NCBI GenBank assembly: GCA_963778655.1
Contig: CAVZVA010000009.1
Location: forward strand, 522,235 to 586,234
Source: an uncultured delta proteobacterium
GTDB lineage: Bacteria > Myxococcota_A > Polyangia > Polyangiales > JAFGIB01
DNA: 64,000 nucleotides
Direction: 5' to 3'
Positions 1 to 64,000 of the stretch are shown piece by piece. Within the stretch, counting starts at the first letter, position 1; every line of letters starts with the position of its first letter. The notes under the pieces are model-generated. The model had not been told where the DNA came from. It searched no databases and saw only the letters and a program-made list of their open reading frames with translations. Made by a program: the position numbers and the translations under genes.

Positions 1-212
1 CGGACCTGTGGTTGTTCCAGACGGTGGAAGGCCTCTGCTACGCGTTCCCCAAGGCGCTGGCGAAACGCCTGCCGAGGTACCCGCAGATTGCTCGCGCGCG
101 CGACGCGGTGCGCGCGCGCCCGCGGCTTGCGCGCTATATCGAGTCCGAACGTCGCATTCCGTTCAACCGGGACGGCCTGTTCCGGCACTACCCGGAGCTC
201 GACCTCGGCTGA
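1..212 (+). CDS. glutathione S-transferase, C-terminal fragment (5' end lies outside the window)
   Basis: The frame is open from the window edge to TGA at 210-212. The tail ...AFPKALAKRLPRYPQIARARDAVRARPRLARYIESERRIPFNRDGLFRHYPELDLG looks like a GST C-terminal domain end. Third codon positions are GC-rich. Confidence 0.6.
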   Translation, partial: DLWLFQTVEGLCYAFPKALAKRLPRYPQIARARDAVRARPRLARYIESERRIPFNRDGLFRHYPELDLG

Positions 213-243
213 GCGGGTGTCGCGCCGCGCCGGCGCTGCGCGC

Positions 244-1746
244 TCAGGGGTCGCAGTATGCGACGCGCGCCAGGCTGAGCTCGCGCTTGGCGGCGACCGC
301 GGGGACGTTCTTGGCGTCGAGCGCGAGCGGGGCGGAGTAGTCGCGCGCGGGGTCGGCCACGAACGCCCAGGCCAGGTCGCCGTCGGGCAGCACCGCGATG
401 TCGTCGGGGCCGTTGGGCACCGCGGGGATGGTCGCGTCGGGAGTCAGGAAGTTGCCGTCCGCGTCGATCAGACGCGCGTGGGTACCGGTGTAACGGCCAA
501 AGCAGGTGGTGGGGCTGCACTGCAGGTCTTCGATGCTCTCCCAGGAGACGAAGATGCGGTCGCTGCCGTAGCGCGCCAGGTGCAGGCTGGTCTCGGCGAC
601 GTCGGGGGTCTCCAGCAGCCAGATGCGATCGCCGAGCGGGTGGTAGTCGGCGCCCAGCCGGATCAGCGCGATGTCGGTCGCCATCTTGGCCGCGCGCGGG
701 CGCCCGCCGCCGCTGCCGCCCGTGCTCACGCCGCGCGAAAGCCAGCCGACCAGATAGCCTCCGTCGCTCAGCTTCACGACCGAGCCGAATCGACCCGCGC
801 AGTAGCCGGCGGTCGTCATCTCCGGCGCGAGCTGAAGCGCCGGCATGCCCTCGATCACCAGGTCGAGCCCCGCAAAGGGCTGGCCGTCCGATATGCACAA
901 CGAGGTGAACACGTCCGCCTCGGGCAGCAGCCGGATGCCCTCGTTGATGCTGCAGTTCCAGCCCCAGCCGCCCGGCAAGTACGCGCCGCTGTCATCCGCA
1001 TAGACCAGCTTGTCGGCGTAGTACGAGGCGTGCGGGTCGCCGGCGCAGCCGTGCACCGCGAAATACGCGCCGTACTTGTGGCCGTTCCAGGCGAGCCGCC
1101 CCAGCAGCTCGGTGGAGCAGTCGCGCGCGTCGGGGTCCGCGGCCTGGGTGATGCTGGTGGTGCCGGTCAGCGCTGCCGCGAAGGCCTCGCGGCCACCGCG
1201 GTAGCGCACCAGCACGGCGGCCTTGCCCACCACGCCCGGCGCCGCCGCCGGGTCGGAGAGTGGCTCGCCCGGGTCGTCGCGGCGCGTGAGCAGGGCGAAG
1301 CCGTCGGGCTGCGCGACCAGGCCGCCGACGTCGACGCCGTCGACCTGCACGTCGCTGCCGGCTCGCGCGAGGGACGCGTCGAGCGGGGTCACGTGCACGG
1401 CGCCGCCCGCGTTGTCGAGCCAGGCCACCTGCGCGCTGCCGTCCGGCGCGATCGCGAGCGCGATGCGCTCGTCGCCCGCAAAGCCGTCATAGCCCCAGCG
1501 CTTGTAGCGGATGCCGGCGTTCACGCCGACCCGGCTCACCGTGATCCGCTGCGCGAGCGTGCCCGCACAGCGGCTGGCCCCGGCGTCCGCGCCGGCATCG
1601 CGGCTGGCACCGGCGCCGCCGTCGCGCGCGGCCGGTGGCTCGCGCGCGGTCTGCGCGTAGCGCGTGCGCGAGCAGGCCGGCGCCGTGGCGGCCAGCGCCG
1701 CCAGCAGCGTCCAGCTCGTCACCCGGCATGCGCTTGCACGCGTCAT
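244..1746 (-). CDS. hypothetical secreted lipoprotein (about 500 aa)
   Basis: The internal ATG at 1746 gives MTRASACRVTSWTLLAALAATAPACS, a signal peptide plus lipobox-like Cys. The longer 607-aa ORF extension is Arg/Ala-rich junk. The start lies 3 nt after the stop of the upstream gene (1749). I recognised no family. Confidence 0.6.
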   Translation of the reverse strand: MTRASACRVTSWTLLAALAATAPACSRTRYAQTAREPPAARDGGAGASRDAGADAGASRCAGTLAQRITVSRVGVNAGIRYKRWGYDGFAGDERIALAIAPDGSAQVAWLDNAGGAVHVTPLDASLARAGSDVQVDGVDVGGLVAQPDGFALLTRRDDPGEPLSDPAAAPGVVGKAAVLVRYRGGREAFAAALTGTTSITQAADPDARDCSTELLGRLAWNGHKYGAYFAVHGCAGDPHASYYADKLVYADDSGAYLPGGWGWNCSINEGIRLLPEADVFTSLCISDGQPFAGLDLVIEGMPALQLAPEMTTAGYCAGRFGSVVKLSDGGYLVGWLSRGVSTGGSGGGRPRAAKMATDIALIRLGADYHPLGDRIWLLETPDVAETSLHLARYGSDRIFVSWESIEDLQCSPTTCFGRYTGTHARLIDADGNFLTPDATIPAVPNGPDDIAVLPDGDLAWAFVADPARDYSAPLALDAKNVPAVAAKRELSLARVAYCDP

Positions 1747-1748
1747 GG

Positions 1749-2783
1749 CTACAACCCGACCGCCACGCCGGTGGAGAGCTGCCAGATCGCGAGCGCGAGC
1801 CGCGCCTGGTCGCGGCCCACCGCCACGCCCAGCCGCGGCGCCGGCAATAGCGCGCGCAGCGATGCGCAGAGCGACAGCCGCGTCAGCAGCCGCAGCTCGG
1901 CGTGGAGCCCGAGCCCGAGCAGCGCGGCCCACACCTGCCCGCTCTGTGCGATCAGCGGCTGCTCGGGCTGGCCCTGCGCTTGCAGGAATGCCGCCCCGAA
2001 CGCGAGCGCGGGCGCGACGCGCAAGCGCCCGGCGCGCAGCACAGGCGCGCGCGCTTCCACGAAGCACAGCTCCTCGCGCACCGATGCTCGGCCGCTCGCG
2101 GTGTCCAGCTCTTGCCCCAGCAGCGTGCCGTGCGCGAGCAGGCCGAGCTCCAGCGCAGCGAGCGGTCGGTACGCCACCCCCAGCATGGGCCCGAGTCCCA
2201 GCCCGAAGCGGCTGCCGGCGGCGAGCAGCGCCGCCTCCGCGGCCAGCGACCAGCGCGGCTCCGCGGGCGCGGCCAGCTCGATCGCGGCTTCGGGTGCGGG
2301 CTGCGGCTCGGCGCCGACCACGTCCTGGGGCGGCTTGTCGCCGGGCGCCAGCTCCTGCAGGCTGGCGCGCAGCAGGTCGACCGCGCGCACCGCGATCAGG
2401 CTAGCGGCGTCGCGGCTGTGGCTCACGTCCAAGCTGCGCATGCTGACCTTACCGGTGACGCGGTCGAGCAGCCACACGTCGAGCACGGCAGAGCCGTCGC
2501 GCTGGACGAAGGCGATGCTGGCGAATGCGCGCTGCTCGCGCGCGATCGCCTCGAGCGCGGACGCCGGATTGGGGCCCAGCTCCGCGTCCACCACCACGGT
2601 GTCGAAGTGGTGGATGCGCAGCTCGGCCCCGAGCCGATTGAAAGCGTCGGTGAGCTCGGGGTCGCGCGCCTGGGGCCGCACCAGCACCACCGGTTGTGCC
2701 AGTGCCTGGCGCGCGATCGCGCAGCCCAGCAGCACCACGGTCGCGGCGAGCCGCACGCGGCTCACCGCGCTCGCCGGCGGCAA
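1749..2783 (-). CDS. hypothetical secreted protein, possible outer-membrane beta-barrel
   Basis: The N-terminus MPPASAVSRVRLAATVVLLGCAIARQALAQP is a signal peptide. The C-terminal half is Gly/Ala/Leu-rich with alternating short strands (…GLGLGPMLGVAYRPLAALELGLLAHG…). It abuts the downstream lipoprotein gene, so they look like an operon. Confidence 0.55.
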   Translation of the reverse strand: MPPASAVSRVRLAATVVLLGCAIARQALAQPVVLVRPQARDPELTDAFNRLGAELRIHHFDTVVVDAELGPNPASALEAIAREQRAFASIAFVQRDGSAVLDVWLLDRVTGKVSMRSLDVSHSRDAASLIAVRAVDLLRASLQELAPGDKPPQDVVGAEPQPAPEAAIELAAPAEPRWSLAAEAALLAAGSRFGLGLGPMLGVAYRPLAALELGLLAHGTLLGQELDTASGRASVREELCFVEARAPVLRAGRLRVAPALAFGAAFLQAQGQPEQPLIAQSGQVWAALLGLGLHAELRLLTRLSLCASLRALLPAPRLGVAVGRDQARLALAIWQLSTGVAVGL

Positions 2784-2909
2784 TCGCGCCCGCGGGCGCG
2801 GCGGGCGCGCGGGCCCCGCCCGCGCGGGGGCGCGGCGGCCACGCCGCAGGAGCGCGGCGCGCGGACAGCGCGCGCGATGGGGTCGCCTGGTCGCGGCATG
2901 CTCCGCGGC

Positions 2910-4268
2910 TCAGTGTAGACCAAGCAGGTGCCGGGCTGCTTCGGCATGCACGCCTGCGGGATAGCGCTGCAGATACTGGCGCGCCAGGGGTCGGGCCGCC
3001 GCGTTGTCCCCCAGGCTGATTGCGGCGCGCATGCGACCCGCGAGCGAGTCCGCGGCCAGCTCTCCGTCGGGGGCTTCGTCGAGGTAGACGCGATACCAGC
3101 GATCGGCCTCGCGGGGCCGGCCTGCGGATTCCTCGGTGCGGCCGAGCAGAAAGGCCGCGGCCGCGCTGTGCCGGGTGCCGGCAAAGCGCGCGCGTAGCGC
3201 GAGCAAGGCGCGCTCGGCCACCTGCGTGTGATCGGTGTAGCGGGCCGCGTCCGCCAGCGCCCGCGCGCTCTGCGCGCCGCACGAGGCGAGGCTCTCCTCC
3301 ACCCCGCGCGCAAGCGCGGCCTCGACCACGGCCTGAAACTCCCCCCGCCGCACCAGCTCCGGCCACTGCTCGGGCCCAGCCGGCTTCGCGCTTCGCGCGC
3401 GCTCGTCCGCGCCCGCCCGCGCGATCCCGCCGCCCTTGCCCTCCAAGTCCCGCGCGCCCCCACCGGCAGCGGTAGCCGTGGTCGCAGCCGCAGTCGTGGT
3501 TGTGGTCGCAGGTGTGGTCGTGCTCGTGGTCGTAGGCGTCCCGGTGCTCGTCCCCGTCCCCGTCGGCGTGGTCGTCCCCGACTGCCCGCGCGCCTCCGTC
3601 CTGGCGGCCTCGAGCTTGAGCGTCGACTGGCGGACCGACGCACGGAAGCGCTGTCCGGCGCGCACCGTCAGATGGTCCGGGCCGACCGGGCTCTCGACCT
3701 CCACCGAGCCCTCCTGCAGCGTGAGGTCGATCGCTTCGGCCGCCGGATCCCAGCTGATGGTGAAGCGCGTGCCCGTCACGCGCACCTCGAACGGACCCGC
3801 GATCAAGAGCCACTCGGCCCCCGGCCGGTGCACCACGTGCGCAGCGGCAGTGCCGCGCTCGACCAGCAGGCGCGCGCCGTTGCTGCGCACCGCGTCGATG
3901 CGCAGGCGTGCGCTCGGCTGCGCGTCGAATTCCGAGCCGTCGGAGAAGCGCAACGTGGCCGGCGCGTCGGGCGGCGCGTCGAGGTAGCGCGCGGCGACCT
4001 CTCCGCCATCGATCCGGTAACGCAGCGGCTGCTGGCGCAGCACCAGCGCGCTCCACAGGCCGAGCGCGAGCGCGGCTGCGACCGCGGCGGCACCGATCAG
4101 CGCGGGCGCGAGCTTCCCCCGCGCGGCCTCGCGCGCGGGCGGCGTCGCATCGATCACCCGCTGGCGGCCCGCCGCGTGCAGCGCGGGATCGACCGGTGCG
4201 CAGGCCGCCCTGCGCGCCAGCTCGAGCAGCGGCGCCATCCCGTCGGGGTCGTGCTCGCCGTCACGCAT
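2910..4268 (-). CDS. FecR-family anti-sigma factor with Thr/Pro-rich linker and C-terminal TPR-like domain
   Basis: It has a short cytoplasmic N-terminus and one TM helix (LAPALIGAAAVAAALALGLWSALVL). A FecR-like beta region follows (LRFSDGSEFDAQPSARLRI…GTRFTISW). Next is a TTTPTGTGTSTGTPTTTSTTTPATTTTT linker and a helical repeat C-terminus. It overlaps the ECF sigma stop by 8 nt. Confidence 0.8.
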   Translation of the reverse strand: MRDGEHDPDGMAPLLELARRAACAPVDPALHAAGRQRVIDATPPAREAARGKLAPALIGAAAVAAALALGLWSALVLRQQPLRYRIDGGEVAARYLDAPPDAPATLRFSDGSEFDAQPSARLRIDAVRSNGARLLVERGTAAAHVVHRPGAEWLLIAGPFEVRVTGTRFTISWDPAAEAIDLTLQEGSVEVESPVGPDHLTVRAGQRFRASVRQSTLKLEAARTEARGQSGTTTPTGTGTSTGTPTTTSTTTPATTTTTAAATTATAAGGGARDLEGKGGGIARAGADERARSAKPAGPEQWPELVRRGEFQAVVEAALARGVEESLASCGAQSARALADAARYTDHTQVAERALLALRARFAGTRHSAAAAFLLGRTEESAGRPREADRWYRVYLDEAPDGELAADSLAGRMRAAISLGDNAAARPLARQYLQRYPAGVHAEAARHLLGLH

Positions 4269-4902
4269 GGTCGTCGCGCTCCAAAGGGTGCACGTACGCG
4301 CTCAGCGCCGGCTCGTCCCGCCGTGCGCGCTCGAGGATTTCGCGGCGCGCGCGCGCGACCTCGCGCTTGATGGTGGATTCCGAGACCTCGAGGATCCGCG
4401 CGCTCTCGGTGACCTCGAAGCCCTGGACGTGACGCAGCACGAAGGCCAGCCGGCGCCGCGGTGGCATGCGGTCGAGCACGCGGTAGAGCGCGCGCAGCGC
4501 TTCGGCACCCTCGACATCGTCGGCGGCGACGCGGCCTTCGGGCACCTGATCGTCGGGCGCGAGCGTGACCCAGCGGCGCACCCGGCGGCGGCGCAGCTCG
4601 ACCAGGATCAGGCGCCTCGCGATCGCGACCAGGTAGGGCCGCAACGCTTCCCCCGAGCGCAGCGCGCCGGCCCGGCGCACGAACGCGACGAACACCTCCT
4701 GCAGCAGATCCTCGATCGCGGCGTCGATCCCGAAGCCGGCGCGCAACACGCTGCGAACCAGCGCGGAGTAGCGGTCCCAGACCACGCCCACGGCCTGGGC
4801 CTGGCCCTGGGCAATGGCGTGCACGAGCTCCGCGTCGCTGAGCCGATCGCGGGGGAACGGGGAGACCGAGGTTTTCGCTCGCTTGAGGGGAGAGGGACCC
4901 AT
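4261..4902 (-). CDS. ECF (sigma-70 family) RNA polymerase sigma factor
   Basis: A region 2-like segment (DLLQEVFVAFVRRAGALRSGEALRPYLVAIARRLILVELRRRR) and a region 4 HTH (RRRLAFVLRHVQGFEVTESARILEVSESTIKREVARARREI) are present. The gene is coupled to the downstream FecR gene. Confidence 0.9.
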   Translation of the reverse strand: MGPSPLKRAKTSVSPFPRDRLSDAELVHAIAQGQAQAVGVVWDRYSALVRSVLRAGFGIDAAIEDLLQEVFVAFVRRAGALRSGEALRPYLVAIARRLILVELRRRRVRRWVTLAPDDQVPEGRVAADDVEGAEALRALYRVLDRMPPRRRLAFVLRHVQGFEVTESARILEVSESTIKREVARARREILERARRDEPALSAYVHPLERDDHA

Positions 4903-5279
4903 CGCGCAATTTGCAGTTGTTCGAGCCGCCCGAGGCGGCTCACAAAAAGGGTAGACCTACATGGGCGTCGATGGCGCCGAAAGAGCGCGGCGGTCGATTG
5001 CGCGGGGGATCGGGTACTAATTTCGGTACTGCCGGTGGCTGCCGGACCAAATGACCGATCGGGATGGCCGTTCCCGAATCGTGATCGGTCATCTAGGGGG
5101 TGTCCCTGATTCCGGTGCCGCAGCGAGCCCAAAAGGCGCGAGCGATATCGGCGCGCACGTAGCGCGAGCAGCACAGGCGCATTTGAGGTACGGCGCAGGG
5201 GAGCTCGAGCCCACCAAGCCAATCCGCGGTACCCGGTGGCCGGCCGGGTCCGAGATGCGGCGGTGGCGGCGACTCAGAC

Positions 5280-6608
5280 TCAGATGCCGTGCGCGTTGGG
5301 ATCGGTGAGCGGGCTCGGCGCGTCGGGGTGGAGCACCGCGTGCGAGTCGCTCGCGGCCGCGATGTAGATCCCGCGGGCCATCAGCGCGCTCTCGGCCTGA
5401 GCGCGCTGGCGGTAGATCTCGTAGCGCGCCGCGTGCGCGTCGCGGTCCTCGGGCGCGGCCTGAACGGCGAGCTCGACCAGCTCGCAGGCCAGGCGCAGCT
5501 CGCCGCTCGCCAGCAGCTCGCGTGCGCGCCGTGCCAGCGCCGCCGCGCCGCCGCCCAGCGCCGCGAGCTCGCGCGCGAGCGCCGCCTGCGACGCGGGCTT
5601 GAGCCGCGCGGGATTGCCGTCGTGCCAGCCGCCGTAGAGCCGCCACACGTTGCGCACCACGAACTCCGGATCGTCGTAGACCGGCTTCAGGTAGGGTTTG
5701 TCGAGCAGCGCCTGCTCCACGCGTACTTCGTGCAGGATCGCATCGAGCGTCGCACCCTGGTTCATGCGCTGCAGGGTGCGCTCGACCAGCTGCTCGAGCG
5801 CCTGTGCCACGTCGGAAAGCGCGCGCGCGATGCGCTCGCGGCCGGCGATCGGCAGCCCGTGGGCGGGCACCAGCAACTCGGGCTGCTGCGCGATCATGCG
5901 CCGCAGCGCGCCGGCCCACTCCAGTGGATAGCGTTGCACCTTCTGCGGGTTGCCCGCGTTGGGGAAGGCCCAGATGAAGAAGTCCCCGCAGCAGATCGCC
6001 TTGTGCTGCGGCAGCCATGCCCACAGGTGGTCATCGGTCTCGCCGCGCGCGTGGTACAGCTCGATGCGCTCGCCGCCCACCTCGATCGCCAGCGCGTCGT
6101 CGAGCGTCAGGCTAGGCGCAGGCGTGCCCGAAGGCAGGAAGCTCTCTGGCGCGGCGTCCTGCGTGCCACCGAACTGGCGCTGGTTGATCAGCAGGTTGTA
6201 GCCGTTGGTGCGATCGTAGCGGGCAAAGCGCGCCGCCACATTGCGGTGACCGATCACACGTGGCAAGGGGTGCCCGCGCTGCGCGCCGTCCGCGAGCAGC
6301 GCGACCGCGCCGCCCACGTGGTCGACGTGACCGTGCGTGTAGACCACGCTGTGTACCGGCTGCTCGCTAAAGCGGCGCAGCGAGCGCACTACCTCGGCGC
6401 CCGTGAACTTGCCGCTGGTGTCGAACAGCACCAGGCCCTCGCCGGTCTGCAGGCACACCACGTTGGAGAACGATTCGATCAGCGACAGCCCGTCTGTTAG
6501 CTCGCTGAGTTGTTGCGTGATGCGGAACGGCGACGCCAGCAGCGTCCCCTGATCGATGATCGCGGCGGATAGCTCGAGGATGTCGGTCACTTCGCGGTCA
6601 TAGCGCAA
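5280..6608 (-). CDS. MBL-fold metallo-hydrolase, alkyl/aryl-sulfatase-like (MBL plus dimerisation domain, no SCP2 tail)
   Basis: It carries the metallo-beta-lactamase motif VVYTHGHVDHVGG, and the downstream H/D ligands fit (HARGETDDHLWAWLP). The helical C-terminus resembles the alkyl sulfatase dimerisation domain. Confidence 0.8.
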   Translation of the reverse strand: MRYDREVTDILELSAAIIDQGTLLASPFRITQQLSELTDGLSLIESFSNVVCLQTGEGLVLFDTSGKFTGAEVVRSLRRFSEQPVHSVVYTHGHVDHVGGAVALLADGAQRGHPLPRVIGHRNVAARFARYDRTNGYNLLINQRQFGGTQDAAPESFLPSGTPAPSLTLDDALAIEVGGERIELYHARGETDDHLWAWLPQHKAICCGDFFIWAFPNAGNPQKVQRYPLEWAGALRRMIAQQPELLVPAHGLPIAGRERIARALSDVAQALEQLVERTLQRMNQGATLDAILHEVRVEQALLDKPYLKPVYDDPEFVVRNVWRLYGGWHDGNPARLKPASQAALARELAALGGGAAALARRARELLASGELRLACELVELAVQAAPEDRDAHAARYEIYRQRAQAESALMARGIYIAAASDSHAVLHPDAPSPLTDPNAHGI

Positions 6609-6772
6609 ATCACCGGCGCTGCCGAGCGCGCCCGCGGCGCCGGGCGGGTCTCTCCGTCCGCGACCTGTGCGCGTCCGCCGTGCACTGCCGCCCGCTGCTC
6701 GCCCGCGCGCAACGTGGCAGTCGTTGGCAGCGCGGGCTTGCGAGGCTCGCGCCCGTGCGCACGTCTAACGGG

Positions 6773-7681
6773 ATGAAGGTCGGCATCGTCGGACTGGGCT
6801 GGGTCGGCTCGAGCGTCGCGATCTCGACGTTGCAGCTGGGCGTGGCCGGCGAGCTGTTGCTCGCGGACCACAAGCCCGGTCTGGCCGAGGGCGAGGCCAT
6901 GGACCTGGCGCAGGGCGCGTCGTTCTATCCGACGGCGCGGGTGCGTGCTGCGAGCCTGGCCGAGCTGACGTCGGCGGACGCGGTGGTGATCGCGGCCGGA
7001 CGGGGGGGTAAACCCGACGAGTCGCGCCTCGAGCTGCTGCGCGACAATGCGGCCACGGTCTCGAGCGTGGCTCGGTCGCTCGCAGGGCTGCGCGGAATCC
7101 TGGTGGTGGTGACCAACCCGGTCGACATCATGACGCAGATCGCGGTCGAAGCGTCCGGCTTGCCGCCGGGCCGGGTGATCGGCACCGGCACCATGCTGGA
7201 CACCGCGCGCCTGCGCCAGGTGCTGGCGCGAGAGCTCCGGCTCGAGCCGCGCTCGATCCACGCGCAGGTGGTCGGAGAGCACGGCGATTCCGAGGTCGTG
7301 CTGTGGTCGTCGGCCCAGGTCGGCGGCGTTCCAGTGCGCGATTGGCAGGGCTGGAGCCCGCAGCGCGAGCGTGCGATCGCCGAGGAAGTACGCCGCGCCG
7401 CCTACGAGATCATCGCTCGCAAAGGCGCGACCAACCATGCCATCGGGCTGGTGACTGCAGCCCTGCTGCGCTGGAGCTTGCGTGGCGAGCGCCGTGTGCT
7501 GACGATCTCGCGGCTGCAGGAAGGCGCCTTCGGCTTGCACGGCGTGGCGCTCTCGCTGCCCGCGATCGTGGGCGCGCAGGGCGTCGAGCAGGTGCTCGAG
7601 CCCAGGCTGAGCGCGGACGAGCGCGAGGCCTTGCTACGCTCCGCCGAGGTGCTGCGACAGGCGCGCGCGGCCATGGCTTGA
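6773..7681 (+). CDS. ldh: L-lactate dehydrogenase (NAD-dependent)
   Basis: Starting at ATG 6773 gives MKVGIVGLGWVGSSVA, a Rossmann GxGxxG. Also present are GTGTMLDTARLRQVLA and VVGEHGDSEVVLWS, the catalytic His region of LDH/MDH. The upstream ORF extension (6680) has no support. Confidence 0.9.
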   Translation: MKVGIVGLGWVGSSVAISTLQLGVAGELLLADHKPGLAEGEAMDLAQGASFYPTARVRAASLAELTSADAVVIAAGRGGKPDESRLELLRDNAATVSSVARSLAGLRGILVVVTNPVDIMTQIAVEASGLPPGRVIGTGTMLDTARLRQVLARELRLEPRSIHAQVVGEHGDSEVVLWSSAQVGGVPVRDWQGWSPQRERAIAEEVRRAAYEIIARKGATNHAIGLVTAALLRWSLRGERRVLTISRLQEGAFGLHGVALSLPAIVGAQGVEQVLEPRLSADEREALLRSAEVLRQARAAMA

Positions 7682-7779
7682 GCCGTCCCCGTCGCGCTGG
7701 CGCGCAGGAGGCGCGCTTGCAAGGCTCGCGCCGGCGCGTACTTGAGGCTCGACGTATTGCCGCTCAGGGCGCGAGGTGC

Positions 7780-8820
7780 ATGATGAAAGCCTTTCAATTG
7801 ACCGGCTGGCAAAAGACGCCGGAGCTGCGCGACGTCGCCGAGCCGCGCCCCGGGTCGGGTGAGGTGCTGCTGCGCGTCACCGCGGCCGGTGCCTGCCATT
7901 CGGATCTGCACCTGATGGACTGGCCGGCGGGCATGCTGCCGTGGAAGCTGCCGTTCACGCTCGGACACGAGACCGTGGGCATCGTCGAGGAGCTGGGGCC
8001 GGGGGTCGAGGGAATCGCAAAGGGCATGGCGTACGCGGTGTACGGGCCATGGGGCTGCGGCAGCTGCCGTCCGTGCCGCCTCGGGCGCGAGAACTACTGC
8101 GACCACGCCGCGGAGCTGGGGGCGGCCGGTGCCGGGCTCGGGCGCAACGGCGGGATGGCCGAGTACATGCTGGTTCCCTCCGCGCGCTGGCTCGTGCCCA
8201 TCGGCGGCCTCGACCCGGTGCAGGCGGCACCGCTGGGGGACGCCGCGCTGACGCCCTACCACGCCATCAAGCGCGCCCTGCCGCGCATCGAGCCCGGCGC
8301 CGCCATCGTGGTCATCGGCGTCGGAGGCCTCGGACACATGGCGCTGCAGTTGCTGAACGCGCTCACCGCCGCGCGCGTCATCGCAGTGGACACCGCCGAG
8401 GACAAGCTCGAGCTCGCCCGCACGCTCGGCGCGCACGCCACGCTCAAGCCCTCGGGCAACGCCGGCGCGGCGTTGCGCGAGCTGACCGGCGGCCGGGGCG
8501 CCGCGCTGGTGCTCGACTGCGTCGGCAGCGAGGCGACGCTCGCGTTCGGCGCGCAGGCGTTGCGCGCGGAGGGGCAGCTCACCGTGATCGGGCTTGCGAT
8601 GGGCACGCTGCCGCTCAACTTCTTCGCCGTGCCGTACGGCGCGTCGGTGTCGACCAGCTACTGGGGCACGCTCCCGGAGCTGATGGAGGTGCTGAGCCTG
8701 GCCGAAGCCGGCGCGATTCGCGTGCACACCGAATCCTTTCCGCTGGACGAGGCGCTCGCGACCTACGGGCGGCTGCGCTCCGGCCAGATCAGCGGCCGCG
8801 CCGTGATCGTTCCGCGCTGA
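7780..8820 (+). CDS. zinc-dependent NAD(P) alcohol dehydrogenase
   Basis: It starts MMKAFQLTGW… and has the catalytic Zn site GACHSDLHLMDW. The structural Zn cluster is GCGSCRPCRLGRENYC and the Rossmann motif is VIGVGGLGHMA. The 505-aa ORF N-terminal extension overlaps ldh and is rejected. Confidence 0.9.
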   Translation: MMKAFQLTGWQKTPELRDVAEPRPGSGEVLLRVTAAGACHSDLHLMDWPAGMLPWKLPFTLGHETVGIVEELGPGVEGIAKGMAYAVYGPWGCGSCRPCRLGRENYCDHAAELGAAGAGLGRNGGMAEYMLVPSARWLVPIGGLDPVQAAPLGDAALTPYHAIKRALPRIEPGAAIVVIGVGGLGHMALQLLNALTAARVIAVDTAEDKLELARTLGAHATLKPSGNAGAALRELTGGRGAALVLDCVGSEATLAFGAQALRAEGQLTVIGLAMGTLPLNFFAVPYGASVSTSYWGTLPELMEVLSLAEAGAIRVHTESFPLDEALATYGRLRSGQISGRAVIVPR

Positions 8821-8838
8821 GCGCGCGGCTACGAGTCG

Positions 8839-11800
8839 TCAGCACGCCGTTCCGCCGTCGGGCAGCGTGTCCGGCGCGTTGCAGCCGCACGCTCCGGGCG
8901 CGGTCTTGTCCGGGTCGGTCGGGCACTTGTCATTGCAGTCGGGCGTGCCGTCGCTGTCGCTGTCGGTCGTGCTGTCGGCGACGCCGCAGCCGCAGAGCCC
9001 GGGGTCGGTCTTGGCCATGTCGTTCGGGCAGCCGTCCATGCAGTTCGCCGTCCCGTCGCCGTCGGTGTCGGTATCGGCGACGCCGCAACCGCACACGCCG
9101 GGCGCGGTCTTGTCCGGGTCGTCGGGGCAGCCGTCGGGCCGCACCTCGCACACGAACGCGAGCGCGTCCGTACACGCGCGGGCGTCCCATGCGCCCCCTG
9201 AGATCGCGGCGCAGTGCGCGTTGCCGCCGGCGCCGCCGGGCTCTCCGGCCGCCCAGTTGGCATATCCGGTCGCCATCGCATTGGCCCAGAACTGCGTGCT
9301 GTCGTCGGCCCAGCGCCAGGTTCCGGCCGCGGCGCTGTCGCTGCCGCCGAGCCAGGCGTCGGCGCTCAGGTGCGACTGCACGAACGCGTTCTCGCCCGAA
9401 TCCCCGATGTCGACCAGGTCGCCGAGCAGTTGCTGCCGGCAATGCGCCTGCGCGTCGCTCCAGCTGCGCGTGGCGGTGCAGAAGAAGTACTCGTGGCCGC
9501 CGTAGCTCTCGCGGGTGCAGCTGGGGTCCGGCAGGCACGGACCGAGACCGCCATTCGCGGGCGGGCTCACGTTGCGCTCGCAGCCGTTGGCGACGTCGCC
9601 GTCGCAATCGTCCCAGCCGCTGTCGCAGCTATCCACCGCGCAGGTTCCGCTGGAACACGAGGGGGTACCATTGGTGACCGTGCACGGAACGCCGCAGTCG
9701 CCGCAGTCCACCAGCGAGGTGAGCGGCTCGCAGCCGTCGCTGGAATCCCCGTCGCAGTCCTTGAAGCCCTGATTGCAGCCGGTCAGCGTGCAGGTCCCGC
9801 TGCTGCAGTCGGCGCTGCCGTTGGCGCGGGCGCAGCTCACGCCACAACCGTGGCAATTGGTCTTGGTATCGAGCGGCGTCTCACAGCCCGCCGTGCTGTT
9901 GCAGTCGCCGTAGCCGTCGTCGCAGCTGTAGCCGCACACGCCGCTACCGCAGGTCGCGCCCGCGACATGGGGATCGGTCGTGCAATCGCGCCCGCACTGG
10001 CCGCAGCTCGCGGGGTTGCTGCGCACGTCGACCTCGCAACCGTTGGCAGCCGAGCCGTCGCAATCCTTGTAATAGGACTGACTGCAGCTTCCGATCGCAC
10101 ACTGATGGTTGCCGGCGCTGCCCGTGCAACTGGGCACCGCGTTCGGCAACATGCATGGCTGGCCGCAGGCCGTGCAATTGCTGGCCGTGCCGAGCTGGGT
10201 CTCGCAGCTCGTGCCGTCGTGGTCGCAATCGGCGCGGTCGGGCGCGCAGTGGTCGACACGGCAGCTGCCGCTCGCGCAGGTCGGGGTGGCGTTGGCGATT
10301 GCACAGCCCATGCCGCACTGCCCGCAATCGCTGAGCGTGGTTAGCGAGGTCTCGCAGCCGTCGCGGTAGTCGCCGTTGCAGTCGGCCCAACCCGAGTCGC
10401 ACTGGGCCTCGCAGTGGCCGTCGCTGCAGGCGAGGGTAGGGCTCGCATGAGGCGTGCTGGTCGAGAGCTCGCAGCTCAGATCGCATGAGCCGCAGTGGTT
10501 GGGGTCGGTGAGCAGGTCGACCTCGCACGGCAGTCCGTCCTGGTTGCAGTCGGCGGTGTTGGGATCCGGGCAGACCACCGCCGAGCAGCGACCGCCGGAG
10601 CACACCGGGGCCGATGTTGCGGTGCAGTCGTTGCCGCAACCGCCACAGTGGGTATCGCTGTTGAGCCGGGTTTCGCAGCCGTCGCTCTCGAGGTCACCGT
10701 TGCAGTCGCCGTAGCCGGGGCGGCAACGCACGAATTCGCAGCGTCCGCTCGCGCAAGACATCACGGCGTTCGGGCGCGAGCACGCTGTGTCGCAACCGCC
10801 GCAGTGCGAGTTGGTCCTGGTCGACGTCTCGCAGCCGGTTTCGACGTCGTGGTCGCAATCCGCGAAGCCGGATGCGCAGGTGGCGTCGCACTGGCCGCCC
10901 TCGCAGCTCGCGCTTGCGACATTGGGCAGGGTGTCGTCGCAGACGTGGCCGCAGGCGCCGCAGCTGGGACTGTGGTCGAGCGACTCGCAGCCGTTGCTGG
11001 GGTCGCCGTCGCAGTCGTCGTAGCCGGGCTCGCAGCTTTGCGCCAGACACACTCCGCTGCTGCAGTCGTCGACCGAGCCGGCGAAATCGCAGGCCTGGCC
11101 GCACGCGCCGCAGTCGTCGACCGTCATCAGGGATTGCTCGCAGCCGTCGTCCGGCGTGCGGTTGCAGTCGCCGTAGTCGGTGAAGCAGGTGCCGACCCCG
11201 CAGGAGCCGAGCTCGCAGCTGGCCGTACCGTTGGCCACGTCGGCGTCGCTGCAGTGAAGGCCGCAACCTGCGCAGTTGTCGAGGCTGGTGGTCGAGGTCT
11301 CGCAGTCGTTCGGGTTGTCGTCGCAGTCCGCGAACGAATCCTGGCAGCCCGTCGGCACGCACTGACCGTCGACGCAGGCCGAGATCGCGTGCGGCAGCGC
11401 GCAGTGGTTTCCGCAGGTGCCGCAATTGTCGGGATCGTCGGGTCGCACCTCGCAGCCGGTAGCCGGATCGTGGTCGCAGTCGCGATAGCCGTCCTCACAC
11501 TCGACGATCAAGCAACCTCCACGGCTGCACGCCGCCACCGCGTGCTCGAGCACGCAACTGGCGTCCAGCTCCTCATCGACCATGCCGTCGCAATCGTCAT
11601 CCTCGCCGTTGCAGACTTCCGGGCAGATGGTGGGACAGGATGCGTTCTCCTTATCAGGGTTCGGTACACAGGGACTCGCGGTGGCGTCGACGCCCGAGCT
11701 CGCGGCTGCGCCGAAGCCCACGCGACGATCGGGCGTGGCGTTGCCGGTAGCCGCTGCGGCGTCGCCCGGCACGGCGGCGTCCCGCAGGTACGCGCGATCG

Positions 11801-11940
11801 CCGACCGCTGCGCTGGCTTCCGTGTTGCCCCCGTCGGAAGGCGGCGATCGCCGGAGCGCGCCGGCGTCGTAGGCGTTACAAGCGACGAGCCAGACGCAGG
11901 CGGCAACAACCTGCCACATATGAGGCGAACAACTGCCCAT
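8839..11940 (-). CDS. giant cysteine-rich repeat lipoprotein with C-type lectin domain and thrombospondin type-3-like Ca-binding repeats
   Basis: ATG 11940 gives MGSCSPHMWQVVAACVWLVACNAY, a signal peptide with lipobox. About 12 repeats of roughly 45-50 aa follow, each containing C-G-x-C-G-x-x-C (CGTCGNHC, CGACGQAC, CGGCGNDC, CGQCGRDC…). This pattern is typical of the myxobacterial Cys-rich repeat. A C-type lectin-like domain lies at 9136-9519 (…WLGGSDSAAAGTWRWADDS…NWAAGEPGGAGGNAHCA…WDARACTDALAFVCE). Asp-rich repeats DTDTDGDGTANC / DSDSDGTPDC lie at 8842-9135. Confidence 0.85.
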   Translation of the reverse strand: MGSCSPHMWQVVAACVWLVACNAYDAGALRRSPPSDGGNTEASAAVGDRAYLRDAAVPGDAAAATGNATPDRRVGFGAAASSGVDATASPCVPNPDKENASCPTICPEVCNGEDDDCDGMVDEELDASCVLEHAVAACSRGGCLIVECEDGYRDCDHDPATGCEVRPDDPDNCGTCGNHCALPHAISACVDGQCVPTGCQDSFADCDDNPNDCETSTTSLDNCAGCGLHCSDADVANGTASCELGSCGVGTCFTDYGDCNRTPDDGCEQSLMTVDDCGACGQACDFAGSVDDCSSGVCLAQSCEPGYDDCDGDPSNGCESLDHSPSCGACGHVCDDTLPNVASASCEGGQCDATCASGFADCDHDVETGCETSTRTNSHCGGCDTACSRPNAVMSCASGRCEFVRCRPGYGDCNGDLESDGCETRLNSDTHCGGCGNDCTATSAPVCSGGRCSAVVCPDPNTADCNQDGLPCEVDLLTDPNHCGSCDLSCELSTSTPHASPTLACSDGHCEAQCDSGWADCNGDYRDGCETSLTTLSDCGQCGMGCAIANATPTCASGSCRVDHCAPDRADCDHDGTSCETQLGTASNCTACGQPCMLPNAVPSCTGSAGNHQCAIGSCSQSYYKDCDGSAANGCEVDVRSNPASCGQCGRDCTTDPHVAGATCGSGVCGYSCDDGYGDCNSTAGCETPLDTKTNCHGCGVSCARANGSADCSSGTCTLTGCNQGFKDCDGDSSDGCEPLTSLVDCGDCGVPCTVTNGTPSCSSGTCAVDSCDSGWDDCDGDVANGCERNVSPPANGGLGPCLPDPSCTRESYGGHEYFFCTATRSWSDAQAHCRQQLLGDLVDIGDSGENAFVQSHLSADAWLGGSDSAAAGTWRWADDSTQFWANAMATGYANWAAGEPGGAGGNAHCAAISGGAWDARACTDALAFVCEVRPDGCPDDPDKTAPGVCGCGVADTDTDGDGTANCMDGCPNDMAKTDPGLCGCGVADSTTDSDSDGTPDCNDKCPTDPDKTAPGACGCNAPDTLPDGGTAC

Positions 11941-12412
11941 CGGAACCGCGCGCGAGTATGCGAGCGCCGGAGCAGTGGATCCACAAAGAGGATCCGAAAG
12001 CAACGCTCGATCGTGCCGTGTTTCGACATGATGACGTGCGTCGGTGTGTCGCCGCGTGACAACACGGAGGTTGTGCCACCAATGTCGGGGGCTCCAAACT
12101 GGGCAAAATGCAGGCATGCGTTCGTGGGTTCGCACGTGCTCGCGAGCAGCGCGCGATCGATCGATGACGAATCCATGACCACTTCTCGGCGATGGCCAGC
12201 CCGCGACCGAGCGGCGGGCGGGGCGCACGCGTTGAAGGCGCTTTCATCTGCGCGGGCGCCGGCGATTCACTTGGCCGCGGGTGCGCGCCGCTCGACTCCG
12301 CATCGCGGCGAACGACAGCCCGCGGTCGAGCTGGCAGCTCGCGGCCGCGGTGCACCGGCAGGTAGCGCAACCTCGCTTCGCGCGCGGCCTCGCTTTTTGC
12401 TATGTGAAGGCC

Positions 12413-13525
12413 ATGCCCAAGCACCTTTCCCCCGACCTGCCCGAGCGCGGCGACCGCGTGAGCACGGCGCTCGATGCGGTCTACAACTGGTCCTACGACA
12501 GCGAGATCGAGGAGCTACGCAACCTCTATATCAAGGGGCTGAACCTGCAGTGGATCGCCTCGCAGGACCTCCCCTGGGAGCAGGAGATCGACCGCGAGGC
12601 GTTTGCGCAGACGTTCTCCATCGGCGGGCTGCCGATCCAGGAGACCGCGTTCTGGGCAGCGCTCGCGCCCGAGAAGCGCTGGGAGATCGCGCGGCGCGGG
12701 GCCGCCTTCACGCTGTCGAACTTCCTGCACGGCGAGCAGGGTGCGCTGATGGTGGCCTCGCAGCTGGTGAACGCGGTGCCGCACATGGACGGCAAGTTCT
12801 ATGCGGCCACGCAGACGCTGGACGAGGCCCGTCACGTCGAGGTGTTCGCGCGCTACATCGAAAAGCTCGACCATATCTACCCGATCGCGCCTTCGCTGAA
12901 GGAGCTTCTCGACAAGACGCTGATGGTCGAGGGCTGGATGCTCAAGGCGGTGGGCATGCAGGTCGTGGTCGAGGGGCTGGCGCTGTACAGCTTTCGCGAC
13001 ATGCGCGAGACCACGCGCGAGCCGCTGCTCAAGCAGCTCCTGACCTACGTCTCGCGTGACGAGGCACGCCACACCGCGTTCGGGATCAAGTACCTGAGCA
13101 GCGTGGTGCCCGAGCTCGAGCCCGCGCGCGTGGCGGAGCTGGAGGACTTCGCGTTCGAGGCCACGCGCATGCTGCTCGACTCGCGTCGCGGCGCCACGCT
13201 CAACAGCGCCTTCTTGCAGATGCTGGCCGACGCCGGGGTCGACCCGGAGGAGCTGGCCAAGGGGCTGCAGCGTGATCAAGACAAGCTGGCGCAGGCGGTG
13301 GCCCGGCGCGGCGGGCGGCTCGGGCCGATCAGCGGCTTCGTGGTGCCGACGCTGCGCCGGATCGGGCTGCTCAGCGAGCGCATCAGCGGTCACTTCCGGG
13401 AGATGTTCGACGCCATGCGCATCTCGCTGCCGCCGCCCGCGATGGGCGGGGCGCCGCTCAATCCGCTCGATGCGCTGGTCGAGCTGCCCGAGGATCTCGA
13501 CGCCTGGGTCAGCGGGCGCGCCTGA
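12413..13525 (+). CDS. ferritin-like diiron-carboxylate protein (AurF/R2-like oxygenase family)
   Basis: ATG 12413 gives MPKHLSPDL. The four-helix diiron ligand pattern E / ExxH / E / ExxH is present: LHGEQGAL, LDEARHVEVF, VVVEGLAL, SRDEARHTAF. Confidence 0.75.
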   Translation: MPKHLSPDLPERGDRVSTALDAVYNWSYDSEIEELRNLYIKGLNLQWIASQDLPWEQEIDREAFAQTFSIGGLPIQETAFWAALAPEKRWEIARRGAAFTLSNFLHGEQGALMVASQLVNAVPHMDGKFYAATQTLDEARHVEVFARYIEKLDHIYPIAPSLKELLDKTLMVEGWMLKAVGMQVVVEGLALYSFRDMRETTREPLLKQLLTYVSRDEARHTAFGIKYLSSVVPELEPARVAELEDFAFEATRMLLDSRRGATLNSAFLQMLADAGVDPEELAKGLQRDQDKLAQAVARRGGRLGPISGFVVPTLRRIGLLSERISGHFREMFDAMRISLPPPAMGGAPLNPLDALVELPEDLDAWVSGRA

Positions 13526-13564
13526 GCGCTCGCGCCGGCACGGCCGGGGCTCAGGCACCGAATT

Positions 13565-13583
13565 CTCCAGGCGTCACCTGGAG
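13565..13583 (+). terminator. candidate stem-loop downstream of the diiron gene
   Basis: CTCCAGG-cgtca-CCTGGAG forms a perfect 7-bp stem about 40 nt after the stop at 13525. There is no U-tract, so function is uncertain. Confidence 0.25.
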
Positions 13584-13659
13584 GCAGCCGTGGCCCTCGA
13601 GCATTGGTTGCCAACCCATAGAAAGGAATGGCTTTTGCGGGATCTGCCGGGCGCCGATC

Positions 13660-13677
13660 CGTATTCTCTAGAATACG
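13660..13677. promoter_or_regulatory. AT-rich perfect palindrome, candidate operator upstream of the TIGR02147-family gene
   Basis: CGTATTCT-CT-AGAATACG has 8-bp perfect inverted arms. It lies about 28 nt upstream of ATG 13705 and is conspicuously AT-rich for this genome. Confidence 0.35.
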
Positions 13678-13704
13678 ATATCAGAAGTAAGCGCGTGGTG
13701 CCGG

Positions 13705-14628
13705 GTGGCCGCCCATGTCAGCTTGCAACGCGTGAGCGCAGAGCCACCCGCGCGGCGACGCAGCCCGATCGACGTCTTCCGCTACCTCGACTACCGGGCG
13801 TTTCTTGCCGATCTCTACCAGGCCAAGAAGCAGCGGGGCTTTTCCTATCGCGCTTTCTCGCGCGCGGCGGGGCTTGGCGCGCCGAACTACTTGAAGCTGG
13901 TGATCGCGGGCCAGCGCAACCTGACCAAGCCGATGGCCAAGCGCTTTGCCGGCGCCTGCGGGCTGCAAGGCGAAGCGGCCGAGTACTTCGAGCGGCTGGT
14001 GGAGTTCAACCAGGCCAGCACGGCGGCCAAGCGCAACGCCAGCTACGAGCAGCTCGGCGCGTTTCGGCGCTACCGCCAGGCGCAGAAGATCGAGCTCGCG
14101 CAGGCGGCCTATCACTCCCGCTGGTACTTGCCCGCCATCCGCGAGCTGTGCGCGAGCCCGGACTTTCGCGAGGACCCGGAGTGGCTCGCGAAAGTGCTGC
14201 TCCCGCCGATCAAGCCCAGTGAGGCCAGGCAGGCGCTCGACCAGTTGCTCGAGCTCGGCCTGCTCGAACGCGATGCGCGCGGCCGGCTGCGGCAGCACAG
14301 CGCGGTGGTGTCGACCGGCCCCGAAACGCGCAACATGAACGTGCGCAACTACCACGCCGAGATGATGCACCGGGCCACGCTTGCGATCGAGCTGGTGCCG
14401 GCCGCGGAGCGTGACATCTCGTCGCTGACGGTGTGCCTGGACGCCGACGGCCTGGCGCGGCTCAAGGCGCGCATCCAGGCGTTCCGGCGCGAGCTGATCG
14501 AGCTGTGCGAGAGCGAGCCCGGCCGCGCGCAGGTCGTGCAGGTGAATTTTCAGCTGTTTCCCCTGTCCCTTCGGATTTCGCCGCCTCGGCGCGGCAGGAA
14601 AGCTGCCTCGGAGGACCCCCATGCGTGA
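13705..14628 (+). CDS. TIGR02147-family protein (putative HTH-containing regulator)
   Basis: The N-terminus …IDVFRYLDYRAFLADLYQAKKQRGFSYRAFSRAAGLGAPNYLKLVIAGQRNLT… matches my recollection of TIGR02147. That family occurs in Fibrobacter, Bdellovibrio and myxobacteria. The overall length also fits. Confidence 0.75.
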   Translation: MAAHVSLQRVSAEPPARRRSPIDVFRYLDYRAFLADLYQAKKQRGFSYRAFSRAAGLGAPNYLKLVIAGQRNLTKPMAKRFAGACGLQGEAAEYFERLVEFNQASTAAKRNASYEQLGAFRRYRQAQKIELAQAAYHSRWYLPAIRELCASPDFREDPEWLAKVLLPPIKPSEARQALDQLLELGLLERDARGRLRQHSAVVSTGPETRNMNVRNYHAEMMHRATLAIELVPAAERDISSLTVCLDADGLARLKARIQAFRRELIELCESEPGRAQVVQVNFQLFPLSLRISPPRRGRKAASEDPHA

Positions 14629-15862
14629 CGTGCTGCGACCGACCATTCGCGTTCTGCTTGCAAGCTTGTGGTACGCGCTGTGCTGCGCGGCGCTGCCGGG
14701 ATGCTTCGCATCGCACGGGGGCCCCAAGGACAGCACCGAGACCGGCAATCCGCCGGCGATTGACAGCAAGCTGCTGTCGCTCGAGGTCAGCGCCGACGAG
14801 GTGCACATCGTCGGCGAGAAGGGCGCGGCCAGCCCCGGCGGCAGCACGATCGAGATCACCAACCTGGCGACCGGCGCGGTGACCAAGGCAAAGAGCGCGG
14901 CCGACGGCTCGTTCGACGTGCAGGTCGACGGCTCGCCCGACGAGGCGTTCTCGCTCACCGTGAGCTCTGGCGGCGCGAGCAGCACGCCGGTCTACGTGGT
15001 GCGCGGCGATGCGGTCGTCGGCAGCGGCAGCGACGGCTCGCTGTCGTGTGCGCAGCGCGAACAGCTGGCGGGCGCGGAGCTGCAGCTTGCGGTGACGAAC
15101 GCGGACAAGGCGTGCATGGTCGATGCCGATTGCCAGGTCGTGCTCCAGGACATCCACTGCAACACCAACGCACTCTGTGGGTCCGCAGTCGTGTCCCAGG
15201 CAGGGCAACGCGCGATTGCCGCCACCACCGCGGCCATCAACATGGCCCTGTGCAACGGGGAAGGGGGCTGCACGGCCGTGGCCGCGTCATGCGCGCTCGC
15301 TCAGCCGGTGGCAGTCTGCGCCGCCGGGCAATGTCAGGCGATAGGAGGCACACAGAATCCGAGCTCGCTCTCCTGCGCGGAGCGCGAGCAGATGGCCGGC
15401 GACCAGATCGCAGCGGCGATCGCCGCGGCCGACAACAGCTGCACGGCCGACGCCGATTGCGTCGCGGCCGCGGCGCAGACGGCTTGCCACGACTCGTGCG
15501 GACCCGTGGTCACCTCGCAGGCGGGCGCGGCCGCCATCGCGGCCGCCGTCGATCGCATCAACAATGACGTATGCGGCAAGTTTTCCGGCGACGGCTGCAT
15601 CTACACGGTGCTGCCGTGCATGCCGCCCCTGGCCGGCACTCCCGCCTGCATGAGCGGACGGTGCGCACTTGCGCAGCCCGGCGCGTGCCCGCCCGACCGC
15701 AAGCTGGCCACGATCTGCACCATGTGCGGGCCGGCTGGGGGCTGCGCTTCGACCGTGCAGACCTGCGCCAAGGTGTGCGGCACCAACGGCGACTGCGCGG
15801 GCGACAGCAACGGGCAGTTCTGCAGCGCGCAGCAGGTCTGCGAGCAGGGCGGCTGCATCTGA
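14621..15862 (+). CDS. cysteine-rich lipoprotein with an internally duplicated roughly 105-aa module
   Basis: MRDVLRPTIRVLLASLWYALCCAALPGCFAS is a lipoprotein signal. Two homologous modules start at SLSCAQREQLAGAELQLAV… and SLSCAEREQMAGDQIAAAI…. The gene overlaps the upstream gene by 8 nt. Confidence 0.65.
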   Translation: MRDVLRPTIRVLLASLWYALCCAALPGCFASHGGPKDSTETGNPPAIDSKLLSLEVSADEVHIVGEKGAASPGGSTIEITNLATGAVTKAKSAADGSFDVQVDGSPDEAFSLTVSSGGASSTPVYVVRGDAVVGSGSDGSLSCAQREQLAGAELQLAVTNADKACMVDADCQVVLQDIHCNTNALCGSAVVSQAGQRAIAATTAAINMALCNGEGGCTAVAASCALAQPVAVCAAGQCQAIGGTQNPSSLSCAEREQMAGDQIAAAIAAADNSCTADADCVAAAAQTACHDSCGPVVTSQAGAAAIAAAVDRINNDVCGKFSGDGCIYTVLPCMPPLAGTPACMSGRCALAQPGACPPDRKLATICTMCGPAGGCASTVQTCAKVCGTNGDCAGDSNGQFCSAQQVCEQGGCI

Positions 15863-16067
15863 CCGGTAGTGGCGCGAGCCGTCGCCCATCGCCCGGATGC
15901 GGTTCAGGGCAACTTCCGGGCGGTTCGGGGCTGCAGCGCAGCGCCGGCTTGACGCCTGTGCGGCCGTGACCGAGAGTACTTGCGTCTTGCGGCCGCCGTT
16001 GCGCGGAGCGCTCGACCGCCTGCGCTTGGCCGCTACCAACGTCGCAACCACCCGGGCACCCCCGACC

Positions 16068-17282
16068 GTGAGCAGCAACGAGATCGAGATCGCGCCGAGC
16101 GGCGTCGACTTCCGGCCCCTGCACGAGCGCATGCAGTGGTACGTCGACCAGGGCATTCTCCCCTGTTGCAGCACGCTGGTGATGAAGGGCACGGAGGTGA
16201 TCGACTTCCGCGCCTTCGGCTACCTCGATCTCGAGAGCCGGCGGCCGCTCGGGCCGGACTCGATCTACCGCATGTACTCCAACACCAAGCTCGTGACCTC
16301 GGTCGCGGCCATGATGTTGTTCGAGGCCGGCCGCTTCGGCCTGGACGATCCGCTTTCCGAGTACCTGCCCGCCTTCGCGCGGCCGCGCGTGCTGAAGCCC
16401 GATGCGCAGAGCATCGACGAGGTGGTGGAGGCGGTCGAGCCCATGCGCATGCGGCACGTGCTCAGCCACAGCGCGGGGCTGTCCTACGGCTTCCTCGAGC
16501 CGACCTCGGTCATCGACAGGGCCTACATCGCCGCCGGGCTGGGCGGCGCGCTCTCTTCCGGGACGCTCGAATCGCTATGCGGCACGCTCGCCAGCTTGCC
16601 GCTCGCCTATCAGCCCGGCAGCAGCTGGCGCTACAGCTTTTCGACCGACGTGGTGGCGCGCGTGATCGAGGTGCTGTCGGGGCTGCGCTTCGACGCCTTC
16701 CTCGAGCGCAATGTGTTCGAGCCGCTGGCCATGCGGGACACGGCGTTCTGGGTTCCGGAGGACAAGCGCGAACGCTTCACCACCATGTACGCGCCGCTCA
16801 ACTTTGTCGACCCGATGCGAGGCGGCCTGAGCAAGGCGGACGATGCGCGCAATGGTCTGTTCACCAAGCCGCCGTCGTTGCTCTCGGGCGGAGGCGGGCT
16901 GGTGTCCACGGTGCCCGACTACCTGAGCTTCCTGCGCGCGATCGTGTCCGGTGGAAGCTGGAACGGTGCGCGCTTGCTCAAGCCCGAGACGCTCGGGCTG
17001 ATGCGCACGAACCAGCTGGCTCCGAACGTGGGCGTGAAGCTCGCGTTCTGGCCGATGCCGAAGACGGTGTTCGGGCTCGGGTTTGCGCTCAAGACCGAGC
17101 CGGTCGGCGATGAGCCCGCCAGCGTGATCGGCGAGTATCATTGGGGCGGAATGGCCGGTACCCATTCCTGGATGGCGCCCCGGGTCGGCCTCACCGGGAT
17201 GTGTCTGACCCAGCTCATGCCGGGCTTCTGGCATCCGTTCAGCCACGACTTCAAGCAGCTCGCCTACGCGCTTGCAGGTTGA
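16068..17282 (+). CDS. serine hydrolase, beta-lactamase (class C/PBP4-like) family
   Basis: The S-x-x-K active-site motif is YSNTKLVTSVA. The surrounding fold-typical sequence is …GYLDLESRRPLGPDSIYRMYS…FGLDDPLSEYLPAF. The start is uncertain: GTG 16068 (VSSNEIEIAPS…) is proposed, and the ORF is open from ATG 15897. Confidence 0.8.
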   Translation: MSSNEIEIAPSGVDFRPLHERMQWYVDQGILPCCSTLVMKGTEVIDFRAFGYLDLESRRPLGPDSIYRMYSNTKLVTSVAAMMLFEAGRFGLDDPLSEYLPAFARPRVLKPDAQSIDEVVEAVEPMRMRHVLSHSAGLSYGFLEPTSVIDRAYIAAGLGGALSSGTLESLCGTLASLPLAYQPGSSWRYSFSTDVVARVIEVLSGLRFDAFLERNVFEPLAMRDTAFWVPEDKRERFTTMYAPLNFVDPMRGGLSKADDARNGLFTKPPSLLSGGGGLVSTVPDYLSFLRAIVSGGSWNGARLLKPETLGLMRTNQLAPNVGVKLAFWPMPKTVFGLGFALKTEPVGDEPASVIGEYHWGGMAGTHSWMAPRVGLTGMCLTQLMPGFWHPFSHDFKQLAYALAG

Positions 17283-17308
17283 GCCGGCGCCGCCGTCGTG
17301 CCGGCCGC

Positions 17309-18511
17309 TCAGGCGGGGCGGCCTTGCGTTTCTTGCACCAGGTTGTCCGCGCTCAGCTCCGAGAGCGCGGTGGTGCCTGTGAGCGCCATGGCGACGCGCA
17401 TCTCCTCCCGGATGATGCTCAGCACGTGCGCGACGCCGGCCTCTCCGGCCGCCGCCACGGCATAGGTCCATGCGCGTCCGATCAGGCACGCCCTGGCCCC
17501 GAGCGCGAGCAGCTTGATCACGTCGAGGCCGCTGCGCGCTCCGCCGTCGACCAGAACCTCCAGCCGATCGCCGACGCTCTCACAGATCGGCGCCAGCGCC
17601 GTCGCGGTCGCGCTCACGGAGTCGAGTTGCCGCCCGCCGTGATTGGAGACCACGATCGCGTCGGCTCCTGCGTCCGCGGCGCGGCGCGCGTCGTCCACGT
17701 CGAGGATGCCCTTGAGCGCGAGCTTGCCGGGCCAGTGCGCGCGCACCCACGCGAGGTCTTGCCAGCTCACGCTCGGATCCCACTGGCTGTCGACCCAGGC
17801 CTTGAACTTGCCCGGCGTACGCGCGCCCGGCACCGCAGCTTCCAGATTGCCGAAGGTCAGCGGCCGGCCCCCGAGCGCGACGTCGCGCACCCAGCGCGGT
17901 CGAGACAGCAGATCCCAAAGCACCCGCAGCCGCTTGCCCGGCGGCAATGCAACTCCGACGCCGTTGCGCGCATCGCGGTAACGCGCCCCGACCACCGCGA
18001 GATCCACCGTGAGCAGCAGCACCCGACAGCCGGCCTCGCGGGCGCGCGCCATCAGCGCTTCGGCGTAGCCGCGATCGCGCATCACGTAGAGTTGGAACCA
18101 CGGCGGTGTGCGGGTCGCGGCGCGCACTTCCTCGAGCGAGCAAATCGAAACCGTGGACTCGCAGAAGGGCACGCCGGCCTGCTCGGCCGCGCGCGCGGCC
18201 TGGACCTCGGCGCGGCGCGCAAACATCCCCGCCAGGCCAACCGGCGCCAGGATCACCGGCAGCGCGAGCGACTCCCCGAGCACCCGTACGCTGAGATCGA
18301 TGCTCGAGACGTCGCGCAGCACGCGCTGGCGCAGGGTCAGGCGCCGCAGCGCGTCGAGGTTCTCGCGCATGCTGTGCTCGGCGTAGGCTCCGCCGTCGAT
18401 GTAGTCGAAGAGCTGGCGCGGCAACCGCCGACGCGCGAGCTCGCGATAGTCCATCACGCTCGCGGGAGCGAGACCGAGCGATCGATCGCGGGGTAGGGTG
18501 ATCTCGGTCAT
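17309..18511 (-). CDS. lldD: FMN-dependent alpha-hydroxy-acid oxidase/dehydrogenase (L-lactate dehydrogenase LldD / glycolate oxidase family)
   Basis: Three family-typical segments are present: …YRELARRRLPRQLFDYIDGGAYAEHSMRENLDALRRLTLRQRVLRDVS…, …AIVVSNHGGRQLD… and …ALGARACLIGRAWTY…. Confidence 0.85.
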   Translation of the reverse strand: MTEITLPRDRSLGLAPASVMDYRELARRRLPRQLFDYIDGGAYAEHSMRENLDALRRLTLRQRVLRDVSSIDLSVRVLGESLALPVILAPVGLAGMFARRAEVQAARAAEQAGVPFCESTVSICSLEEVRAATRTPPWFQLYVMRDRGYAEALMARAREAGCRVLLLTVDLAVVGARYRDARNGVGVALPPGKRLRVLWDLLSRPRWVRDVALGGRPLTFGNLEAAVPGARTPGKFKAWVDSQWDPSVSWQDLAWVRAHWPGKLALKGILDVDDARRAADAGADAIVVSNHGGRQLDSVSATATALAPICESVGDRLEVLVDGGARSGLDVIKLLALGARACLIGRAWTYAVAAAGEAGVAHVLSIIREEMRVAMALTGTTALSELSADNLVQETQGRPA

Positions 18512-19683
18512 CGCGCGGGGGAAGCGGCGCCGGGCCGATCGAGCAAGTGGAAGCCGAGCGCACCGGCGGCGAGCAGGCAGCCAAGCGCGCTGAACGCCGC
18601 GCCGTAGCCCAGGCGTTCGATCACCAACCCGATCAGCGGTGGCGCGGCCACGTTAGCACCCCAGTCGACGGTGGTGTAGAGCGCGGTCGCCGAGCCGCGA
18701 GCCTCGGGCCGCGCGCGCGACACGGTCAGGCTGAGGAAGACCGGAAAGGCGTAGCCGTGGCCCGTGCCGCACAGCGCGCCCCCGAGCACGATCGCCGCGG
18801 TGGTGTGCGCGCGCGCCAGCACCAGCACGCCGGCCGCGTACGCGCCGAGCGCGGGCAGCACCATGCGCCGGGCGCCGATTCGATCGGGCAAGCGCCCGCC
18901 GACCAGCCGCAACAGCAACGCCAGCAGCGCATACGCGGTGAAGAACGCGCTCACGCTGCCCTGGCCGCTCGCGATCACGAAGGTCTTCATGAAGGCGAGC
19001 AGCGCCGACATCGCGAAGAAGAACGAAAACGCCGCCACCCAGATCGGCAGCAGGTCGCGCTGCAGCGCCGTCGTGCGCAGGCTGGGCGGGGCGGTGCGCG
19101 CGCCGTGCGGCGCGCGTGCGTCGGGCAGCGGCCACGCAACCGCCACGCCCAGCACGAACGCGCTGAGCTCCGCGGCGAACAACGCGCGGTAGCTCCCGTG
19201 CGCCAGCACCAGATCGCCGATCACCGAGCTGATGCCGATCGGCACCAGCCCCGCGGCGCCGAACAGCGCGAGCCCTTGGGTGCGCCGCTGTTCGGGCACG
19301 ATGTCGGCCGCATAGGTGAACAGGGCCGCGTACATCAGCGTGCTGCCCACGCCTTCGAGCACGCGCAGCGCCCAGATCCAGGGCCCGAGCGCGCGCACCA
19401 GCATGTAGCCGCCGGCCGCGACGGCCAGCAGCATGCCGCCGGCACGGATGGCGAGCGGCCGGCCGCGCGCATCCATCAGCGGGCCAACCGCGGGTCCCAG
19501 CAGCAACGCCGTGAGCGCGAGCAGCGCCACGATGCGACCGATCTGCGCCTCGCCCGCGCCCAGCTGCTCGAGAAAGCCCGAGAAGTGCACGCTGAACGCG
19601 CCGCCGATGCCGAGCAGCAGGTGCACCAGCGTGACGCGCAGGAACACGGGTGTGAACAGGCGCAGCGGGTCGGATGGAGCCAA
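18508..19683 (-). CDS. MFS transporter
   Basis: The protein is about 12 hydrophobic segments with an MFS loop motif (GPLMDARGRPLAIRAG). Its stop overlaps the lldD-like start by 4 nt, so they look like an operon. Confidence 0.8.
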   Translation of the reverse strand: MAPSDPLRLFTPVFLRVTLVHLLLGIGGAFSVHFSGFLEQLGAGEAQIGRIVALLALTALLLGPAVGPLMDARGRPLAIRAGGMLLAVAAGGYMLVRALGPWIWALRVLEGVGSTLMYAALFTYAADIVPEQRRTQGLALFGAAGLVPIGISSVIGDLVLAHGSYRALFAAELSAFVLGVAVAWPLPDARAPHGARTAPPSLRTTALQRDLLPIWVAAFSFFFAMSALLAFMKTFVIASGQGSVSAFFTAYALLALLLRLVGGRLPDRIGARRMVLPALGAYAAGVLVLARAHTTAAIVLGGALCGTGHGYAFPVFLSLTVSRARPEARGSATALYTTVDWGANVAAPPLIGLVIERLGYGAAFSALGCLLAAGALGFHLLDRPGAASPAR

Positions 19684-19910
19684 GGCGGGTGCCGCAGCTT
19701 ATGTCAGCTGGCACCGCGCAGGCCAGAGCGTGCGGGTAGCGATGTGCCGGGCACGTCGCGGCGCGCCATCGGCGTGGTGATTTGCGCTCCGGACCCCGGA
19801 CGGCGCGCTCGTCGCGCAGCCGGGCCTATGGCCGCTGTTTGAAAGGGCTTCAAACCCCCTGCCGCGTGCCGTGCAGACGTGCTACGCCGTGCAAAAAACA
19901 GGAGCACACC

Positions 19911-21176
19911 GTGCAGCCCATGCTGATGAACGTCCAACCCGTCCCCACGCTCGACACGAAGATCAACGACATCCGTCTCAAGACGGCCGAGATCGTCAAT
20001 CGCGACATCCTGCCCAACGAGTCCAAGCTGTGGGCGTTCCGGCGCAGCGGCGGCACGCTCGCAGAGCAAGACAAGCGCGACGCGCGCGAGCTGCGGCGCG
20101 AGATCCAGGCCAAGGTCAAGCAGGCCGGGTTGTGGGCGCCGCACCTGCCCAAGGAATACGGCGGCATGGGGCTCGACTTCCTGCCGCACGCCTACATGAA
20201 CGAGGTGCTCGCCTACAGCGTCGGCGCCGCGTCGTTGTTCGGTGTGGTGGCGCCCAACTCGGGCAACCAGAAGATCCTGGTGAAGTATGGCACCGAGGAG
20301 CAGAAGAAGAAGTGGTTGCTGCCGTTGATCGAGGGCAGCATGCAGTCGGGCTTCTCGATGACCGAGCCCGACAGCCCCGGCTCCGATCCACGCTCGCTCA
20401 AGACCACCGCGCGGCTCGATGGCGACCACTGGGTGATCAACGGTCACAAGTGGTTCACCTCGAACGGCAAGGAGTCCGACTTCTTCATCGTGATGTGCCG
20501 CACGGAAAGCGACGACGGGCCGAGTGCCGCCGATGGGCGCATGACTCAGTTCATCGTCCCCGCCAAGACGCCAGGCGTGAACATCGTGCGCGGCATTCCG
20601 ATCTGGGGCCGCAGCAGCAGCGATCACTGCGAGATCATCTACGACAACGTGCGCATTCCGAAGGAGAACCAGCTCGGCCGCACCGGCTCCGGCCACGCAG
20701 CCGCGCAAGACCGCCTCGGCGCCGGCCGCATCTATCACTGCATGAACTCGATCGGCCAGATGTGGCGCGCGTTCGACTTGATGGTGCACCGCGCGGCCAC
20801 GCGCGAGGTGCACGGCGGCACGCTCGAGACCAAGCAGTTCATCCAGGGCTTCATCGCCGACTCCTACATCGACATCCAGGCCGCGCGGCTGATGACCATC
20901 CACGCCGCCGAGCGCATCGACGCCGAAGGCGATGGCCGTACCGACATCTCGGCGATCAAGATCTTCGTTCCCGCCGCCTATCACCGCGTGGTCGACCGCG
21001 CGATCCAGGTCTGGGGCGCGGCCGGCGTCTCCGGTGACCTGCCGCTGGCCGGCATGTACCAGGGCGCCCGCACCCTGCGTCTGGCCGATGGTCCCGACGA
21101 GGTGCACAAGATCCTGATCGCCAAGAACGTGCTCAAACGCTACCACGCCGGCGAAGGCTGGGACTTCGGCAACTGA
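19911..21176 (+). CDS. acyl-CoA dehydrogenase family protein
   Basis: AGGAG at 19900-19904 precedes GTG 19911, and ATG 19920 is an alternative start. ACAD-typical segments include …GLWAPHLPKEYGGMGLDFL…GNQKILVKYGTEEQKKKWLLPLIEG…FSMTEPD…GSDP… and …IQVWGAAGVSGDLPLAGMY…RTLRLADGPDEVH…. Confidence 0.9.
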   Translation: MQPMLMNVQPVPTLDTKINDIRLKTAEIVNRDILPNESKLWAFRRSGGTLAEQDKRDARELRREIQAKVKQAGLWAPHLPKEYGGMGLDFLPHAYMNEVLAYSVGAASLFGVVAPNSGNQKILVKYGTEEQKKKWLLPLIEGSMQSGFSMTEPDSPGSDPRSLKTTARLDGDHWVINGHKWFTSNGKESDFFIVMCRTESDDGPSAADGRMTQFIVPAKTPGVNIVRGIPIWGRSSSDHCEIIYDNVRIPKENQLGRTGSGHAAAQDRLGAGRIYHCMNSIGQMWRAFDLMVHRAATREVHGGTLETKQFIQGFIADSYIDIQAARLMTIHAAERIDAEGDGRTDISAIKIFVPAAYHRVVDRAIQVWGAAGVSGDLPLAGMYQGARTLRLADGPDEVHKILIAKNVLKRYHAGEGWDFGN

Positions 21177-21291
21177 CGCTGGGCAGCGCTCGGATCGACC
21201 GCCGCGGACCACGCCCGCAGCGCGCGCGGCGCTTGCGCGCGCCCTGGACATGACCCCGGTACCTCGGCACGGCGCACCGGCTCGCGCGACG

Positions 21292-23583
21292 CTACCGCGC
21301 TTCCAGTGCCTGCAGCCGCGCGCGGATCTTGTCCGCGCCCCTGTCGTCCGGGCGCAGGCGCAGGAACTTGCGGAATGCGCGCGCCGCGTCGTGGGTGCGA
21401 CCCAGGCGCTCCAGCACCAGGCCTTGCCCGCGATAGGCAGGCGCATAGCTCCGATCGGCAGCGATCGCCTGCTTGTATTGCGTCGTGGCCGCCTCGAAGT
21501 CGCCGCGCAGCATCGCATCCGTGGCCTGGCGCGCCAGCTCGGCCGCGCGCGCGCGCCCAGCTGCCCGCTTGTCCGCTCGTGGCGCCTCGCGCTCGCGCGC
21601 CGCTCGAGTCCCGTGTGCGTGCTCGGACCGCGCCGAGCCGGCCTGCGTACGCCGGGAGACCGTGTCGGCAGCCGACCGCGCGGTTTCGTGCTCGGCCTCG
21701 TCCCCAGCTTCGGTTGCGTGCTCGGGCTCGGGCTCGGCTTGCTGCGCGCGGACGCTGTCCGCGCTCGCGGCCGGGGTCGCGGATTGCGGCTCGACCGCAC
21801 GCGGCGCCTGGGCGGCCGGCGGTGCAATCTGCTTCGCGGGCCCGACCGCGGGCTGCGGTTCGGTGGCTGTGGCCGCAGAGCGCTTTGGCATGGCGGCCGG
21901 CGCCGGAGGTGAGCGCCGCAGCGCGACGAAAGCAATCACTGCCACGGCCGCGAGCGCTGCCAGGGCGAGCCGGCTCAACGCGCGCCAGCGCGGCACGGCG
22001 CCCGCGTCGCTTGCGCGCTCGACCTCGAGCGGCGGCCGCAGCGTGTCTTCGTCGAGCCCGGGGGCCATGAGATCCCCCGTGGCCAGGGCCGAAGCCGGCG
22101 TGGGTTGGGTGCGCTCCGACAGCGGGTCTTGGGCTTGCGCCCGCGCGTCGCCGGGCGCGCTCTCGCCCGCGGCGATCGACGCGGCGTTCTGGGGCGGCAA
22201 CGCCTCGGTTGGCGCCGGCGCGGCGAGCTCGGTCACGCCTGAGCCGGCACCCGGTGCTGCTTCCTCTCCTGTCCATGGGCGCGGTCCGCCGGCCGCGGCT
22301 CCGCCGAGCGGCGACTTCAGCGCCGCCGCGTCGAGCTTCCAGGCCGGCAGCGCGGGCTTCGGCGCCCTGGCTCCCTTGCGCGCCGGCTGCGGCTTGGCGG
22401 CCGCGGGCCTACTCGCGGGACTCGTGCCTGAGGCGCGCCGGCTGGTGGTCTGTCTCTTCGTCGCTGCCGAGCCGGCCCTCGCGCCCTCGGCCTTGGGCGC
22501 GCCCGCGCGCGATCTCGACGAGGACGACGCGGCCTGCGCGTGGACCCGCCGCTTGGTCTGCCACACCGGCTGCGTGGGGCGGCGCTTGCCCCCGGGGGCC
22601 TGGGTCTGCGCGGGCGCGCTGCGGGGGGCGATGAACGGGCCGACCAGCGTGCGCGGCCGAGGAACGCGCCGCTCGGACGCGCTCTTGGCGTCCGGCGCGG
22701 GCATCTGGGCTGCGGCCGCCGCCAGCTCCCTCACCAGCTGCGCTGCGGAGCGCTGCCGCTTCCACTGCTCGCGCGCGAGGCCCCGCGCGAGCACATCCTC
22801 GAGCGCTTGCGGGAAGCGCTGGCCCGAGACCTGGGACAACGTCGGCGGCGGACCCTTGGCCTTCTCGCGCAGCAGCGCGGGCAGATCCTCGCACTCGAAC
22901 GGCAGGTTGCCCGTGATCAGCTCGAACGCCACGGTCGCCAGCGCATACACGTCGCTGGCCGGCTCGGAGGCGCCTCCGGCCAGCACCTCGGGCGCCATGA
23001 ACTCCGGCGTCCCGCTGGGCTCGAGCCAGACCTGCTGGACCAGCGGGTCAGCGGCGGCGATGCCGAAATCGAGCAGCAGGGCGGTCTCCTTGCCGTCGTC
23101 GCCGCGGATGTACATCAGGTTCTCGGACTTGATGTCGCGATGCACCAGCCCCTCGGCGTGCAGCGCGTCGAGCGCCGAGGCCACCCCCTCCAGCAAGACC
23201 GCGACGCGCTGCGGCGTCATCGGGCCTTCCTCTCCGAGCTGCGTGGCCAGGTCGGTGCCGGCGATCATCGGCATCACCAGATAGGGGCGGCCGTCGGGCA
23301 GGCTGCCCGAGTCCGAGACGCCGACCACGTGTCCGTGCGACAGCGAGCTGGCCAGCCGCGCCTCGTGGATGAAGCGCTCGACCGCGTCGAAATCGTCCAC
23401 GAAGGCCTCGTCCAGGACCTTGATCGCCACCTCGCGCTGCTGCTGCTCGTGCAGTGCGGCGTAGATGACGCTCATCCCGCCGCGGACGTGGACGCGCTCG
23501 ACCAGGTAGCGGTCGTTGATCCGGGTGCCGATCAGGGGGTCGGGGGCCTGCGCGGGCAGAGGCTTGCTCGGCGTCACGGACAT
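21292..23583 (-). CDS. Ser/Thr protein kinase with long disordered linker, TM segment and C-terminal TPR
   Basis: Hanks kinase motifs are present: VAIKVL, HRDIKSENLMY, DFGIAA, GTPEFMAPE. A TM helix is LALAALAAVAVIAFVAL. The C-terminal TPR-like segment is …MLRGDFEAATTQYKQAIAADRSYAPAYRGQGLVLERLGRTHDAARAFRKFL…. Confidence 0.9.
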   Translation of the reverse strand: MSVTPSKPLPAQAPDPLIGTRINDRYLVERVHVRGGMSVIYAALHEQQQREVAIKVLDEAFVDDFDAVERFIHEARLASSLSHGHVVGVSDSGSLPDGRPYLVMPMIAGTDLATQLGEEGPMTPQRVAVLLEGVASALDALHAEGLVHRDIKSENLMYIRGDDGKETALLLDFGIAAADPLVQQVWLEPSGTPEFMAPEVLAGGASEPASDVYALATVAFELITGNLPFECEDLPALLREKAKGPPPTLSQVSGQRFPQALEDVLARGLAREQWKRQRSAAQLVRELAAAAAQMPAPDAKSASERRVPRPRTLVGPFIAPRSAPAQTQAPGGKRRPTQPVWQTKRRVHAQAASSSSRSRAGAPKAEGARAGSAATKRQTTSRRASGTSPASRPAAAKPQPARKGARAPKPALPAWKLDAAALKSPLGGAAAGGPRPWTGEEAAPGAGSGVTELAAPAPTEALPPQNAASIAAGESAPGDARAQAQDPLSERTQPTPASALATGDLMAPGLDEDTLRPPLEVERASDAGAVPRWRALSRLALAALAAVAVIAFVALRRSPPAPAAMPKRSAATATEPQPAVGPAKQIAPPAAQAPRAVEPQSATPAASADSVRAQQAEPEPEHATEAGDEAEHETARSAADTVSRRTQAGSARSEHAHGTRAAREREAPRADKRAAGRARAAELARQATDAMLRGDFEAATTQYKQAIAADRSYAPAYRGQGLVLERLGRTHDAARAFRKFLRLRPDDRGADKIRARLQALEAR

Positions 23584-25496
23584 GGGGCGTTACTCCCATC
23601 CATACACTGACCCGACGCGCAGTGACAGCCGTCGCCAGTGCAGGCGTTTCCGCAGCCGCCGCAGTTCATGTCGTCGGTGCTCGTGTCCGTGCAGCCGCCC
23701 TGGCAGCACGCCTGCCCATTGGGGCATGCGCTGCAAGCGCCACAGGCATCGGCGACGCTGGTTGCGTCGCAGCACTGTGCGACGGCGGGGATGTCCACGC
23801 AGCCGCTGGGGCAGCAGGCCTGGCCCGCGCCGCAGCCGCCGCAGCCGCCGCAATGGTCCACGCTGCCGGTGTCGACGCACGCGTTGCCGCAGCAGGCCTG
23901 ACCCGCGCCGCAGCCGCCGCAACCGCCGCAATGGTCCACGCTGCCGGTGTCGACGCACGCGTTGCCGCAGCAGGCCTGACCCGCGCCGCAGCCGCCGCAA
24001 CCGCCGCAATGGTCCACGCTGCCGGTGTCGATGCACGCGCCGCCGCAGCAAGCCTGACCGGCACTGCAACCGCCGCAGCCGCCGCAGTGATCGACCGTCG
24101 TCGTGGGCACGCAGGTGCCGCCGCAACAGGCCGAGCTCGCGCCGCAGGCATTGCCGCAGCTGCCACAGTATTGCGGGTCCGAGCTCACGTCCCTGCACAC
24201 GCCGGCGCAGCACTCGGCACCCGCGCCACAGCGCGTGCCGCACGCACCGCAGTTCTGCGGGTCGGTCGCGAGCTGGAAGTCTTCGTCCACGTAGCCGTCG
24301 CAGTCCTCGTCGCTACCGTCGCACGCGGTCTCGGACGATTGCGGCGTCGGGGTCACGCACACCAAGTCGCTGCCCTTGCACTGCTGCGTGCCGAACAGGC
24401 ACACGCCCTGCTTCGCGAAGTCCAGGCACAGCAGGCCGAGCCCGGGCACGTCGTCGGTCAAGCGGTTGCAGTCGTCGTCCGAGCCCGGATTGGCGCAGCT
24501 CTCCGTGCCCGGCACGACCGAGCCCTCGCACGCACCGAAGGCGCCGTTGTGGCAGGTCTGCGTGCCGGCGCGGCAGATGCCCACGCCGGCGGTGCGCGCG
24601 GGGCCGCCGTAGCAGCGCTGGGTTTGCGAGCCCGTGCAGGGGCAGCCGTCGTCGATCTGGCCGTTGCAGTTCTCGTCGGCCGCCTCGGTGCCTCCGCACA
24701 CCTCCTGCGAAGGCACCACCGCACCACCGCACGCCTGCAGCTTGCCGTCCTTGCACACGCGCTTGCCCGCCTTGCACACGCCGGTGCAGGCGAAGCCGCC
24801 GCTTCCGTCGGCGGTGCAGCCGGGCATGTCCGCCGGGTAGCAGTTGACGTCGGTGCCGTTGTCGATCACGCCGTCACAGTCGTCGTCGATCCCGTTGCAG
24901 ACCTCGGCCGAGGGCCCGCCGCCAGCGCGGCACACCGGCACACCCTGCTCGCAGGCCAACACGCCCGCGCCGCAGGCGCCTTGACCCGTCACCGGACACG
25001 AGCCGAGCGCAATCTCTTCGTCGACCTTTCCGTCGCAGTCATCGTCTGCGCCGTTGCAAGCCTCACTGACCGGGGCGAGCTGGCCCACACAGGCCTGCAA
25101 GCTGGTGCCGTTGCACTGAGCCTTTCCGTCACGGCAGATGCCCTTGCCCCGTGTCTCGGGCGGGCCGAGGTAACACGGCGCGCCGGCCACGCAATTGCCC
25201 TGCGGCGTCGGGCTCCCGCTTCCGACCGAGCCCGAGCCCGAGCCGCCCGCGGTCGAGCCGGCCCCGCCGCCTTGCGCACCCCCGAGCCCCGAGCCCGAGC
25301 CGCCCTCGCCGGTTGCCGGCAGGCCCCCCGTGGCATCGGCCAGACAGTAATCGAGGTAGCAGTGCCCGGGCGGGCAGCTGGAGTCGCAGCCGTGCGCCCC
25401 GTTGGCCTTGTCGTGGAACGAGCAGCCCGCGACGCCTGCGAGCGGCAGCACAAGCAGCAGGCCGAGCCAGGCTGAGGAACAGCGAGCCCGAGTCAC
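23574..25496 (-). CDS. cysteine-rich lipoprotein with MopE-like CNGxDDDCDGxxDE motifs and tandem CGGCGGC repeats
   Basis: GTG 25496 gives VTRARCSSAWLGLLLVLPLAGVAGCS, a strong lipoprotein signal. Four motifs follow: CNGADDDCDGKVDEE, CNGIDDDCDGVIDNG, ENCNGQIDDGC and CDGSDEDCDGYVDED. Then come four 26-aa repeats …VDHCGGCGGCGAGQACCGNACVDTGS…. The stop overlaps the kinase start by 10 nt. In the ORF track it is fused in-frame to the upstream gene as a 991-aa ORF (23574-26549). Confidence 0.7.
   Translation of the reverse strand: MTRARCSSAWLGLLLVLPLAGVAGCSFHDKANGAHGCDSSCPPGHCYLDYCLADATGGLPATGEGGSGSGLGGAQGGGAGSTAGGSGSGSVGSGSPTPQGNCVAGAPCYLGPPETRGKGICRDGKAQCNGTSLQACVGQLAPVSEACNGADDDCDGKVDEEIALGSCPVTGQGACGAGVLACEQGVPVCRAGGGPSAEVCNGIDDDCDGVIDNGTDVNCYPADMPGCTADGSGGFACTGVCKAGKRVCKDGKLQACGGAVVPSQEVCGGTEAADENCNGQIDDGCPCTGSQTQRCYGGPARTAGVGICRAGTQTCHNGAFGACEGSVVPGTESCANPGSDDDCNRLTDDVPGLGLLCLDFAKQGVCLFGTQQCKGSDLVCVTPTPQSSETACDGSDEDCDGYVDEDFQLATDPQNCGACGTRCGAGAECCAGVCRDVSSDPQYCGSCGNACGASSACCGGTCVPTTTVDHCGGCGGCSAGQACCGGACIDTGSVDHCGGCGGCGAGQACCGNACVDTGSVDHCGGCGGCGAGQACCGNACVDTGSVDHCGGCGGCGAGQACCPSGCVDIPAVAQCCDATSVADACGACSACPNGQACCQGGCTDTSTDDMNCGGCGNACTGDGCHCASGQCMDGSNAPCP
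23814..24125. repeat. 78-bp tandem repeat (4 copies, the middle two near-identical) inside the Cys-rich lipoprotein gene
   Basis: The unit is gcaggcctgacccgcgccgcagccgccgcaaccgccgcaatggtccacgctgccggtgtcgacgcacgcgttgccgca. Copies lie at about 23814-23891, 23892-23969 and 23970-24047, with a degenerate copy to about 24125. The repeat is in-frame (26 aa). Confidence 0.9.
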
Positions 25497-26549
25497 AGGC
25501 TCGTCTCCCAGGTCCCGGACACGGCCAGACCGGCGGCGTGCGGGCCGATCAGCGGCGCCAGCGCGGTCTCGGTCCGGCCGCGCTTCGATTGCGCGATCGA
25601 GATCGAGCGCCAGCCACACCCCGCCGGCCGCAATCGCGGCGCCACCCACGCCCAGCAGCAGGCTGGCGGCAAGCGCTTGGTGATGGCCGAGCGTGCGCGT
25701 GCGTTCCGCGGCGTCGGCTTGCGCGGCCGTGGTCACCGGCAGCGCGGCGTAATTGTGCTCGGTGGCCTTCATCGCGGCGAACATCACCACGCCCGCCGTG
25801 ATTGCCACCACGCCCGCACCGGCGACCAGCAGCGGCGGCAAAGGCAGCACCGCGCCGCCGCGGTCGGCGGGCGTCGCACGCGCCGGCGCGGCAGTCTCCG
25901 CCGGTTTGGGCTCGGGCGCTGCCGCTTCTGCGGGTCGGTTGGCGGCTTCCTCGGCTGCGGATTGTTCGGCCTCGAACAGCTCGTGGACCATCCCGTCGAG
26001 CGCCGCGAGCTGAGCACGGGTGAGCTTGCTTCCCCGCCCGCCGCGGCTGACCGAGCGCGGCTCGCCCTCGCCCTCCGCATCGAAGCGCATCAGGCGCAGC
26101 ACGAGCGAGCCTCCGCGGCGAGCCACCGAGGGCACCACCAGCACCTGCGCCTCGAGCCGGTGCGCCACCGCGGAAAGGCAGCTCGGGCTCTCGTCTGTGC
26201 AGTCGATCGCGAGCTGCACGGCTTCGAGGTCGAGCGGCGGTGGCGGGAGCAGCTCGAGGAAGGACAGCTTCGCGACCGCGGCGCGAGTTTCGCGTTCGAG
26301 CTCCGCAGGCTTGCCCGAGCCGCCGGTCGGCCCGACGATCACGAGCACGCGCTTGGTGTCGTCCGCTCGGGCCTGCGCCGTGACGCTCGCGGTGAGCGCT
26401 GCCAAGAGCGCGTACAGCGCCCTACGGGATGCGAAACCGGGGCGCAGCCCGCCCCTCCATGACTCGCGCCAGCTCACAGAACGCCCGTCCGCCCGCACAC
26501 GCAGCTCCAGCGGAACTACAAGATGAGCTAGCACGCCGGCAAGCGACAC
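25493..26549 (-). CDS. secreted/membrane-anchored protein (signal peptide, alpha/beta domain, Pro/Ala linker, two TM helices); the 3' end appears frameshifted
   Basis: The signal-like segment is RRALYALLAALTASVTAQARA. TM helices are LLVAGAGVVAITAGVVMFAAM and LLLGVGGAAIAAGGVWLAL. After about nt 25604 the annotated frame drops to about 64% GC3. The +1 frame has about 95% GC3 (…TETALAPLIGPHAAGLAVSGTWETSL*). That frame ends at TGA 25495-25493, overlapping GTG 25496 as GTGA. The true start is uncertain (ATG 26549 or an internal GTG). Confidence 0.5.
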
Positions 26550-26748
26550 GGTTCACAGGTCTTGCACTTTTCTCAAGAATGCTCGGTAGGGATAACTGGC
26601 GGCAGCTTTGTGCAGGCAGGGGAGGGCGCGAGCCGCCTGCCGCACGCTTGCCCGAGCACGAGGCCGCAGGCCGTTCATGGGCATCCGCGAGCCCTTGCGC
26701 CGCAAGCTCGCCCGTTCGTGAACAGGCACAGGTCGGGTCGTCGCTCTC

Positions 26749-26779
26749 GGACGTGCCCGGCCAACGCTCAGGCACGTCC
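26749..26779. promoter_or_regulatory. 9-bp perfect inverted repeat in the 400-bp intergenic region upstream of 26549
   Basis: GGACGTGCC-n13-GGCACGTCC lies between the lipoprotein stop (26949) and the start of the downstream gene (26549). Function is unknown. Confidence 0.25.
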
Positions 26780-26948
26780 AGGCCCGGGTCGGCGATCGAC
26801 GAGCTCGAATCCCGGCGCCTAGTCCTAGTCCTAGTGCGCCGCGCCGGAAGTCGAGTCAGCCCGGGCTCGCCGCCGGGAGCATCGCTGGGGGCAGCTCGTT
26901 TCGCGGCCGGTCGCGCGGGCGACTTCGGAGAGATCCGACCGGGCGAGC

Positions 26949-27488
26949 CTATAAGCGGCTGCTGACCTCCATCGCGAACATCTTCATCGGCTCGACCATC
27001 GAGGCGTTGGTCGGCATGGTCGCGCCGATGCTGAAGTAGGTGAGCACGACGGAACGGCCGCCCTGCAGCCACCCGATGTCGATCCCGCTCATCTCGCTGA
27101 CCTTCACGTAGCCGTCCTGTCCGACCGCCAGCGGATCCGCGCCGGACGGCGCGCTGTTGTAGCCGGTGCCGTCCCACAGACGAAAATGCAGGTTCTGACT
27201 GTAGGTGCTGCCGATGCTGTCTTGCTCCTCGTAGGTCCAGGAGCACTGCCCGAGCAAGGCAGGGTCCACTATCAACTGGTCCGAATCGCGCTTGGCGGTC
27301 TGGCCGAACAGCGCGGTCGCGTCGGCCTGCGTGACGATCGCGCAGGCGTCGAAGCTCTTGCCCTGCGAGCCGCCGCCGGAGCCGCCGTCCGCACCCGCCC
27401 CACCACCCCCGCAGCCGAGCGCCCCGCTGCCGAGCCACAGCGAGGCCAGCAGCGACAGCGACTCACGGGGTCGCAATCGTGAACGCAT
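26949..27488 (-). CDS. hypothetical lipoprotein (179 aa)
   Basis: ATG 27488 gives MRSRLRPRESLSLLASLWLGSGALGCGGGG, a lipobox followed by a Gly-rich linker. The 317-aa ORF extension overlaps the upstream ABM gene in another frame and is rejected. Confidence 0.65.
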   Translation of the reverse strand: MRSRLRPRESLSLLASLWLGSGALGCGGGGAGADGGSGGGSQGKSFDACAIVTQADATALFGQTAKRDSDQLIVDPALLGQCSWTYEEQDSIGSTYSQNLHFRLWDGTGYNSAPSGADPLAVGQDGYVKVSEMSGIDIGWLQGGRSVVLTYFSIGATMPTNASMVEPMKMFAMEVSSRL

Positions 27489-27505
27489 CGCGCGCTCCTT
27501 TGCGC

Positions 27506-27868
27506 TCAGCCCGGCAAGTCGGTGCTGGTCAGCACTTCGTGGATCTCGAGCACGTTGGGGCCGGCGAACATCTCGCGCGGCGGCCGGTTGTTGTGGGCCT
27601 CGGCAAAGGCCGGGCTGCGTGTCCACGCCACGAAGTCCTCGAAGCTGCGCCACCAGGTCTTGACCTCGTAGTAGCCCTGCGCCTCCGGGTCGTCGGTCCA
27701 GGTGCCCTGCGCGTGGTCCAGCTTCATGGGCCGTGGCCGGTGCACCTCGTTGCGCACGAACCCGGGAGCTTGGTCGACCAGATGGGCGCGGCGTTTGAAG
27801 CGATCTTCGAAATCGATTTCGTGGCCCTTGGCCACCGGAATGCGGTTGGTGGTGACGATCATGACCAT
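27506..27868 (-). CDS. antibiotic-biosynthesis-monooxygenase (ABM) fold protein, IsdG/MhuD-like heme-degrading type
   Basis: ATG 27868 gives MVMIVTTNRIPVAKGHEIDFEDRFKRR…. This has the N-R-I…G…F-E-x-R-F pattern. The C-terminal W-x-S-x-x-x-F-x-x-W-x-x-S-x-x-F-x-x-A-H pattern is also present (WWRSFEDFVAWTRSPAFAEAH). Confidence 0.7.
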   Translation of the reverse strand: MVMIVTTNRIPVAKGHEIDFEDRFKRRAHLVDQAPGFVRNEVHRPRPMKLDHAQGTWTDDPEAQGYYEVKTWWRSFEDFVAWTRSPAFAEAHNNRPPREMFAGPNVLEIHEVLTSTDLPG

Positions 27869-27947
27869 GCACCTCGCTTGCAGCGTCCGCGAAGCGTAAC
27901 ACCGAGGCCGCGCCCGTTGGCCGGGAAAACCGCCCGAGCCGGCGGCC

Positions 27948-28928
27948 TCAGCGGTTGACGCTGCGCATGTCGGGATAGCGCTGGCCGCTGGCGGCGCCCC
28001 TGGGCGCCGCCTCATCGATGCGCGCGAGCTCGTCGCGGCTGAGCGCGATCTCCGTCGCCGCCACGTTCTGCTCGAGGTAGCGCCGCCGTTTGGTACCCGG
28101 AATCACCACGATGTCGTCGCCCTGCGCGAGCACCCACGCGAGCGCGAGCTGCGCCGGGGTCACCTTGCGTGCCCGCGCGAGCTCGTTCAGACGCGCCACG
28201 ACTTGCAGGTTCTGCTGGAAGTTCTCGGCGGTGAAGCGCGGAAACATGCGCCGCCGGTCGTCGGGCGCGAGGTCTTCCGACCGCTTGATGTCGCCGCTCA
28301 GCATGCCGCGCCCGAGCGGGCTGTAGGCGACGAAGCCGATGCCGAGCCGGCGCGTGGTCCGCAGGATGCCTTCTTCCGGCTCACGGCTGAACAGCGAGTA
28401 TTCGGTCTGCAGCGCGCTGATCGGGTGCACCCGATGGGCGCGCTCGATCGTGGCCGGGGCGGCCTCGGAAAGCCCCAGGTAACGCACCTTGCCGGCGCGC
28501 ACCAGCTCGGCCATGGCCCCTACCGTGTCTTCGATCGGCACGTTGGGGTCGACCCGGTGCTGATAGTAGAGGTCGATGTGCTCCACGCCGAGCCGCTTCA
28601 ATGACGCATCCGCGCAGCTGCGCACGTACTCGGGACGCCCGTCGACGCCCCGGAACGAGCCGTCGGCGCCGCGCACGTTGCCGAACTTGGTGGCGATGAT
28701 CGCGCGCTCGCGCTTGCCGCGCAGCGCGCGCCCGAGCAGCTCCTCGTTGGTGAACGGGCCGTACATGTCGGCCGTGTCGAAGAAATCGACCCCGAGCTCG
28801 AGCGCGCGCTCGATGGTGGCAATCGACTCCGCCTCGTCGCGCGGGCCGTAAAACTCCGACATGCCCATGCAGCCGAGCCCGATCTCGGCGACCTCGAGTC
28901 CCTGTGTGCCAAGCTTGCGTTTCTTCAT
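27948..28928 (-). CDS. aldo/keto reductase
   Basis: ATG 28928 gives [29 protein letters not shown]…. AKR-typical segments are [27 protein letters not shown] and …LYYQHRVDP…. Confidence 0.9.
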
Positions 28929-28956
28929 GCGCGAACCATAGCGCAAGCCGGCGACT

Positions 28957-29097
28957 CCGGTGGCTCCGCTGCCTCCGGTGGCTCCGCTGCCGCCGCGGCC
29001 GCTTTGGCCGAGCCCAGCCGATCCGCGGCTGCACCCGAGCCGCCGAGCCCAGCTGCTCCGCCGGCTGCACCCGAGCCGCCGAGCCCAGCCGAGCCCC
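28957..29097. repeat. short tandem direct repeats in a divergent intergenic region
   Basis: An 18-bp unit ccggtggctccgctgcc(t/g) occurs twice (28957-28992). A roughly 36-bp unit ggctgcacccgagccgccgagcccagc… occurs twice (about 29026-29097). Confidence 0.7.
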
Positions 29098-29376
29098 GGC
29101 TCCACCCGGTCCGGCTCAACAACCGGCTCGCCGCGACAAGAGAACCGCCTCGAATCGACCGCTGCAGCGGCCGGGCTCGGCGATGCCCGGGCTACGCGGG
29201 CGCAGCAATGGTGGCGGCGGGGCCCGACGGGCTCGTGCGCGCAGCGAGCCGAAAAAATTCCGTTTGGGCAACGTTCGACGCGACAACCCGCGGTTGTGGA
29301 AAGGGCACCCATCCCGACTATTCTCTTCTGGCCGTGGGTTGTCTCTGAGCGATCGCTGCCCACCAACGGAGCCTCG

Positions 29377-29868
29377 ATGTTGAAAGCCGATCTCTTCACC
29401 AGCCAATTCCCGAGCCTTTCGGTAGCGCTATCGCCAGCCGAGCTGGACGGCTTGCTCGCGGCCTTGGAGATTGAGCACATTGCCGCCGGCGAGACCCTCA
29501 TCACCCAGGGCACTCCGTCGGACGCGCTCTACCTGGTGTGGGAGGGCGCGCTCGACGTCGAGTTCGCGAGCAAGCGAGGCAACTCCCTCTCGCGGCTGGG
29601 GCCGGGTGAGGTGGCCGGCGAGGTGTCGCTGCTCGATCCGGGTCCGGCCACGGCAACCGTCTATTCCGACGCGGGCTGCACCGCCCTGGTGCTGCGCCGC
29701 GCGCGGCTCGAACGACTGTGGGCGGATCACCCCGAGACGGCGACACGCTTTCTGGCCCATCTGTGCCGAGAGTTGGCCCACCGGATCCGCAAGACCACGA
29801 TCGTGCTCAATCGCTCGCGCTCGCGACGGATGGCGACGGCCGCCGGAGAGGAGGGGAGGGGATGCTGA
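29377..29868 (+). CDS. stand-alone cyclic-nucleotide-binding (CAP effector) domain protein
   Basis: The sequence begins [63 protein letters not shown]. It continues …[24 protein letters not shown]…, a cNMP beta-barrel with a non-canonical phosphate-binding cassette. The stop overlaps the next start (ATGCTGA). Confidence 0.8.
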
Positions 29869-32800
29869 CCCTCGGTGACATCGCCGTCCTGGCCAAAGTC
29901 CCCCACTTCAGCGGCGTCTCGATGAACGACGTCACCTTGCTCTCGGAGCTGCTGACCGTCGCCGAGTACGGCGATGGAGAGCGGCTGATCCGGGAGGGCG
30001 ACACCGACGATGAGATCTTCATCCTGCTCTCGGGCGAGGTACGGGTCACAAGTGGCCGCCCGAGCCACGAACAGGAGCTGAGCCGCATGGGCCCCGGCGA
30101 CATGCTGGGCCTGCTCGCGCTGGTCGACAACGCGCCCCGCTCGGCATCTTGCATCGCCGTCGGCGGCGTGCGCGCCGCCCGCCTCACGCGCGAGGCCTAT
30201 CGAAAGGCGAGCACCGGCAGCCCGGCGCTCGCGCTCGCCTTCCATCGCGCCCTCGGGGCCCAGCTCGCGCGGGACTACCGCACGGTCGCCGCCCTGCTGG
30301 AGGCCGAGCTCCCGACTGCGGAGCGCCGAGCTGATCGCCCGACGTCGGCGGAGGCCACGGACTGCGACGTGGCCGTCCTCGGCGCGGGTCCGCTGGGCAT
30401 GATGTATGCCCAGTGGCTGCGACGCATGTACCCGGGTGCCCGCGTGGTCATGCTCGAACGCCGCGACATCCCCGGTTACAAGATCGGTGAGAGCACGCTG
30501 TCCACCACCGTTCGGGCCTTCCTGGACATGGGCTTCACCATGCCGCAGCTGCGCCGCCTGTTCGGCAACAAGACCGGGATCCGCTTCTTTTGGGTCGGGC
30601 CCGAGTCGGAACGACCGGAGCGAGAGGTGGACGTCGTGGACCTGGAGGAAACTTTCCAGGTCGAGCGCCGCGTGTTCGAGCTGGCGCTCCAGCGCCTCAC
30701 TCGCGAGGCCGGCATCGAGATCCGTACCGGCACCCAGGTGGAGATCGAGAGCAGCGACCTCGATGGCGTGGTCAAGAGGCTTGACTGCGTAGGCCCCCAC
30801 GGCGAGTACGCGCTGACGGCGAAGATCATCTGTGACGCCACCGGCCCGGCGGCGGTGCTGCCCCGTCACCTCGGCTTGTACCGCAAGGATCCGTCGCTGC
30901 ACGACAGCTTCCAGACGAACTGCTACTTCGCCTACTTCCGCCAGAAGAAGCCCGTGCCGCTCTTGCGCTGGCAGGACCCGGCGACGCGCCACCTGTGCAT
31001 GCCCCAGGGCTGGGTGTGGTTCATCACGCTGCACTCCTGGGAGTCGGCCGACGACCAGACGATCGCCGCGCTCGTGAACGACGTCATGGACCACAGCTCG
31101 CCCGACGATGCCGATCTGCCGTCACGGCGAGACCTCGCGAGCCGGCACGGCGCCGAGTTTTCGCTGCTCACCTCGATCGGCATCACCGTGCGCGAGGATA
31201 TGGACACGGCGTTGGACCTTCCCATCGAGCAGCGCTTCCAGCACTACGTGCAGCGTTACCCCGCGTTCGGGTGGATCATGGAGCACTACGAGCTCGTGGA
31301 GCAGCCGTACCGGGAGAAGCGGCGTCCCTATGCGGCCTTCCTGGGTCTTGCCCACGACTGCACCCAGATCGCGGGAGATGGGTGGGTCGCGATCGGTGAC
31401 TCCGCGCAGTTCAGCAATCCGTTGTTCAGCCACGGGCTCAACTACGGGAGTGGCACCGCCTACATGGCGGCGGTCAGCAGCGCTGAGGCCCTGGCCAGCG
31501 GGGACACCAGCCGCGCCGCTTTCTCCGCCTACGAACGCTACGGCCGCGAGACCTATCCCGTTTTGCTGCGGGAGACCGATTTTTTCTATCGCTCCTGGGC
31601 CCACCCCGACGGATTCGAGCGCACGCTGATGGCGAAGTTCCATTTTGGCGCGCTCGACGTGACGCAACGCGAGTCGTACAGCGAGACCGACCCCTGGGTC
31701 TTCGATCTGCTCAACCCCGAATGGCTGGCGTTGATGGAGCGCGTTCGCGAGGTGGAGAAGCGCTACGAGGCCGCAGGCGATGCGGACGGGCTCGCGGCGG
31801 CGATCGCCGCCATCGTGGATCCCTTCAACGCCATCTGCCGACAGAAGGCAAAGCAGCTCGGCCTCGACTATGGAGAGATCTTCACCAACTACGACGGAGA
31901 AGGTCGACGACTCGAGGGCAGGGACAAGCCGCGTGGCTTCTTCAACGGGTATCAGTGCCCCACCTGCATGCTCTGGCAGGACGACACGCTCGAGCGCTGC
32001 CCCATCTGCGCCACGGCGAACGCACGGCGTCACGTGCCGACGCAGTCCGCGCGGGAGAACGATTCCGACCAGGCGCCCGTGCTGCAGTCGACAGAACGAG
32101 CCGAGGACCGCGGCGGCGCTGCGAGCACGCGCCCGAGCAATGAACCCGACGGCAGGCCGAGCACGCTCGAGGCCGATCGCGCCAACCGCCGGCGCTTCCG
32201 GTCCCTGCGGGTTGCGGCGATTCGGGAAGAGACCGCCACCGCCCGCTCGCTCGTGTTCGAGGTCCCGGAGCAGGAGCGGGAGCAGTTCCGTTACGCGCCT
32301 GGCCAGTTCCTGACGTTGCAGGTCGAGATCGACGGCGAGCCGCTGAATCGGTGCTACTCGCTGTCCAGCGTGCCGAGCGCGGGCGAGCCACCCACCATCA
32401 CGGTGAAGCGCATCGCTGGTGGCAGGGTGTCCAATTGGCTCTGCGATCGCGTGAAGGTGGGCGAGAGGCTCGACGTGCTGCCACCCGACGGTCGCTTCAC
32501 GGTGCCGGACCGCCCCGGAGACCTGTTCCTGTTCGCCGCCGGCAGCGGGATCACACCGGTGTGGTCGATCGCGCAAGAGGCGCTCGTGACCACTCCCCGC
32601 AACGTCCGCCTGCTCTACGTGAATCGAAGCGTAGAGGAGACCATCTTTCGTGGTGCAATCACGGAGCTCCGCAATCGAGCCGCCCGCCGGTTCAAGTTGA
32701 TCGAGCGCATCGGCAGGCGCGAAGGCCGGCTGGACACGCGGGACGTGCAGGCCTACTGCGACGGCCAGACCCGGGGTCTGTTCTTCGTTTGCGGGCCGTG

Positions 32801-33209
32801 GGGATTCATGGACGTGGTCGAGGAAGGCCTGCTCGACATGGGCGTCGCGCCCGAAGACCTGCACGTGGAGCGCTTCGCCTCGCCGCTGAAGGACCGCGCC
32901 GTGCTCGCGCCAGCGGCGCAGCACGGCGAGCTGCCTGCCAGCCTGGTCACATTCGATCTGTTCGGCGTGGAGCACCAGCTGCGTTGCGCTCCGGACCAGA
33001 CGCTCACCGAGGCTGCCTTCGCGGCGGGCGTTGCAGTGCCGACGTCGTGCGAGGAGGGCTACTGCGGCACCTGCATCGGCCGACTGACGGAAGGGAAAGT
33101 GGAGTGCGCGGTCGACGACGCCCTGTCCAAGGGCCAGAAGAAGCGCGGCTTCGTGCTGGCCTGTCAGGCTAAGCCCCGCAGCGCCTCACTCCGCGTCATA
33201 TTCGAATAG
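29862..33209 (+). CDS. multidomain fusion: cNMP-binding domain, FAD-dependent halogenase-like domain, Zn ribbon, FNR-type FAD/NAD(P) reductase, 2Fe-2S ferredoxin
   Basis: A GGAGAGGAGGGGAGGGG purine run precedes ATG 29862. The cNMP cassette is GDMLGLLALVDNAPRSAS. Halogenase-like motifs are VAVLGAGPLG, YKIGEST, GNKTGIRFFW, GWVWFIT and IGDSAQFSNPLFSHG. The Zn ribbon is CPTC-x11-CPIC. The reductase motifs are RCYSLSS and AAGSGITP. The ferredoxin motif is CEEGYCGTCIGRL…LACQA. Confidence 0.85.
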   Translation: MLTLGDIAVLAKVPHFSGVSMNDVTLLSELLTVAEYGDGERLIREGDTDDEIFILLSGEVRVTSGRPSHEQELSRMGPGDMLGLLALVDNAPRSASCIAVGGVRAARLTREAYRKASTGSPALALAFHRALGAQLARDYRTVAALLEAELPTAERRADRPTSAEATDCDVAVLGAGPLGMMYAQWLRRMYPGARVVMLERRDIPGYKIGESTLSTTVRAFLDMGFTMPQLRRLFGNKTGIRFFWVGPESERPEREVDVVDLEETFQVERRVFELALQRLTREAGIEIRTGTQVEIESSDLDGVVKRLDCVGPHGEYALTAKIICDATGPAAVLPRHLGLYRKDPSLHDSFQTNCYFAYFRQKKPVPLLRWQDPATRHLCMPQGWVWFITLHSWESADDQTIAALVNDVMDHSSPDDADLPSRRDLASRHGAEFSLLTSIGITVREDMDTALDLPIEQRFQHYVQRYPAFGWIMEHYELVEQPYREKRRPYAAFLGLAHDCTQIAGDGWVAIGDSAQFSNPLFSHGLNYGSGTAYMAAVSSAEALASGDTSRAAFSAYERYGRETYPVLLRETDFFYRSWAHPDGFERTLMAKFHFGALDVTQRESYSETDPWVFDLLNPEWLALMERVREVEKRYEAAGDADGLAAAIAAIVDPFNAICRQKAKQLGLDYGEIFTNYDGEGRRLEGRDKPRGFFNGYQCPTCMLWQDDTLERCPICATANARRHVPTQSARENDSDQAPVLQSTERAEDRGGAASTRPSNEPDGRPSTLEADRANRRRFRSLRVAAIREETATARSLVFEVPEQEREQFRYAPGQFLTLQVEIDGEPLNRCYSLSSVPSAGEPPTITVKRIAGGRVSNWLCDRVKVGERLDVLPPDGRFTVPDRPGDLFLFAAGSGITPVWSIAQEALVTTPRNVRLLYVNRSVEETIFRGAITELRNRAARRFKLIERIGRREGRLDTRDVQAYCDGQTRGLFFVCGPWGFMDVVEEGLLDMGVAPEDLHVERFASPLKDRAVLAPAAQHGELPASLVTFDLFGVEHQLRCAPDQTLTEAAFAAGVAVPTSCEEGYCGTCIGRLTEGKVECAVDDALSKGQKKRGFVLACQAKPRSASLRVIFE

Positions 33210-33312
33210 GCCTATCGGGATACGCCCCGCTCCAAGCGCGGGACAGCAAGACCGGCGGGCGCGCGCCGCAGGCGCGCTTGCTTCTCAATCCTGCGGGTGC
33301 GAAAGGAGAGGC

Positions 33313-34686
33313 ATGATTGAAGGACCGATCACGGGCGGTAAGCACGGCTGGGCATTCGGTCGACCGCTTTTCGATCTCGCCACGCGCGGCTACCTCGAGG
33401 AAGAGTTCTTCATCGCGGGCGAAGCGACCACCTACCGCCCGGTCGCGGGCGCCGACTGGGGCCGCGACGGCCAGTGGCGGGCCGAGCCCAAAGGCGACAT
33501 GCCCTTCAAGACCCGCTTCCTGGTCTACCGGCCAGCCGACCCGAAGACATTCAACGGCACCGTGATCGTCTGCTGGAACAATGTGACCGCCGGTTATGAG
33601 CTCTTCCATGGCGAGAGCCCCGAGATTCTCGAGGGCGGTTACGCCTACGTCGGCGCCAGCGTGCAACGCGTCGGCGTTCACGGCTTTGCGGCCAATCCGC
33701 AGGGCCTCGCGGCGTGGGATCCCGAACGCTACGGCGAGCTCAGCATTCCGACCGACGCCGGCTCCTATGGCATCTACGCTCAGGTGGGGCGCGCGGTCGG
33801 CCCCGACCGCGACCGCTCCGGCCTCGATCCGCTCGGCGGCCTGGATGTGAGGAAGGTGATCGCCATTGGAGCCTCGCAATCCGCCGGCCGCCTGGCAACG
33901 TACGTGAACGCGATCCATCCGCTCGACCCAGTTTTCGATGGCTTCATGCTGCAGATCTACTTCGGCGCGGGCGCGCCGCTGGAAGGCGACAGAATCCTCG
34001 CGCTGTCGCAGCGGCCCGCACCGGCCCGCGTGCCGCGCGGCGCCAATCTGATCCGGGAGCTCGATGTGCCGGCGATGATCGTGAACTCCGAGCTCGAAGC
34101 GATCGCCTGTTACCGCGTACGCCAGCCGGACACCGATCGCTTCGTCACCTGGGAATCTGCCGGGACCACGCACGTCCCGGTTCAGACTCAGCTCCTGCGC
34201 AACAGGAAGTACGAGCGTGAGAACGGCGTCGTGCCGGCCCCTCCGCAGAGCATGAACCGAATCGCGCTCATCCCGTACTACGACGCCGCGCTGCACCATC
34301 TCAAGCGCTGGGTCGATGGCGGCGCTCCGCCGCCCAGTCAGCCGCAGCTCGAATTCGCTGGCGAGGGGCCGGAGCTCGTGCGCGACGCGCACGGCATCGC
34401 GAAGGGTGGCATTCGCCTGCCGCAAGTCGATGCGCCGGTGGCGACCAACAGCTCGATTCCGATCACCAACGACTTCTCCGGCTCCTTGCGCGGCTCCAAC
34501 CGGCCCTTTGGCGCCGCCAAGCTCGACGCGCTCTATGGCGGCGAGGCGAAGTACCTCGCGCGCTTCGAAGGGGCGGCACAGCGCGCGGTCCAGGCCGGCG
34601 TCATGCTTCCGCGCGACGTCGCGCCGGCCCTGGAGGAAGCCACGCAGGAGTACCGGCGCTCGTACGCGACGACGGCGGCGAGCTAA
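33313..34686 (+). CDS. alpha/beta-hydrolase-domain protein (uncharacterised family)
   Basis: AAAGGAGAGG precedes the ATG. …GYLEEEFFIAGEATTY…FKTRFLVYRP…TVIVCWNNV…VIAIGASQSAGRL… contains a nucleophile-elbow-like GASQSAG. The family assignment is from memory only. Confidence 0.6.
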   Translation: MIEGPITGGKHGWAFGRPLFDLATRGYLEEEFFIAGEATTYRPVAGADWGRDGQWRAEPKGDMPFKTRFLVYRPADPKTFNGTVIVCWNNVTAGYELFHGESPEILEGGYAYVGASVQRVGVHGFAANPQGLAAWDPERYGELSIPTDAGSYGIYAQVGRAVGPDRDRSGLDPLGGLDVRKVIAIGASQSAGRLATYVNAIHPLDPVFDGFMLQIYFGAGAPLEGDRILALSQRPAPARVPRGANLIRELDVPAMIVNSELEAIACYRVRQPDTDRFVTWESAGTTHVPVQTQLLRNRKYERENGVVPAPPQSMNRIALIPYYDAALHHLKRWVDGGAPPPSQPQLEFAGEGPELVRDAHGIAKGGIRLPQVDAPVATNSSIPITNDFSGSLRGSNRPFGAAKLDALYGGEAKYLARFEGAAQRAVQAGVMLPRDVAPALEEATQEYRRSYATTAAS

Positions 34687-34759
34687 ATGACCGATCACAC
34701 CGATCACGATTCGGCAGCGGCCCTATCGATCGGTTAGTTAGCGGTCCGTCCGCCGCTCT

Positions 34760-35473
34760 TCACGGGTGCATCGCCTCGCTCGGGGCGGCCCGCTCGGTGA
34801 GCGAAGTCCAGGTCGCTTCGTCCACGACGCGTTGCTTGAAGGTGGCGTGGCAGTTGGTGCAGGTCGCGAGCGTGTGGGTGAGCGCGGTCAACACGGCGGT
34901 GGCGTCGTGGTGCTTGGCGGCTTGGGCGATGGTGTCTGCGGTGTGGTGGAACTCGAGCGCGGCTTGCGTGAACCCCGGGGCGCCAGCGCCCATGTGGGTG
35001 CACATCTGGCCCATCTGCTCGGAGTAGCCGATGCGGCGCGCGGCCTTCTCGACGGCGTCGAAGTCCTTGACCGCCAGCGCGGCGGTGATGTCCTGCACCG
35101 CGCGCAGATGATCGCGCATGTTCTGCTTCTGATGGTTGGCCATCATCGGCACCAGCGGCACCGGTTTGCGCGTGTCCATGCTGTCGAGCATGGTCTGCGC
35201 GCCCGAGGGCGGCGCCTGCTCGGCCGCTGCAGCGGGCGTGCTGCTCGAAGCCGGCGCCGAGCCGCTCGAAGTGGCCGAGCTGCCCGAAGGCTCGCCCCCC
35301 TTGCTCGAAGCCGGCGCTGCCACAGCTTGCTTCGCCGCGTCCCCAGCCGCGCCTCTGCCTCTGCAGGCGCTGGCCGTCGCGACCGCGAGCACCGCCAGCG
35401 CGACGACCGCCTGCCAGCGCGCCCCGCCGCCAACGGCCCCTCCTGACACGCGCGACCGGATGCTCGTCTTCAC
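34760..35473 (-). CDS. class II (cytochrome c'-like) c-type cytochrome lipoprotein
   Basis: GTG 35473 gives VKTSIRSRVSGGAVGGGARWQAVVALAVLAVATASAC, a signal with lipobox. A Ser/Ala-rich linker and a helical domain follow. A single CTNCH heme-binding motif sits near the C-terminus, as in cytochrome c'/c556. Confidence 0.65.
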   Translation of the reverse strand: MKTSIRSRVSGGAVGGGARWQAVVALAVLAVATASACRGRGAAGDAAKQAVAAPASSKGGEPSGSSATSSGSAPASSSTPAAAAEQAPPSGAQTMLDSMDTRKPVPLVPMMANHQKQNMRDHLRAVQDITAALAVKDFDAVEKAARRIGYSEQMGQMCTHMGAGAPGFTQAALEFHHTADTIAQAAKHHDATAVLTALTHTLATCTNCHATFKQRVVDEATWTSLTERAAPSEAMHP

Positions 35474-35492
35474 AACACAACCAGTGCTCGGA

Positions 35493-35574
35493 TGGTGGAG
35501 GCAGCGGGAGTCGAACCGCTGCCCGAGTGTTGCGCCATCTAGACGCCGGCACAAGGTTTCCCGCGCAACACGCC
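35493..35574 (-). other. tRNA/tmRNA-like 3'-terminal element (non-canonical), part of a structured intergenic RNA candidate
   Basis: The minus-strand RNA ends …GUGUUGCGC-n27-GCGCAACAC-UCG-GGCAGCGG-UUCGACUC-CCGCUGCC-UCCACCA. This contains a 9-bp stem and then an 8-bp stem carrying a T-loop-like UUCGA sequence. It ends in a CCUCCACCA terminus like tRNA-Ala or tmRNA. No complementary 5' acceptor strand was found. Confidence 0.3.
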
Positions 35575-35831
35575 GAAAACGCGGAGAAAACGCAGCGGGA
35601 TGGGTGTTCCGTTTCGTTCCCTCGGGTTCCGCCTGGCCGGTTCGAGCGGCTTGAGCGGCTGGCGCGCGCTCCCGCTCTTGCGCGTTGGGCGACGTACATC
35701 AAGTGTTACCCGTAGGGCTGAAAGACCTACCCCACGCGACTAGCGGTCCCAATCGACGCAATGATCGATGGCAAGAAGCGACTCAGCGGAAGGAAGTTGG
35801 TGGTCGCCCCAATCCTTCGCGAGGAGGTCTC

Positions 35832-36497
35832 ATGTCCGTGCGCTCGCTTGGTCTGCAGGTTTGGTTTGGCGTCGCGCTCGCAGCATGGCTCGGCGCGGGC
35901 TGCGCCAGCAACAGCAAGTCCGGCACTGACGCCAGCGCGTCTGACACCGGTAGCCCCGGCGGCGCAGGCAGCGGCACGGCTGCCGCCGGCGAGATGGGTC
36001 AGGCAGGCGTCGGCAGCATCGCCGGGCCGAGCGGCACGGCGGGCATGAGCGGTTCGAGCGGCATGAGCGGCACCGCAGGCACGAGCGAGTCGAGCGGTAC
36101 GGGCGGCAGGTTAGGCGCGGGTGGGTCGAGTGGCACCGGCGGCACCTCAGGCGCGGGCGAGTCGAGTGGCACCGGCGGCACCACGAGCGCGAGCGGGTCG
36201 AGTGACACGGGCGGCAGCACAGGCGCGAGCGGGTCGAGCGGCACGGGCGGCAGCACAGGCGCGAGCGGGTCGAGTGGCACCGGCGGCACCGGGGGCGCTC
36301 CAGGCAGCGCTGGCACCGGCACTGGCGGCAGCGATGCCAGCGGGACGGGCAGCGGAGCGCGAGACCCCAACGGTCCGTGCAAAGACCTGGACCTCCTCTG
36401 CTTCGATGTCTTCGACATGTTCATACTCAATCCCGAATGCGCAACCTGCAACGGCGGTATGGGCTGCCAGGACTGCGTGTTGTTTCAAGCGATCTGA
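35832..36497 (+). CDS. lipoprotein with Gly/Ser/Thr-rich tandem repeats and a C-terminal 6-Cys domain
   Basis: GAGGAGG at 35821-35827 precedes ATG 35832. MSVRSLGLQVWFGVALAAWLGAGCAS is a lipobox signal. About 7 degenerate 12-aa repeats (SGTGGSTGASGS) follow. The C-terminus is …PCKDLDLLCFDVFDMFILNPECATCNGGMGCQDCVLFQAI. Confidence 0.75.
   Translation: MSVRSLGLQVWFGVALAAWLGAGCASNSKSGTDASASDTGSPGGAGSGTAAAGEMGQAGVGSIAGPSGTAGMSGSSGMSGTAGTSESSGTGGRLGAGGSSGTGGTSGAGESSGTGGTTSASGSSDTGGSTGASGSSGTGGSTGASGSSGTGGTGGAPGSAGTGTGGSDASGTGSGARDPNGPCKDLDLLCFDVFDMFILNPECATCNGGMGCQDCVLFQAI
36040..36300. repeat. 36-bp in-frame tandem repeats (about 7 degenerate copies; two near-identical at 36189-36260)
   Basis: The unit is gcgagcgggtcgag(t/c)g(a/g)cacgggcggcagcacaggc. 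It encodes the G/S/T-rich linker of the lipoprotein. Confidence 0.8.
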
Positions 36498-36575
36498 TTC
36501 AGGCGTTGGGCTGCCCCGACACCCTCGACGGGGCCCTGCCAATCGCAACCCACCTGCCCAACGAATCCTAAGCGA

Positions 36576-36601
36576 GTGACCAATGGTAACCATTGGTGAC
36601 C
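36576..36601. promoter_or_regulatory. near-perfect 12-bp-arm palindrome, candidate operator or stem-loop
   Basis: GTGACCAATGGT-A-ACCATTGGTGAC has one mismatch. It lies about 80 nt after the lipoprotein stop and about 275 nt upstream of the STAND regulator start. It is AT-richer than its surroundings. Confidence 0.3.
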
Positions 36602-36874
36602 AGCGCGGCACGCGCACGGCGCCCGCGGGCCGCTATGTCGAGCCTTGAAGCGCGACTGTCCACAGCCTGCTAAGGCTTGGAAATGCCTAACCATTCCGAG
36701 CCGCGCCTTGCCCCTCCGATCGCGGCGGGACAAAGTCTGGGCATCGGCGAGGGCGCGGCGACGAGTCACATGCGTTCGCCGCGGCTTCGAGACGGCTTTC
36801 ATTTCGCGATTGCATCGTCCCAGGTTTGCATTTAGACCAGCCCAACGCATCCTGAGCCCCAACGTGGCGCAGGT

Positions 36875-39800
36875 TTGCCGATTCGCGATTTCGTCTACGC
36901 TGCGCCAGTTGCGATGTCGATCGAACCCGAGCTGTCGGTAGCGTCGTTCGCGCCACAGGGGAACGGTCTTGCAGCGGCCGATGCGGAGCTGCAGCAGAGC
37001 CGCCCGAGACAGCGAGCGCTTTGCCTCGGCGACCTCGTGCTCGACGGGGTTCGTTTCGAGCTTCGGCGCGGGCAAGAACGGCTTCCGGTCCAGCCCCGGG
37101 TCTTGCAGCTGCTGCTTCATCTGGTCGAGCACCGTGACCGTCCGGTCCCCGATGAAGAGCTGCTGCGCGTGGTGTGGCCCGACGAGTGCGTGACTCGAGC
37201 TTCGATCAAGCGTGCCGTCCACGGCGCGCGCAAGGCGCTAGGCGATGACGGCGAGTCGCAGCTGAGCATCCGCACGGTGAGGGGCCGAGGTTACCAATTC
37301 GTGCTTCCGGTCTCGGAGTACGAGCCCCAGCTTTCGGAGCCTCCAGACAGTGCGCCATCTCGAGCGGCGACAAGCACCCCGCCGCCCAACGCCGGCGCGC
37401 CGATGCGGGATGCTTTCGTCGGCCGGCGCAGTGCGCTCGCCATGCTCGAGGCGAGCGCGCGCGACGCATTCAACGGCCACTGCCGAATGCTGCTGCTGAT
37501 CGGAGAGCCCGGCATCGGCAAGACACGGACGCTGGTCGAGCTTGGGCATCGAGCGGCAATGGCGGGCGGAGACACGTGGTTCGGTCATTGCATCGAAGAC
37601 GAAGGGGCGCCGGCGTTCTGGCCCTGGACTCAAGTTCTGCGCGACTGTGAACGCGATCGCGGTTCGCGGGACCTGATCGCGTTGATGGGCAAGAGTGTCG
37701 CGGACATTGCGGAAGGCATCCCGGAGCTCCGCGAATGGCTGCCGGACCTGCCGCTTGCACCTTCGATCGGCGAACAATCGGCGCGCTTTCGCTTCTTCGA
37801 TGGCGTCGTCGCCTTCCTCAAGCGCGCCGCCGAGCAGCGTCCGATTGCGCTGCTGTTCGACGACCTCCAGCGCGCGGATCAACCGACTCTGCGCTTGCTC
37901 TCATTCGTCGCTCGGAACCTGGACAATTCGCGCGTGCTGATTGCGTGCTCCATGAGACCAATCGCGTCCCAGCCCGTCGCCGTCCGTGAGTCGATCACGA
38001 CCTTCATTCAACAGGTCCCCGCCACATACGTCGAGCTCCAGGGTCTGAGCCGGCAGGATGTCGATGAGTTCCTCGAGCTGCGGGTGGGTCAGCGTGGTCC
38101 GGAAGCGGTCGTGGACCAACTGCACCAGCTCACCGGCGGCAGCCCGTTGTTCTTGCAGCAGATCGCATACGGCTGGCAGACGAGCGGACGGCTCGATGGC
38201 GCCATCGACTGGGGACAGCTGCCTTCGACCACGTACGGCCAAGGTCTGGCCGGCAGCATCGCGCAGCGCATCGGCGTGATCGCGCCGCCGACGCTTGAGG
38301 TATTGCGCGTCGCGGCCGTGCTGGGCTCCGAGTTCAGTGTAGCTCGACTCGCACGGCTGCTTGGGACCGGTGCCGCTGTGGTGTTGCCAGAGCTCGGCGC
38401 TGCCAAGGCTGCGGGTGTCGTCCGTGAGGTCCCGAACGCGATCGGAACGTTTTGCTTCGCGCACGGGTTGATCCGCAATGCATTGTACGAGCAGCTTGGT
38501 GTCGACGCGCGCGCCGCTCTCCATGGAAAGGCCGGCACCCTGCTCGAGGCTGAGGCGCCTTCCGCGGACGCCGGCGTGCCGGAGCTGGCGCACCACTTCG
38601 CGCAAGCCTGGCCAGCGCACGACGCGGGTAAGGCGCTGCCCTACGCGCTGCGGGCAGCGGAAGCGGCGACGAGGCGTTTGGCGTACGAGGAAGCAGTCGG
38701 CCACCTGGATCGCGCATTGCACATCCACGCGAACGGCGCGGGTGATCCGGAACGGCGCATGCGCCTGCTGCTAAGCAAGGGCGAGGCGTTGAGTCACGCT
38801 GCGGAAGTTGCGCGAGCACGTGCCGCGTTGTTCGACGCGGTCGCGCTAGCCCGGCAGCTGCGCGCCACCGACGTAATTGCGCGCGCGGCCAAGCTGATGG
38901 CGGTGGTACCCGAGTCCGGAAGCGTGGATTGGGAGCAAATCGGCCTGTTGCGCGAGGCGTTGGGTGCGATAGCGGCCGACGATCCCGAGCGCCCGTATCT
39001 GCTGGCACTGCTCGCGAAATGCAGCACTTACTCGACAGATTCCGCTGCGCGCGAGGCGCTTGCGCTGACGGCGCTGGAACGTTCCAAACAGATCACGGAT
39101 CTGCGACTGCGAGCCGAGACGTTGCAACAGTGTCACCGCGCGCTTGCCGAGCCAAAACATCTTGCCCAGCGCGAGGTCATCGGCGAAGAGCTCGTGTGCC
39201 TGGGCCACAAGAGCGGCGATCACATGGCGCTTTGGCATGCCGCCACGGCGCAAGTCCAGAACTGCCTGGAGCGCGGTGACTTCACCGGCGTCGATCGCGC
39301 CATTTCGGTGATCGAGAGTCTCGCCACGCAGATGCGCGAGCCGATGTTTCGCTGGTACCTCGCGGTCTTTCGCGCCATGCGGCACTACGTCGCAGGCCAG
39401 TTTTCGGAAGCCCAAGACCTGGCGCTCAAGGCGTTGGACATGGGCGCCTGCGTCGGCGAAGCGACCGCGCGTCACGTCTACTGCATGCAGGTCACTGGCT
39501 GGTTGCGTGTCTTGGGCCGTACGTCGGAGTGTGAGGTGCTCGTGCGCGAGATGACGCTGCGCTATCCGGCGTTGAGCGGATGGCGTTTGATGCAGGTCGG
39601 GCTCGAGGCCGATCGCGGGCGCAACGAGCCTGCCCGCCGGTTTCTCGCCCAGATCTACGACGATCCTTCGTTGATGCACGAGCCCTTCACGATGTCGCTG
39701 CTGTGCTTTCTGGCGGAGTTGGGCAGCTACTTCGGCAGCCCCGAGATGACTCGCTGGCTGTACGAGCTCATGCTTCCCTACGCCGAGCTGTGGGGAAATT

Positions 39801-40144
39801 GCGGATTCGGTCTCAACACCTATGGTCCGATCGGACGCCAGCTTGGCGCGCTCGCGATCCGTATCGGTGATCTCGATGCGGCAGACAGCCACCTCGAAGC
39901 AGCACTATCGAGCTGCGAGGCCGCGAGGTCGTCCACCTTCACTAGCTTGACCTGCCTCGTCTATGCGCGGGCCCTGATCAAGCGGCAGACACCGGCGGCA
40001 CGGCGATGCGCGCAGGAGATGCTGGTCCGATCCGAGGAGCTGAATCGCCCGCAAGGTTGGAACGGCAACTCGACCCACGCGCGCTTCATCGCATGGCGCG
40101 CCGGCCTTACGCTGCCCGACATGGGCCATGGGAAGGCTCAGTAG
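36875..40144 (+). CDS. STAND-type transcriptional regulator: OmpR/PhoB winged-helix DNA-binding domain, P-loop NTPase, TPR-like repeats
   Basis: The wHTH is …LCLGDLVLDGVRFELRRGQERLPVQPRVLQLLLHLVEHRDRPVPDEELLRVVWPD…IRTVRGRGYQF. The Walker A motif is LLLIGEPGIGKTR and Walker B is ALLFDDLQRAD. The roughly 650-aa C-terminus is helical repeats. ATG 36914 (MSIEPE…) is an alternative start. Confidence 0.85.
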   Translation: MPIRDFVYAAPVAMSIEPELSVASFAPQGNGLAAADAELQQSRPRQRALCLGDLVLDGVRFELRRGQERLPVQPRVLQLLLHLVEHRDRPVPDEELLRVVWPDECVTRASIKRAVHGARKALGDDGESQLSIRTVRGRGYQFVLPVSEYEPQLSEPPDSAPSRAATSTPPPNAGAPMRDAFVGRRSALAMLEASARDAFNGHCRMLLLIGEPGIGKTRTLVELGHRAAMAGGDTWFGHCIEDEGAPAFWPWTQVLRDCERDRGSRDLIALMGKSVADIAEGIPELREWLPDLPLAPSIGEQSARFRFFDGVVAFLKRAAEQRPIALLFDDLQRADQPTLRLLSFVARNLDNSRVLIACSMRPIASQPVAVRESITTFIQQVPATYVELQGLSRQDVDEFLELRVGQRGPEAVVDQLHQLTGGSPLFLQQIAYGWQTSGRLDGAIDWGQLPSTTYGQGLAGSIAQRIGVIAPPTLEVLRVAAVLGSEFSVARLARLLGTGAAVVLPELGAAKAAGVVREVPNAIGTFCFAHGLIRNALYEQLGVDARAALHGKAGTLLEAEAPSADAGVPELAHHFAQAWPAHDAGKALPYALRAAEAATRRLAYEEAVGHLDRALHIHANGAGDPERRMRLLLSKGEALSHAAEVARARAALFDAVALARQLRATDVIARAAKLMAVVPESGSVDWEQIGLLREALGAIAADDPERPYLLALLAKCSTYSTDSAAREALALTALERSKQITDLRLRAETLQQCHRALAEPKHLAQREVIGEELVCLGHKSGDHMALWHAATAQVQNCLERGDFTGVDRAISVIESLATQMREPMFRWYLAVFRAMRHYVAGQFSEAQDLALKALDMGACVGEATARHVYCMQVTGWLRVLGRTSECEVLVREMTLRYPALSGWRLMQVGLEADRGRNEPARRFLAQIYDDPSLMHEPFTMSLLCFLAELGSYFGSPEMTRWLYELMLPYAELWGNCGFGLNTYGPIGRQLGALAIRIGDLDAADSHLEAALSSCEAARSSTFTSLTCLVYARALIKRQTPAARRCAQEMLVRSEELNRPQGWNGNSTHARFIAWRAGLTLPDMGHGKAQ

Positions 40145-40255
40145 TCGGTGAAGGCTCATCCAAGCGAGATCACCGCAGGGGAACGGCGGCAGTCAGGCCC
40201 ACCGATCGTGCGGGCGTGACTTGAGGGCAGCTGACGCGTCTGCTACGCCGCGAGG

Positions 40256-41080
40256 ATGCTTCCCGAGGAATTCGCCGTTGCCGGTAAGGTCATGCTGGTC
40301 ACTGGGGCGGGCCGAGGAATCGGCAGCGGGATCGCCGAGGTGTTGGCCGAGGCGGGCGCGATCGTGGCGCTCAACGCCCTGACCCCGACGTTTGCCGAGG
40401 CGACCGCGAAGGGCATCCGCGACCGGCCGGCGCAGCGCGCAGACGGCCGCCACGCGACCGCGGCGGGCGCGGTCGAGGTATTCACCGGCGATGTCACCCA
40501 AACCGCAGGTGCCGAGGCCCTGGTGCAGCGGGTGCTGGAGCGCTTTGGGCGGATCGACGTGCTGGTCAACAACCTGGGCGACGCGATTACGAAGCCGCTG
40601 GTGGCCCTGCCGGAGACCCGCACCCAAACCATCGACGACGAGGGTCTGCAACGCATCCTCGATCTCAACCTCATGGCGACTCTGCGCTGCACGCGCGCGG
40701 TGGGGCCGCACTTTCTCGCTCGCCGCTCGGGCAAGGTGATCAACATCGCCTCGTACACGGTGGCGCGCGGCGCCCCACGCGTGGTGCTGTATACGGCCGC
40801 CAAGGCCGCCGTCGTGGGGTTCACCCGCGCCCAGGCGCTCGAGTGGGCCCGCTACAACGTTCAGGTCAACGCCATCGCGCCGGGGCTCTACCCCGAGCCG
40901 CGCACCCTGGGCGAGCAGGCGGCCGAGGCGGCCGAGCAGTACGCGGCTCGCAGCGTGCCGCTCGGCAGGGGCGGGCGCCTGCGCGAGGTGGGTCTGCTGG
41001 CCCTGTACCTGGCGTCGGCCGCCTCCGACTACATGACCGGCCAGACGCTGTACCTCGACGGCGGGGCCTCGATCGCCTGA
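40256..41080 (+). CDS. SDR-family oxidoreductase
   Basis: The cofactor motif is VTGAGRGIGSGIA. NNLG is present. The catalytic Y-x-x-x-K is LYTAAKAAVVGFT. The C-terminus …GQTLYLDGG is typical. Confidence 0.9.
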   Translation: MLPEEFAVAGKVMLVTGAGRGIGSGIAEVLAEAGAIVALNALTPTFAEATAKGIRDRPAQRADGRHATAAGAVEVFTGDVTQTAGAEALVQRVLERFGRIDVLVNNLGDAITKPLVALPETRTQTIDDEGLQRILDLNLMATLRCTRAVGPHFLARRSGKVINIASYTVARGAPRVVLYTAAKAAVVGFTRAQALEWARYNVQVNAIAPGLYPEPRTLGEQAAEAAEQYAARSVPLGRGGRLREVGLLALYLASAASDYMTGQTLYLDGGASIA

Positions 41081-41109
41081 CGAACCGGCGGGCCCCGGTG
41101 GACGAGAGC

Positions 41110-42324
41110 CTACTCTTCGAGGACGTCACGGCCGGGCTCGAGCGTGATGCGCTCGATGAACCCCGTGAGCGGAACCACCCCGTCCGGGCCTGGAATAGGG
41201 CGCCCCGGCGTGCCCATGCCTTCGGCTACGTAGAGGACGGTGTGCCTGTGCTCCCCGAAGCCCAAGTGGCCCAACGCCAGGTTGGTCGGCGCATCCAGTC
41301 CGGTTGCGATCAGCGTGACCCGCCGGTGCATGCGATCGACGCGCAGCAGTCTGCCGGAAAAGCGTCTGAACCCGCCGTGGCTCGGCCCCGCCAGCAGCGC
41401 CGCGCGCGCCGGTACCGAATCGACGGAGGCGTCGCAGAGCTCGAGCACGTAGATCGAGGCTTCGCTGGTGATCACAAAGCCGGTCGGAGCGGTCAGCCCC
41501 CGCACCGTCCACGAGAAGCGCTTGGCGGCAGGGTCCACGCTGATGATGCCGCCTGCACGCGGGATGAGCGCCATCCCACGGCCGCTCTTTTCGCCTTGCG
41601 GCGATCCGCTGAACAGGCTGACGAGCATCTGCCCATTGAGCACGTCGTACTGGATGTAGCCGGGCAGGGGATCGAGTCCACCCGGCAGGGGCGGAATCTC
41701 AAGCACCCGTTCGGCGTCCCCGCCGGGTCGCAAGCGCACGACCTCGTCGGTGTTGGTCGCGACTGCGAACCACTGCCGCGAATGCGGCTCGTAGGCGAGG
41801 TCGTTGATGTCACCGCTTGTCTTTCCCCATACGCTGGCCGCGTCGCCCTCGACTCGAAACAAGGTCGATGGCCCATCAAAGAAGGCGAGCGCGGCCAGCA
41901 CGGTGTCACCACCGCGCGCTATGCCCGCCATTCCGAACACCTCGTCGCGGTGCACGACTTCGAGCATGTTCTTGGAAGGCTGCTGATCGAGCAGCACTTT
42001 GCGTTCGCCCTCGTCGAGAAAGTCGCCATCACCATCGCGATCGGTCAGGTGCGAGAGCGTGCCCGAGAGCGGGGCGTCGGGCGCGCCGCTGCCAGCTTCG
42101 GACACCAGCAGCGATCCATCCGACAAGACCAACATTCCGCGCGGATTGCTCAGTCCGCGCGCGACGACCGTCCGTTGGAGCAGGGCCAGCGGGAACTCTC
42201 TGGGAATCTGGAGGGAAGCCGTGGTGTCGAACGGCGGTATGGCGTTCGCAGCCTGCGGCTGCGGCGCAGCGGCGCTCGCACAGCCGGCAAGCGCGACGAG
42301 CATGACTGAGAGCAAACGAAGCAC
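41110..42324 (-). CDS. hypothetical lipoprotein, beta-propeller-like
   Basis: GTG 42324 gives VLRLLSVMLVALAGCAS, and ATG 42303 is an alternative start. The body shows repeated strand-rich segments (…RGMLVLSDGSLLVSEAG…, …WFAVATNTDEVVRL…, …ASIYVLE…, …HTVLYVAEG…). The 678-aa ORF N-terminal part overlaps the enoyl-CoA hydratase gene and is rejected. Confidence 0.6.
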   Translation of the reverse strand: MLRLLSVMLVALAGCASAAAPQPQAANAIPPFDTTASLQIPREFPLALLQRTVVARGLSNPRGMLVLSDGSLLVSEAGSGAPDAPLSGTLSHLTDRDGDGDFLDEGERKVLLDQQPSKNMLEVVHRDEVFGMAGIARGGDTVLAALAFFDGPSTLFRVEGDAASVWGKTSGDINDLAYEPHSRQWFAVATNTDEVVRLRPGGDAERVLEIPPLPGGLDPLPGYIQYDVLNGQMLVSLFSGSPQGEKSGRGMALIPRAGGIISVDPAAKRFSWTVRGLTAPTGFVITSEASIYVLELCDASVDSVPARAALLAGPSHGGFRRFSGRLLRVDRMHRRVTLIATGLDAPTNLALGHLGFGEHRHTVLYVAEGMGTPGRPIPGPDGVVPLTGFIERITLEPGRDVLEE

Positions 42325-42449
42325 GACGCCTCGACGCGAGGAAGTGGGTGCACGGTAGTCGCGCGGCCAGGGTGCGGTCAAGCGCGCGAGCGCGTGAAGT
42401 CGAGCCCGCCTTCCCCCGCGGCGTACTGGTCGGCGAGCGGGCCTACGAA

Positions 42450-43295
42450 TCAGCGACCTTTGAAGTCGGCGGCGCGTTTCTGCATGAAGGACAGCATGCC
42501 CTCGCGCGCGTCCTCGGTGCGCATCAGGGTCAGGAACTGCGAGTACACGTGATCGACGTGATCGCCGAAGGTCTGCTCGAGGCCGGCCCGCATCAATCGC
42601 TTGGCCGACTGCACCGCGAGCGGGGCGTTTTGGGCGATCTCGGTCGCCAAGGCGCGCGCCCGTGGCATCAGCTCGGCGTCTGGGACGACGTACGAGGTGA
42701 GGCCGAGCGCCAGGCACTCTTGGGCAGACAGCGTGCGCCCGCTGAAGATGATCTCGGCCGCCTTCGACCAACCGACGAGGCGTGGCAAATACCACGTGCC
42801 GCCCGACTCGGGCACGATGCCGCGTTTGACGAACGCCGGCGCGAGCTTGGCGCTCTCGGTCATGATGCGAATGTCGCAGCCGAGCGCAGTATCCATGCCG
42901 TAACCGGCCGCGCCGCCGTTGATCGCGCAGATCGTCGGCTTGTCCATTTCGAAGAGCACCTTGGGCGGCGCGTTCTTGGGCAGCGCCACGTTGACCGGCG
43001 CGCTCGTGCCGCCAGAGCCTATCTGGGCGCTGTTCGGCGTTGCGCTCGTGGCCCCCGCGAGGTCGAGCCCGGCGCAGAAGGCACGGCCTGTGGCGGTCAG
43101 GATCACGACGCGCACCTCGGGATCCGCGTCCGCGCGCAGGAGGCACGTCGAGAGCTCCGCGAGCATTGGCCGTGAGATCGTGTTCATGCGCTGCGGGCGG
43201 TTGAGTGTGATGCTGGCGATGCCGAGGTCCACTGCGTACAGAACATGCGGCGACTCCGTGCCCGCCGCCTCTCGGCCCATTCGTGCTTCGGTCAT
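42450..43295 (-). CDS. enoyl-CoA hydratase/isomerase (crotonase) family protein
   Basis: The crotonase oxyanion-hole context is present: …ITLNRPQRMNTIS…VRVVILTATGRAFCAGLDL…, …ICAINGGAAGYGMDTALGCDIRI…. Confidence 0.9.
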   Translation of the reverse strand: MTEARMGREAAGTESPHVLYAVDLGIASITLNRPQRMNTISRPMLAELSTCLLRADADPEVRVVILTATGRAFCAGLDLAGATSATPNSAQIGSGGTSAPVNVALPKNAPPKVLFEMDKPTICAINGGAAGYGMDTALGCDIRIMTESAKLAPAFVKRGIVPESGGTWYLPRLVGWSKAAEIIFSGRTLSAQECLALGLTSYVVPDAELMPRARALATEIAQNAPLAVQSAKRLMRAGLEQTFGDHVDHVYSQFLTLMRTEDAREGMLSFMQKRAADFKGR

Positions 43296-43317
43296 AATGG
43301 TCGCTCCGTGTGTGGCG

Positions 43318-44757
43318 TCAGGCGTGGTAGATGCTCGTACCCTTGGGCAGGCGCCGGGCGACGCCGCTCGCGCGTGCGGCGCGCGCGACCTCGGTCGCGA
43401 CCTGCTTGGCGACGCGGCGGTTGAACACGCTCGGCACGATGTAATCGGCAGCGAGCTCGTGGTCGTCGACCAGCGAGGCGATCGCCTCTGCCGCAGCGCG
43501 CATCATCTCGGGGTTGATGGTGCGTGCGCGCGCGTCGAGCGCGCCGCGGAAGATGCCGGGGAATGCCAGCACGTTGTTGATCTGGTTCGGGTAGTCGCTA
43601 CGGCCAGTAGCGAGCACCGCCGCGATCTTGATCGCCGCTTCGGGCGCCACCTCCGGAATCGGGTTGGCGAGCGCAAAGATCAGCGGCTGCTTGCCCATCT
43701 TCTTCAGGTCCGCGCCGGTCAGTAGGTTGGGAGCCGAGACGCCGAGAAACATGTCGGCGCCCTTGAGCACGCGCTTGAGCGGTCCGCGCTCGCGCTCCTT
43801 GTTGGTATGCTCTGCCAGCCAACGCTTGCTGGCGTTGTCGCCGAGATCGCGGCCCGCGTGGATTGCGCCCTCGCGGTCACACGCCACGATGTGTCTGACG
43901 CCGTAGTCGAGCAACATCTTCGCGCACGCCGTCCCCGCCGCGCCTGCGCCGGCGATCACCAGCTTGACGTCCTTCGGCTTCTTGCCGGTCAGGCGCAGCG
44001 AGTTGATGAAGCCGGCCAGCACTACCACCGCCGTGCCGTGCTGGTCGTCGTGGAACACCGGAATGTCGAGCGTCGCCTGCAACCGCTGCTCGACCTCGAA
44101 GCAGCGGGGCGCCGAAATGTCTTCCAGGTTGATTCCGCCGAAGCTGGGTGCGACGCGCTGCACGATGCTGATGATCTCTTCCGGATCCTGGGTGTCGAGG
44201 CACAGGGGAAACGCGTCCACGCCGCCGAATTCCTTGAACAGGACGGCCTTGCCTTCCATCACCGGCATGGCAGCGAGAGGCCCCAGGTTGCCGAGCCCGA
44301 GCACCGCGCTGCCGTCCGAGACTACCGCGATGCAGTTGTGGCGAATGGTCAGATTGTGCGCGATGCGCGGATCCTTGGCGATCGCCCGGCACACGCGCGC
44401 CACCCCGGGCGTGTATGCCATCGACAGATCGGCGCGCGTCTTGAGCGGGACGCGCGAGCGGATCTCGAGCTTGCCGCCGAGGTGCAGGCGAAACGTCTCG
44501 TCAGAGACCGATTGCACGGTCACACCGCGCGTGCGCTTCATCGCCGCGACGATCTGCTCGGCGTGCTCGGGCGAGCTGCACTCGACCGTGTAGTCGCGCA
44601 CGCTCAGCCCGCGATGGATGTGTACCAGGTCGATCGCCTGGATCACGCCGCCGTTGCGGGCGATCAGGCTGCTCAGCTTCGCGATCCAGCCGCTCTTGTG
44701 GGGGTACTCGACACGCATCGTGACGGAGTACTGCGCGCTCGGGATGGGCTTTGTCAT
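43318..44757 (-). CDS. NAD(P)-dependent malic enzyme with N-terminal ACT domain
   Basis: An ACT-like N-terminus (…VTMRVEYPHKSGWIAKLSSLIARNGGVIQAIDL…) is followed by malic enzyme motifs. These are DLSMAYTPGVARVC, VVSDGSAVLGLGNLG, FGGINLEDISAPRCFE, VFHDDQHGTAVV and IAGAGAAGTA. Confidence 0.9.
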   Translation of the reverse strand: MTKPIPSAQYSVTMRVEYPHKSGWIAKLSSLIARNGGVIQAIDLVHIHRGLSVRDYTVECSSPEHAEQIVAAMKRTRGVTVQSVSDETFRLHLGGKLEIRSRVPLKTRADLSMAYTPGVARVCRAIAKDPRIAHNLTIRHNCIAVVSDGSAVLGLGNLGPLAAMPVMEGKAVLFKEFGGVDAFPLCLDTQDPEEIISIVQRVAPSFGGINLEDISAPRCFEVEQRLQATLDIPVFHDDQHGTAVVVLAGFINSLRLTGKKPKDVKLVIAGAGAAGTACAKMLLDYGVRHIVACDREGAIHAGRDLGDNASKRWLAEHTNKERERGPLKRVLKGADMFLGVSAPNLLTGADLKKMGKQPLIFALANPIPEVAPEAAIKIAAVLATGRSDYPNQINNVLAFPGIFRGALDARARTINPEMMRAAAEAIASLVDDHELAADYIVPSVFNRRVAKQVATEVARAARASGVARRLPKGTSIYHA

Positions 44758-44974
44758 GACCGCGCGAGGCTACGCTTGTTGTCAGCGTCGATCCACAGCC
44801 GCCGCTGCGAATGGGACGATGTGGGAGTTGCGCCGACGCAACGCAGCCGAGCGATTTCACGCTGCCACCCCTTCCCCTCTTGCGGGCACGCCGCGTCTTG
44901 CCGGCACGTCTTGCCGGCCGTCTTTTCGGCATGTCTGCTGAGCCGATCGGGCGCGCTCGCGGTACCGATTTGCC

Positions 44975-46738
44975 ATGCTGGAGAGGCGTTCGGCTCGGGC
45001 GATCGTGGTCGCGGTGGCAACGCTGGGGATGGCGTGCGCCGGGGGGCGCTCGGCGTCGGGCGATGGATCGGCGGCGGGCGGCGCAAGCGCGGCAACCGAG
45101 GCCGGAGCGCAAGGCGGTGGCGCTGCCACGGGCGGAGGCGGAGCGCCCGCCGGCGCGGGCCCCACAGGCGGTGGCTCCGCTGGCACCGGTGGCAGCGGCG
45201 GCTCAGCAGCTGGCGGCGGGACGGCGGGTGCCACGGGTGGGGGCGCCGCGGGCGTCGACGGGGGCACTGCCGGCTCGGACGGCGGCGCGGCCTGCTCGAT
45301 GGCGACCGAGGTCTCGCTCAACGACAGCGTCACCGGCAGCGGTCTCGATCAGCTCGACTACCAGGGTGACTGGTCGATTTCGGCCGGCGCCGGCAAGTAC
45401 CAGAACGATGATCACTACACCTCGAGCACGGGCGCGTCGGTCCGGCTACGGTTCGAAGGACAACGCGTCTCGCTGCGCGCGGCGAGAGCCTCGCACCACG
45501 GCATCGCGGAGGTGAGCCTCGACGGTGCGGGGCCCGAGGACGTCGACCTGTACGCCGCGCAGCGCGCGGACGACGTCGAGGTCTGGAGCCGCGGTGGCTT
45601 GTCGGCGGGCGAGCACGTGCTGCAAGTTGCGGCGTCCGGCCGCAGCAACTCCGCCTCCAGCGGGACCACGATCGCGATCGATCGCGTGGTCGTCACGCCC
45701 ACCGACTGCGGCGGGGGCTCGGGCGGCAGCGGGGGCTCGGGCGGCAGCGGGGGCTCGGGCGGCAGCGGGGGCTCGGGCGGCAGCGGCGCAACGGGCGGGA
45801 GCTCCGGCGCCACGGCGACACGCCCCAGCTACAACACCGGCTCCGGCTTCTTCGTGGTCGGCGACAAGCTCTACGACAGCAATGGCGCCGAGCTGCGCAT
45901 CCGCGGCGTCAACAAGCTGCACTGGGATGCCGACTCGCCCGGCATCCCGAGCACTCACGCCAACACCGTACGCTGGGACATCGATTTCTCGCGCTCGGCC
46001 GCCTCCAACGTGGCGCTGGTGCAGCAGTCGATCGACGACCACATGGTGCCGATGCCCGGCAACTGGGAGGGCACCTGCGACGAGAATACCTCGACCTTGA
46101 CCGGCATCGTCGATACCTGGGTGGCGCAGGCCGCGTCATGGAAGACGCTCGAGCCCTATATGATCCTCAACGTCGCCAACGAGTGGGGACCCTCGGGCAC
46201 GGCCTGGCGCGACGCCTACATCACCGCGATCGGCCGCCTGCGCGACGCCGGCTACCTGTGCACAATCGCGATCGATTCCGGCGGCTGTGGCCAGGACAAC
46301 GACGACCTGGCCAACTATGCACAGGCCGTGTTCGACAGCGATCCCCAGAAGAACGTGATCTTCTCGCAGCACATCTACGGCAACTGGGCGGGCGCCGGCG
46401 GCGAGTCGTGGCAGACCCAACTCGACCAGGGGCTCGACCGACTGGTCGCGACCGGCTTGCCGATGATCGTAGGCGAGTTCGGTCCGGGCCGCGGCATCGG
46501 CCCCTCGCCCACCGATCTGACGCCGCTCGAGATCATGCAGGCGTGCGAGGCGCGCGGGCTAGGCTGGCTGGCCTGGGCCTGGGACGATCCGGCGAGCAAC
46601 GCCGACGACACCTGGTTCGCGCTGTCCAAGAACGGTCGCTACGACTCGAGCAACGACCTGACCATGTTTGGCAAGGTCGTGGTCGAAGACCCGAGCTACG
46701 GGCTGCTCGCGCTCGCCAAGCCGGCGACGATCTTCTGA
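44975..46738 (+). CDS. secreted GH5-family glycoside hydrolase (mannanase-like) with N-terminal beta-sandwich carbohydrate-binding-like module
   Basis: The signal/lipobox is MLERRSARAIVVAVATLGMACAG, followed by a Gly-rich linker. A CBM-like module (…LDYQGDWSISAGAGKYQNDDHYTSS…IAIDRVVVTP) and a (GGS)7 linker come next. The catalytic domain has acid/base NVANEW and nucleophile MIVGEFG. Confidence 0.8.
   Translation: MLERRSARAIVVAVATLGMACAGGRSASGDGSAAGGASAATEAGAQGGGAATGGGGAPAGAGPTGGGSAGTGGSGGSAAGGGTAGATGGGAAGVDGGTAGSDGGAACSMATEVSLNDSVTGSGLDQLDYQGDWSISAGAGKYQNDDHYTSSTGASVRLRFEGQRVSLRAARASHHGIAEVSLDGAGPEDVDLYAAQRADDVEVWSRGGLSAGEHVLQVAASGRSNSASSGTTIAIDRVVVTPTDCGGGSGGSGGSGGSGGSGGSGGSGGSGATGGSSGATATRPSYNTGSGFFVVGDKLYDSNGAELRIRGVNKLHWDADSPGIPSTHANTVRWDIDFSRSAASNVALVQQSIDDHMVPMPGNWEGTCDENTSTLTGIVDTWVAQAASWKTLEPYMILNVANEWGPSGTAWRDAYITAIGRLRDAGYLCTIAIDSGGCGQDNDDLANYAQAVFDSDPQKNVIFSQHIYGNWAGAGGESWQTQLDQGLDRLVATGLPMIVGEFGPGRGIGPSPTDLTPLEIMQACEARGLGWLAWAWDDPASNADDTWFALSKNGRYDSSNDLTMFGKVVVEDPSYGLLALAKPATIF
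45711..45782. repeat. perfect 18-bp x 4 tandem repeat encoding a (GGS)n linker
   Basis: gcgggggctcgggcggca is repeated exactly four times at 45711-45782, in-frame in the GH5 gene. Confidence 0.9.
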
Positions 46739-46814
46739 CTCGGGCGATTACTCACAGCCCGCACGAAGCGGACGAGATCCCCGCGATTCTGGACCGCGGA
46801 ACGACTCGGCACGG

Positions 46815-47250
46815 CTATGGCTCGACGTAGCGCCACAGGCCGGCGCCCCAGTTGGCGGTGACGATGACGGTGTGATTGCCGTCGCGGATCACCGCGGCCC
46901 GTGCGGGGCCGATGGTCATCGCGGCCGGAGTGCCGGGCATGCTCCATGCGCCCGTCCCCGGCTGCGCGGCCAGCTCGAGGCTCGGGTCCAGCATGCCGCC
47001 CAGGCCCACCGCGCCGCTGTTCATGGCGTTGACACTCTTCGCTGTGCCGAAGACCGTGGCCTCGTTGGCCGTGCCGCCGATGTGGCTCCAGGTTTGTCCG
47101 TAGTCCGCGCTGCGCAGCACACCCCAGCCGAGCGCCGAGTAGGCGCCGGCCATGTAGTGACCACACAGATCGGGTTGGCGCGGTCGAAGTCGATGAACCA
47201 GACGATCCTGGATCTCCGCTTCGTTCGCGCTCGGGTCAGGCGCGCAGCGC
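46815..47250 (-). pseudogene. C-terminal remnant of a BNR/Asp-box beta-propeller protein, frameshifted and N-terminally truncated
   Basis: The 112-aa ORF contains the Asp-box LRSADYGQTW. Immediately upstream a different frame reads …IVWFIDFDRANPI…, which is protein-like. Only about 100 nt are available before the stop of the neighbouring gene at 47252. Confidence 0.45.
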
Positions 47251-47251
47251 G

Positions 47252-47698
47252 CTACCCGCGGCGGCGGGTGGTGAGCTTGGCGAGCAACTCAGGATCGGTG
47301 GGCTCGATCGTGTGGCCTTCGGGAAAGGGGGCGCGGCCAGTTTGGCCGAGGGCCTGCAAGGCCGTCGGGTGTTGGTAGTACTGCATAAAGACGAAGAGCT
47401 GGAGCATGCCGAGCGCCGGCTGCTGTGCCATTACCGCCGCCAGCAGCTGCTCGCGCGCCTCGGGGTCGAGCGCGGGTAGGCCAGCTGGATCACGCGCGCG
47501 AGCGGCGTCGTACACGGCGCCGAGCGCTGCGGCGGCGGGTGCGGCGAGCATGGGGCTCGCGCTGAGCTGCTTACGGAGCCCTGCGGCGAGGCCCAGCGCA
47601 CCGGCACCTGGCATCGTCTCGCTCGGCGGGATCAATGTGTCGAGCAGAGCGTCGAGGAAGGCATCATCGCCGAGGGGATCGCGGGCTGCGTCGGTCAT
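47252..47698 (-). CDS. gluconate 2-dehydrogenase subunit 3-family protein (small subunit of GMC dehydrogenase)
   Basis: …FLDALLDTLIPPSETMPGAGALGLA…FVFMQYYQHP… is typical of this family. The gene starts 5 nt after the stop of the GMC flavoprotein gene. Confidence 0.75.
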   Translation of the reverse strand: MTDAARDPLGDDAFLDALLDTLIPPSETMPGAGALGLAAGLRKQLSASPMLAAPAAAALGAVYDAARARDPAGLPALDPEAREQLLAAVMAQQPALGMLQLFVFMQYYQHPTALQALGQTGRAPFPEGHTIEPTDPELLAKLTTRRRG

Positions 47699-47702
47699 GG
47701 CT

Positions 47703-49304
47703 TCACTCGAAGAGGTGATCGATCTTCTGTTTGATGGCGTCGGCGACGTAGAGCGCCAGCGCTTGGATCGTCGCCGTGGGGTTCACGGCACCGGAGGTGA
47801 CGAACAGGCTGCCGTCGACGATGAAGAGGTTCTTCACGTCGTGGCTGCGTCCCCAGGCGTTCACCACGGAGGTCTCCGGGTCGTGGCCCATGCGCGCGGT
47901 GCCCATCAGGTGCCAGCCCGCGCCCGGCATCAGATCGAGCGTAACCACCTCCGATGCGCCCGCCGCCTTGAGCACCTCGGTCGCGCGCTGCTTGCCGTGC
48001 GCGAGGATCTTGCGGGTGTTCTCGCTCAGCGCGTAGGTGATCTTCGGCGCCGGGATGCCGTGGCCGTCCTTGAGCTCGGGGTCGAGCGTGACCGTGTTGT
48101 GCAGCTCCGGCAAGTCCTCACTCATGGTCAAGAGGCCCGCCGTGTGGTTGAAGAGCTTGCGGTAGCTCGCGTGGTGCGCCTTGCCCCAGCGCACGCGGCC
48201 GCGCTGCAACCCCATCATCGCGGTCTGCATCGGCCCGAACCCTCGCAGGGCTTCGAAGCTGTAGCCACGGTGGAAGCCGCGGGCCCGATCGCTCGCGTAG
48301 AACTCATGGCTGAGCAGGCAGCAGCCGATGGGCCCATGGTGGTCCAGCTCTTCCTCGAACAGGCCGATCGCGGTGCCGCAAGGGTGGAACATCAGGTTCT
48401 TGCCCACGAGCCCGCTGCGGTTGGCGAGGCCGCTGGGGAAGCGACCGGAGGTCGAATTCAGCAGCAGGCGCGGCGTGCCGACGCCGTTGCACGCGAGCAC
48501 GACGATCTCCGCCTTTTGCTCGTGCAGCGTTCCGTCGCGGTCGTAGTAAAGCACGCCGCCGGCCTGCCCGTCGGGCCGCAGGGTGACCTCGCGCACCCGG
48601 CAGCCGGTGCGGATCTCGACGCCGCGGCGCTGCGCGAGCGGCCAATAGGTGATATCGGTGCTCGCCTTGGCGCCTTGTGCGCAGCCGCTCATGCACGGGC
48701 TGAGGTTGATGCACGGGGCGCGGCCCTCGTACTCAGTCGTGGCGATGGCCGCGTCCGAAGGCCACCAGTGCCAGCCGAGGCGCTCGAAGCCACGCGCCAG
48801 CGCGTTTCCCACCTTGCCGAGCGGCACTGGCGGCATGGGCGGGTTACGCGGCGGGCTGAGCGGGTTACCCGCGAGCCCCGAGACGCCCATCATCTTGTCG
48901 TTGAGGTCGAAGAACGGCGCCAGCGTCTCGAAGCCGATCGGCCAGTCGTCGGCGATGCCATCGGTCGAGCGCACGTGGAAATCGTCAGGCTCGAGCCGCG
49001 GGAAGTGCGCAGCCCACTGGATGGTGCTGCCGCCGACGCCGTTCCACATCACCGGGTTGATCGGCGACTGCGCGGCGTTGATCGGGTAGTCCTCGGGGCG
49101 CTTGCGCACGTTCGGATCGGTCGAGAGCTGGCGCATGGCGCGCATCTCGTAGTCGGGGAAGTTCGTCGGGTAGTCCGAGGGCTTCATCCAGCCGCCTTGC
49201 TCGAGGCAGAGGATGCGCATGCGGGTCTCCGACAAGCTCCACGCGAACGCGGCCGCCGAGGCGCCGGCGCCCACGATCAGCACGTCGACTGGATCGTTGG
49301 ACAT
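47703..49304 (-). CDS. GMC-family FAD-dependent oxidoreductase
   Basis: ATG 49304 gives MSNDPVDVLIVGAGASAAAFAWSLSE, the FAD GxGxxG. The C-terminal GMC region is …HLMGTARMGHDPETSVVNAWGRSHDVKNLFIVDGSLFVTSGAVNPTATIQALA. Confidence 0.9.
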   Translation of the reverse strand: MSNDPVDVLIVGAGASAAAFAWSLSETRMRILCLEQGGWMKPSDYPTNFPDYEMRAMRQLSTDPNVRKRPEDYPINAAQSPINPVMWNGVGGSTIQWAAHFPRLEPDDFHVRSTDGIADDWPIGFETLAPFFDLNDKMMGVSGLAGNPLSPPRNPPMPPVPLGKVGNALARGFERLGWHWWPSDAAIATTEYEGRAPCINLSPCMSGCAQGAKASTDITYWPLAQRRGVEIRTGCRVREVTLRPDGQAGGVLYYDRDGTLHEQKAEIVVLACNGVGTPRLLLNSTSGRFPSGLANRSGLVGKNLMFHPCGTAIGLFEEELDHHGPIGCCLLSHEFYASDRARGFHRGYSFEALRGFGPMQTAMMGLQRGRVRWGKAHHASYRKLFNHTAGLLTMSEDLPELHNTVTLDPELKDGHGIPAPKITYALSENTRKILAHGKQRATEVLKAAGASEVVTLDLMPGAGWHLMGTARMGHDPETSVVNAWGRSHDVKNLFIVDGSLFVTSGAVNPTATIQALALYVADAIKQKIDHLFE

Positions 49305-49658
49305 GGGTGGGACTATACAGAGCTGCCGAACGGCGGAACAAGGTGGATCATCAAAGCTGGTGACCTGCCGAGGCATTTTCTGGAATGATCCAGGTAGCGG
49401 CGGACGGAGGCAGGCAGGACGACCTCGTTGGCCTCGCGGATCAAGCGCGTGATCGCGGTGTGATCCGGCATGACATAGGCGGCGTCCGACGCAGCCCGCC
49501 GCTCGCGGTGCTGTCGGCGGCATTTCTGTCCTCGCCCCCTAACAGCTCGGATCGATGCAAACGCGGTCGTGGGCCCCGAGTTGTCATCGCACTTGTTGCC
49601 GACGACATCCTGTCGGCCGAGTCGGGCGGCGTCGAGCGTGCTCTGACAAATGGCCAGC

Positions 49659-49832
49659 CTATCGCGTTCGGGGTATCCCGACGAAACGGAGCCGGCAGTC
49701 GCCACAGCGGTAGACGCCCAATCCGAACAGCCTCAAGGCGAGTCTTGCGGCCCCGCTTCGGATGCGCGAACGGGCGATGGATTGGCTTTCGCAGCGCGGA
49801 CATTCGCGCGCTGACGTCTTCGGAGCGGGCAT
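49659..49832 (-). CDS. small zinc-ribbon protein (57 aa), tentative
   Basis: The sequence is MPAPKTSARECPRCESQSIARSRIRSGAARLALRLFGLGVYRCGDCRLRFVGIPRTR, with CxxC-x28-CxxC. GC3 is about 71% by hand count, above the local GC. It lies directly downstream of the glucan synthase gene. Confidence 0.4.
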   Translation of the reverse strand: MPAPKTSARECPRCESQSIARSRIRSGAARLALRLFGLGVYRCGDCRLRFVGIPRTR

Positions 49833-49882
49833 CCTCGTGTTCTGGGCACTTTGGCCAGCCGCTCTCGGATCGGGGCGACCCA

Positions 49883-52800
49883 TCATCGGATGCGCTCGAA
49901 CGTGCCTGGCTCGATGGCACGCTGGCCGATGACCGCGCGCACCAGGTGCGAGCCCCCGTCATCGGTGAAGGGAATCGCCGCGCTGTCGATTTGCAGCCCA
50001 TCGAGCTCCACGTGGACGACCCCGCGGCTCTTGCGCTCCGGATTCTCGACCGTGATCTCGTAGCGGGTAGCTCCCAGCCTCAGAATGACGCTGAAGCGGG
50101 GCCACGTAGCTGGAATGCACGGCTCGAGCGCGAAGGTGTCCCCGCGGCGGCGTACCCCGAGGATCGCCTCGAGTCCGGCTCGATACATCCAGGCAGCGGA
50201 GCCTGTATACCATGTCCAGCCGCCGCGGCCCGCGTGAGAAGGATTGGTATATACGTCTCCGGCGACGACGTACGGCTCGACCTTGTAACGCTCGATGGCT
50301 GCGGGTGTCCGTGTGTGATTCACCGGATTGAGCAGGTGGAAGAGCTCCATGGCTTCGTCGCCATTGCCCATTTCTGCTGCGGCCATCACGAGCCAAAGGG
50401 CGGCGTGCGTGTATTGGCCCCCGTTCTCGCGAACTCCAGGCGGGTAGCCCTTGATGTAGCCCGGGTCCTGGGCCGAGTGATCAAAAGGTGGCGACAGGAG
50501 CGGCACGACGCCTGCTTCGCGCCGCACCAGAAGTGTGCGCACTGAGTCCATCGCGCGCTCCGCACGGCTGGCGGCGGCGCGCCCAGAGAGCACGCTCCAC
50601 GATTGCGAGATCGAGTCGATGCGGCACTCCTCGTTCTGGGCCGAGCCGAGCGCGGTACCGTCGTCGAAATAGGCGCGCGTGTACCAGTCCCCATCCCAGC
50701 TCTGATCGAGCGCAGCGCCGAGGCGGGTCGCCTCGCTTCGAAACCGAGCCGCGTGTTCGATGTCGCCTTGGCCTTCAGAGACACGTGCGAAGTCGGTGAG
50801 GACTTTCGACAAGAACCATCCGAGCCACACGCTTTCGCCGCGGCCGCCGATCCCAACGCGATTCATTCCGTCGTTCCAATCACCACTACCGATCAGCGGC
50901 AAGCCATGGACTCCATGGGTGAGCCCTCGGTCGATCGCGCGAATGCAGTGCTCGTACAATGTAGCGTCCTGCTTCGAGACCACGGGGTGGCCGTAGGCTT
51001 CCTGCTCGTTCGTTGCGAGCACCGGCCCCTCCAGAAAGGCAACGCGCTCTTCGAGTACCGCGCGATCGCCAGTGGCTTCAACGTAGTGTGCAACCACAAA
51101 CGGCAGCCACAAGAGGTCGTCGGAGCAACGCGTGCGCGCGCCGGCCCCTGAGTGAGGATGCCACCAGTGCTGAACATCCCCCTGCACGAATTGGCGTGCC
51201 CCTGAGCGCAGCAGATGCTCGCGGCAGAGCTCGGGCGCGGCGAAGGTCAGTGCCATCACATCCTGCAGCTGGTCTCGGAAGCCGTACGCCCCGCCGGGCT
51301 GGTAGTAGGCAGTGCGCGCCCAGAGCCGGCACGCGATGGCTTGATAGAGCAGCCAAGGATTCAGCAGCAGATCGAACGAATCGTCGGGGGTGTGGACCTC
51401 GACCGCGCCGAGAAGGCGCTCCCACTGTCGCTCGACCTCAGCCAGTGCCCGCAGCGCCGCGGGCACTTCGCCAAAGGCGTCGATCAACGCGAGGGCTGCG
51501 GCTCGGTCTTCGCCCTGACCGAGCAGAACCACGATTTGCCTCGTCTCGCCCGCGGCGAGCTCGACCGATCGCTGGAGCGCAGCGCACGGTTCGAGCCCGG
51601 CCCCGAAGCGGCCCGAAAGCTTCGTGCGACCGAGGCCAGCGGGTTGAGCCAGGCTGCCGTTGCGGCCGATGAACTCGAGACGGTCGCCGGTCGCCGACTG
51701 CAGGATACCCGCATAGGCGAAAGCCACACGCTCGGCAAAATCGCGATTGTAGCGATTGCTTGCCAACACGGCTGACGACGCTGCGTGAAGCTCGGTGGTC
51801 ACGTGCAGCTGATCACCGGCGACCGGTGGACAGAGCCTCCAGTCGTTGTAGGCGTAGACGCTGATGCGGCGGGCACGTGGACCATGGTTGGTAAGCGTCA
51901 GCAGAGCAAAGCGCACCGGCTCCGTGACGTGTGCGAAGATCGCGAGCTCTTGACCGATTCCGCGCTCGTTGTGCAGGTAACGAGTCACGCCGGCGGCGTG
52001 GCGCACGACCCAGCGTTCGCCGTCGGGCCCGCGGCGCAGCGGTCCGGGCGTCGCTCCCCACGCGCGACCGTCTTCGTCGTCCCGCAGGTAGATGGCCTCT
52101 GCCGTCTCTTCGGTGACCGGGTCATTGGCAAACGGCGTGAGCCGGTTCTCCCGGCTGTTCTCCGACCAGGTGTAGGCCGGCCCGGCCGCCGTCACGACGC
52201 TGCCGAAGCGCGGGTTGGCGAGCACGTTCGCCCACGGGAGCGGCGTTTGCTCAGCGCCATCGAGCACGATCACGTACTCGCGACCACCCTGAGCAAAGCC
52301 GCCGCGCCCGTTCCAATGCACGAGCGCCGGCAGCGCCAACTTGGGCGGCGTGCCGGTCTGGAGTGATCGGCTGGAGTTGGGCTCGATTCGGCTCGGGAGC
52401 GCCGGAGGCCATGCCGGCTCCTCGGGCACCCGTTGCAGCTGCTGTTCGATGGTACCGGCACCGCCGCGCAACACCACGCGGGCCACCGCGAAGAACAGGT
52501 TCCGCTCGGCCTCCCCGAGGCCGTCGCCGCGAAGCAAGAATGTCCCGCCCGCGCGGTTCTTCCACGCCCCCCATGCCCCGCCTGCGAGCAGTGCCTCGAG
52601 CTGCTCGTGCATCTCGTCGCGATAGCCGATCGGGTGATCGTTCAATACGAGCACGTCCGCGCTCAGGCCCTTCATGCGCCAATACTCTTGCGCGTGAAGC
52701 AACTCGCCGACCAACGGTACGTCGTCCGGCTCGAGCACCTGCAGCAAGAGTATCGGCAGGTCTCCCGAAATGCCGCGAGGCCAAAGGCCGCTTTGGCCGA

Positions 52801-55800
52801 GCACGTTGCGCGCGATCAGCTCTGGAGCAGCACGTAAGGAGTGGTCGATGTAGAATACGCGCGACGCGAGCCGCTCGAAGAGCTGCGCTTGCTCCAGCGA
52901 AATTCCCAAGTGGCGCACCGCGATCCCCAGTTGTGTGGCCGCCAGCGAAAAACTGCGTGAGGCCGAAGTCGGATCCGCGTACTTCATGCACAAGGCGACC
53001 GCCGCCGTGCGCTCCGCGGCCATTCCTGTCGCAAATGTGACCCTGGCACGCGCGCCTGGCCGGAGCCGAATGCGCTGCCGGAGGCTGAGAATCGGGTCCA
53101 GCGTGACCCCGCCAGTTCCAGACAGCGCGCGCCCATCCAGCGCGACGGGATCCCTACGGCTGCGGCCGCGGCCGATGAAGCGCTCGCGATCGGTTTCCCA
53201 CTCCGCGGCGTATTGCGCCCGTCCGTCGAGGCTCAAGACGTGCACCACGAAATCGCCCGGGTCCCCGGCCGAGCGGGGCCGTCTCCCGCATATGAGCGAC
53301 CCGGTGTCCGGTCGACACTCGGTCTCCAAGAACAGCTTACCGAATGCCGGATGCGCGAGATCATCGCCGCGCGATGCAAGTGCCACTTCGACGTAGCTCG
53401 TAACCTCGATCTCGCGGACTTCCGGGCCGCGGTTGATCAGCGTGAGCCGGCGAACATCGACGTCATCTTCCGGAGAAACGGCAACTTCGAGCAAAGTCTC
53501 GATTTCGTCCACACGTTGGCGAATCGTGGCTTTGTCCGGCAAAAACGTCGCGAGGTAGCTGTCGGGCTCCCGGCAGGTCGGTTGATACGTCGCCGACCAG
53601 ACCTGCCCCGAGCGCACGTCGCGCAGATAGATGAACTGGCTTCCCGGATCGGTGATGGCGTCCTCCCGCCACCTCGTCACCGCCTTGCCACGACAGATGC
53701 TGGCACCGCCGCCGCCATTCGTGATGACCGTGGTATAGCTGCCGTTCGAAAGAAACGCCGCGTGCGGATCTCGCGTGGCCGGGGTCCGAAAGCGACGCGG
53801 CGTGGCAGCCATGACCGGCGGGGCCACATGCGTGAGCTCGACGATCGGCCGGGGCCTCGTCAATGGCACGAAGGTCGGCATGCGCTCTTGGAGCAAGAGC
53901 TCCGTGGCTCGAACGCGCGGATGCGCGTGAAAGCGCGAGACCATGATGTCGCCGCACACTGCGTTGGCGAGCGCGACCAGCGTCATGCCTTGATGGTGTG
54001 CAAGAAAGATCCGAACAGACTGACCCTGCGCAGCGCTCGGAGTGGGTGCGTCTTCGCTGCCCTCGTAGGGCTCCCGTGGCGTGTGGTCCACAGCATCGTA
54101 GAACCCGTACCGACCGAGGGCGCCTTCGTGCGCCAATCGCCGCAGGTTTGCAGCCGCCTGTGCGGGGTCCACGGCGGCCGCCAGCGCAGTCGCGTAGGGT
54201 GCGACTACGAGGTCGTCGGCCAAGCCTCGCTTCAGTCCCAGCAGAGGCACGCCGAATGCCTTGTATTGATAGTTGCCGTGTCGGTCCATGACGTTGAACG
54301 CAGACTCGGAGATCCCCCAAGCCACGTGGTGCGCTCGACCGTAGTCGATTTGGGCTCCGACGGCGGCTCCACACGACTGGTCGAGCAGCGTGTTCGGGTA
54401 GCTCCGCATCAGCAGGCGCGGCATCAGGTATTCGAACATCGAGCCACTCCAGGATACGATCGTCGGTGTGCCGCTCACGCCTACCAGAGAGCGGCCAAGC
54501 TGGAACCAATGGCCCTGGGGGACGTCGCCTTTCGCGATCGCGAAGAAGCTGGCAAGTCGTGCTTCCGACGCGAGCAGATCGTAGTACCCGCTGTCGAGGC
54601 GCCCTGGACCTTCGGGGTCGGCGAGCCGGTATCCGATCGAGAAGATGCGCCGATTTCCGTCGTACAAGAAGCCGAAGCTCATCGAGTACGCGAACACCTC
54701 AGCGCTGCCGGCGAGGGCGAGTAGCTGCTCCCGCGTACCTTGGGCGGTGTCGTCATCCTCTCTGCGGCGCAGCAGCTCGAGCAGCGCGCGACTCCAGTCG
54801 TCGATGTCCACACGCTCTGCGGAGGGACCGGGGTCGGATGGAAGCCGTGCGATCAGGCATTCGAGCTCGGTCGCAAGGCGTTCCTGCGCTCCAATTACAT
54901 GTAACCCGGCGCCGGTCGCAGCCGTGAGAGCAACGAGCTCAGGCGTGACGCGCGCGACGCATGCGTCCAGCTCGCGCTCCGTAGCGTCCCGCGGAAACAA
55001 TGCGAGGCTCTCGCTCAAGAGTGACGCGGTATCGACAATCGCGTCGAGCGCGAGCCTCTCGTCCGCCGGGCCCTGTGCCAGCCCGCGCAGACCTTCCGCC
55101 AGAGCCACCAGCGAGCCGGCCAGGTTTCCGCTGTCGACGGTGGAGACGTAGCGAGGCAACAGCGGGGCGAGACTTTTGGTGTCGTACCAGTTGAAGAAAT
55201 GCCCCTTGTGGCGTTCGAGCTTGGCGAGCGTTCCGAGCGTGCAGGTGATCCGCTCGATCAGATCGGCGCGACTGATGAACCCGAGGTCGTGCGCCGATAG
55301 GCTCGCAAGCAGCCCCATACCGATGTTCGTCGGGGAGGTGCGATGGGCCACGCGCGCGTCGGGAAGCTCTTGATGGTTGTCTGGCGGGAGAAAGTGGTCC
55401 TCTTCGCCGGCAAAGTGCTCGAAGTAACGCCAGGTTCCACGGGCGTGCCGGCGCAAGAAAATCCGGTCTTCGACCGACAACGGGCGCGCGCGCGCCTGTG
55501 CTGGCCGACTCAGCCAGTACGCCACCAGCGGCGAGGAGAGCCAAAGAATCAGAAACGGCAGCGCTGAAGGCACGGCGACCGGCCGCGTCGCGAACAGAAT
55601 CGAAAGCAGTGCGAGCGAAAGAACCGGACCGAACCACATCCGACGGGCAAAACTGCCCACCCCGATCAGACCCGCGTGCCTCGACGTCGCCATCGCCGCG
55701 GTCTCCCACTCGAGCAGTCTCCGCTGGGTTATGACCAAACGTACGAGCGTCAGCCCTATCGCAAGCAGCATTTCCGCGGCCTGGTAGGCCAGCATCGTCA

Positions 55801-58462
55801 CATCGAGCACGACTTGGGCAGCCGCGAGCTCCAGGGCCTTGCCGCTGTCGCGCAGGAACACGCGTAGGGGCTGCTGGGGACCAGGCCCTCCGAAGAACAC
55901 CCAGGCCTGCTCCCAGATCGGAAACCCCATCGATGAAAGAACGGCGGCGACCCAGACCGTCGGGCTCCCCGGGAACCAAGTCGTCGCCGAGATGAGCACG
56001 GCCACGGTTGCCGGCACGACTAGACTGCGGCGCAAATTGTCGAGAATCTTCCACCGGCTAATCAGGGGAAGCCGATTGCGCCGCCAACCGTGCCGCGTCG
56101 GTACGACCGGAAAGAGCCAAAACAGGATCTGCCAATCGCCCCGCACCCAACGCCGCAGCCTCGCTGCGTGAGCGAGAACGCTGGAAGGAAACTCGTCCAC
56201 CACCTCCACGTCGGAAACCAGGGCGGCGCGCGCGTAAATGCCCTCGAACAGATCGTGCGAAAGCAGCGCGTTGTCCGGCACCCGGCCCGCGAGCGCCGCC
56301 ATGAAGGCATCGACGTCGTAGAGTCCCTTGCCGGTGAAGATTCCCTCCGCGAAAAGGTCCTGATATGCGTCGGACACGGCTCGCGAGTATGGGTCTACGC
56401 CGGTGTGACCGGCGTACACTCGTGCGAAAACCGAGCCCGCAGCGCTCGCCATAGTGACGCTCACGCGGGGTTGGAGGATTCCATATCCACGGGTGACCCT
56501 ACCGAGGTCGGCGTCCATCTTTGGTCGGTTGAGTGGATGTTCGATGATGCCGATGAGCTGCCGGGCGGCGTCGCGCGGCAGACGGCTATCGGCATCGAGC
56601 GTGATGCAGTAGCGCACCTGCGAAAGGACCGACGAATCCCCGACCAGAATCCGAAATGACGTGTCGGTCGCCCCACGCAACAGCCGATTGAACTCCTCGA
56701 TCTTTCCGCGCTTCCGCTCCCAACCCATCCACACGCCTTCGCTCGAATTCCACTGTCGCGAGCGATGGAACAGATAGAAGTGATTGGTTCCCCCGTTTGC
56801 ATGCCGCGCATTCAGCGCTTCCAGCCCCGCAACTGCTGCGGCCAAGGTCTCCTGATCGCTCGATTCCTCGCACTGAAGCGAGTCGCGAAAGTCTGTCAGC
56901 AGGGCGAAATGGATGTGCGGGTCTGCGTTGGCGAGAGCCTGAATCTCGAGCCGCTCGATCACGACCTGCGCTTCGTCGACGCTGCCGAGCAGCGTCGGCA
57001 CGATCACCATGGTCCGGGCCTCCACGGGAACGTCACGCTCGAATACGATTCGGGGCAAGCGCCGTGGCGGGGCGAGCCAGTGTACGATCTTGTGGACGAG
57101 CCTCACTGCGAGCTGGCTCGCAGGCAAAAGCGTGAGCAGTCCGACGCATTGCAAGGAGACGGTGGAAGCGCCGTGCAGGCGGGCGTACGTGACGCTCCAA
57201 GCCACCAAGGCCGCAGTGAAGGCAGTTATCGACCCGAGATAGAAGAACGTGGCGTGGGCAAACAGCGGCCGGCGGATCCGTCCCCAGAAACGCGGCGCGT
57301 AGGCGACGTCGAGCTCGAGCTCTCGACGTCCCGGACCGATCAAGTGATAGCCGACATGGGCGCGTTCCGGGTCGTCGGGATGTCCTTCGGCCGCTTGGCG
57401 TGCGCTCTCGACCGCGCGCAGCGCGACCGTGACTTGAGCCTCTGCGTTCGGATCGGCAAGATCCTCGATCGCTTGGCGATAGCGATCGCGGCTCGGGAAA
57501 TCCATCTGGCTGTAGACGCCAGCCGGGTCCCGCCGCAGCACGTGCTCGATCAAGCTTACGCGCTCGATGGCACGGTTCCAGTCGATGGTCGAGACCAGCC
57601 GCAGGCTCGTGATCGAATTGCCGATCGAGGCATGCCCGGTCGTTTGCCGCTGGTGCTCGGCACGCACGGCATCGTCGATGCTGAGCCCGGAACCTTCGAG
57701 ACGCGCTTCGAGCATGATTCGGAGCTCGGAGACACGTGGACCCAGCTCGCGCATCCGCTGCACGAGCTGCAGCACGAATGCGTCCGGCACGAGGTCGGGC
57801 AGGGCCGGCAGCGGACCGTCGCGGGTCGACTCGAAACGGGCGAAGTAGCGATCTGCGTCGGCTTCGCCGACACGGCTGTTCATGAGCTCCTGCGCGAGGG
57901 CGCCGAGATTCTCGATCAGGCACAGTTGCAGCAGGCTGGGCCACGCCCAGAGCTCGCCGAGCGTGAGCGGCGCAACCGCCTGATAGGCGGTCAGAAAGCG
58001 ACTCATCCGCTCGAGGTCGAAACGTGCATCGCTGTGGCGGATGAAATCGCGCGCCATTGCATGGACGCGGGGCGTTCCCGCAGCTTCTCGCGTCGCGAGC
58101 CTGGGAAGCTCCAGATAGTAACGCGGCGGAAGGTTCTTCCCGGTATCTGCGATCGCGCCTTCCAGAACGTGAAAATTGTCGAGGAGCCACTCGGCGCCGG
58201 GGGCGAGGGGCTTTCCGTCGTGCACGGCTCGGACGAGCGCCTGGTAGGCGGAGCGCAAGACGCGAGCGTTCTCCCGAACGCGCGATTGGGCTGAACGCAG
58301 GCGACCACGGGTATCGCGGGCAAGCGTATAGCTCGCGGCCAGGCTCCGAGCATGCTCCTCGAGATGCTCGATGCTGAGCATCTCGCCGCGGAGCGGACCC
58401 GCGTCGCCGCGCCGCCCCGCAGCCTTCTTCTGATTGCTTGCTGCCGTGGCGTTCATGGGCAT
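49883..58462 (-). CDS. cgs: cyclic beta-1,2-glucan synthase (Cgs/ChvB/NdvB family; GT84 plus GH94-like phosphorylase region)
   Basis: This is a 2859-aa uninterrupted ORF, matching the family length. The N-terminal region is …[12 protein letters not shown]…[12 protein letters not shown]…. A multi-TM section is followed by a glycosyltransferase region (…[19 protein letters not shown]…GILQPRV…). The C-terminal GH94-like region is …[11 protein letters not shown]…[23 protein letters not shown]…[10 protein letters not shown]…. Confidence 0.92.
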
Positions 58463-58637
58463 GCCAAACGCTAGCCTTGAATCGCGCCGCTCTCATCCGG
58501 TGCATCGGGTCCCGCGCTGGGCCGGTGCAAGGCACTGCGGCTCGGCACCGGGCTCCAAACGCTCGGCAGAGGTGAAGATGGCAAACCGGAGCGACGGACG
58601 CCGGCCAACCCGCCGGCGCCGCCGGCGCACTTCTGGG

Positions 58638-59069
58638 TCAGTCCCGCTTGAACCATCCCATCGACAACAGCAGCAAGCTGTCTTCGAGCGCTTCGACGTC
58701 GTGGGCGACAGCACGGTCGAGCGCCAGCAAATCGCCGGCAGCGAGATCGATCGTTTCACCCGGCAGGTGGAGCCGGAGCCGTCCAGAAAGGGCCTGCACC
58801 GTGGCATGTTGGTCGGTCTGGTGCTCGCGCACGCGCGCGCCGGTCCTCAGCGCGATCAGCACGACACGGAAGTTCTCGTACTTGGCCAGAGTTCTTGCGT
58901 TGTGGCCGTTGAGACGCCAGGCGTCCTCCGTCTTCAGCGCAGCAGCCTCTGCGGCCAAATCAAACCGAAGAGCCCTGCCGTGAAGGGCCCGTGGTGTTCG
59001 CTCGGACACCCCGCCATCGAGAGCGATCTGTGCGCGTTTGTCCACGTTGGCTCGTACATATGCCCCCAA
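58638..59069 (-). CDS. cupin-domain protein
   Basis: …RTLAKYENFRVVLIALRTGARVREHQTDQHATVQALSGRLRLHLPGETIDLAAGDLLALDRAVAHDVEALEDS… shows a cupin beta-barrel pattern. GTG 59009 (VSERTP…) is a likely alternative start. Confidence 0.65.
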   Translation of the reverse strand: MGAYVRANVDKRAQIALDGGVSERTPRALHGRALRFDLAAEAAALKTEDAWRLNGHNARTLAKYENFRVVLIALRTGARVREHQTDQHATVQALSGRLRLHLPGETIDLAAGDLLALDRAVAHDVEALEDSLLLLSMGWFKRD

Positions 59070-59170
59070 CGGCGACCCGCAAGCGGGCTATCGCAACGAT
59101 CTCAGCCCGCTCGAGTCCGCGGTCGCGAGCGAGCTCGCCCGCTCGCAAGTATCCTCGCTGAAACCTCTGC

Positions 59171-59431
59171 TCACGCGCGTGCCCCTACCGGGATGACGAG
59201 TGATGGCCGCCAGAGCTGAATGTTCTTGGATTCCACCTGGTTCGCATGCGCTCCACCGAAGAACGCGATGATCATGAATGGAGTCGCCACCAGCGCGACC
59301 GGCAGCAACAGCATGAGCATGGGAAGCGCTGCCAGCGCAACGAACGGCGGCATGAGAACCAATGCGACGGCGACCACGACTGCCCGGAACGGGCCAATAC
59401 GCGGTGCGCTGGGCGATAGATGATGGAACAC
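59171..59431 (-). CDS. small membrane protein (86 aa, two TM helices)
   Basis: GCAGGAGG precedes GTG 59431 by 4 nt. The sequence is VFHHLSPSAPRIGPFRAVVVAVALVLMPPFVALAALPMLMLLLPVALVATPFMIIAFFGG…. The longer 176-aa ORF extension is unsupported. Confidence 0.5.
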   Translation of the reverse strand: MFHHLSPSAPRIGPFRAVVVAVALVLMPPFVALAALPMLMLLLPVALVATPFMIIAFFGGAHANQVESKNIQLWRPSLVIPVGARA

Positions 59432-59600
59432 GGGACCTCCTGCGATTCTCGGAGGCGTTCTCGCGTCCGGTTTCGAAATCGGAGGGGTGGCTCGCCAGTC
59501 TTCCCCCGAGCTCTGGCCCCCCGCTTGTTTCAATGTGCGTCGTCGATCCAGCTGACGCAAGGCGGGGACGTACGAATAGCGCCTATGGGGTTCTTCGCAT

Positions 59601-60797
59601 TTACGCCTGGGCGCAGGCCCCGCGCCGAACGTGATGGCGTCGCGCGCCGGTGCGAGGCATGCGCCCGGGATCCGCCGCAGTCGGGGCTCGCGCCCCGTCA
59701 CGGGAGGCTCGCCTGGCCGAGCGCCACGAAGGCAGCGCGCAGCGCAGCACGCGGCGCAGCGCGCTGCCGACCTGTCGGCCGAGCGGCCCGCTGTTGTAGC
59801 TGACGCCGTGGCGCTCGCAGATCGCCCTCACCCGGGGCGCGAGCTCTTCATAGCGATGCGCCGGCAAGTCCGGAAACAGATGGTGCTCGATTTGATGGCT
59901 GAGGTGGCCGCTCAGCAGGTACAGCCAGCGCGGGCCTTCGATGTTCGCGGAGCCACGGACCTGGCGCCAATACCAGCCGCCGCGCGTTTCACCCTCCACG
60001 TCGGCCGGCACGTACATCTCCACGCCCTGCGGAAAGTGCCCGCAAAAGATGACTAGGAACGCCCACACGTTGCGCACCAGGTTCGCGCTCAAGTTGGCGG
60101 TGATCACGAACGGGGCCGAGGGACCGGCGAGCAGCGGAAACATCACGTAGTCCTTGAGCAACTGCGGCGCCGCCTTCTTCGCGATCGCGCGCACCTGCGG
60201 CCAGGCATCGCGCAGCGGTTTGTCCCTGGTGAGCAAGCGGTTGACCTCGAGGTCGTGCACGGCCACCGCCCCTTCGAACGCGAGCATCTGCACCAGCGCG
60301 TAGACAGGCTGCAGCGCGTGCGCCGGCAGCCACCGTTGCTCATCCGCCATCCGCAACAGGCCGTAGCCAACATCGCGGTCCATGCCCACGATGTTCGTGA
60401 AGGTATGGTGCATGTAGTTGTGCGAGTGCCGCCAGTGCTCCGCCGGACAGGCCCAGTCCCACTCGTACTGCTTGCTTGCGAGTGCGGGATCGTTCATCCA
60501 GTCGTACTGACCGTGCAGCACGTTGTGCCCGATCTCCATGTTCTCGAGAATCTTGGACAGTGAAAGCAGGCCCACGCCGGCAAACCATGCCGGGGGCAGC
60601 ACGGCGACCAACAACGATGCGCGACCGGCGATCTCGGCCGAACGCTGTAGGCGCAGAACGCGCCGGATGTAGCGCGCATCGCGCTCGCCGAGCTCCGCAA
60701 TCACGTGCTGGCGCAGCGCGTCGAGCTCCGCGCCAAACGCCTCGAGCTGCGAAGCGCTGGGCCGCGCCGAGGTTCCCTCTCTCGTTGCCGCATCCAT
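59601..60797 (-). CDS. membrane fatty-acid (acyl-CoA) desaturase, DesA3-like
   Basis: GGAGG precedes ATG 60797. The three histidine boxes are HNVLHGQYD, HSHNYMHHTF and HQIEHHLFP. It is followed 11 nt later by the reductase partner gene. Confidence 0.88.
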   Translation of the reverse strand: MDAATREGTSARPSASQLEAFGAELDALRQHVIAELGERDARYIRRVLRLQRSAEIAGRASLLVAVLPPAWFAGVGLLSLSKILENMEIGHNVLHGQYDWMNDPALASKQYEWDWACPAEHWRHSHNYMHHTFTNIVGMDRDVGYGLLRMADEQRWLPAHALQPVYALVQMLAFEGAVAVHDLEVNRLLTRDKPLRDAWPQVRAIAKKAAPQLLKDYVMFPLLAGPSAPFVITANLSANLVRNVWAFLVIFCGHFPQGVEMYVPADVEGETRGGWYWRQVRGSANIEGPRWLYLLSGHLSHQIEHHLFPDLPAHRYEELAPRVRAICERHGVSYNSGPLGRQVGSALRRVLRCALPSWRSARRASRDGARAPTAADPGRMPRTGARRHHVRRGACAQA

Positions 60798-60808
60798 GCA
60801 GCCTCCTC

Positions 60809-61942
60809 TCAAAGCTCCAGCGTCACGTCCGAACGCGGGGTGGTGACGCAAAGTTGTATGTACTGTCCCGGCTCCTCGCTGACCAGACCGGTCAGCTCGT
60901 TACGCACGCTACCGCTCAACATGCGGCACTTGCACATATGGCAAATTCCCGCGCGACAGCCGTGCGCTGGGCGCGCTCCAGCAGCCTCGACTTGCTCGAG
61001 CAGCGAGCTTTCCGAGCGGACGCGGATCTCGCGTCCACTCGCGGCGAGCACGAGCCGAAAGCCGGTCGAAACCTGCTCGCTCCGCGTGCGAAACGGCGCC
61101 GTAGCAAAGGATTCGACGTGCAGGCGATGCGTGAGGCCGTGTGCTTGCCACAGGTCCATCACGGCCCGCAGCATCGACGGAGGCCCACAGGCAAACGTCT
61201 CACGCTCGAAGAAGTCCGGGGCAAACGCCTCGAGTTGACCGAGTGTGAGGTGATTGGTGGCCACGCTGGCGGCGGGCCGCGTCCCGGTGAGGAACGAAGC
61301 CATGCGCAATCCCGGGGTGCGCACAGACAGCTCGGCAAGCTCGCGCTCGAAAATCACTTCGCGGCGGGCGTAGCCCAGGCATGCGATCTCGCCGGTGTAG
61401 CCGCCGGCGACCAGGTGCCGCAGCATCGACATGATCGGCGTGATCCCGGTGCCGCCGCTGATGAACAGCAGCTTCGGCGGGAGCGGACCCGGAAGCAGGA
61501 AGTCGCCGAGCGCCTGGCTTAGCTGCACCATCTCGCCCGCGCGCGCGCCGTTGGCGGCCCACGCCCCAACGCGCCCGCCACGCAGGTGCTTGATGGTGAG
61601 GCGGACGCCGGGGCCGTCCTCTGGTGCAGAGGACAGCGAAAAGCAGCGCGTATAGCGAACGCCGTCGATTTGCACGGACAACAGGACCGCCTGCCCCGCA
61701 CGAAAACCCCGCCAATTCTCGTTGGGAATCAGGAACAACGAGGTGGCGTCTGCGTGCTCGCGTCGCACCGTGGCGATGCGCGCCCTGACCTCGCGCACAG
61801 ACCACGACGCTTCGATCGCGGCGAGGTAGTCGTCGACGTGATGCGGCGTGACCAACGCAGACACGGCGCGCGTGCGCAGCACGGCGTTGAGAGGCCGCCG
61901 CGCCCGCACGAGCCGCGCTCGCCATGAAGAGTTGCCAAGCAT
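60809..61942 (-). CDS. FNR-type FAD/NAD(P)-binding oxidoreductase with C-terminal 2Fe-2S ferredoxin (Rv3230c-like desaturase reductase)
   Basis: ATG 61942 gives MLGNSSWRARLV…. Motifs are RCFSLSS (RxYS-type FAD), ISGGTGITP, and CRAGICHMCKCRMLSG…QLCVT (2Fe-2S). Confidence 0.85.
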   Translation of the reverse strand: MLGNSSWRARLVRARRPLNAVLRTRAVSALVTPHHVDDYLAAIEASWSVREVRARIATVRREHADATSLFLIPNENWRGFRAGQAVLLSVQIDGVRYTRCFSLSSAPEDGPGVRLTIKHLRGGRVGAWAANGARAGEMVQLSQALGDFLLPGPLPPKLLFISGGTGITPIMSMLRHLVAGGYTGEIACLGYARREVIFERELAELSVRTPGLRMASFLTGTRPAASVATNHLTLGQLEAFAPDFFERETFACGPPSMLRAVMDLWQAHGLTHRLHVESFATAPFRTRSEQVSTGFRLVLAASGREIRVRSESSLLEQVEAAGARPAHGCRAGICHMCKCRMLSGSVRNELTGLVSEEPGQYIQLCVTTPRSDVTLEL

Positions 61943-62197
61943 CGCCAAACTCACTTTGCCCCCCAATCGTGACGGCCGTTTCCGAGCTGTGACCAGCTCT
62001 CTGGCCGCCGTGTGTCGATTTCGTACAGGCCGAAGTCTCCGACGCGTCGTGCACGGACGCACTTAGCCGCAACACCGACCGTGGCAAGCATGGAAGCGCG
62101 CACGAGCCTCCCCAGCATCTCGGCCGCGGGTCGTGCTCCCGCAGCGGGTTCCAAGGCAACCGAATCGACACAATCGCCGGATATCCCTCCCGGCCGT

Positions 62198-64000
62198 TCA
62201 CTTGTGGCGAGGATCTGCCTCCGTGTCACCTTGCCGAACCTCTCGCTGTGCCTGGTCCCAATCCTCGGCCGCGTGGCCCTCCTGACGACCCCGCTGGGCA
62301 TACAGCTCATAGGCACGCTTGGCGATCTCCGGTGTCAAATCGGATGATGCACTGACCGCAGCTTCCGGCTTGGGCCCGGAGGCGTCCGTCTCAGTCTTGG
62401 TGCCGGGCCTCGGAGAATCGAAAATCCGATATGCCAGCAATTTGACGCGGTCATTCACCAGGAACCACGCGAGTGCATAGCCCCAGACGACCAGCGCCCA
62501 GCTCCAGCCCAGAGGCGTCATGAACAACCCGTACACCGCGATCAACGTTGCAGCAATTTGCGTGCCGAGCACGGCCAGCCACAACACCTTCGCGGGGCGG
62601 ATGGACCAAAACGGGCCGCGTGTCCGCGTCAGGAATATCGTCAGATGTCCCGCCACCGACAGCTTCAAATACATCAGGGTTTGAATGTGCGGGCGGTCGA
62701 GATGGAAGACCCGCTCACCGAGGTAGAACAAGCCAAACGCGGCGACGACCCCGATGACGCCCAGCACCGTGGAGATCCCCAGGACCATGCGCATGTTCCA
62801 GGCTTCGGGCTGGTCCTTGTAATGTACGTTGTCGTAGGCGATGGAAAGGATCGCGCCGTCATTGAGCAGTGCCAACATCACGATCATCACCGCGGTCAAT
62901 GGGTAGAAATTGAAGAGCAGGATCGACAGCGTCATGAAGAACAGCACGCGTAGCGTTTCCGCGATGCGGTAAATCGCATAGCTGTTCATTCGTTGAAAGA
63001 TTCTCCGGCTTTCCTTGATCGCGTCGATGATCACCGACAGCCCAGGTGTCATCAGCACAATGGCCGCGGCCGCTCGTGCTGCGTCGGTCGCGTCGGAAAC
63101 GGCGATGCCACAGTCGGCCTTCTTCAGCGCGGGGGCGTCATTCACTCCGTCGCCGGTCATGCCCACGATGTGACCGCGCTTTTGCAGGACGTCGACGATA
63201 TGGAACTTGTGCTCCGGAAATACCTGCGCAAAGCCGTCGGCGTTCTCGATCGACTCGGCAACGGGTCCGATTTCCTCCCTTTTCGAATCGCCAAGGCTAC
63301 TGGCGTCGAGGATATTTGCCCCCAGGTCGAGCTTCTTCGCCGTTTCCTTGGCGATCGCAAGTGCGTCGCCCGTCACCATCTTGACCTTCACACCCATCGC
63401 GAGCGCGGTCGCTATGGTTTCCTTCGCGTCGTCCCGCGGCGGATCGAACAAGGGCAGCACCCCAACAAAGCTCCACTCGCCGTCGTCGCGGGCCGCAGCG
63501 ACGCCCAGGGACCGAAAGCCGCGCTCGGCGAACTCATTGACCGCTGCGTCGACCGCGGGCCTGACCTGGTCCGCATTAGTCGACAGCCCCAAGATCACCT
63601 GCGGAGCACCCTTCGTGACCTTGAACTGCTTTCCATCTGTACCCCTGACACTCGCTTCAGTGCGCTTGTGCACTGGATCGAATGGCTGAAAATGCAAGAC
63701 CTCGTAGCCTTTCAAGGCCTGGTCATCTTTCACTCCGCCCAGCACGGCCAAGTCGATGGTGTCTTTGTTGTCAGCGCGCGACGCCAACGCTGCATCGACG
63801 ATGAGCTCCTCTGTGGCAATATTGTCGACGCTAAAGGGTTCGCCCAGCGTGAGCTTGTTCTGGGTCAGCGTGCCAGTCTTGTCCGCGCACAGCACGTCCA
63901 CCCCCGCCAATTCCTCGATGGCGACCAACTGACTCACAATCGCCTCCTTCTTGGCGAGAAGGCGCGCGCCGACCGCCATCGTGACCGACAACACCGTGGG
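62198..64000 (-). CDS. P-type ATPase, plasma-membrane H+-efflux (type IIIA)-like; N-terminus lies outside the window; C-terminal DUF2934-like tail
   Basis: Motifs are CADKTGTLTQNKLTL (phosphorylation site), MVTGDALAIAKETA and GMTGDGVNDAPALKKADCGIAV. Four C-terminal TM helices follow. The tail is …PEIAKRAYELYAQRGRQEGHAAEDWDQAQREV…. The frame is open to the window edge. Confidence 0.9.
   Translation of the reverse strand, partial: PTVLSVTMAVGARLLAKKEAIVSQLVAIEELAGVDVLCADKTGTLTQNKLTLGEPFSVDNIATEELIVDAALASRADNKDTIDLAVLGGVKDDQALKGYEVLHFQPFDPVHKRTEASVRGTDGKQFKVTKGAPQVILGLSTNADQVRPAVDAAVNEFAERGFRSLGVAAARDDGEWSFVGVLPLFDPPRDDAKETIATALAMGVKVKMVTGDALAIAKETAKKLDLGANILDASSLGDSKREEIGPVAESIENADGFAQVFPEHKFHIVDVLQKRGHIVGMTGDGVNDAPALKKADCGIAVSDATDAARAAAAIVLMTPGLSVIIDAIKESRRIFQRMNSYAIYRIAETLRVLFFMTLSILLFNFYPLTAVMIVMLALLNDGAILSIAYDNVHYKDQPEAWNMRMVLGISTVLGVIGVVAAFGLFYLGERVFHLDRPHIQTLMYLKLSVAGHLTIFLTRTRGPFWSIRPAKVLWLAVLGTQIAATLIAVYGLFMTPLGWSWALVVWGYALAWFLVNDRVKLLAYRIFDSPRPGTKTETDASGPKPEAAVSASSDLTPEIAKRAYELYAQRGRQEGHAAEDWDQAQREVRQGDTEADPRHK

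Follow-up and report, generated by a model that had tools for sequence, protein, structure and literature searches.

Several flavin-dependent halogenases (FDHs) work without help from a separate flavin reductase: AetF is a self-sufficient, single-component (bifunctional) FDH, and Bmp5 is likewise known as an FDH without a separate reductase. XanH has also been described, in a review, as an FDH that does not need one (PMC8407142). MalA, the malbrancheamide halogenase of the fungus Malbranchea aurantiaca, was the first zinc-binding FDH described and is grouped with the ordinary FDHs, not with the reductase-fused or single-component ones (PMC8407142). MalA and MalA' (PDB 5WGR-5WGZ) are the closest matches, in both sequence and structure, to the catalytic domain of the protein analysed here.

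The window (the whole 64,000-nt stretch of DNA analysed) contains two overlapping genes, the features of which are collated in Table 1. The frame of gene 2 is intact and lies within an open frame (29610-33209) with a GC3 of 0.85. Its ATG at 29862 is preceded by the ribosome-binding stretch GGAGAGGAGGGGAGGGG, and this start agrees with the N-termini of the homologs. Gene 1 ends in TGC TGA and shares the 7 nt ATGCTGA with the start of gene 2, as had been read in the preliminary description. Hairpin-type sites were no more numerous in the consensus scan than in shuffled sequence; the one behind gene 2, a weak motif match, may be a candidate terminator of the operon.

Table 1. Coordinates of the gene pair and its features in the window.
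Feature	Position	Strand	Basis
Gene 1, CNB-A: stand-alone CNB-domain protein, 163 aa	29377..29868	+	Pfam cNMP_binding, E 4.1e-17
CNB-A phosphate-binding cassette (14 residues); Ala91 at the Arg position	29617..29658	+	alignment
Purine-rich ribosome-binding stretch for gene 2, within the 3' end of gene 1	29846..29858	+	motif match only
Gene 2, fusion protein CNB-B/MalA-type FDH/Zn ribbon/linker/FNR/2Fe-2S, 1115 aa	29862..33209	+	
CNB-B domain, aa 1-149, with long C-terminal helix aa 121-149	29862..30308	+	Pfam, PDB matches, AF2
CNB-B phosphate-binding cassette GDMLGLLALVDNAPRSAS; Arg93 present, Leu84 for the ribose-binding Glu	30096..30149	+	alignment
Disordered linker CNB-B to FDH, aa 150-162	30309..30347	+	AF2 pLDDT <50
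FDH catalytic domain, aa 163-690	30348..31931	+	phmmer vs PDB, Foldseek
Cys4 zinc ribbon CPTC-x10-CPIC (C699, C702, C713, C716)	31956..32009	+	MalA' alignment
Polar disordered linker halogenase to reductase, about 60 aa, aa 717-778	32010..32195	+	AF2
FNR-type module: flavin-binding aa 784-879 (RCYS) and NAD(P)H-binding aa 891-987 (GSGITP)	32211..32822	+	
Plant-type [2Fe-2S] ferredoxin domain, aa 1035-1106	32964..33179	+	Pfam Fer2
GC-rich hairpin with a T-containing tail behind it, 52 nt past the stop of gene 2	33261..33277	+	consensus scan

All modules named in the preliminary description were recovered from the gene 2 product, with the motifs at the positions given there. The Pfam models cNMP_binding (aa 35-115, E 6.8e-18), Trp_halogenase (55.6 bits, cut-off 21), FAD_binding_6 (aa 784-879), NAD_binding_1 (aa 891-987) and Fer2 (aa 1035-1106, E 9.5e-16) all matched, and in the AF2 model (mean pLDDT 83) the domains are confident and disorder is confined to the two linkers. 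Of the neighbours, an Abhydrolase_10 gene lies downstream of the pair, and divergent AKR and ABM genes lie upstream. The large ORFs scanned across the 64-kb window include no PKS/NRPS genes, as the same description had claimed for the flanks, and none occurs in any homolog locus examined. No conserved neighbours beyond the cassette, and no substrate clue, emerged from the loci compared.

When the central domain was searched against the PDB with phmmer, MalA' was the best match (E 7e-51), ahead by about 30 orders of magnitude. Foldseek also ranked MalA' first (E 1e-40, TMt 0.75); within the top 45 matches, the sole entry that is not an FDH is an unannotated flavoprotein (3nix), and the 40 that follow MalA' comprise PltM, PltA, CtcP, Mpy16, ChlB4, CmlS, FasV, RadH, CndH, Bmp2 and 3nix. 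The initial halogenase reading is thus upheld, the domain falling among the FDHs and in no other FAD family. Features in common with MalA' are GxGxxG (G174/G176/G179), the Lys of GNK, K237 (nt 30570-30572), the WxWxI motif in GWVWFIT (aa 383-389), the GD motif (aa 512-513), a helical C-terminal region and the zinc-site CxxC; YKIGEST (K207, E210) is present as well. The Lys and WxWxI positions, both proposed earlier as halogenase hallmarks, do align with MalA': K237 with the catalytic K108 (Lys in 26/27 family sequences), and WVWFI (aa 384-388) with WVWVI, its W384 and W386 occurring in all 27 sequences. The catalytic Glu of MalA', E494, has no unambiguous counterpart; the candidate is Asp599 (nt 31656-31658; D, E or N in 27/27), which is paired with E494 by MAFFT, whereas E494 falls in a gap of the phmmer alignment. 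QCPTC aligns with QCSGC of MalA' (C597, C600), and the ribbon cysteines are nearly invariant (C699 and C713 in 27/27, C702 and C716 in 26/27). From these comparisons of sequence and predicted structure, the central domain is classed as a MalA-type zinc-binding FDH. The zinc ribbon, noted earlier as a separate module with an x11 spacing, is present where it was placed but has a spacing of x10; as the C-terminal element of MalA-type FDHs, it is part of the halogenase.

The C-terminal reductase carries RCYSLSS (aa 830), AAGSGITP (aa 892) and CEEGYCGTC (aa 1063), and the [2Fe-2S] ligands are C1063, C1068, C1071 and C1101 (Cx4Cx2Cx29C). Its best NCBIfam matches are PaaE, GbcB, BenC and MmoC, with PaaE leading at 230 bits, far under the equivalog cut-off of 420.8; the Foldseek matches include phthalate dioxygenase reductase (2pia) and the CYP116B46 reductase domain. 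Class I type reductases of this kind usually pass electrons to metal centres, not to flavins, and to our knowledge direct transfer from a 2Fe-2S cluster to FAD is without reported precedent in an FDH. The label '3-ketosteroid 9alpha-monooxygenase subunit B', carried by homologs in JGI/NCBI, names the reductase module only and misses the halogenase.

Eight proteins of 52-61% identity share the fusion; they are encoded in a genome of about 40% GC (a Roseivirga MAG, Bacteroidota) and in genomes of about 70% GC. Because the arrangement recurs in eight independent proteins, the fusion is judged to be natural and no sequencing artefact, a possibility raised in the preliminary description. All four cluster cysteines, as well as the flavin and NAD motifs of the FNR module, are kept in 8/8 fused homologs, which speaks for a working 2Fe-2S relay. 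In the closest relatives (72-74% identical; L001-L004, L009) the reductase is a gene of its own, encoding a 335-aa FNR/Fer2 protein 50 nt downstream that is 70% identical to aa 779-1115. The linker (aa 717-778; pLDDT 25-37 over aa 728-770) differs in length and sequence between fused homologs; in the split relatives its place is taken by the C-terminal tail together with the gap between the genes. Most members of the CNB-FDH family have no linked reductase within 8 kb, so the reductase is an accessory found in a single subclade and no intrinsic part of the chemistry.

The two CNB units form a conserved pair. Wherever upstream DNA was present, a CNB-A ortholog was found directly upstream of the FDH in CNB-FDH loci; in four of them (L001, L005, L008, L086) the end of its gene shares 4 nt with the FDH start, and in P0004, P0007 and P0052 CNB-A is joined N-terminally as a tandem CNB. 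No close CNB-A homolog carries anything but CNB or is fused to another enzyme; their lengths are about 110-280 aa, mostly 150-190 aa. CNB-B matches best to PKA RI-alpha CNB-B and CRP-family proteins in the PDB and is modelled at a pLDDT of mostly 85-95, with helix H121-149. Both cassettes had been called non-canonical, and this was borne out against PKA and CRP structures. Aligned with PKA cassettes and with GELSLFDPGPRTAT of 2pqq, the CNB-A cassette has Ala91 at the phosphate-binding Arg position, which is mostly Ala, Ser or Thr and never Arg in the 23 aligned orthologs. In the alignment of CNB-B with PKA FGEIALLMNRPRAAT, Leu84 stands at the ribose-binding Glu position; across the family, position 84 is Leu in 21/24 sequences and Glu in none, and Arg93 is present in 17/24 of the fused CNB domains and lost in 7/24. 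As these deviations from the cNMP-binding consensus are family-wide, the case for cAMP or cGMP is weakened, and the ligand may be neither. Since each cassette loses a canonical contact and Arg93 is not universal, the CNB domains could also be purely structural.

The reading preferred here, given a probability of roughly 0.55, is that genes 1 and 2 form an operon for a ligand-gated, self-sufficient MalA-type zinc-binding FDH. Hydride from NAD(P)H would be passed to the flavin of the C-terminal module, and electrons would then travel one by one via the [2Fe-2S] cluster to the FAD of the halogenase domain in the same polypeptide. By analogy with the family, reduced FAD, O2 and halide would yield hypohalous acid, which would be led to Lys237 with the help of Asp599 to halogenate an electron-rich substrate bound beneath the Zn-ribbon C-terminal region. 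CNB-B and the separately translated CNB-A would act as a tandem or heterodimeric sensor that switches the halogenase on a small-ligand signal, possibly other than cAMP/cGMP because the binding cassettes are altered. If true, this would be a self-powered, signal-controlled halogenating enzyme outside antibiotic-type gene clusters.

Three other readings were weighed. In one, the domain is a halogenase, its reductase is merely a tethered NAD(P)H:flavin reductase giving free FADH2, and the CNB units are degenerate, ligandless scaffold or dimerisation domains. The FNR family includes flavin reductases such as Fre, the halogenase-reductase linker is long and disordered in the AF2 model, and the FDH presumably can take diffusible FADH2 because most of the family lacks a linked reductase; the altered cassettes, with Arg93 lost in several members, would also fit. 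We nevertheless consider it rather unlikely: the cluster cysteines are strict in all fused forms and Fer2 is also present in the split reductases, whereas a plain Fre-type free-flavin reductase would have no need of a 2Fe-2S domain, superfluous as it would be for hydride transfer to free flavin. Moreover, both the pairing of CNB-A with CNB-B and the particular substitutions in the cassettes persist across phyla, which indicates selection on the binding site and not decay.

The ferredoxin-type reductase could instead feed electrons directly to a flavin monooxygenase (hydroxylase), the target of which might be a peptide or protein residue, as for the FDH-fold proteins QhpG, LodB and GoxB. QhpG has the FDH fold with a WxW motif (conserved Trp181/Trp183), yet is a monooxygenase, and its authors proposed that ferredoxin might donate electrons to it directly (PMC7876137). 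The sub-threshold NCBIfam scores for QhpG (65.9 bits) and GoxB/LodB (about 42-44) are comparable to that for CmlS (70), and the absence of a biosynthetic cluster would suit a protein-modifying or housekeeping role. Such a hydroxylase is improbable, however, given the halogenases that make up the best structural matches (bar 3nix), the lead of MalA' in E-value and the aligned FDH-defining Lys; no QhpC/QhpD or LodA/GoxA partner genes were found nearby in the window and the homolog loci examined. A reductive reaction in place of O2 activation, such as reductive dehalogenation or the kind of double-bond reduction that geranylgeranyl reductases carry out, is very improbable. Weak NCBIfam matches to TIGR02032 (61.5 bits), DGGGPL reductase and MenJ point in this direction, and ferredoxin is the donor for some members of the geranylgeranyl-reductase fold. 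A self-sufficient reductive dehalogenase with a natural reductase fusion is also known, but on a corrinoid scaffold (PMC10463259). The TIGR02032 score is far from the 158.8-bit cut-off, the matches to this family are much weaker than those to FDHs, the conserved Lys and WxWxI are halogenase hallmarks, and no prenyl/quinone pathway genes were found nearby among the window ORFs scanned.

Against 1.84 billion representatives, the search returned 67 clusters (50% identity) at E<=1e-30, and among the matches listed only one is long enough to contain a fused reductase. By these searches the CNB/FDH/FNR/2Fe-2S architecture is rare, and no paper describing it was found in the literature searched; by the same searches it is no common, characterised family, a possibility considered at the outset.

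Unlike the fusion protein, to which it is only about 25% identical, MalA sits in an alkaloid gene cluster and has no CNB domain; its H253 and C112/C128 are not conserved. The fusion protein resembles Bmp5, XanH and AetF in the self-sufficiency proposed, and since Bmp5 and XanH are known, self-sufficiency alone is not new. The FNR/2Fe-2S electron route and the CNB domains would be: neither a sensor domain nor an FNR/[2Fe-2S] module is reported for Bmp5 or XanH (PMC8407142) or is known in AetF, whereas the electron source here would be a C-terminal domain trio or, in close relatives, a separate gene. An N-terminal CNB on an enzymatic output is also found in Mycobacterium Pat (acetyltransferase), Bdellovibrio Bd1971 (EAL) and PycTIR, which were matched at the CNB level by the window units. 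Unlike these, the output is a predicted halogenase, not reported for CNB-fused enzymes, and two different CNB units, conserved as a pair and each without one canonical cNMP contact, make up the sensor. PaaE, KshB and phthalate dioxygenase reductase share the order FAD_binding_6, NAD_binding_1 and C-terminal Fer2 and the same motifs, but the fusion protein is not accompanied by a diiron or Rieske oxygenase partner. The same architectural logic is seen in the CYP116B (P450-RhF) P450s, such as CYP116B46 (PDB 6LAA, 6KBH), in which an N-terminal O2-activating domain is likewise followed by a C-terminal phthalate-dioxygenase-reductase-like NAD(P)H/flavin/[2Fe-2S] module. The two systems have unrelated catalytic domains, and the electron acceptor is haem in CYP116B and, as proposed, flavin in the fusion protein.

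Gene 2 forms an uninterrupted frame of 1115 codons, which encode a cyclic-nucleotide-binding domain (CNB-B), a MalA-type flavin-dependent halogenase (FDH), a zinc ribbon, a linker, an FNR module, and a 2Fe-2S domain. Its ATG is preceded by a purine-rich ribosome-binding stretch, and the N-terminus of its product coincides exactly with those of the homologs in the family alignment. The 163-codon frame of gene 1, which encodes the small CNB-only protein (CNB-A), ends in TGC TGA, so that the two genes overlap by 7 nt (ATGCTGA), as had been described from the sequence. A GC-rich hairpin located 52 nt past the stop codon of gene 2 is a weak candidate for a terminator. No promoter was found in a sigma-70 promoter scan, and an Rfam scan of the cassette region (gene 1, the FDH gene, and the reductase) and of its upstream DNA gave no match at E<=1, including no fluoride riboswitch or other known RNA. 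All coordinates are collated in the table.

Features of the cassette, of its nearest relatives, and of the regions around it (nt in window coordinates unless a locus is named; aa in residues of the gene 2 product)
Feature	Position	Details
Gene 1, CNB-A	29377-29868 (+)	163 aa; cNMP_binding, E 4.1e-17 (Pfam)
Gene 2	29862-33209 (+)	1115 aa
Open frame around gene 2	29610-33209	GC3 0.85
cNMP_binding (CNB-B)	aa 35-115	E 6.8e-18 (Pfam)
Trp_halogenase (PF04820)		55.6 bits vs cut-off 21 (Pfam)
FAD_binding_6	aa 784-879	Pfam
NAD_binding_1	aa 891-987	Pfam
Fer2	aa 1035-1106	Pfam
Nearest relatives, gene 1		CNB-only, 159 aa, 4-nt overlap
Nearest relatives, gene 2		CNB-FDH-Zn, 775 aa
Nearest relatives, gene 3		FNR/2Fe-2S, 335 aa, 50 nt downstream, another reading frame
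AurF-like diiron N-oxygenase homolog	12281-13525 (+)	PF11583, E 1e-13
Cys-rich repeat protein	23574-26549 (-)	991 aa
OmpR-type/AAA_16 regulator	36875-40144 (+)	1089 aa
Glycoamylase/GH94 protein	49883-58462 (-)	2858 aa
Second FNR/2Fe-2S reductase and FA_desaturase	59601-62059 (-)	416 aa and 415 aa
MarR regulator and ABC exporter	L001 6885-9358; L009 640-2562	exporter 640 aa
Surroundings of tandem-CNB fusion gene, Roseivirga-like MAG	L006/L007 5832-7924 and 12485-17797	
Further Trp_halogenase-family gene, Labedaea	L086 nt 1-656	

The module assignment of the preliminary description held in the Pfam search, in which cNMP_binding, Trp_halogenase, FAD_binding_6, NAD_binding_1, and Fer2 were all matched. 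The motifs it had listed were likewise found where it had placed them, with the single correction that the zinc ribbon is spaced CPTC-x10-CPIC and not x11. The whole gene 2 product was modelled with AlphaFold2 (mean pLDDT 83, pTM 0.63), and disorder was limited to two linkers.

Residues 160-748 were compared with all PDB sequences by use of phmmer. By far the best match was MalA', the zinc-binding flavin-dependent halogenase of malbrancheamide biosynthesis (E 7e-51), followed by PltA (1.4e-20), Bmp2, Mpy16, CmlS, ChlB4, and CndH (E 1e-20 to 1e-14). The best 45 Foldseek matches of the AlphaFold2 model in the PDB were all halogenases but for the unannotated flavoprotein 3nix, and MalA' was matched with E 1e-40 and TMt 0.75. 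Conservation was counted in an alignment of 27 family sequences, in which the GxGxxG glycines (G174, G176, and G179) are invariant (27/27), as are K207, E210, W384, W386, G512-D513, C699, and C713; K237, C702, and C716 are conserved in 26 sequences. K237, within RLFGNKTG, corresponds to the catalytic K108 of MalA' in both the phmmer and the MAFFT alignments. The WxWxIP motif reads W384-V-W386-F-I388-T and aligns with WVWVI of MalA'; I388 is kept in 26 of the 27 sequences, and Thr occupies the position of the Pro, which is missing from MalA' too (WVWVIR). For the catalytic acidic partner, E494 of MalA' (E346 in PrnA-type enzymes) was taken as reference. It is matched by Asp599 in the MAFFT alignment but falls inside a short 3-residue insertion in the phmmer alignment, and the equivalence is therefore probable, short of proof; position 599 is D in 25 family sequences, E in one, and N in one. 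C699 and C702 align with the first zinc pair of MalA' (C597 and C600) in both alignments, and C713 and C716 complete a predicted Cys4 zinc site (CxxC-x10-CxxC, conserved in 26-27/27), the second pair of MalA' being presumably C613 and C616. Judged from its sequence, the central domain belongs to the MalA type of FDHs, and its flavin, Lys, WxW, and zinc motifs are intact.

One fused homolog deviates: P0008 (1109 aa, on a 5-kb JGI contig) has Gln for the catalytic Lys (FSMQTG), YKPEESLL where YKVGESTL is expected, and further substitutions in conserved motifs; this member of the family may be divergent or inactive. Distant FDH paralogs (22-31% identity) lie within a few kb of the CNB-FDH gene in six Actinomycetota loci (L029, L031, L032, L033, L035, and L086); the Labedaea locus L086 carries its additional Trp_halogenase-family gene about 8 kb upstream of the CNB-FDH gene.

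In the reductase module, the flavin motif RxYS (R830/Y832/S833), the NAD motif GxGxxP (G894/G896/P899), and the cluster motif Cx4Cx2Cx29C (C1063/C1068/C1071/C1101) are present in the order expected of PDR/PaaE/KshB-type reductases. The best NCBIfam model for the C-terminal 337 residues was PaaE, with 230.1 bits against a cut-off of 420.8, and the other reductase models listed scored lower. Because this score lies far under the cut-off, the module was classified as a PaaE/PDR-type reductase, and identity with PaaE or KshB was ruled out. In the Foldseek comparison of the AlphaFold2 model, the reductase part resembled phthalate dioxygenase reductase as well as the corresponding domain of the self-sufficient CYP116B46. 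A second FNR/2Fe-2S reductase of the window (NAD_binding_1 and Fer2) is encoded directly upstream of FA_desaturase, and the two look like a separate oxygenase-reductase pair.

The homolog search returned, besides the window protein, eight proteins of the full architecture (1109-1313 aa, 52-61% identity) and about 50 reductase-less CNB-FDH proteins (roughly 720 aa each). In the nearest relatives (72-75% identical; L001-L004, L009, and L011), the same parts are encoded by three genes in a row, and the split FNR/2Fe-2S gene encodes a protein 70% identical to residues 779-1115 of the window protein. The second and third genes of these relatives are thus naturally fused in the window. The closest locus among GTDB representatives is 74% identical. 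L005 and Bacteroidota MAGs (Roseivirga and Flavobacteriales) of about 40% GC carry this fusion too; the Bacteroidota proteins and P0052 have, in addition, incorporated the small CNB protein, giving a tandem CNB-CNB-FDH arrangement. A sequencing artefact or frameshift, on which the fusion as first described could have foundered, was ruled out as its cause by the intact frame, the uniform GC3, and the eight independent fused homologs. The split form is reproducible across samples (L001-L004 and L009), with the two genes in different frames.

By tblastn over 85 loci, every CNB-FDH gene with available upstream DNA proved to be directly preceded by a homolog of the small CNB protein, and the reductase was restricted to the subclade of the nearest relatives and the fused homologs. 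Close homologs of the small protein span about 110-280 aa (mostly 150-190 aa); all were CNB-only, and none was fused to another enzyme. In split and fused forms, the FDH is genetically locked both to a PDR/PaaE-type NAD(P)H-flavin-[2Fe-2S] reductase and to a pair of CNB units. Calothrix, Dulcicalothrix, Ignavibacteria, and Rhodothermia have FDH versions that lack the CNB domain (about 44% identity); the one such locus inspected had no informative gene context. The family is rare, with 67 clusters (50% identity) at E<=1e-30 among 1.84 billion representatives, and among the clusters listed only P0006 (1196 aa) is long enough for a fused reductase.

The best structural matches of both CNB units were PKA and CRP. 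In alignments to PKA and CRP-family structures, CNB-B keeps the phosphate-binding Arg expected of a functional cNMP receptor (Arg93) but has Leu84 at the position of the Glu that binds the ribose 2'-OH; in CNB-A this Glu is kept (Glu82), but Ala91 takes the place of the Arg. The two deviations, noted in the preliminary description as non-canonical, extend through the family. At the Arg position, CNB-A mostly has Ala, Ser, or Thr, with Arg in 0/23 orthologs from several phyla; in CNB-B, residue 84 is Leu in 21 of 24 members and never Glu, and Arg93 is Arg in 17 of the 24. Since Epac proteins without the ribose-binding Glu still bind cAMP, its loss from CNB-B is not decisive. CRP-family effector domains can also bind other ligands, such as chlorophenols in CprK.

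PADLOC matches to Pycsar effectors (E 1e-9 to 1e-15) were confined to the CNB domains, no cyclase homolog was found in the window by tblastn, and the context is not a defence island; a Pycsar-type anti-phage effector was rejected on these grounds. The tandem-CNB fusion gene of the Roseivirga-like MAG is preceded by genes for a TauE-family permease and a Ser/Thr kinase and followed by genes for an MBL-fold protein (a weak Apyc1-like match) and two TPR-guanylate-cyclase proteins; a TauE gene lies near the cassette in L001 too. These neighbours may hint at real cyclic-nucleotide signalling, in an arrangement not conserved elsewhere.

The neighbours first described, an AKR and an alpha/beta hydrolase, were recovered as divergent AKR and ABM genes and, downstream, an Abhydrolase_10 gene. 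The lack of flanking PKS/NRPS genes was also borne out: none was found among the large ORFs scanned with Pfam across the window, nor in any homolog locus examined, and these loci had nothing in common beyond the cassette. Clustering of neighbours suggested an ABC exporter in 8/24 loci and a Ser/Thr kinase in 5/24; the recurrent exporter was rejected as generic ATPase-domain similarity among unrelated transporters. A true exporter ortholog is common only to L001 and L009 (97% identical, two species-level MAGs), where it and a MarR regulator directly precede the cassette and share its strand; both genes are missing from the window. Kinases, a giant GH94 glucan-synthase-like protein, and a desaturase with its reductase are among the proteins encoded in the remainder of the 64 kb. 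The giant protein combines Glycoamylase, GH94 supersandwich, and GH94 catalytic domains and resembles a cyclic beta-1,2-glucan synthase or phosphorylase. Other genes include the AurF-like homolog about 16 kb upstream of the cassette and that for an extremely Cys-rich protein with near-identical tandem repeats of the type CGGCGGCGAGQACCGNACVDTGSVDH and with MopE-like and Stig1-like motifs. The regulator that joins an OmpR-type winged helix to AAA_16 (the large ATP-binding regulator type) is encoded 3.7 kb downstream of the cassette on the same strand and showed no link to the cassette in other loci.

In the mechanism proposed, the reductase would feed the FAD of the halogenase its two electrons, and the reduced FAD, with O2 and halide, would yield hypohalous acid, which Lys237 (and Asp599) would direct onto a substrate bound beneath the zinc-ribbon region. 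Ligand binding to the CNB-A/CNB-B pair would gate this activity. The halogenase assignment, already made in the preliminary description, draws on the alignment of Lys and WxW with MalA' and on the dominance of FDHs among the sequence and fold matches; a monooxygenase function of the domain, for which QhpG is a precedent, appears improbable, and a reductive reaction would be a considerable surprise.

As regards electron supply, the cluster cysteines are strictly conserved in every fused homolog and the split reductases carry Fer2 too, and the electrons therefore probably pass via the 2Fe-2S centre to enzyme-bound FAD, with no free FADH2 being released. Relays of the flavin-cluster-flavin kind are known from other enzymes, such as DHODB PyrK. 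The contrary view, in which the reductase is merely tethered and works through free flavin and the CNB domains are vestigial, is rather unlikely; that the altered cassettes are conserved speaks for a binding site under selection and not for decay. The mechanism of wired reduction, ligand gating, and halogenation is preferred, with moderate confidence. A bolder joint reading of supply, control, and role is tentative and is given a probability of roughly 0.25. In this reading, the FAD would remain on the enzyme and receive its electrons there along an intramolecular wire, from NAD(P)H via flavin and [2Fe-2S], which would be a third mode of electron supply for FDHs. A small-molecule signal, sensed by the dedicated CNB-A/CNB-B pair, would turn catalysis on, and the conserved cassette changes would point to a ligand other than a cyclic nucleotide. 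In Chloroflexota, Bacteroidota, Actinomycetota, and relatives, the enzyme would act outside natural-product clusters, and halogenation or controlled production of hypohalous acid would serve as a regulated physiological response, for instance in signalling, defence, or detoxification. The rarity of this multi-phylum family and the lack of a biosynthetic cluster in the loci examined point to an unrecognised physiological use of enzymatic halogenation.

FDHs are sought-after catalysts, held back because they require a separate flavin reductase and because free reduced flavin leaks away wastefully, and the natural fused and split forms allow direct comparison. The CNB sensors, if they act as proposed, would be the first sign of post-translational control of halogenation by a small ligand. 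With the window protein, the MalA-type zinc-binding class, known from one fungal pathway, includes bacterial relatives. Public annotations of the homologs name single modules ("3-ketosteroid 9alpha-monooxygenase subunit B", "flavin-dependent dehydrogenase", or "cyclic nucleotide-binding domain-containing protein"), and the architecture has gone unnoticed. The full-text literature search returned no paper in which an FDH is linked to a CNB domain or to a 2Fe-2S/FNR reductase, in keeping with the initial view, in which no FDH fused to such a reductase or gated by cNMP domains was known. Self-sufficient FDHs are already known in Bmp5 and XanH (PMC8407142); in the literature searched, no FNR/2Fe-2S module is reported on such enzymes. 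The closest architectural analogue is the P450-RhF/CYP116B class, and the window enzyme has a halogenase where the P450 sits; if the proposed wiring to the NAD(P)H/[2Fe-2S] reductase is true, this halogenase would be the counterpart of the self-sufficient P450-RhF enzymes.
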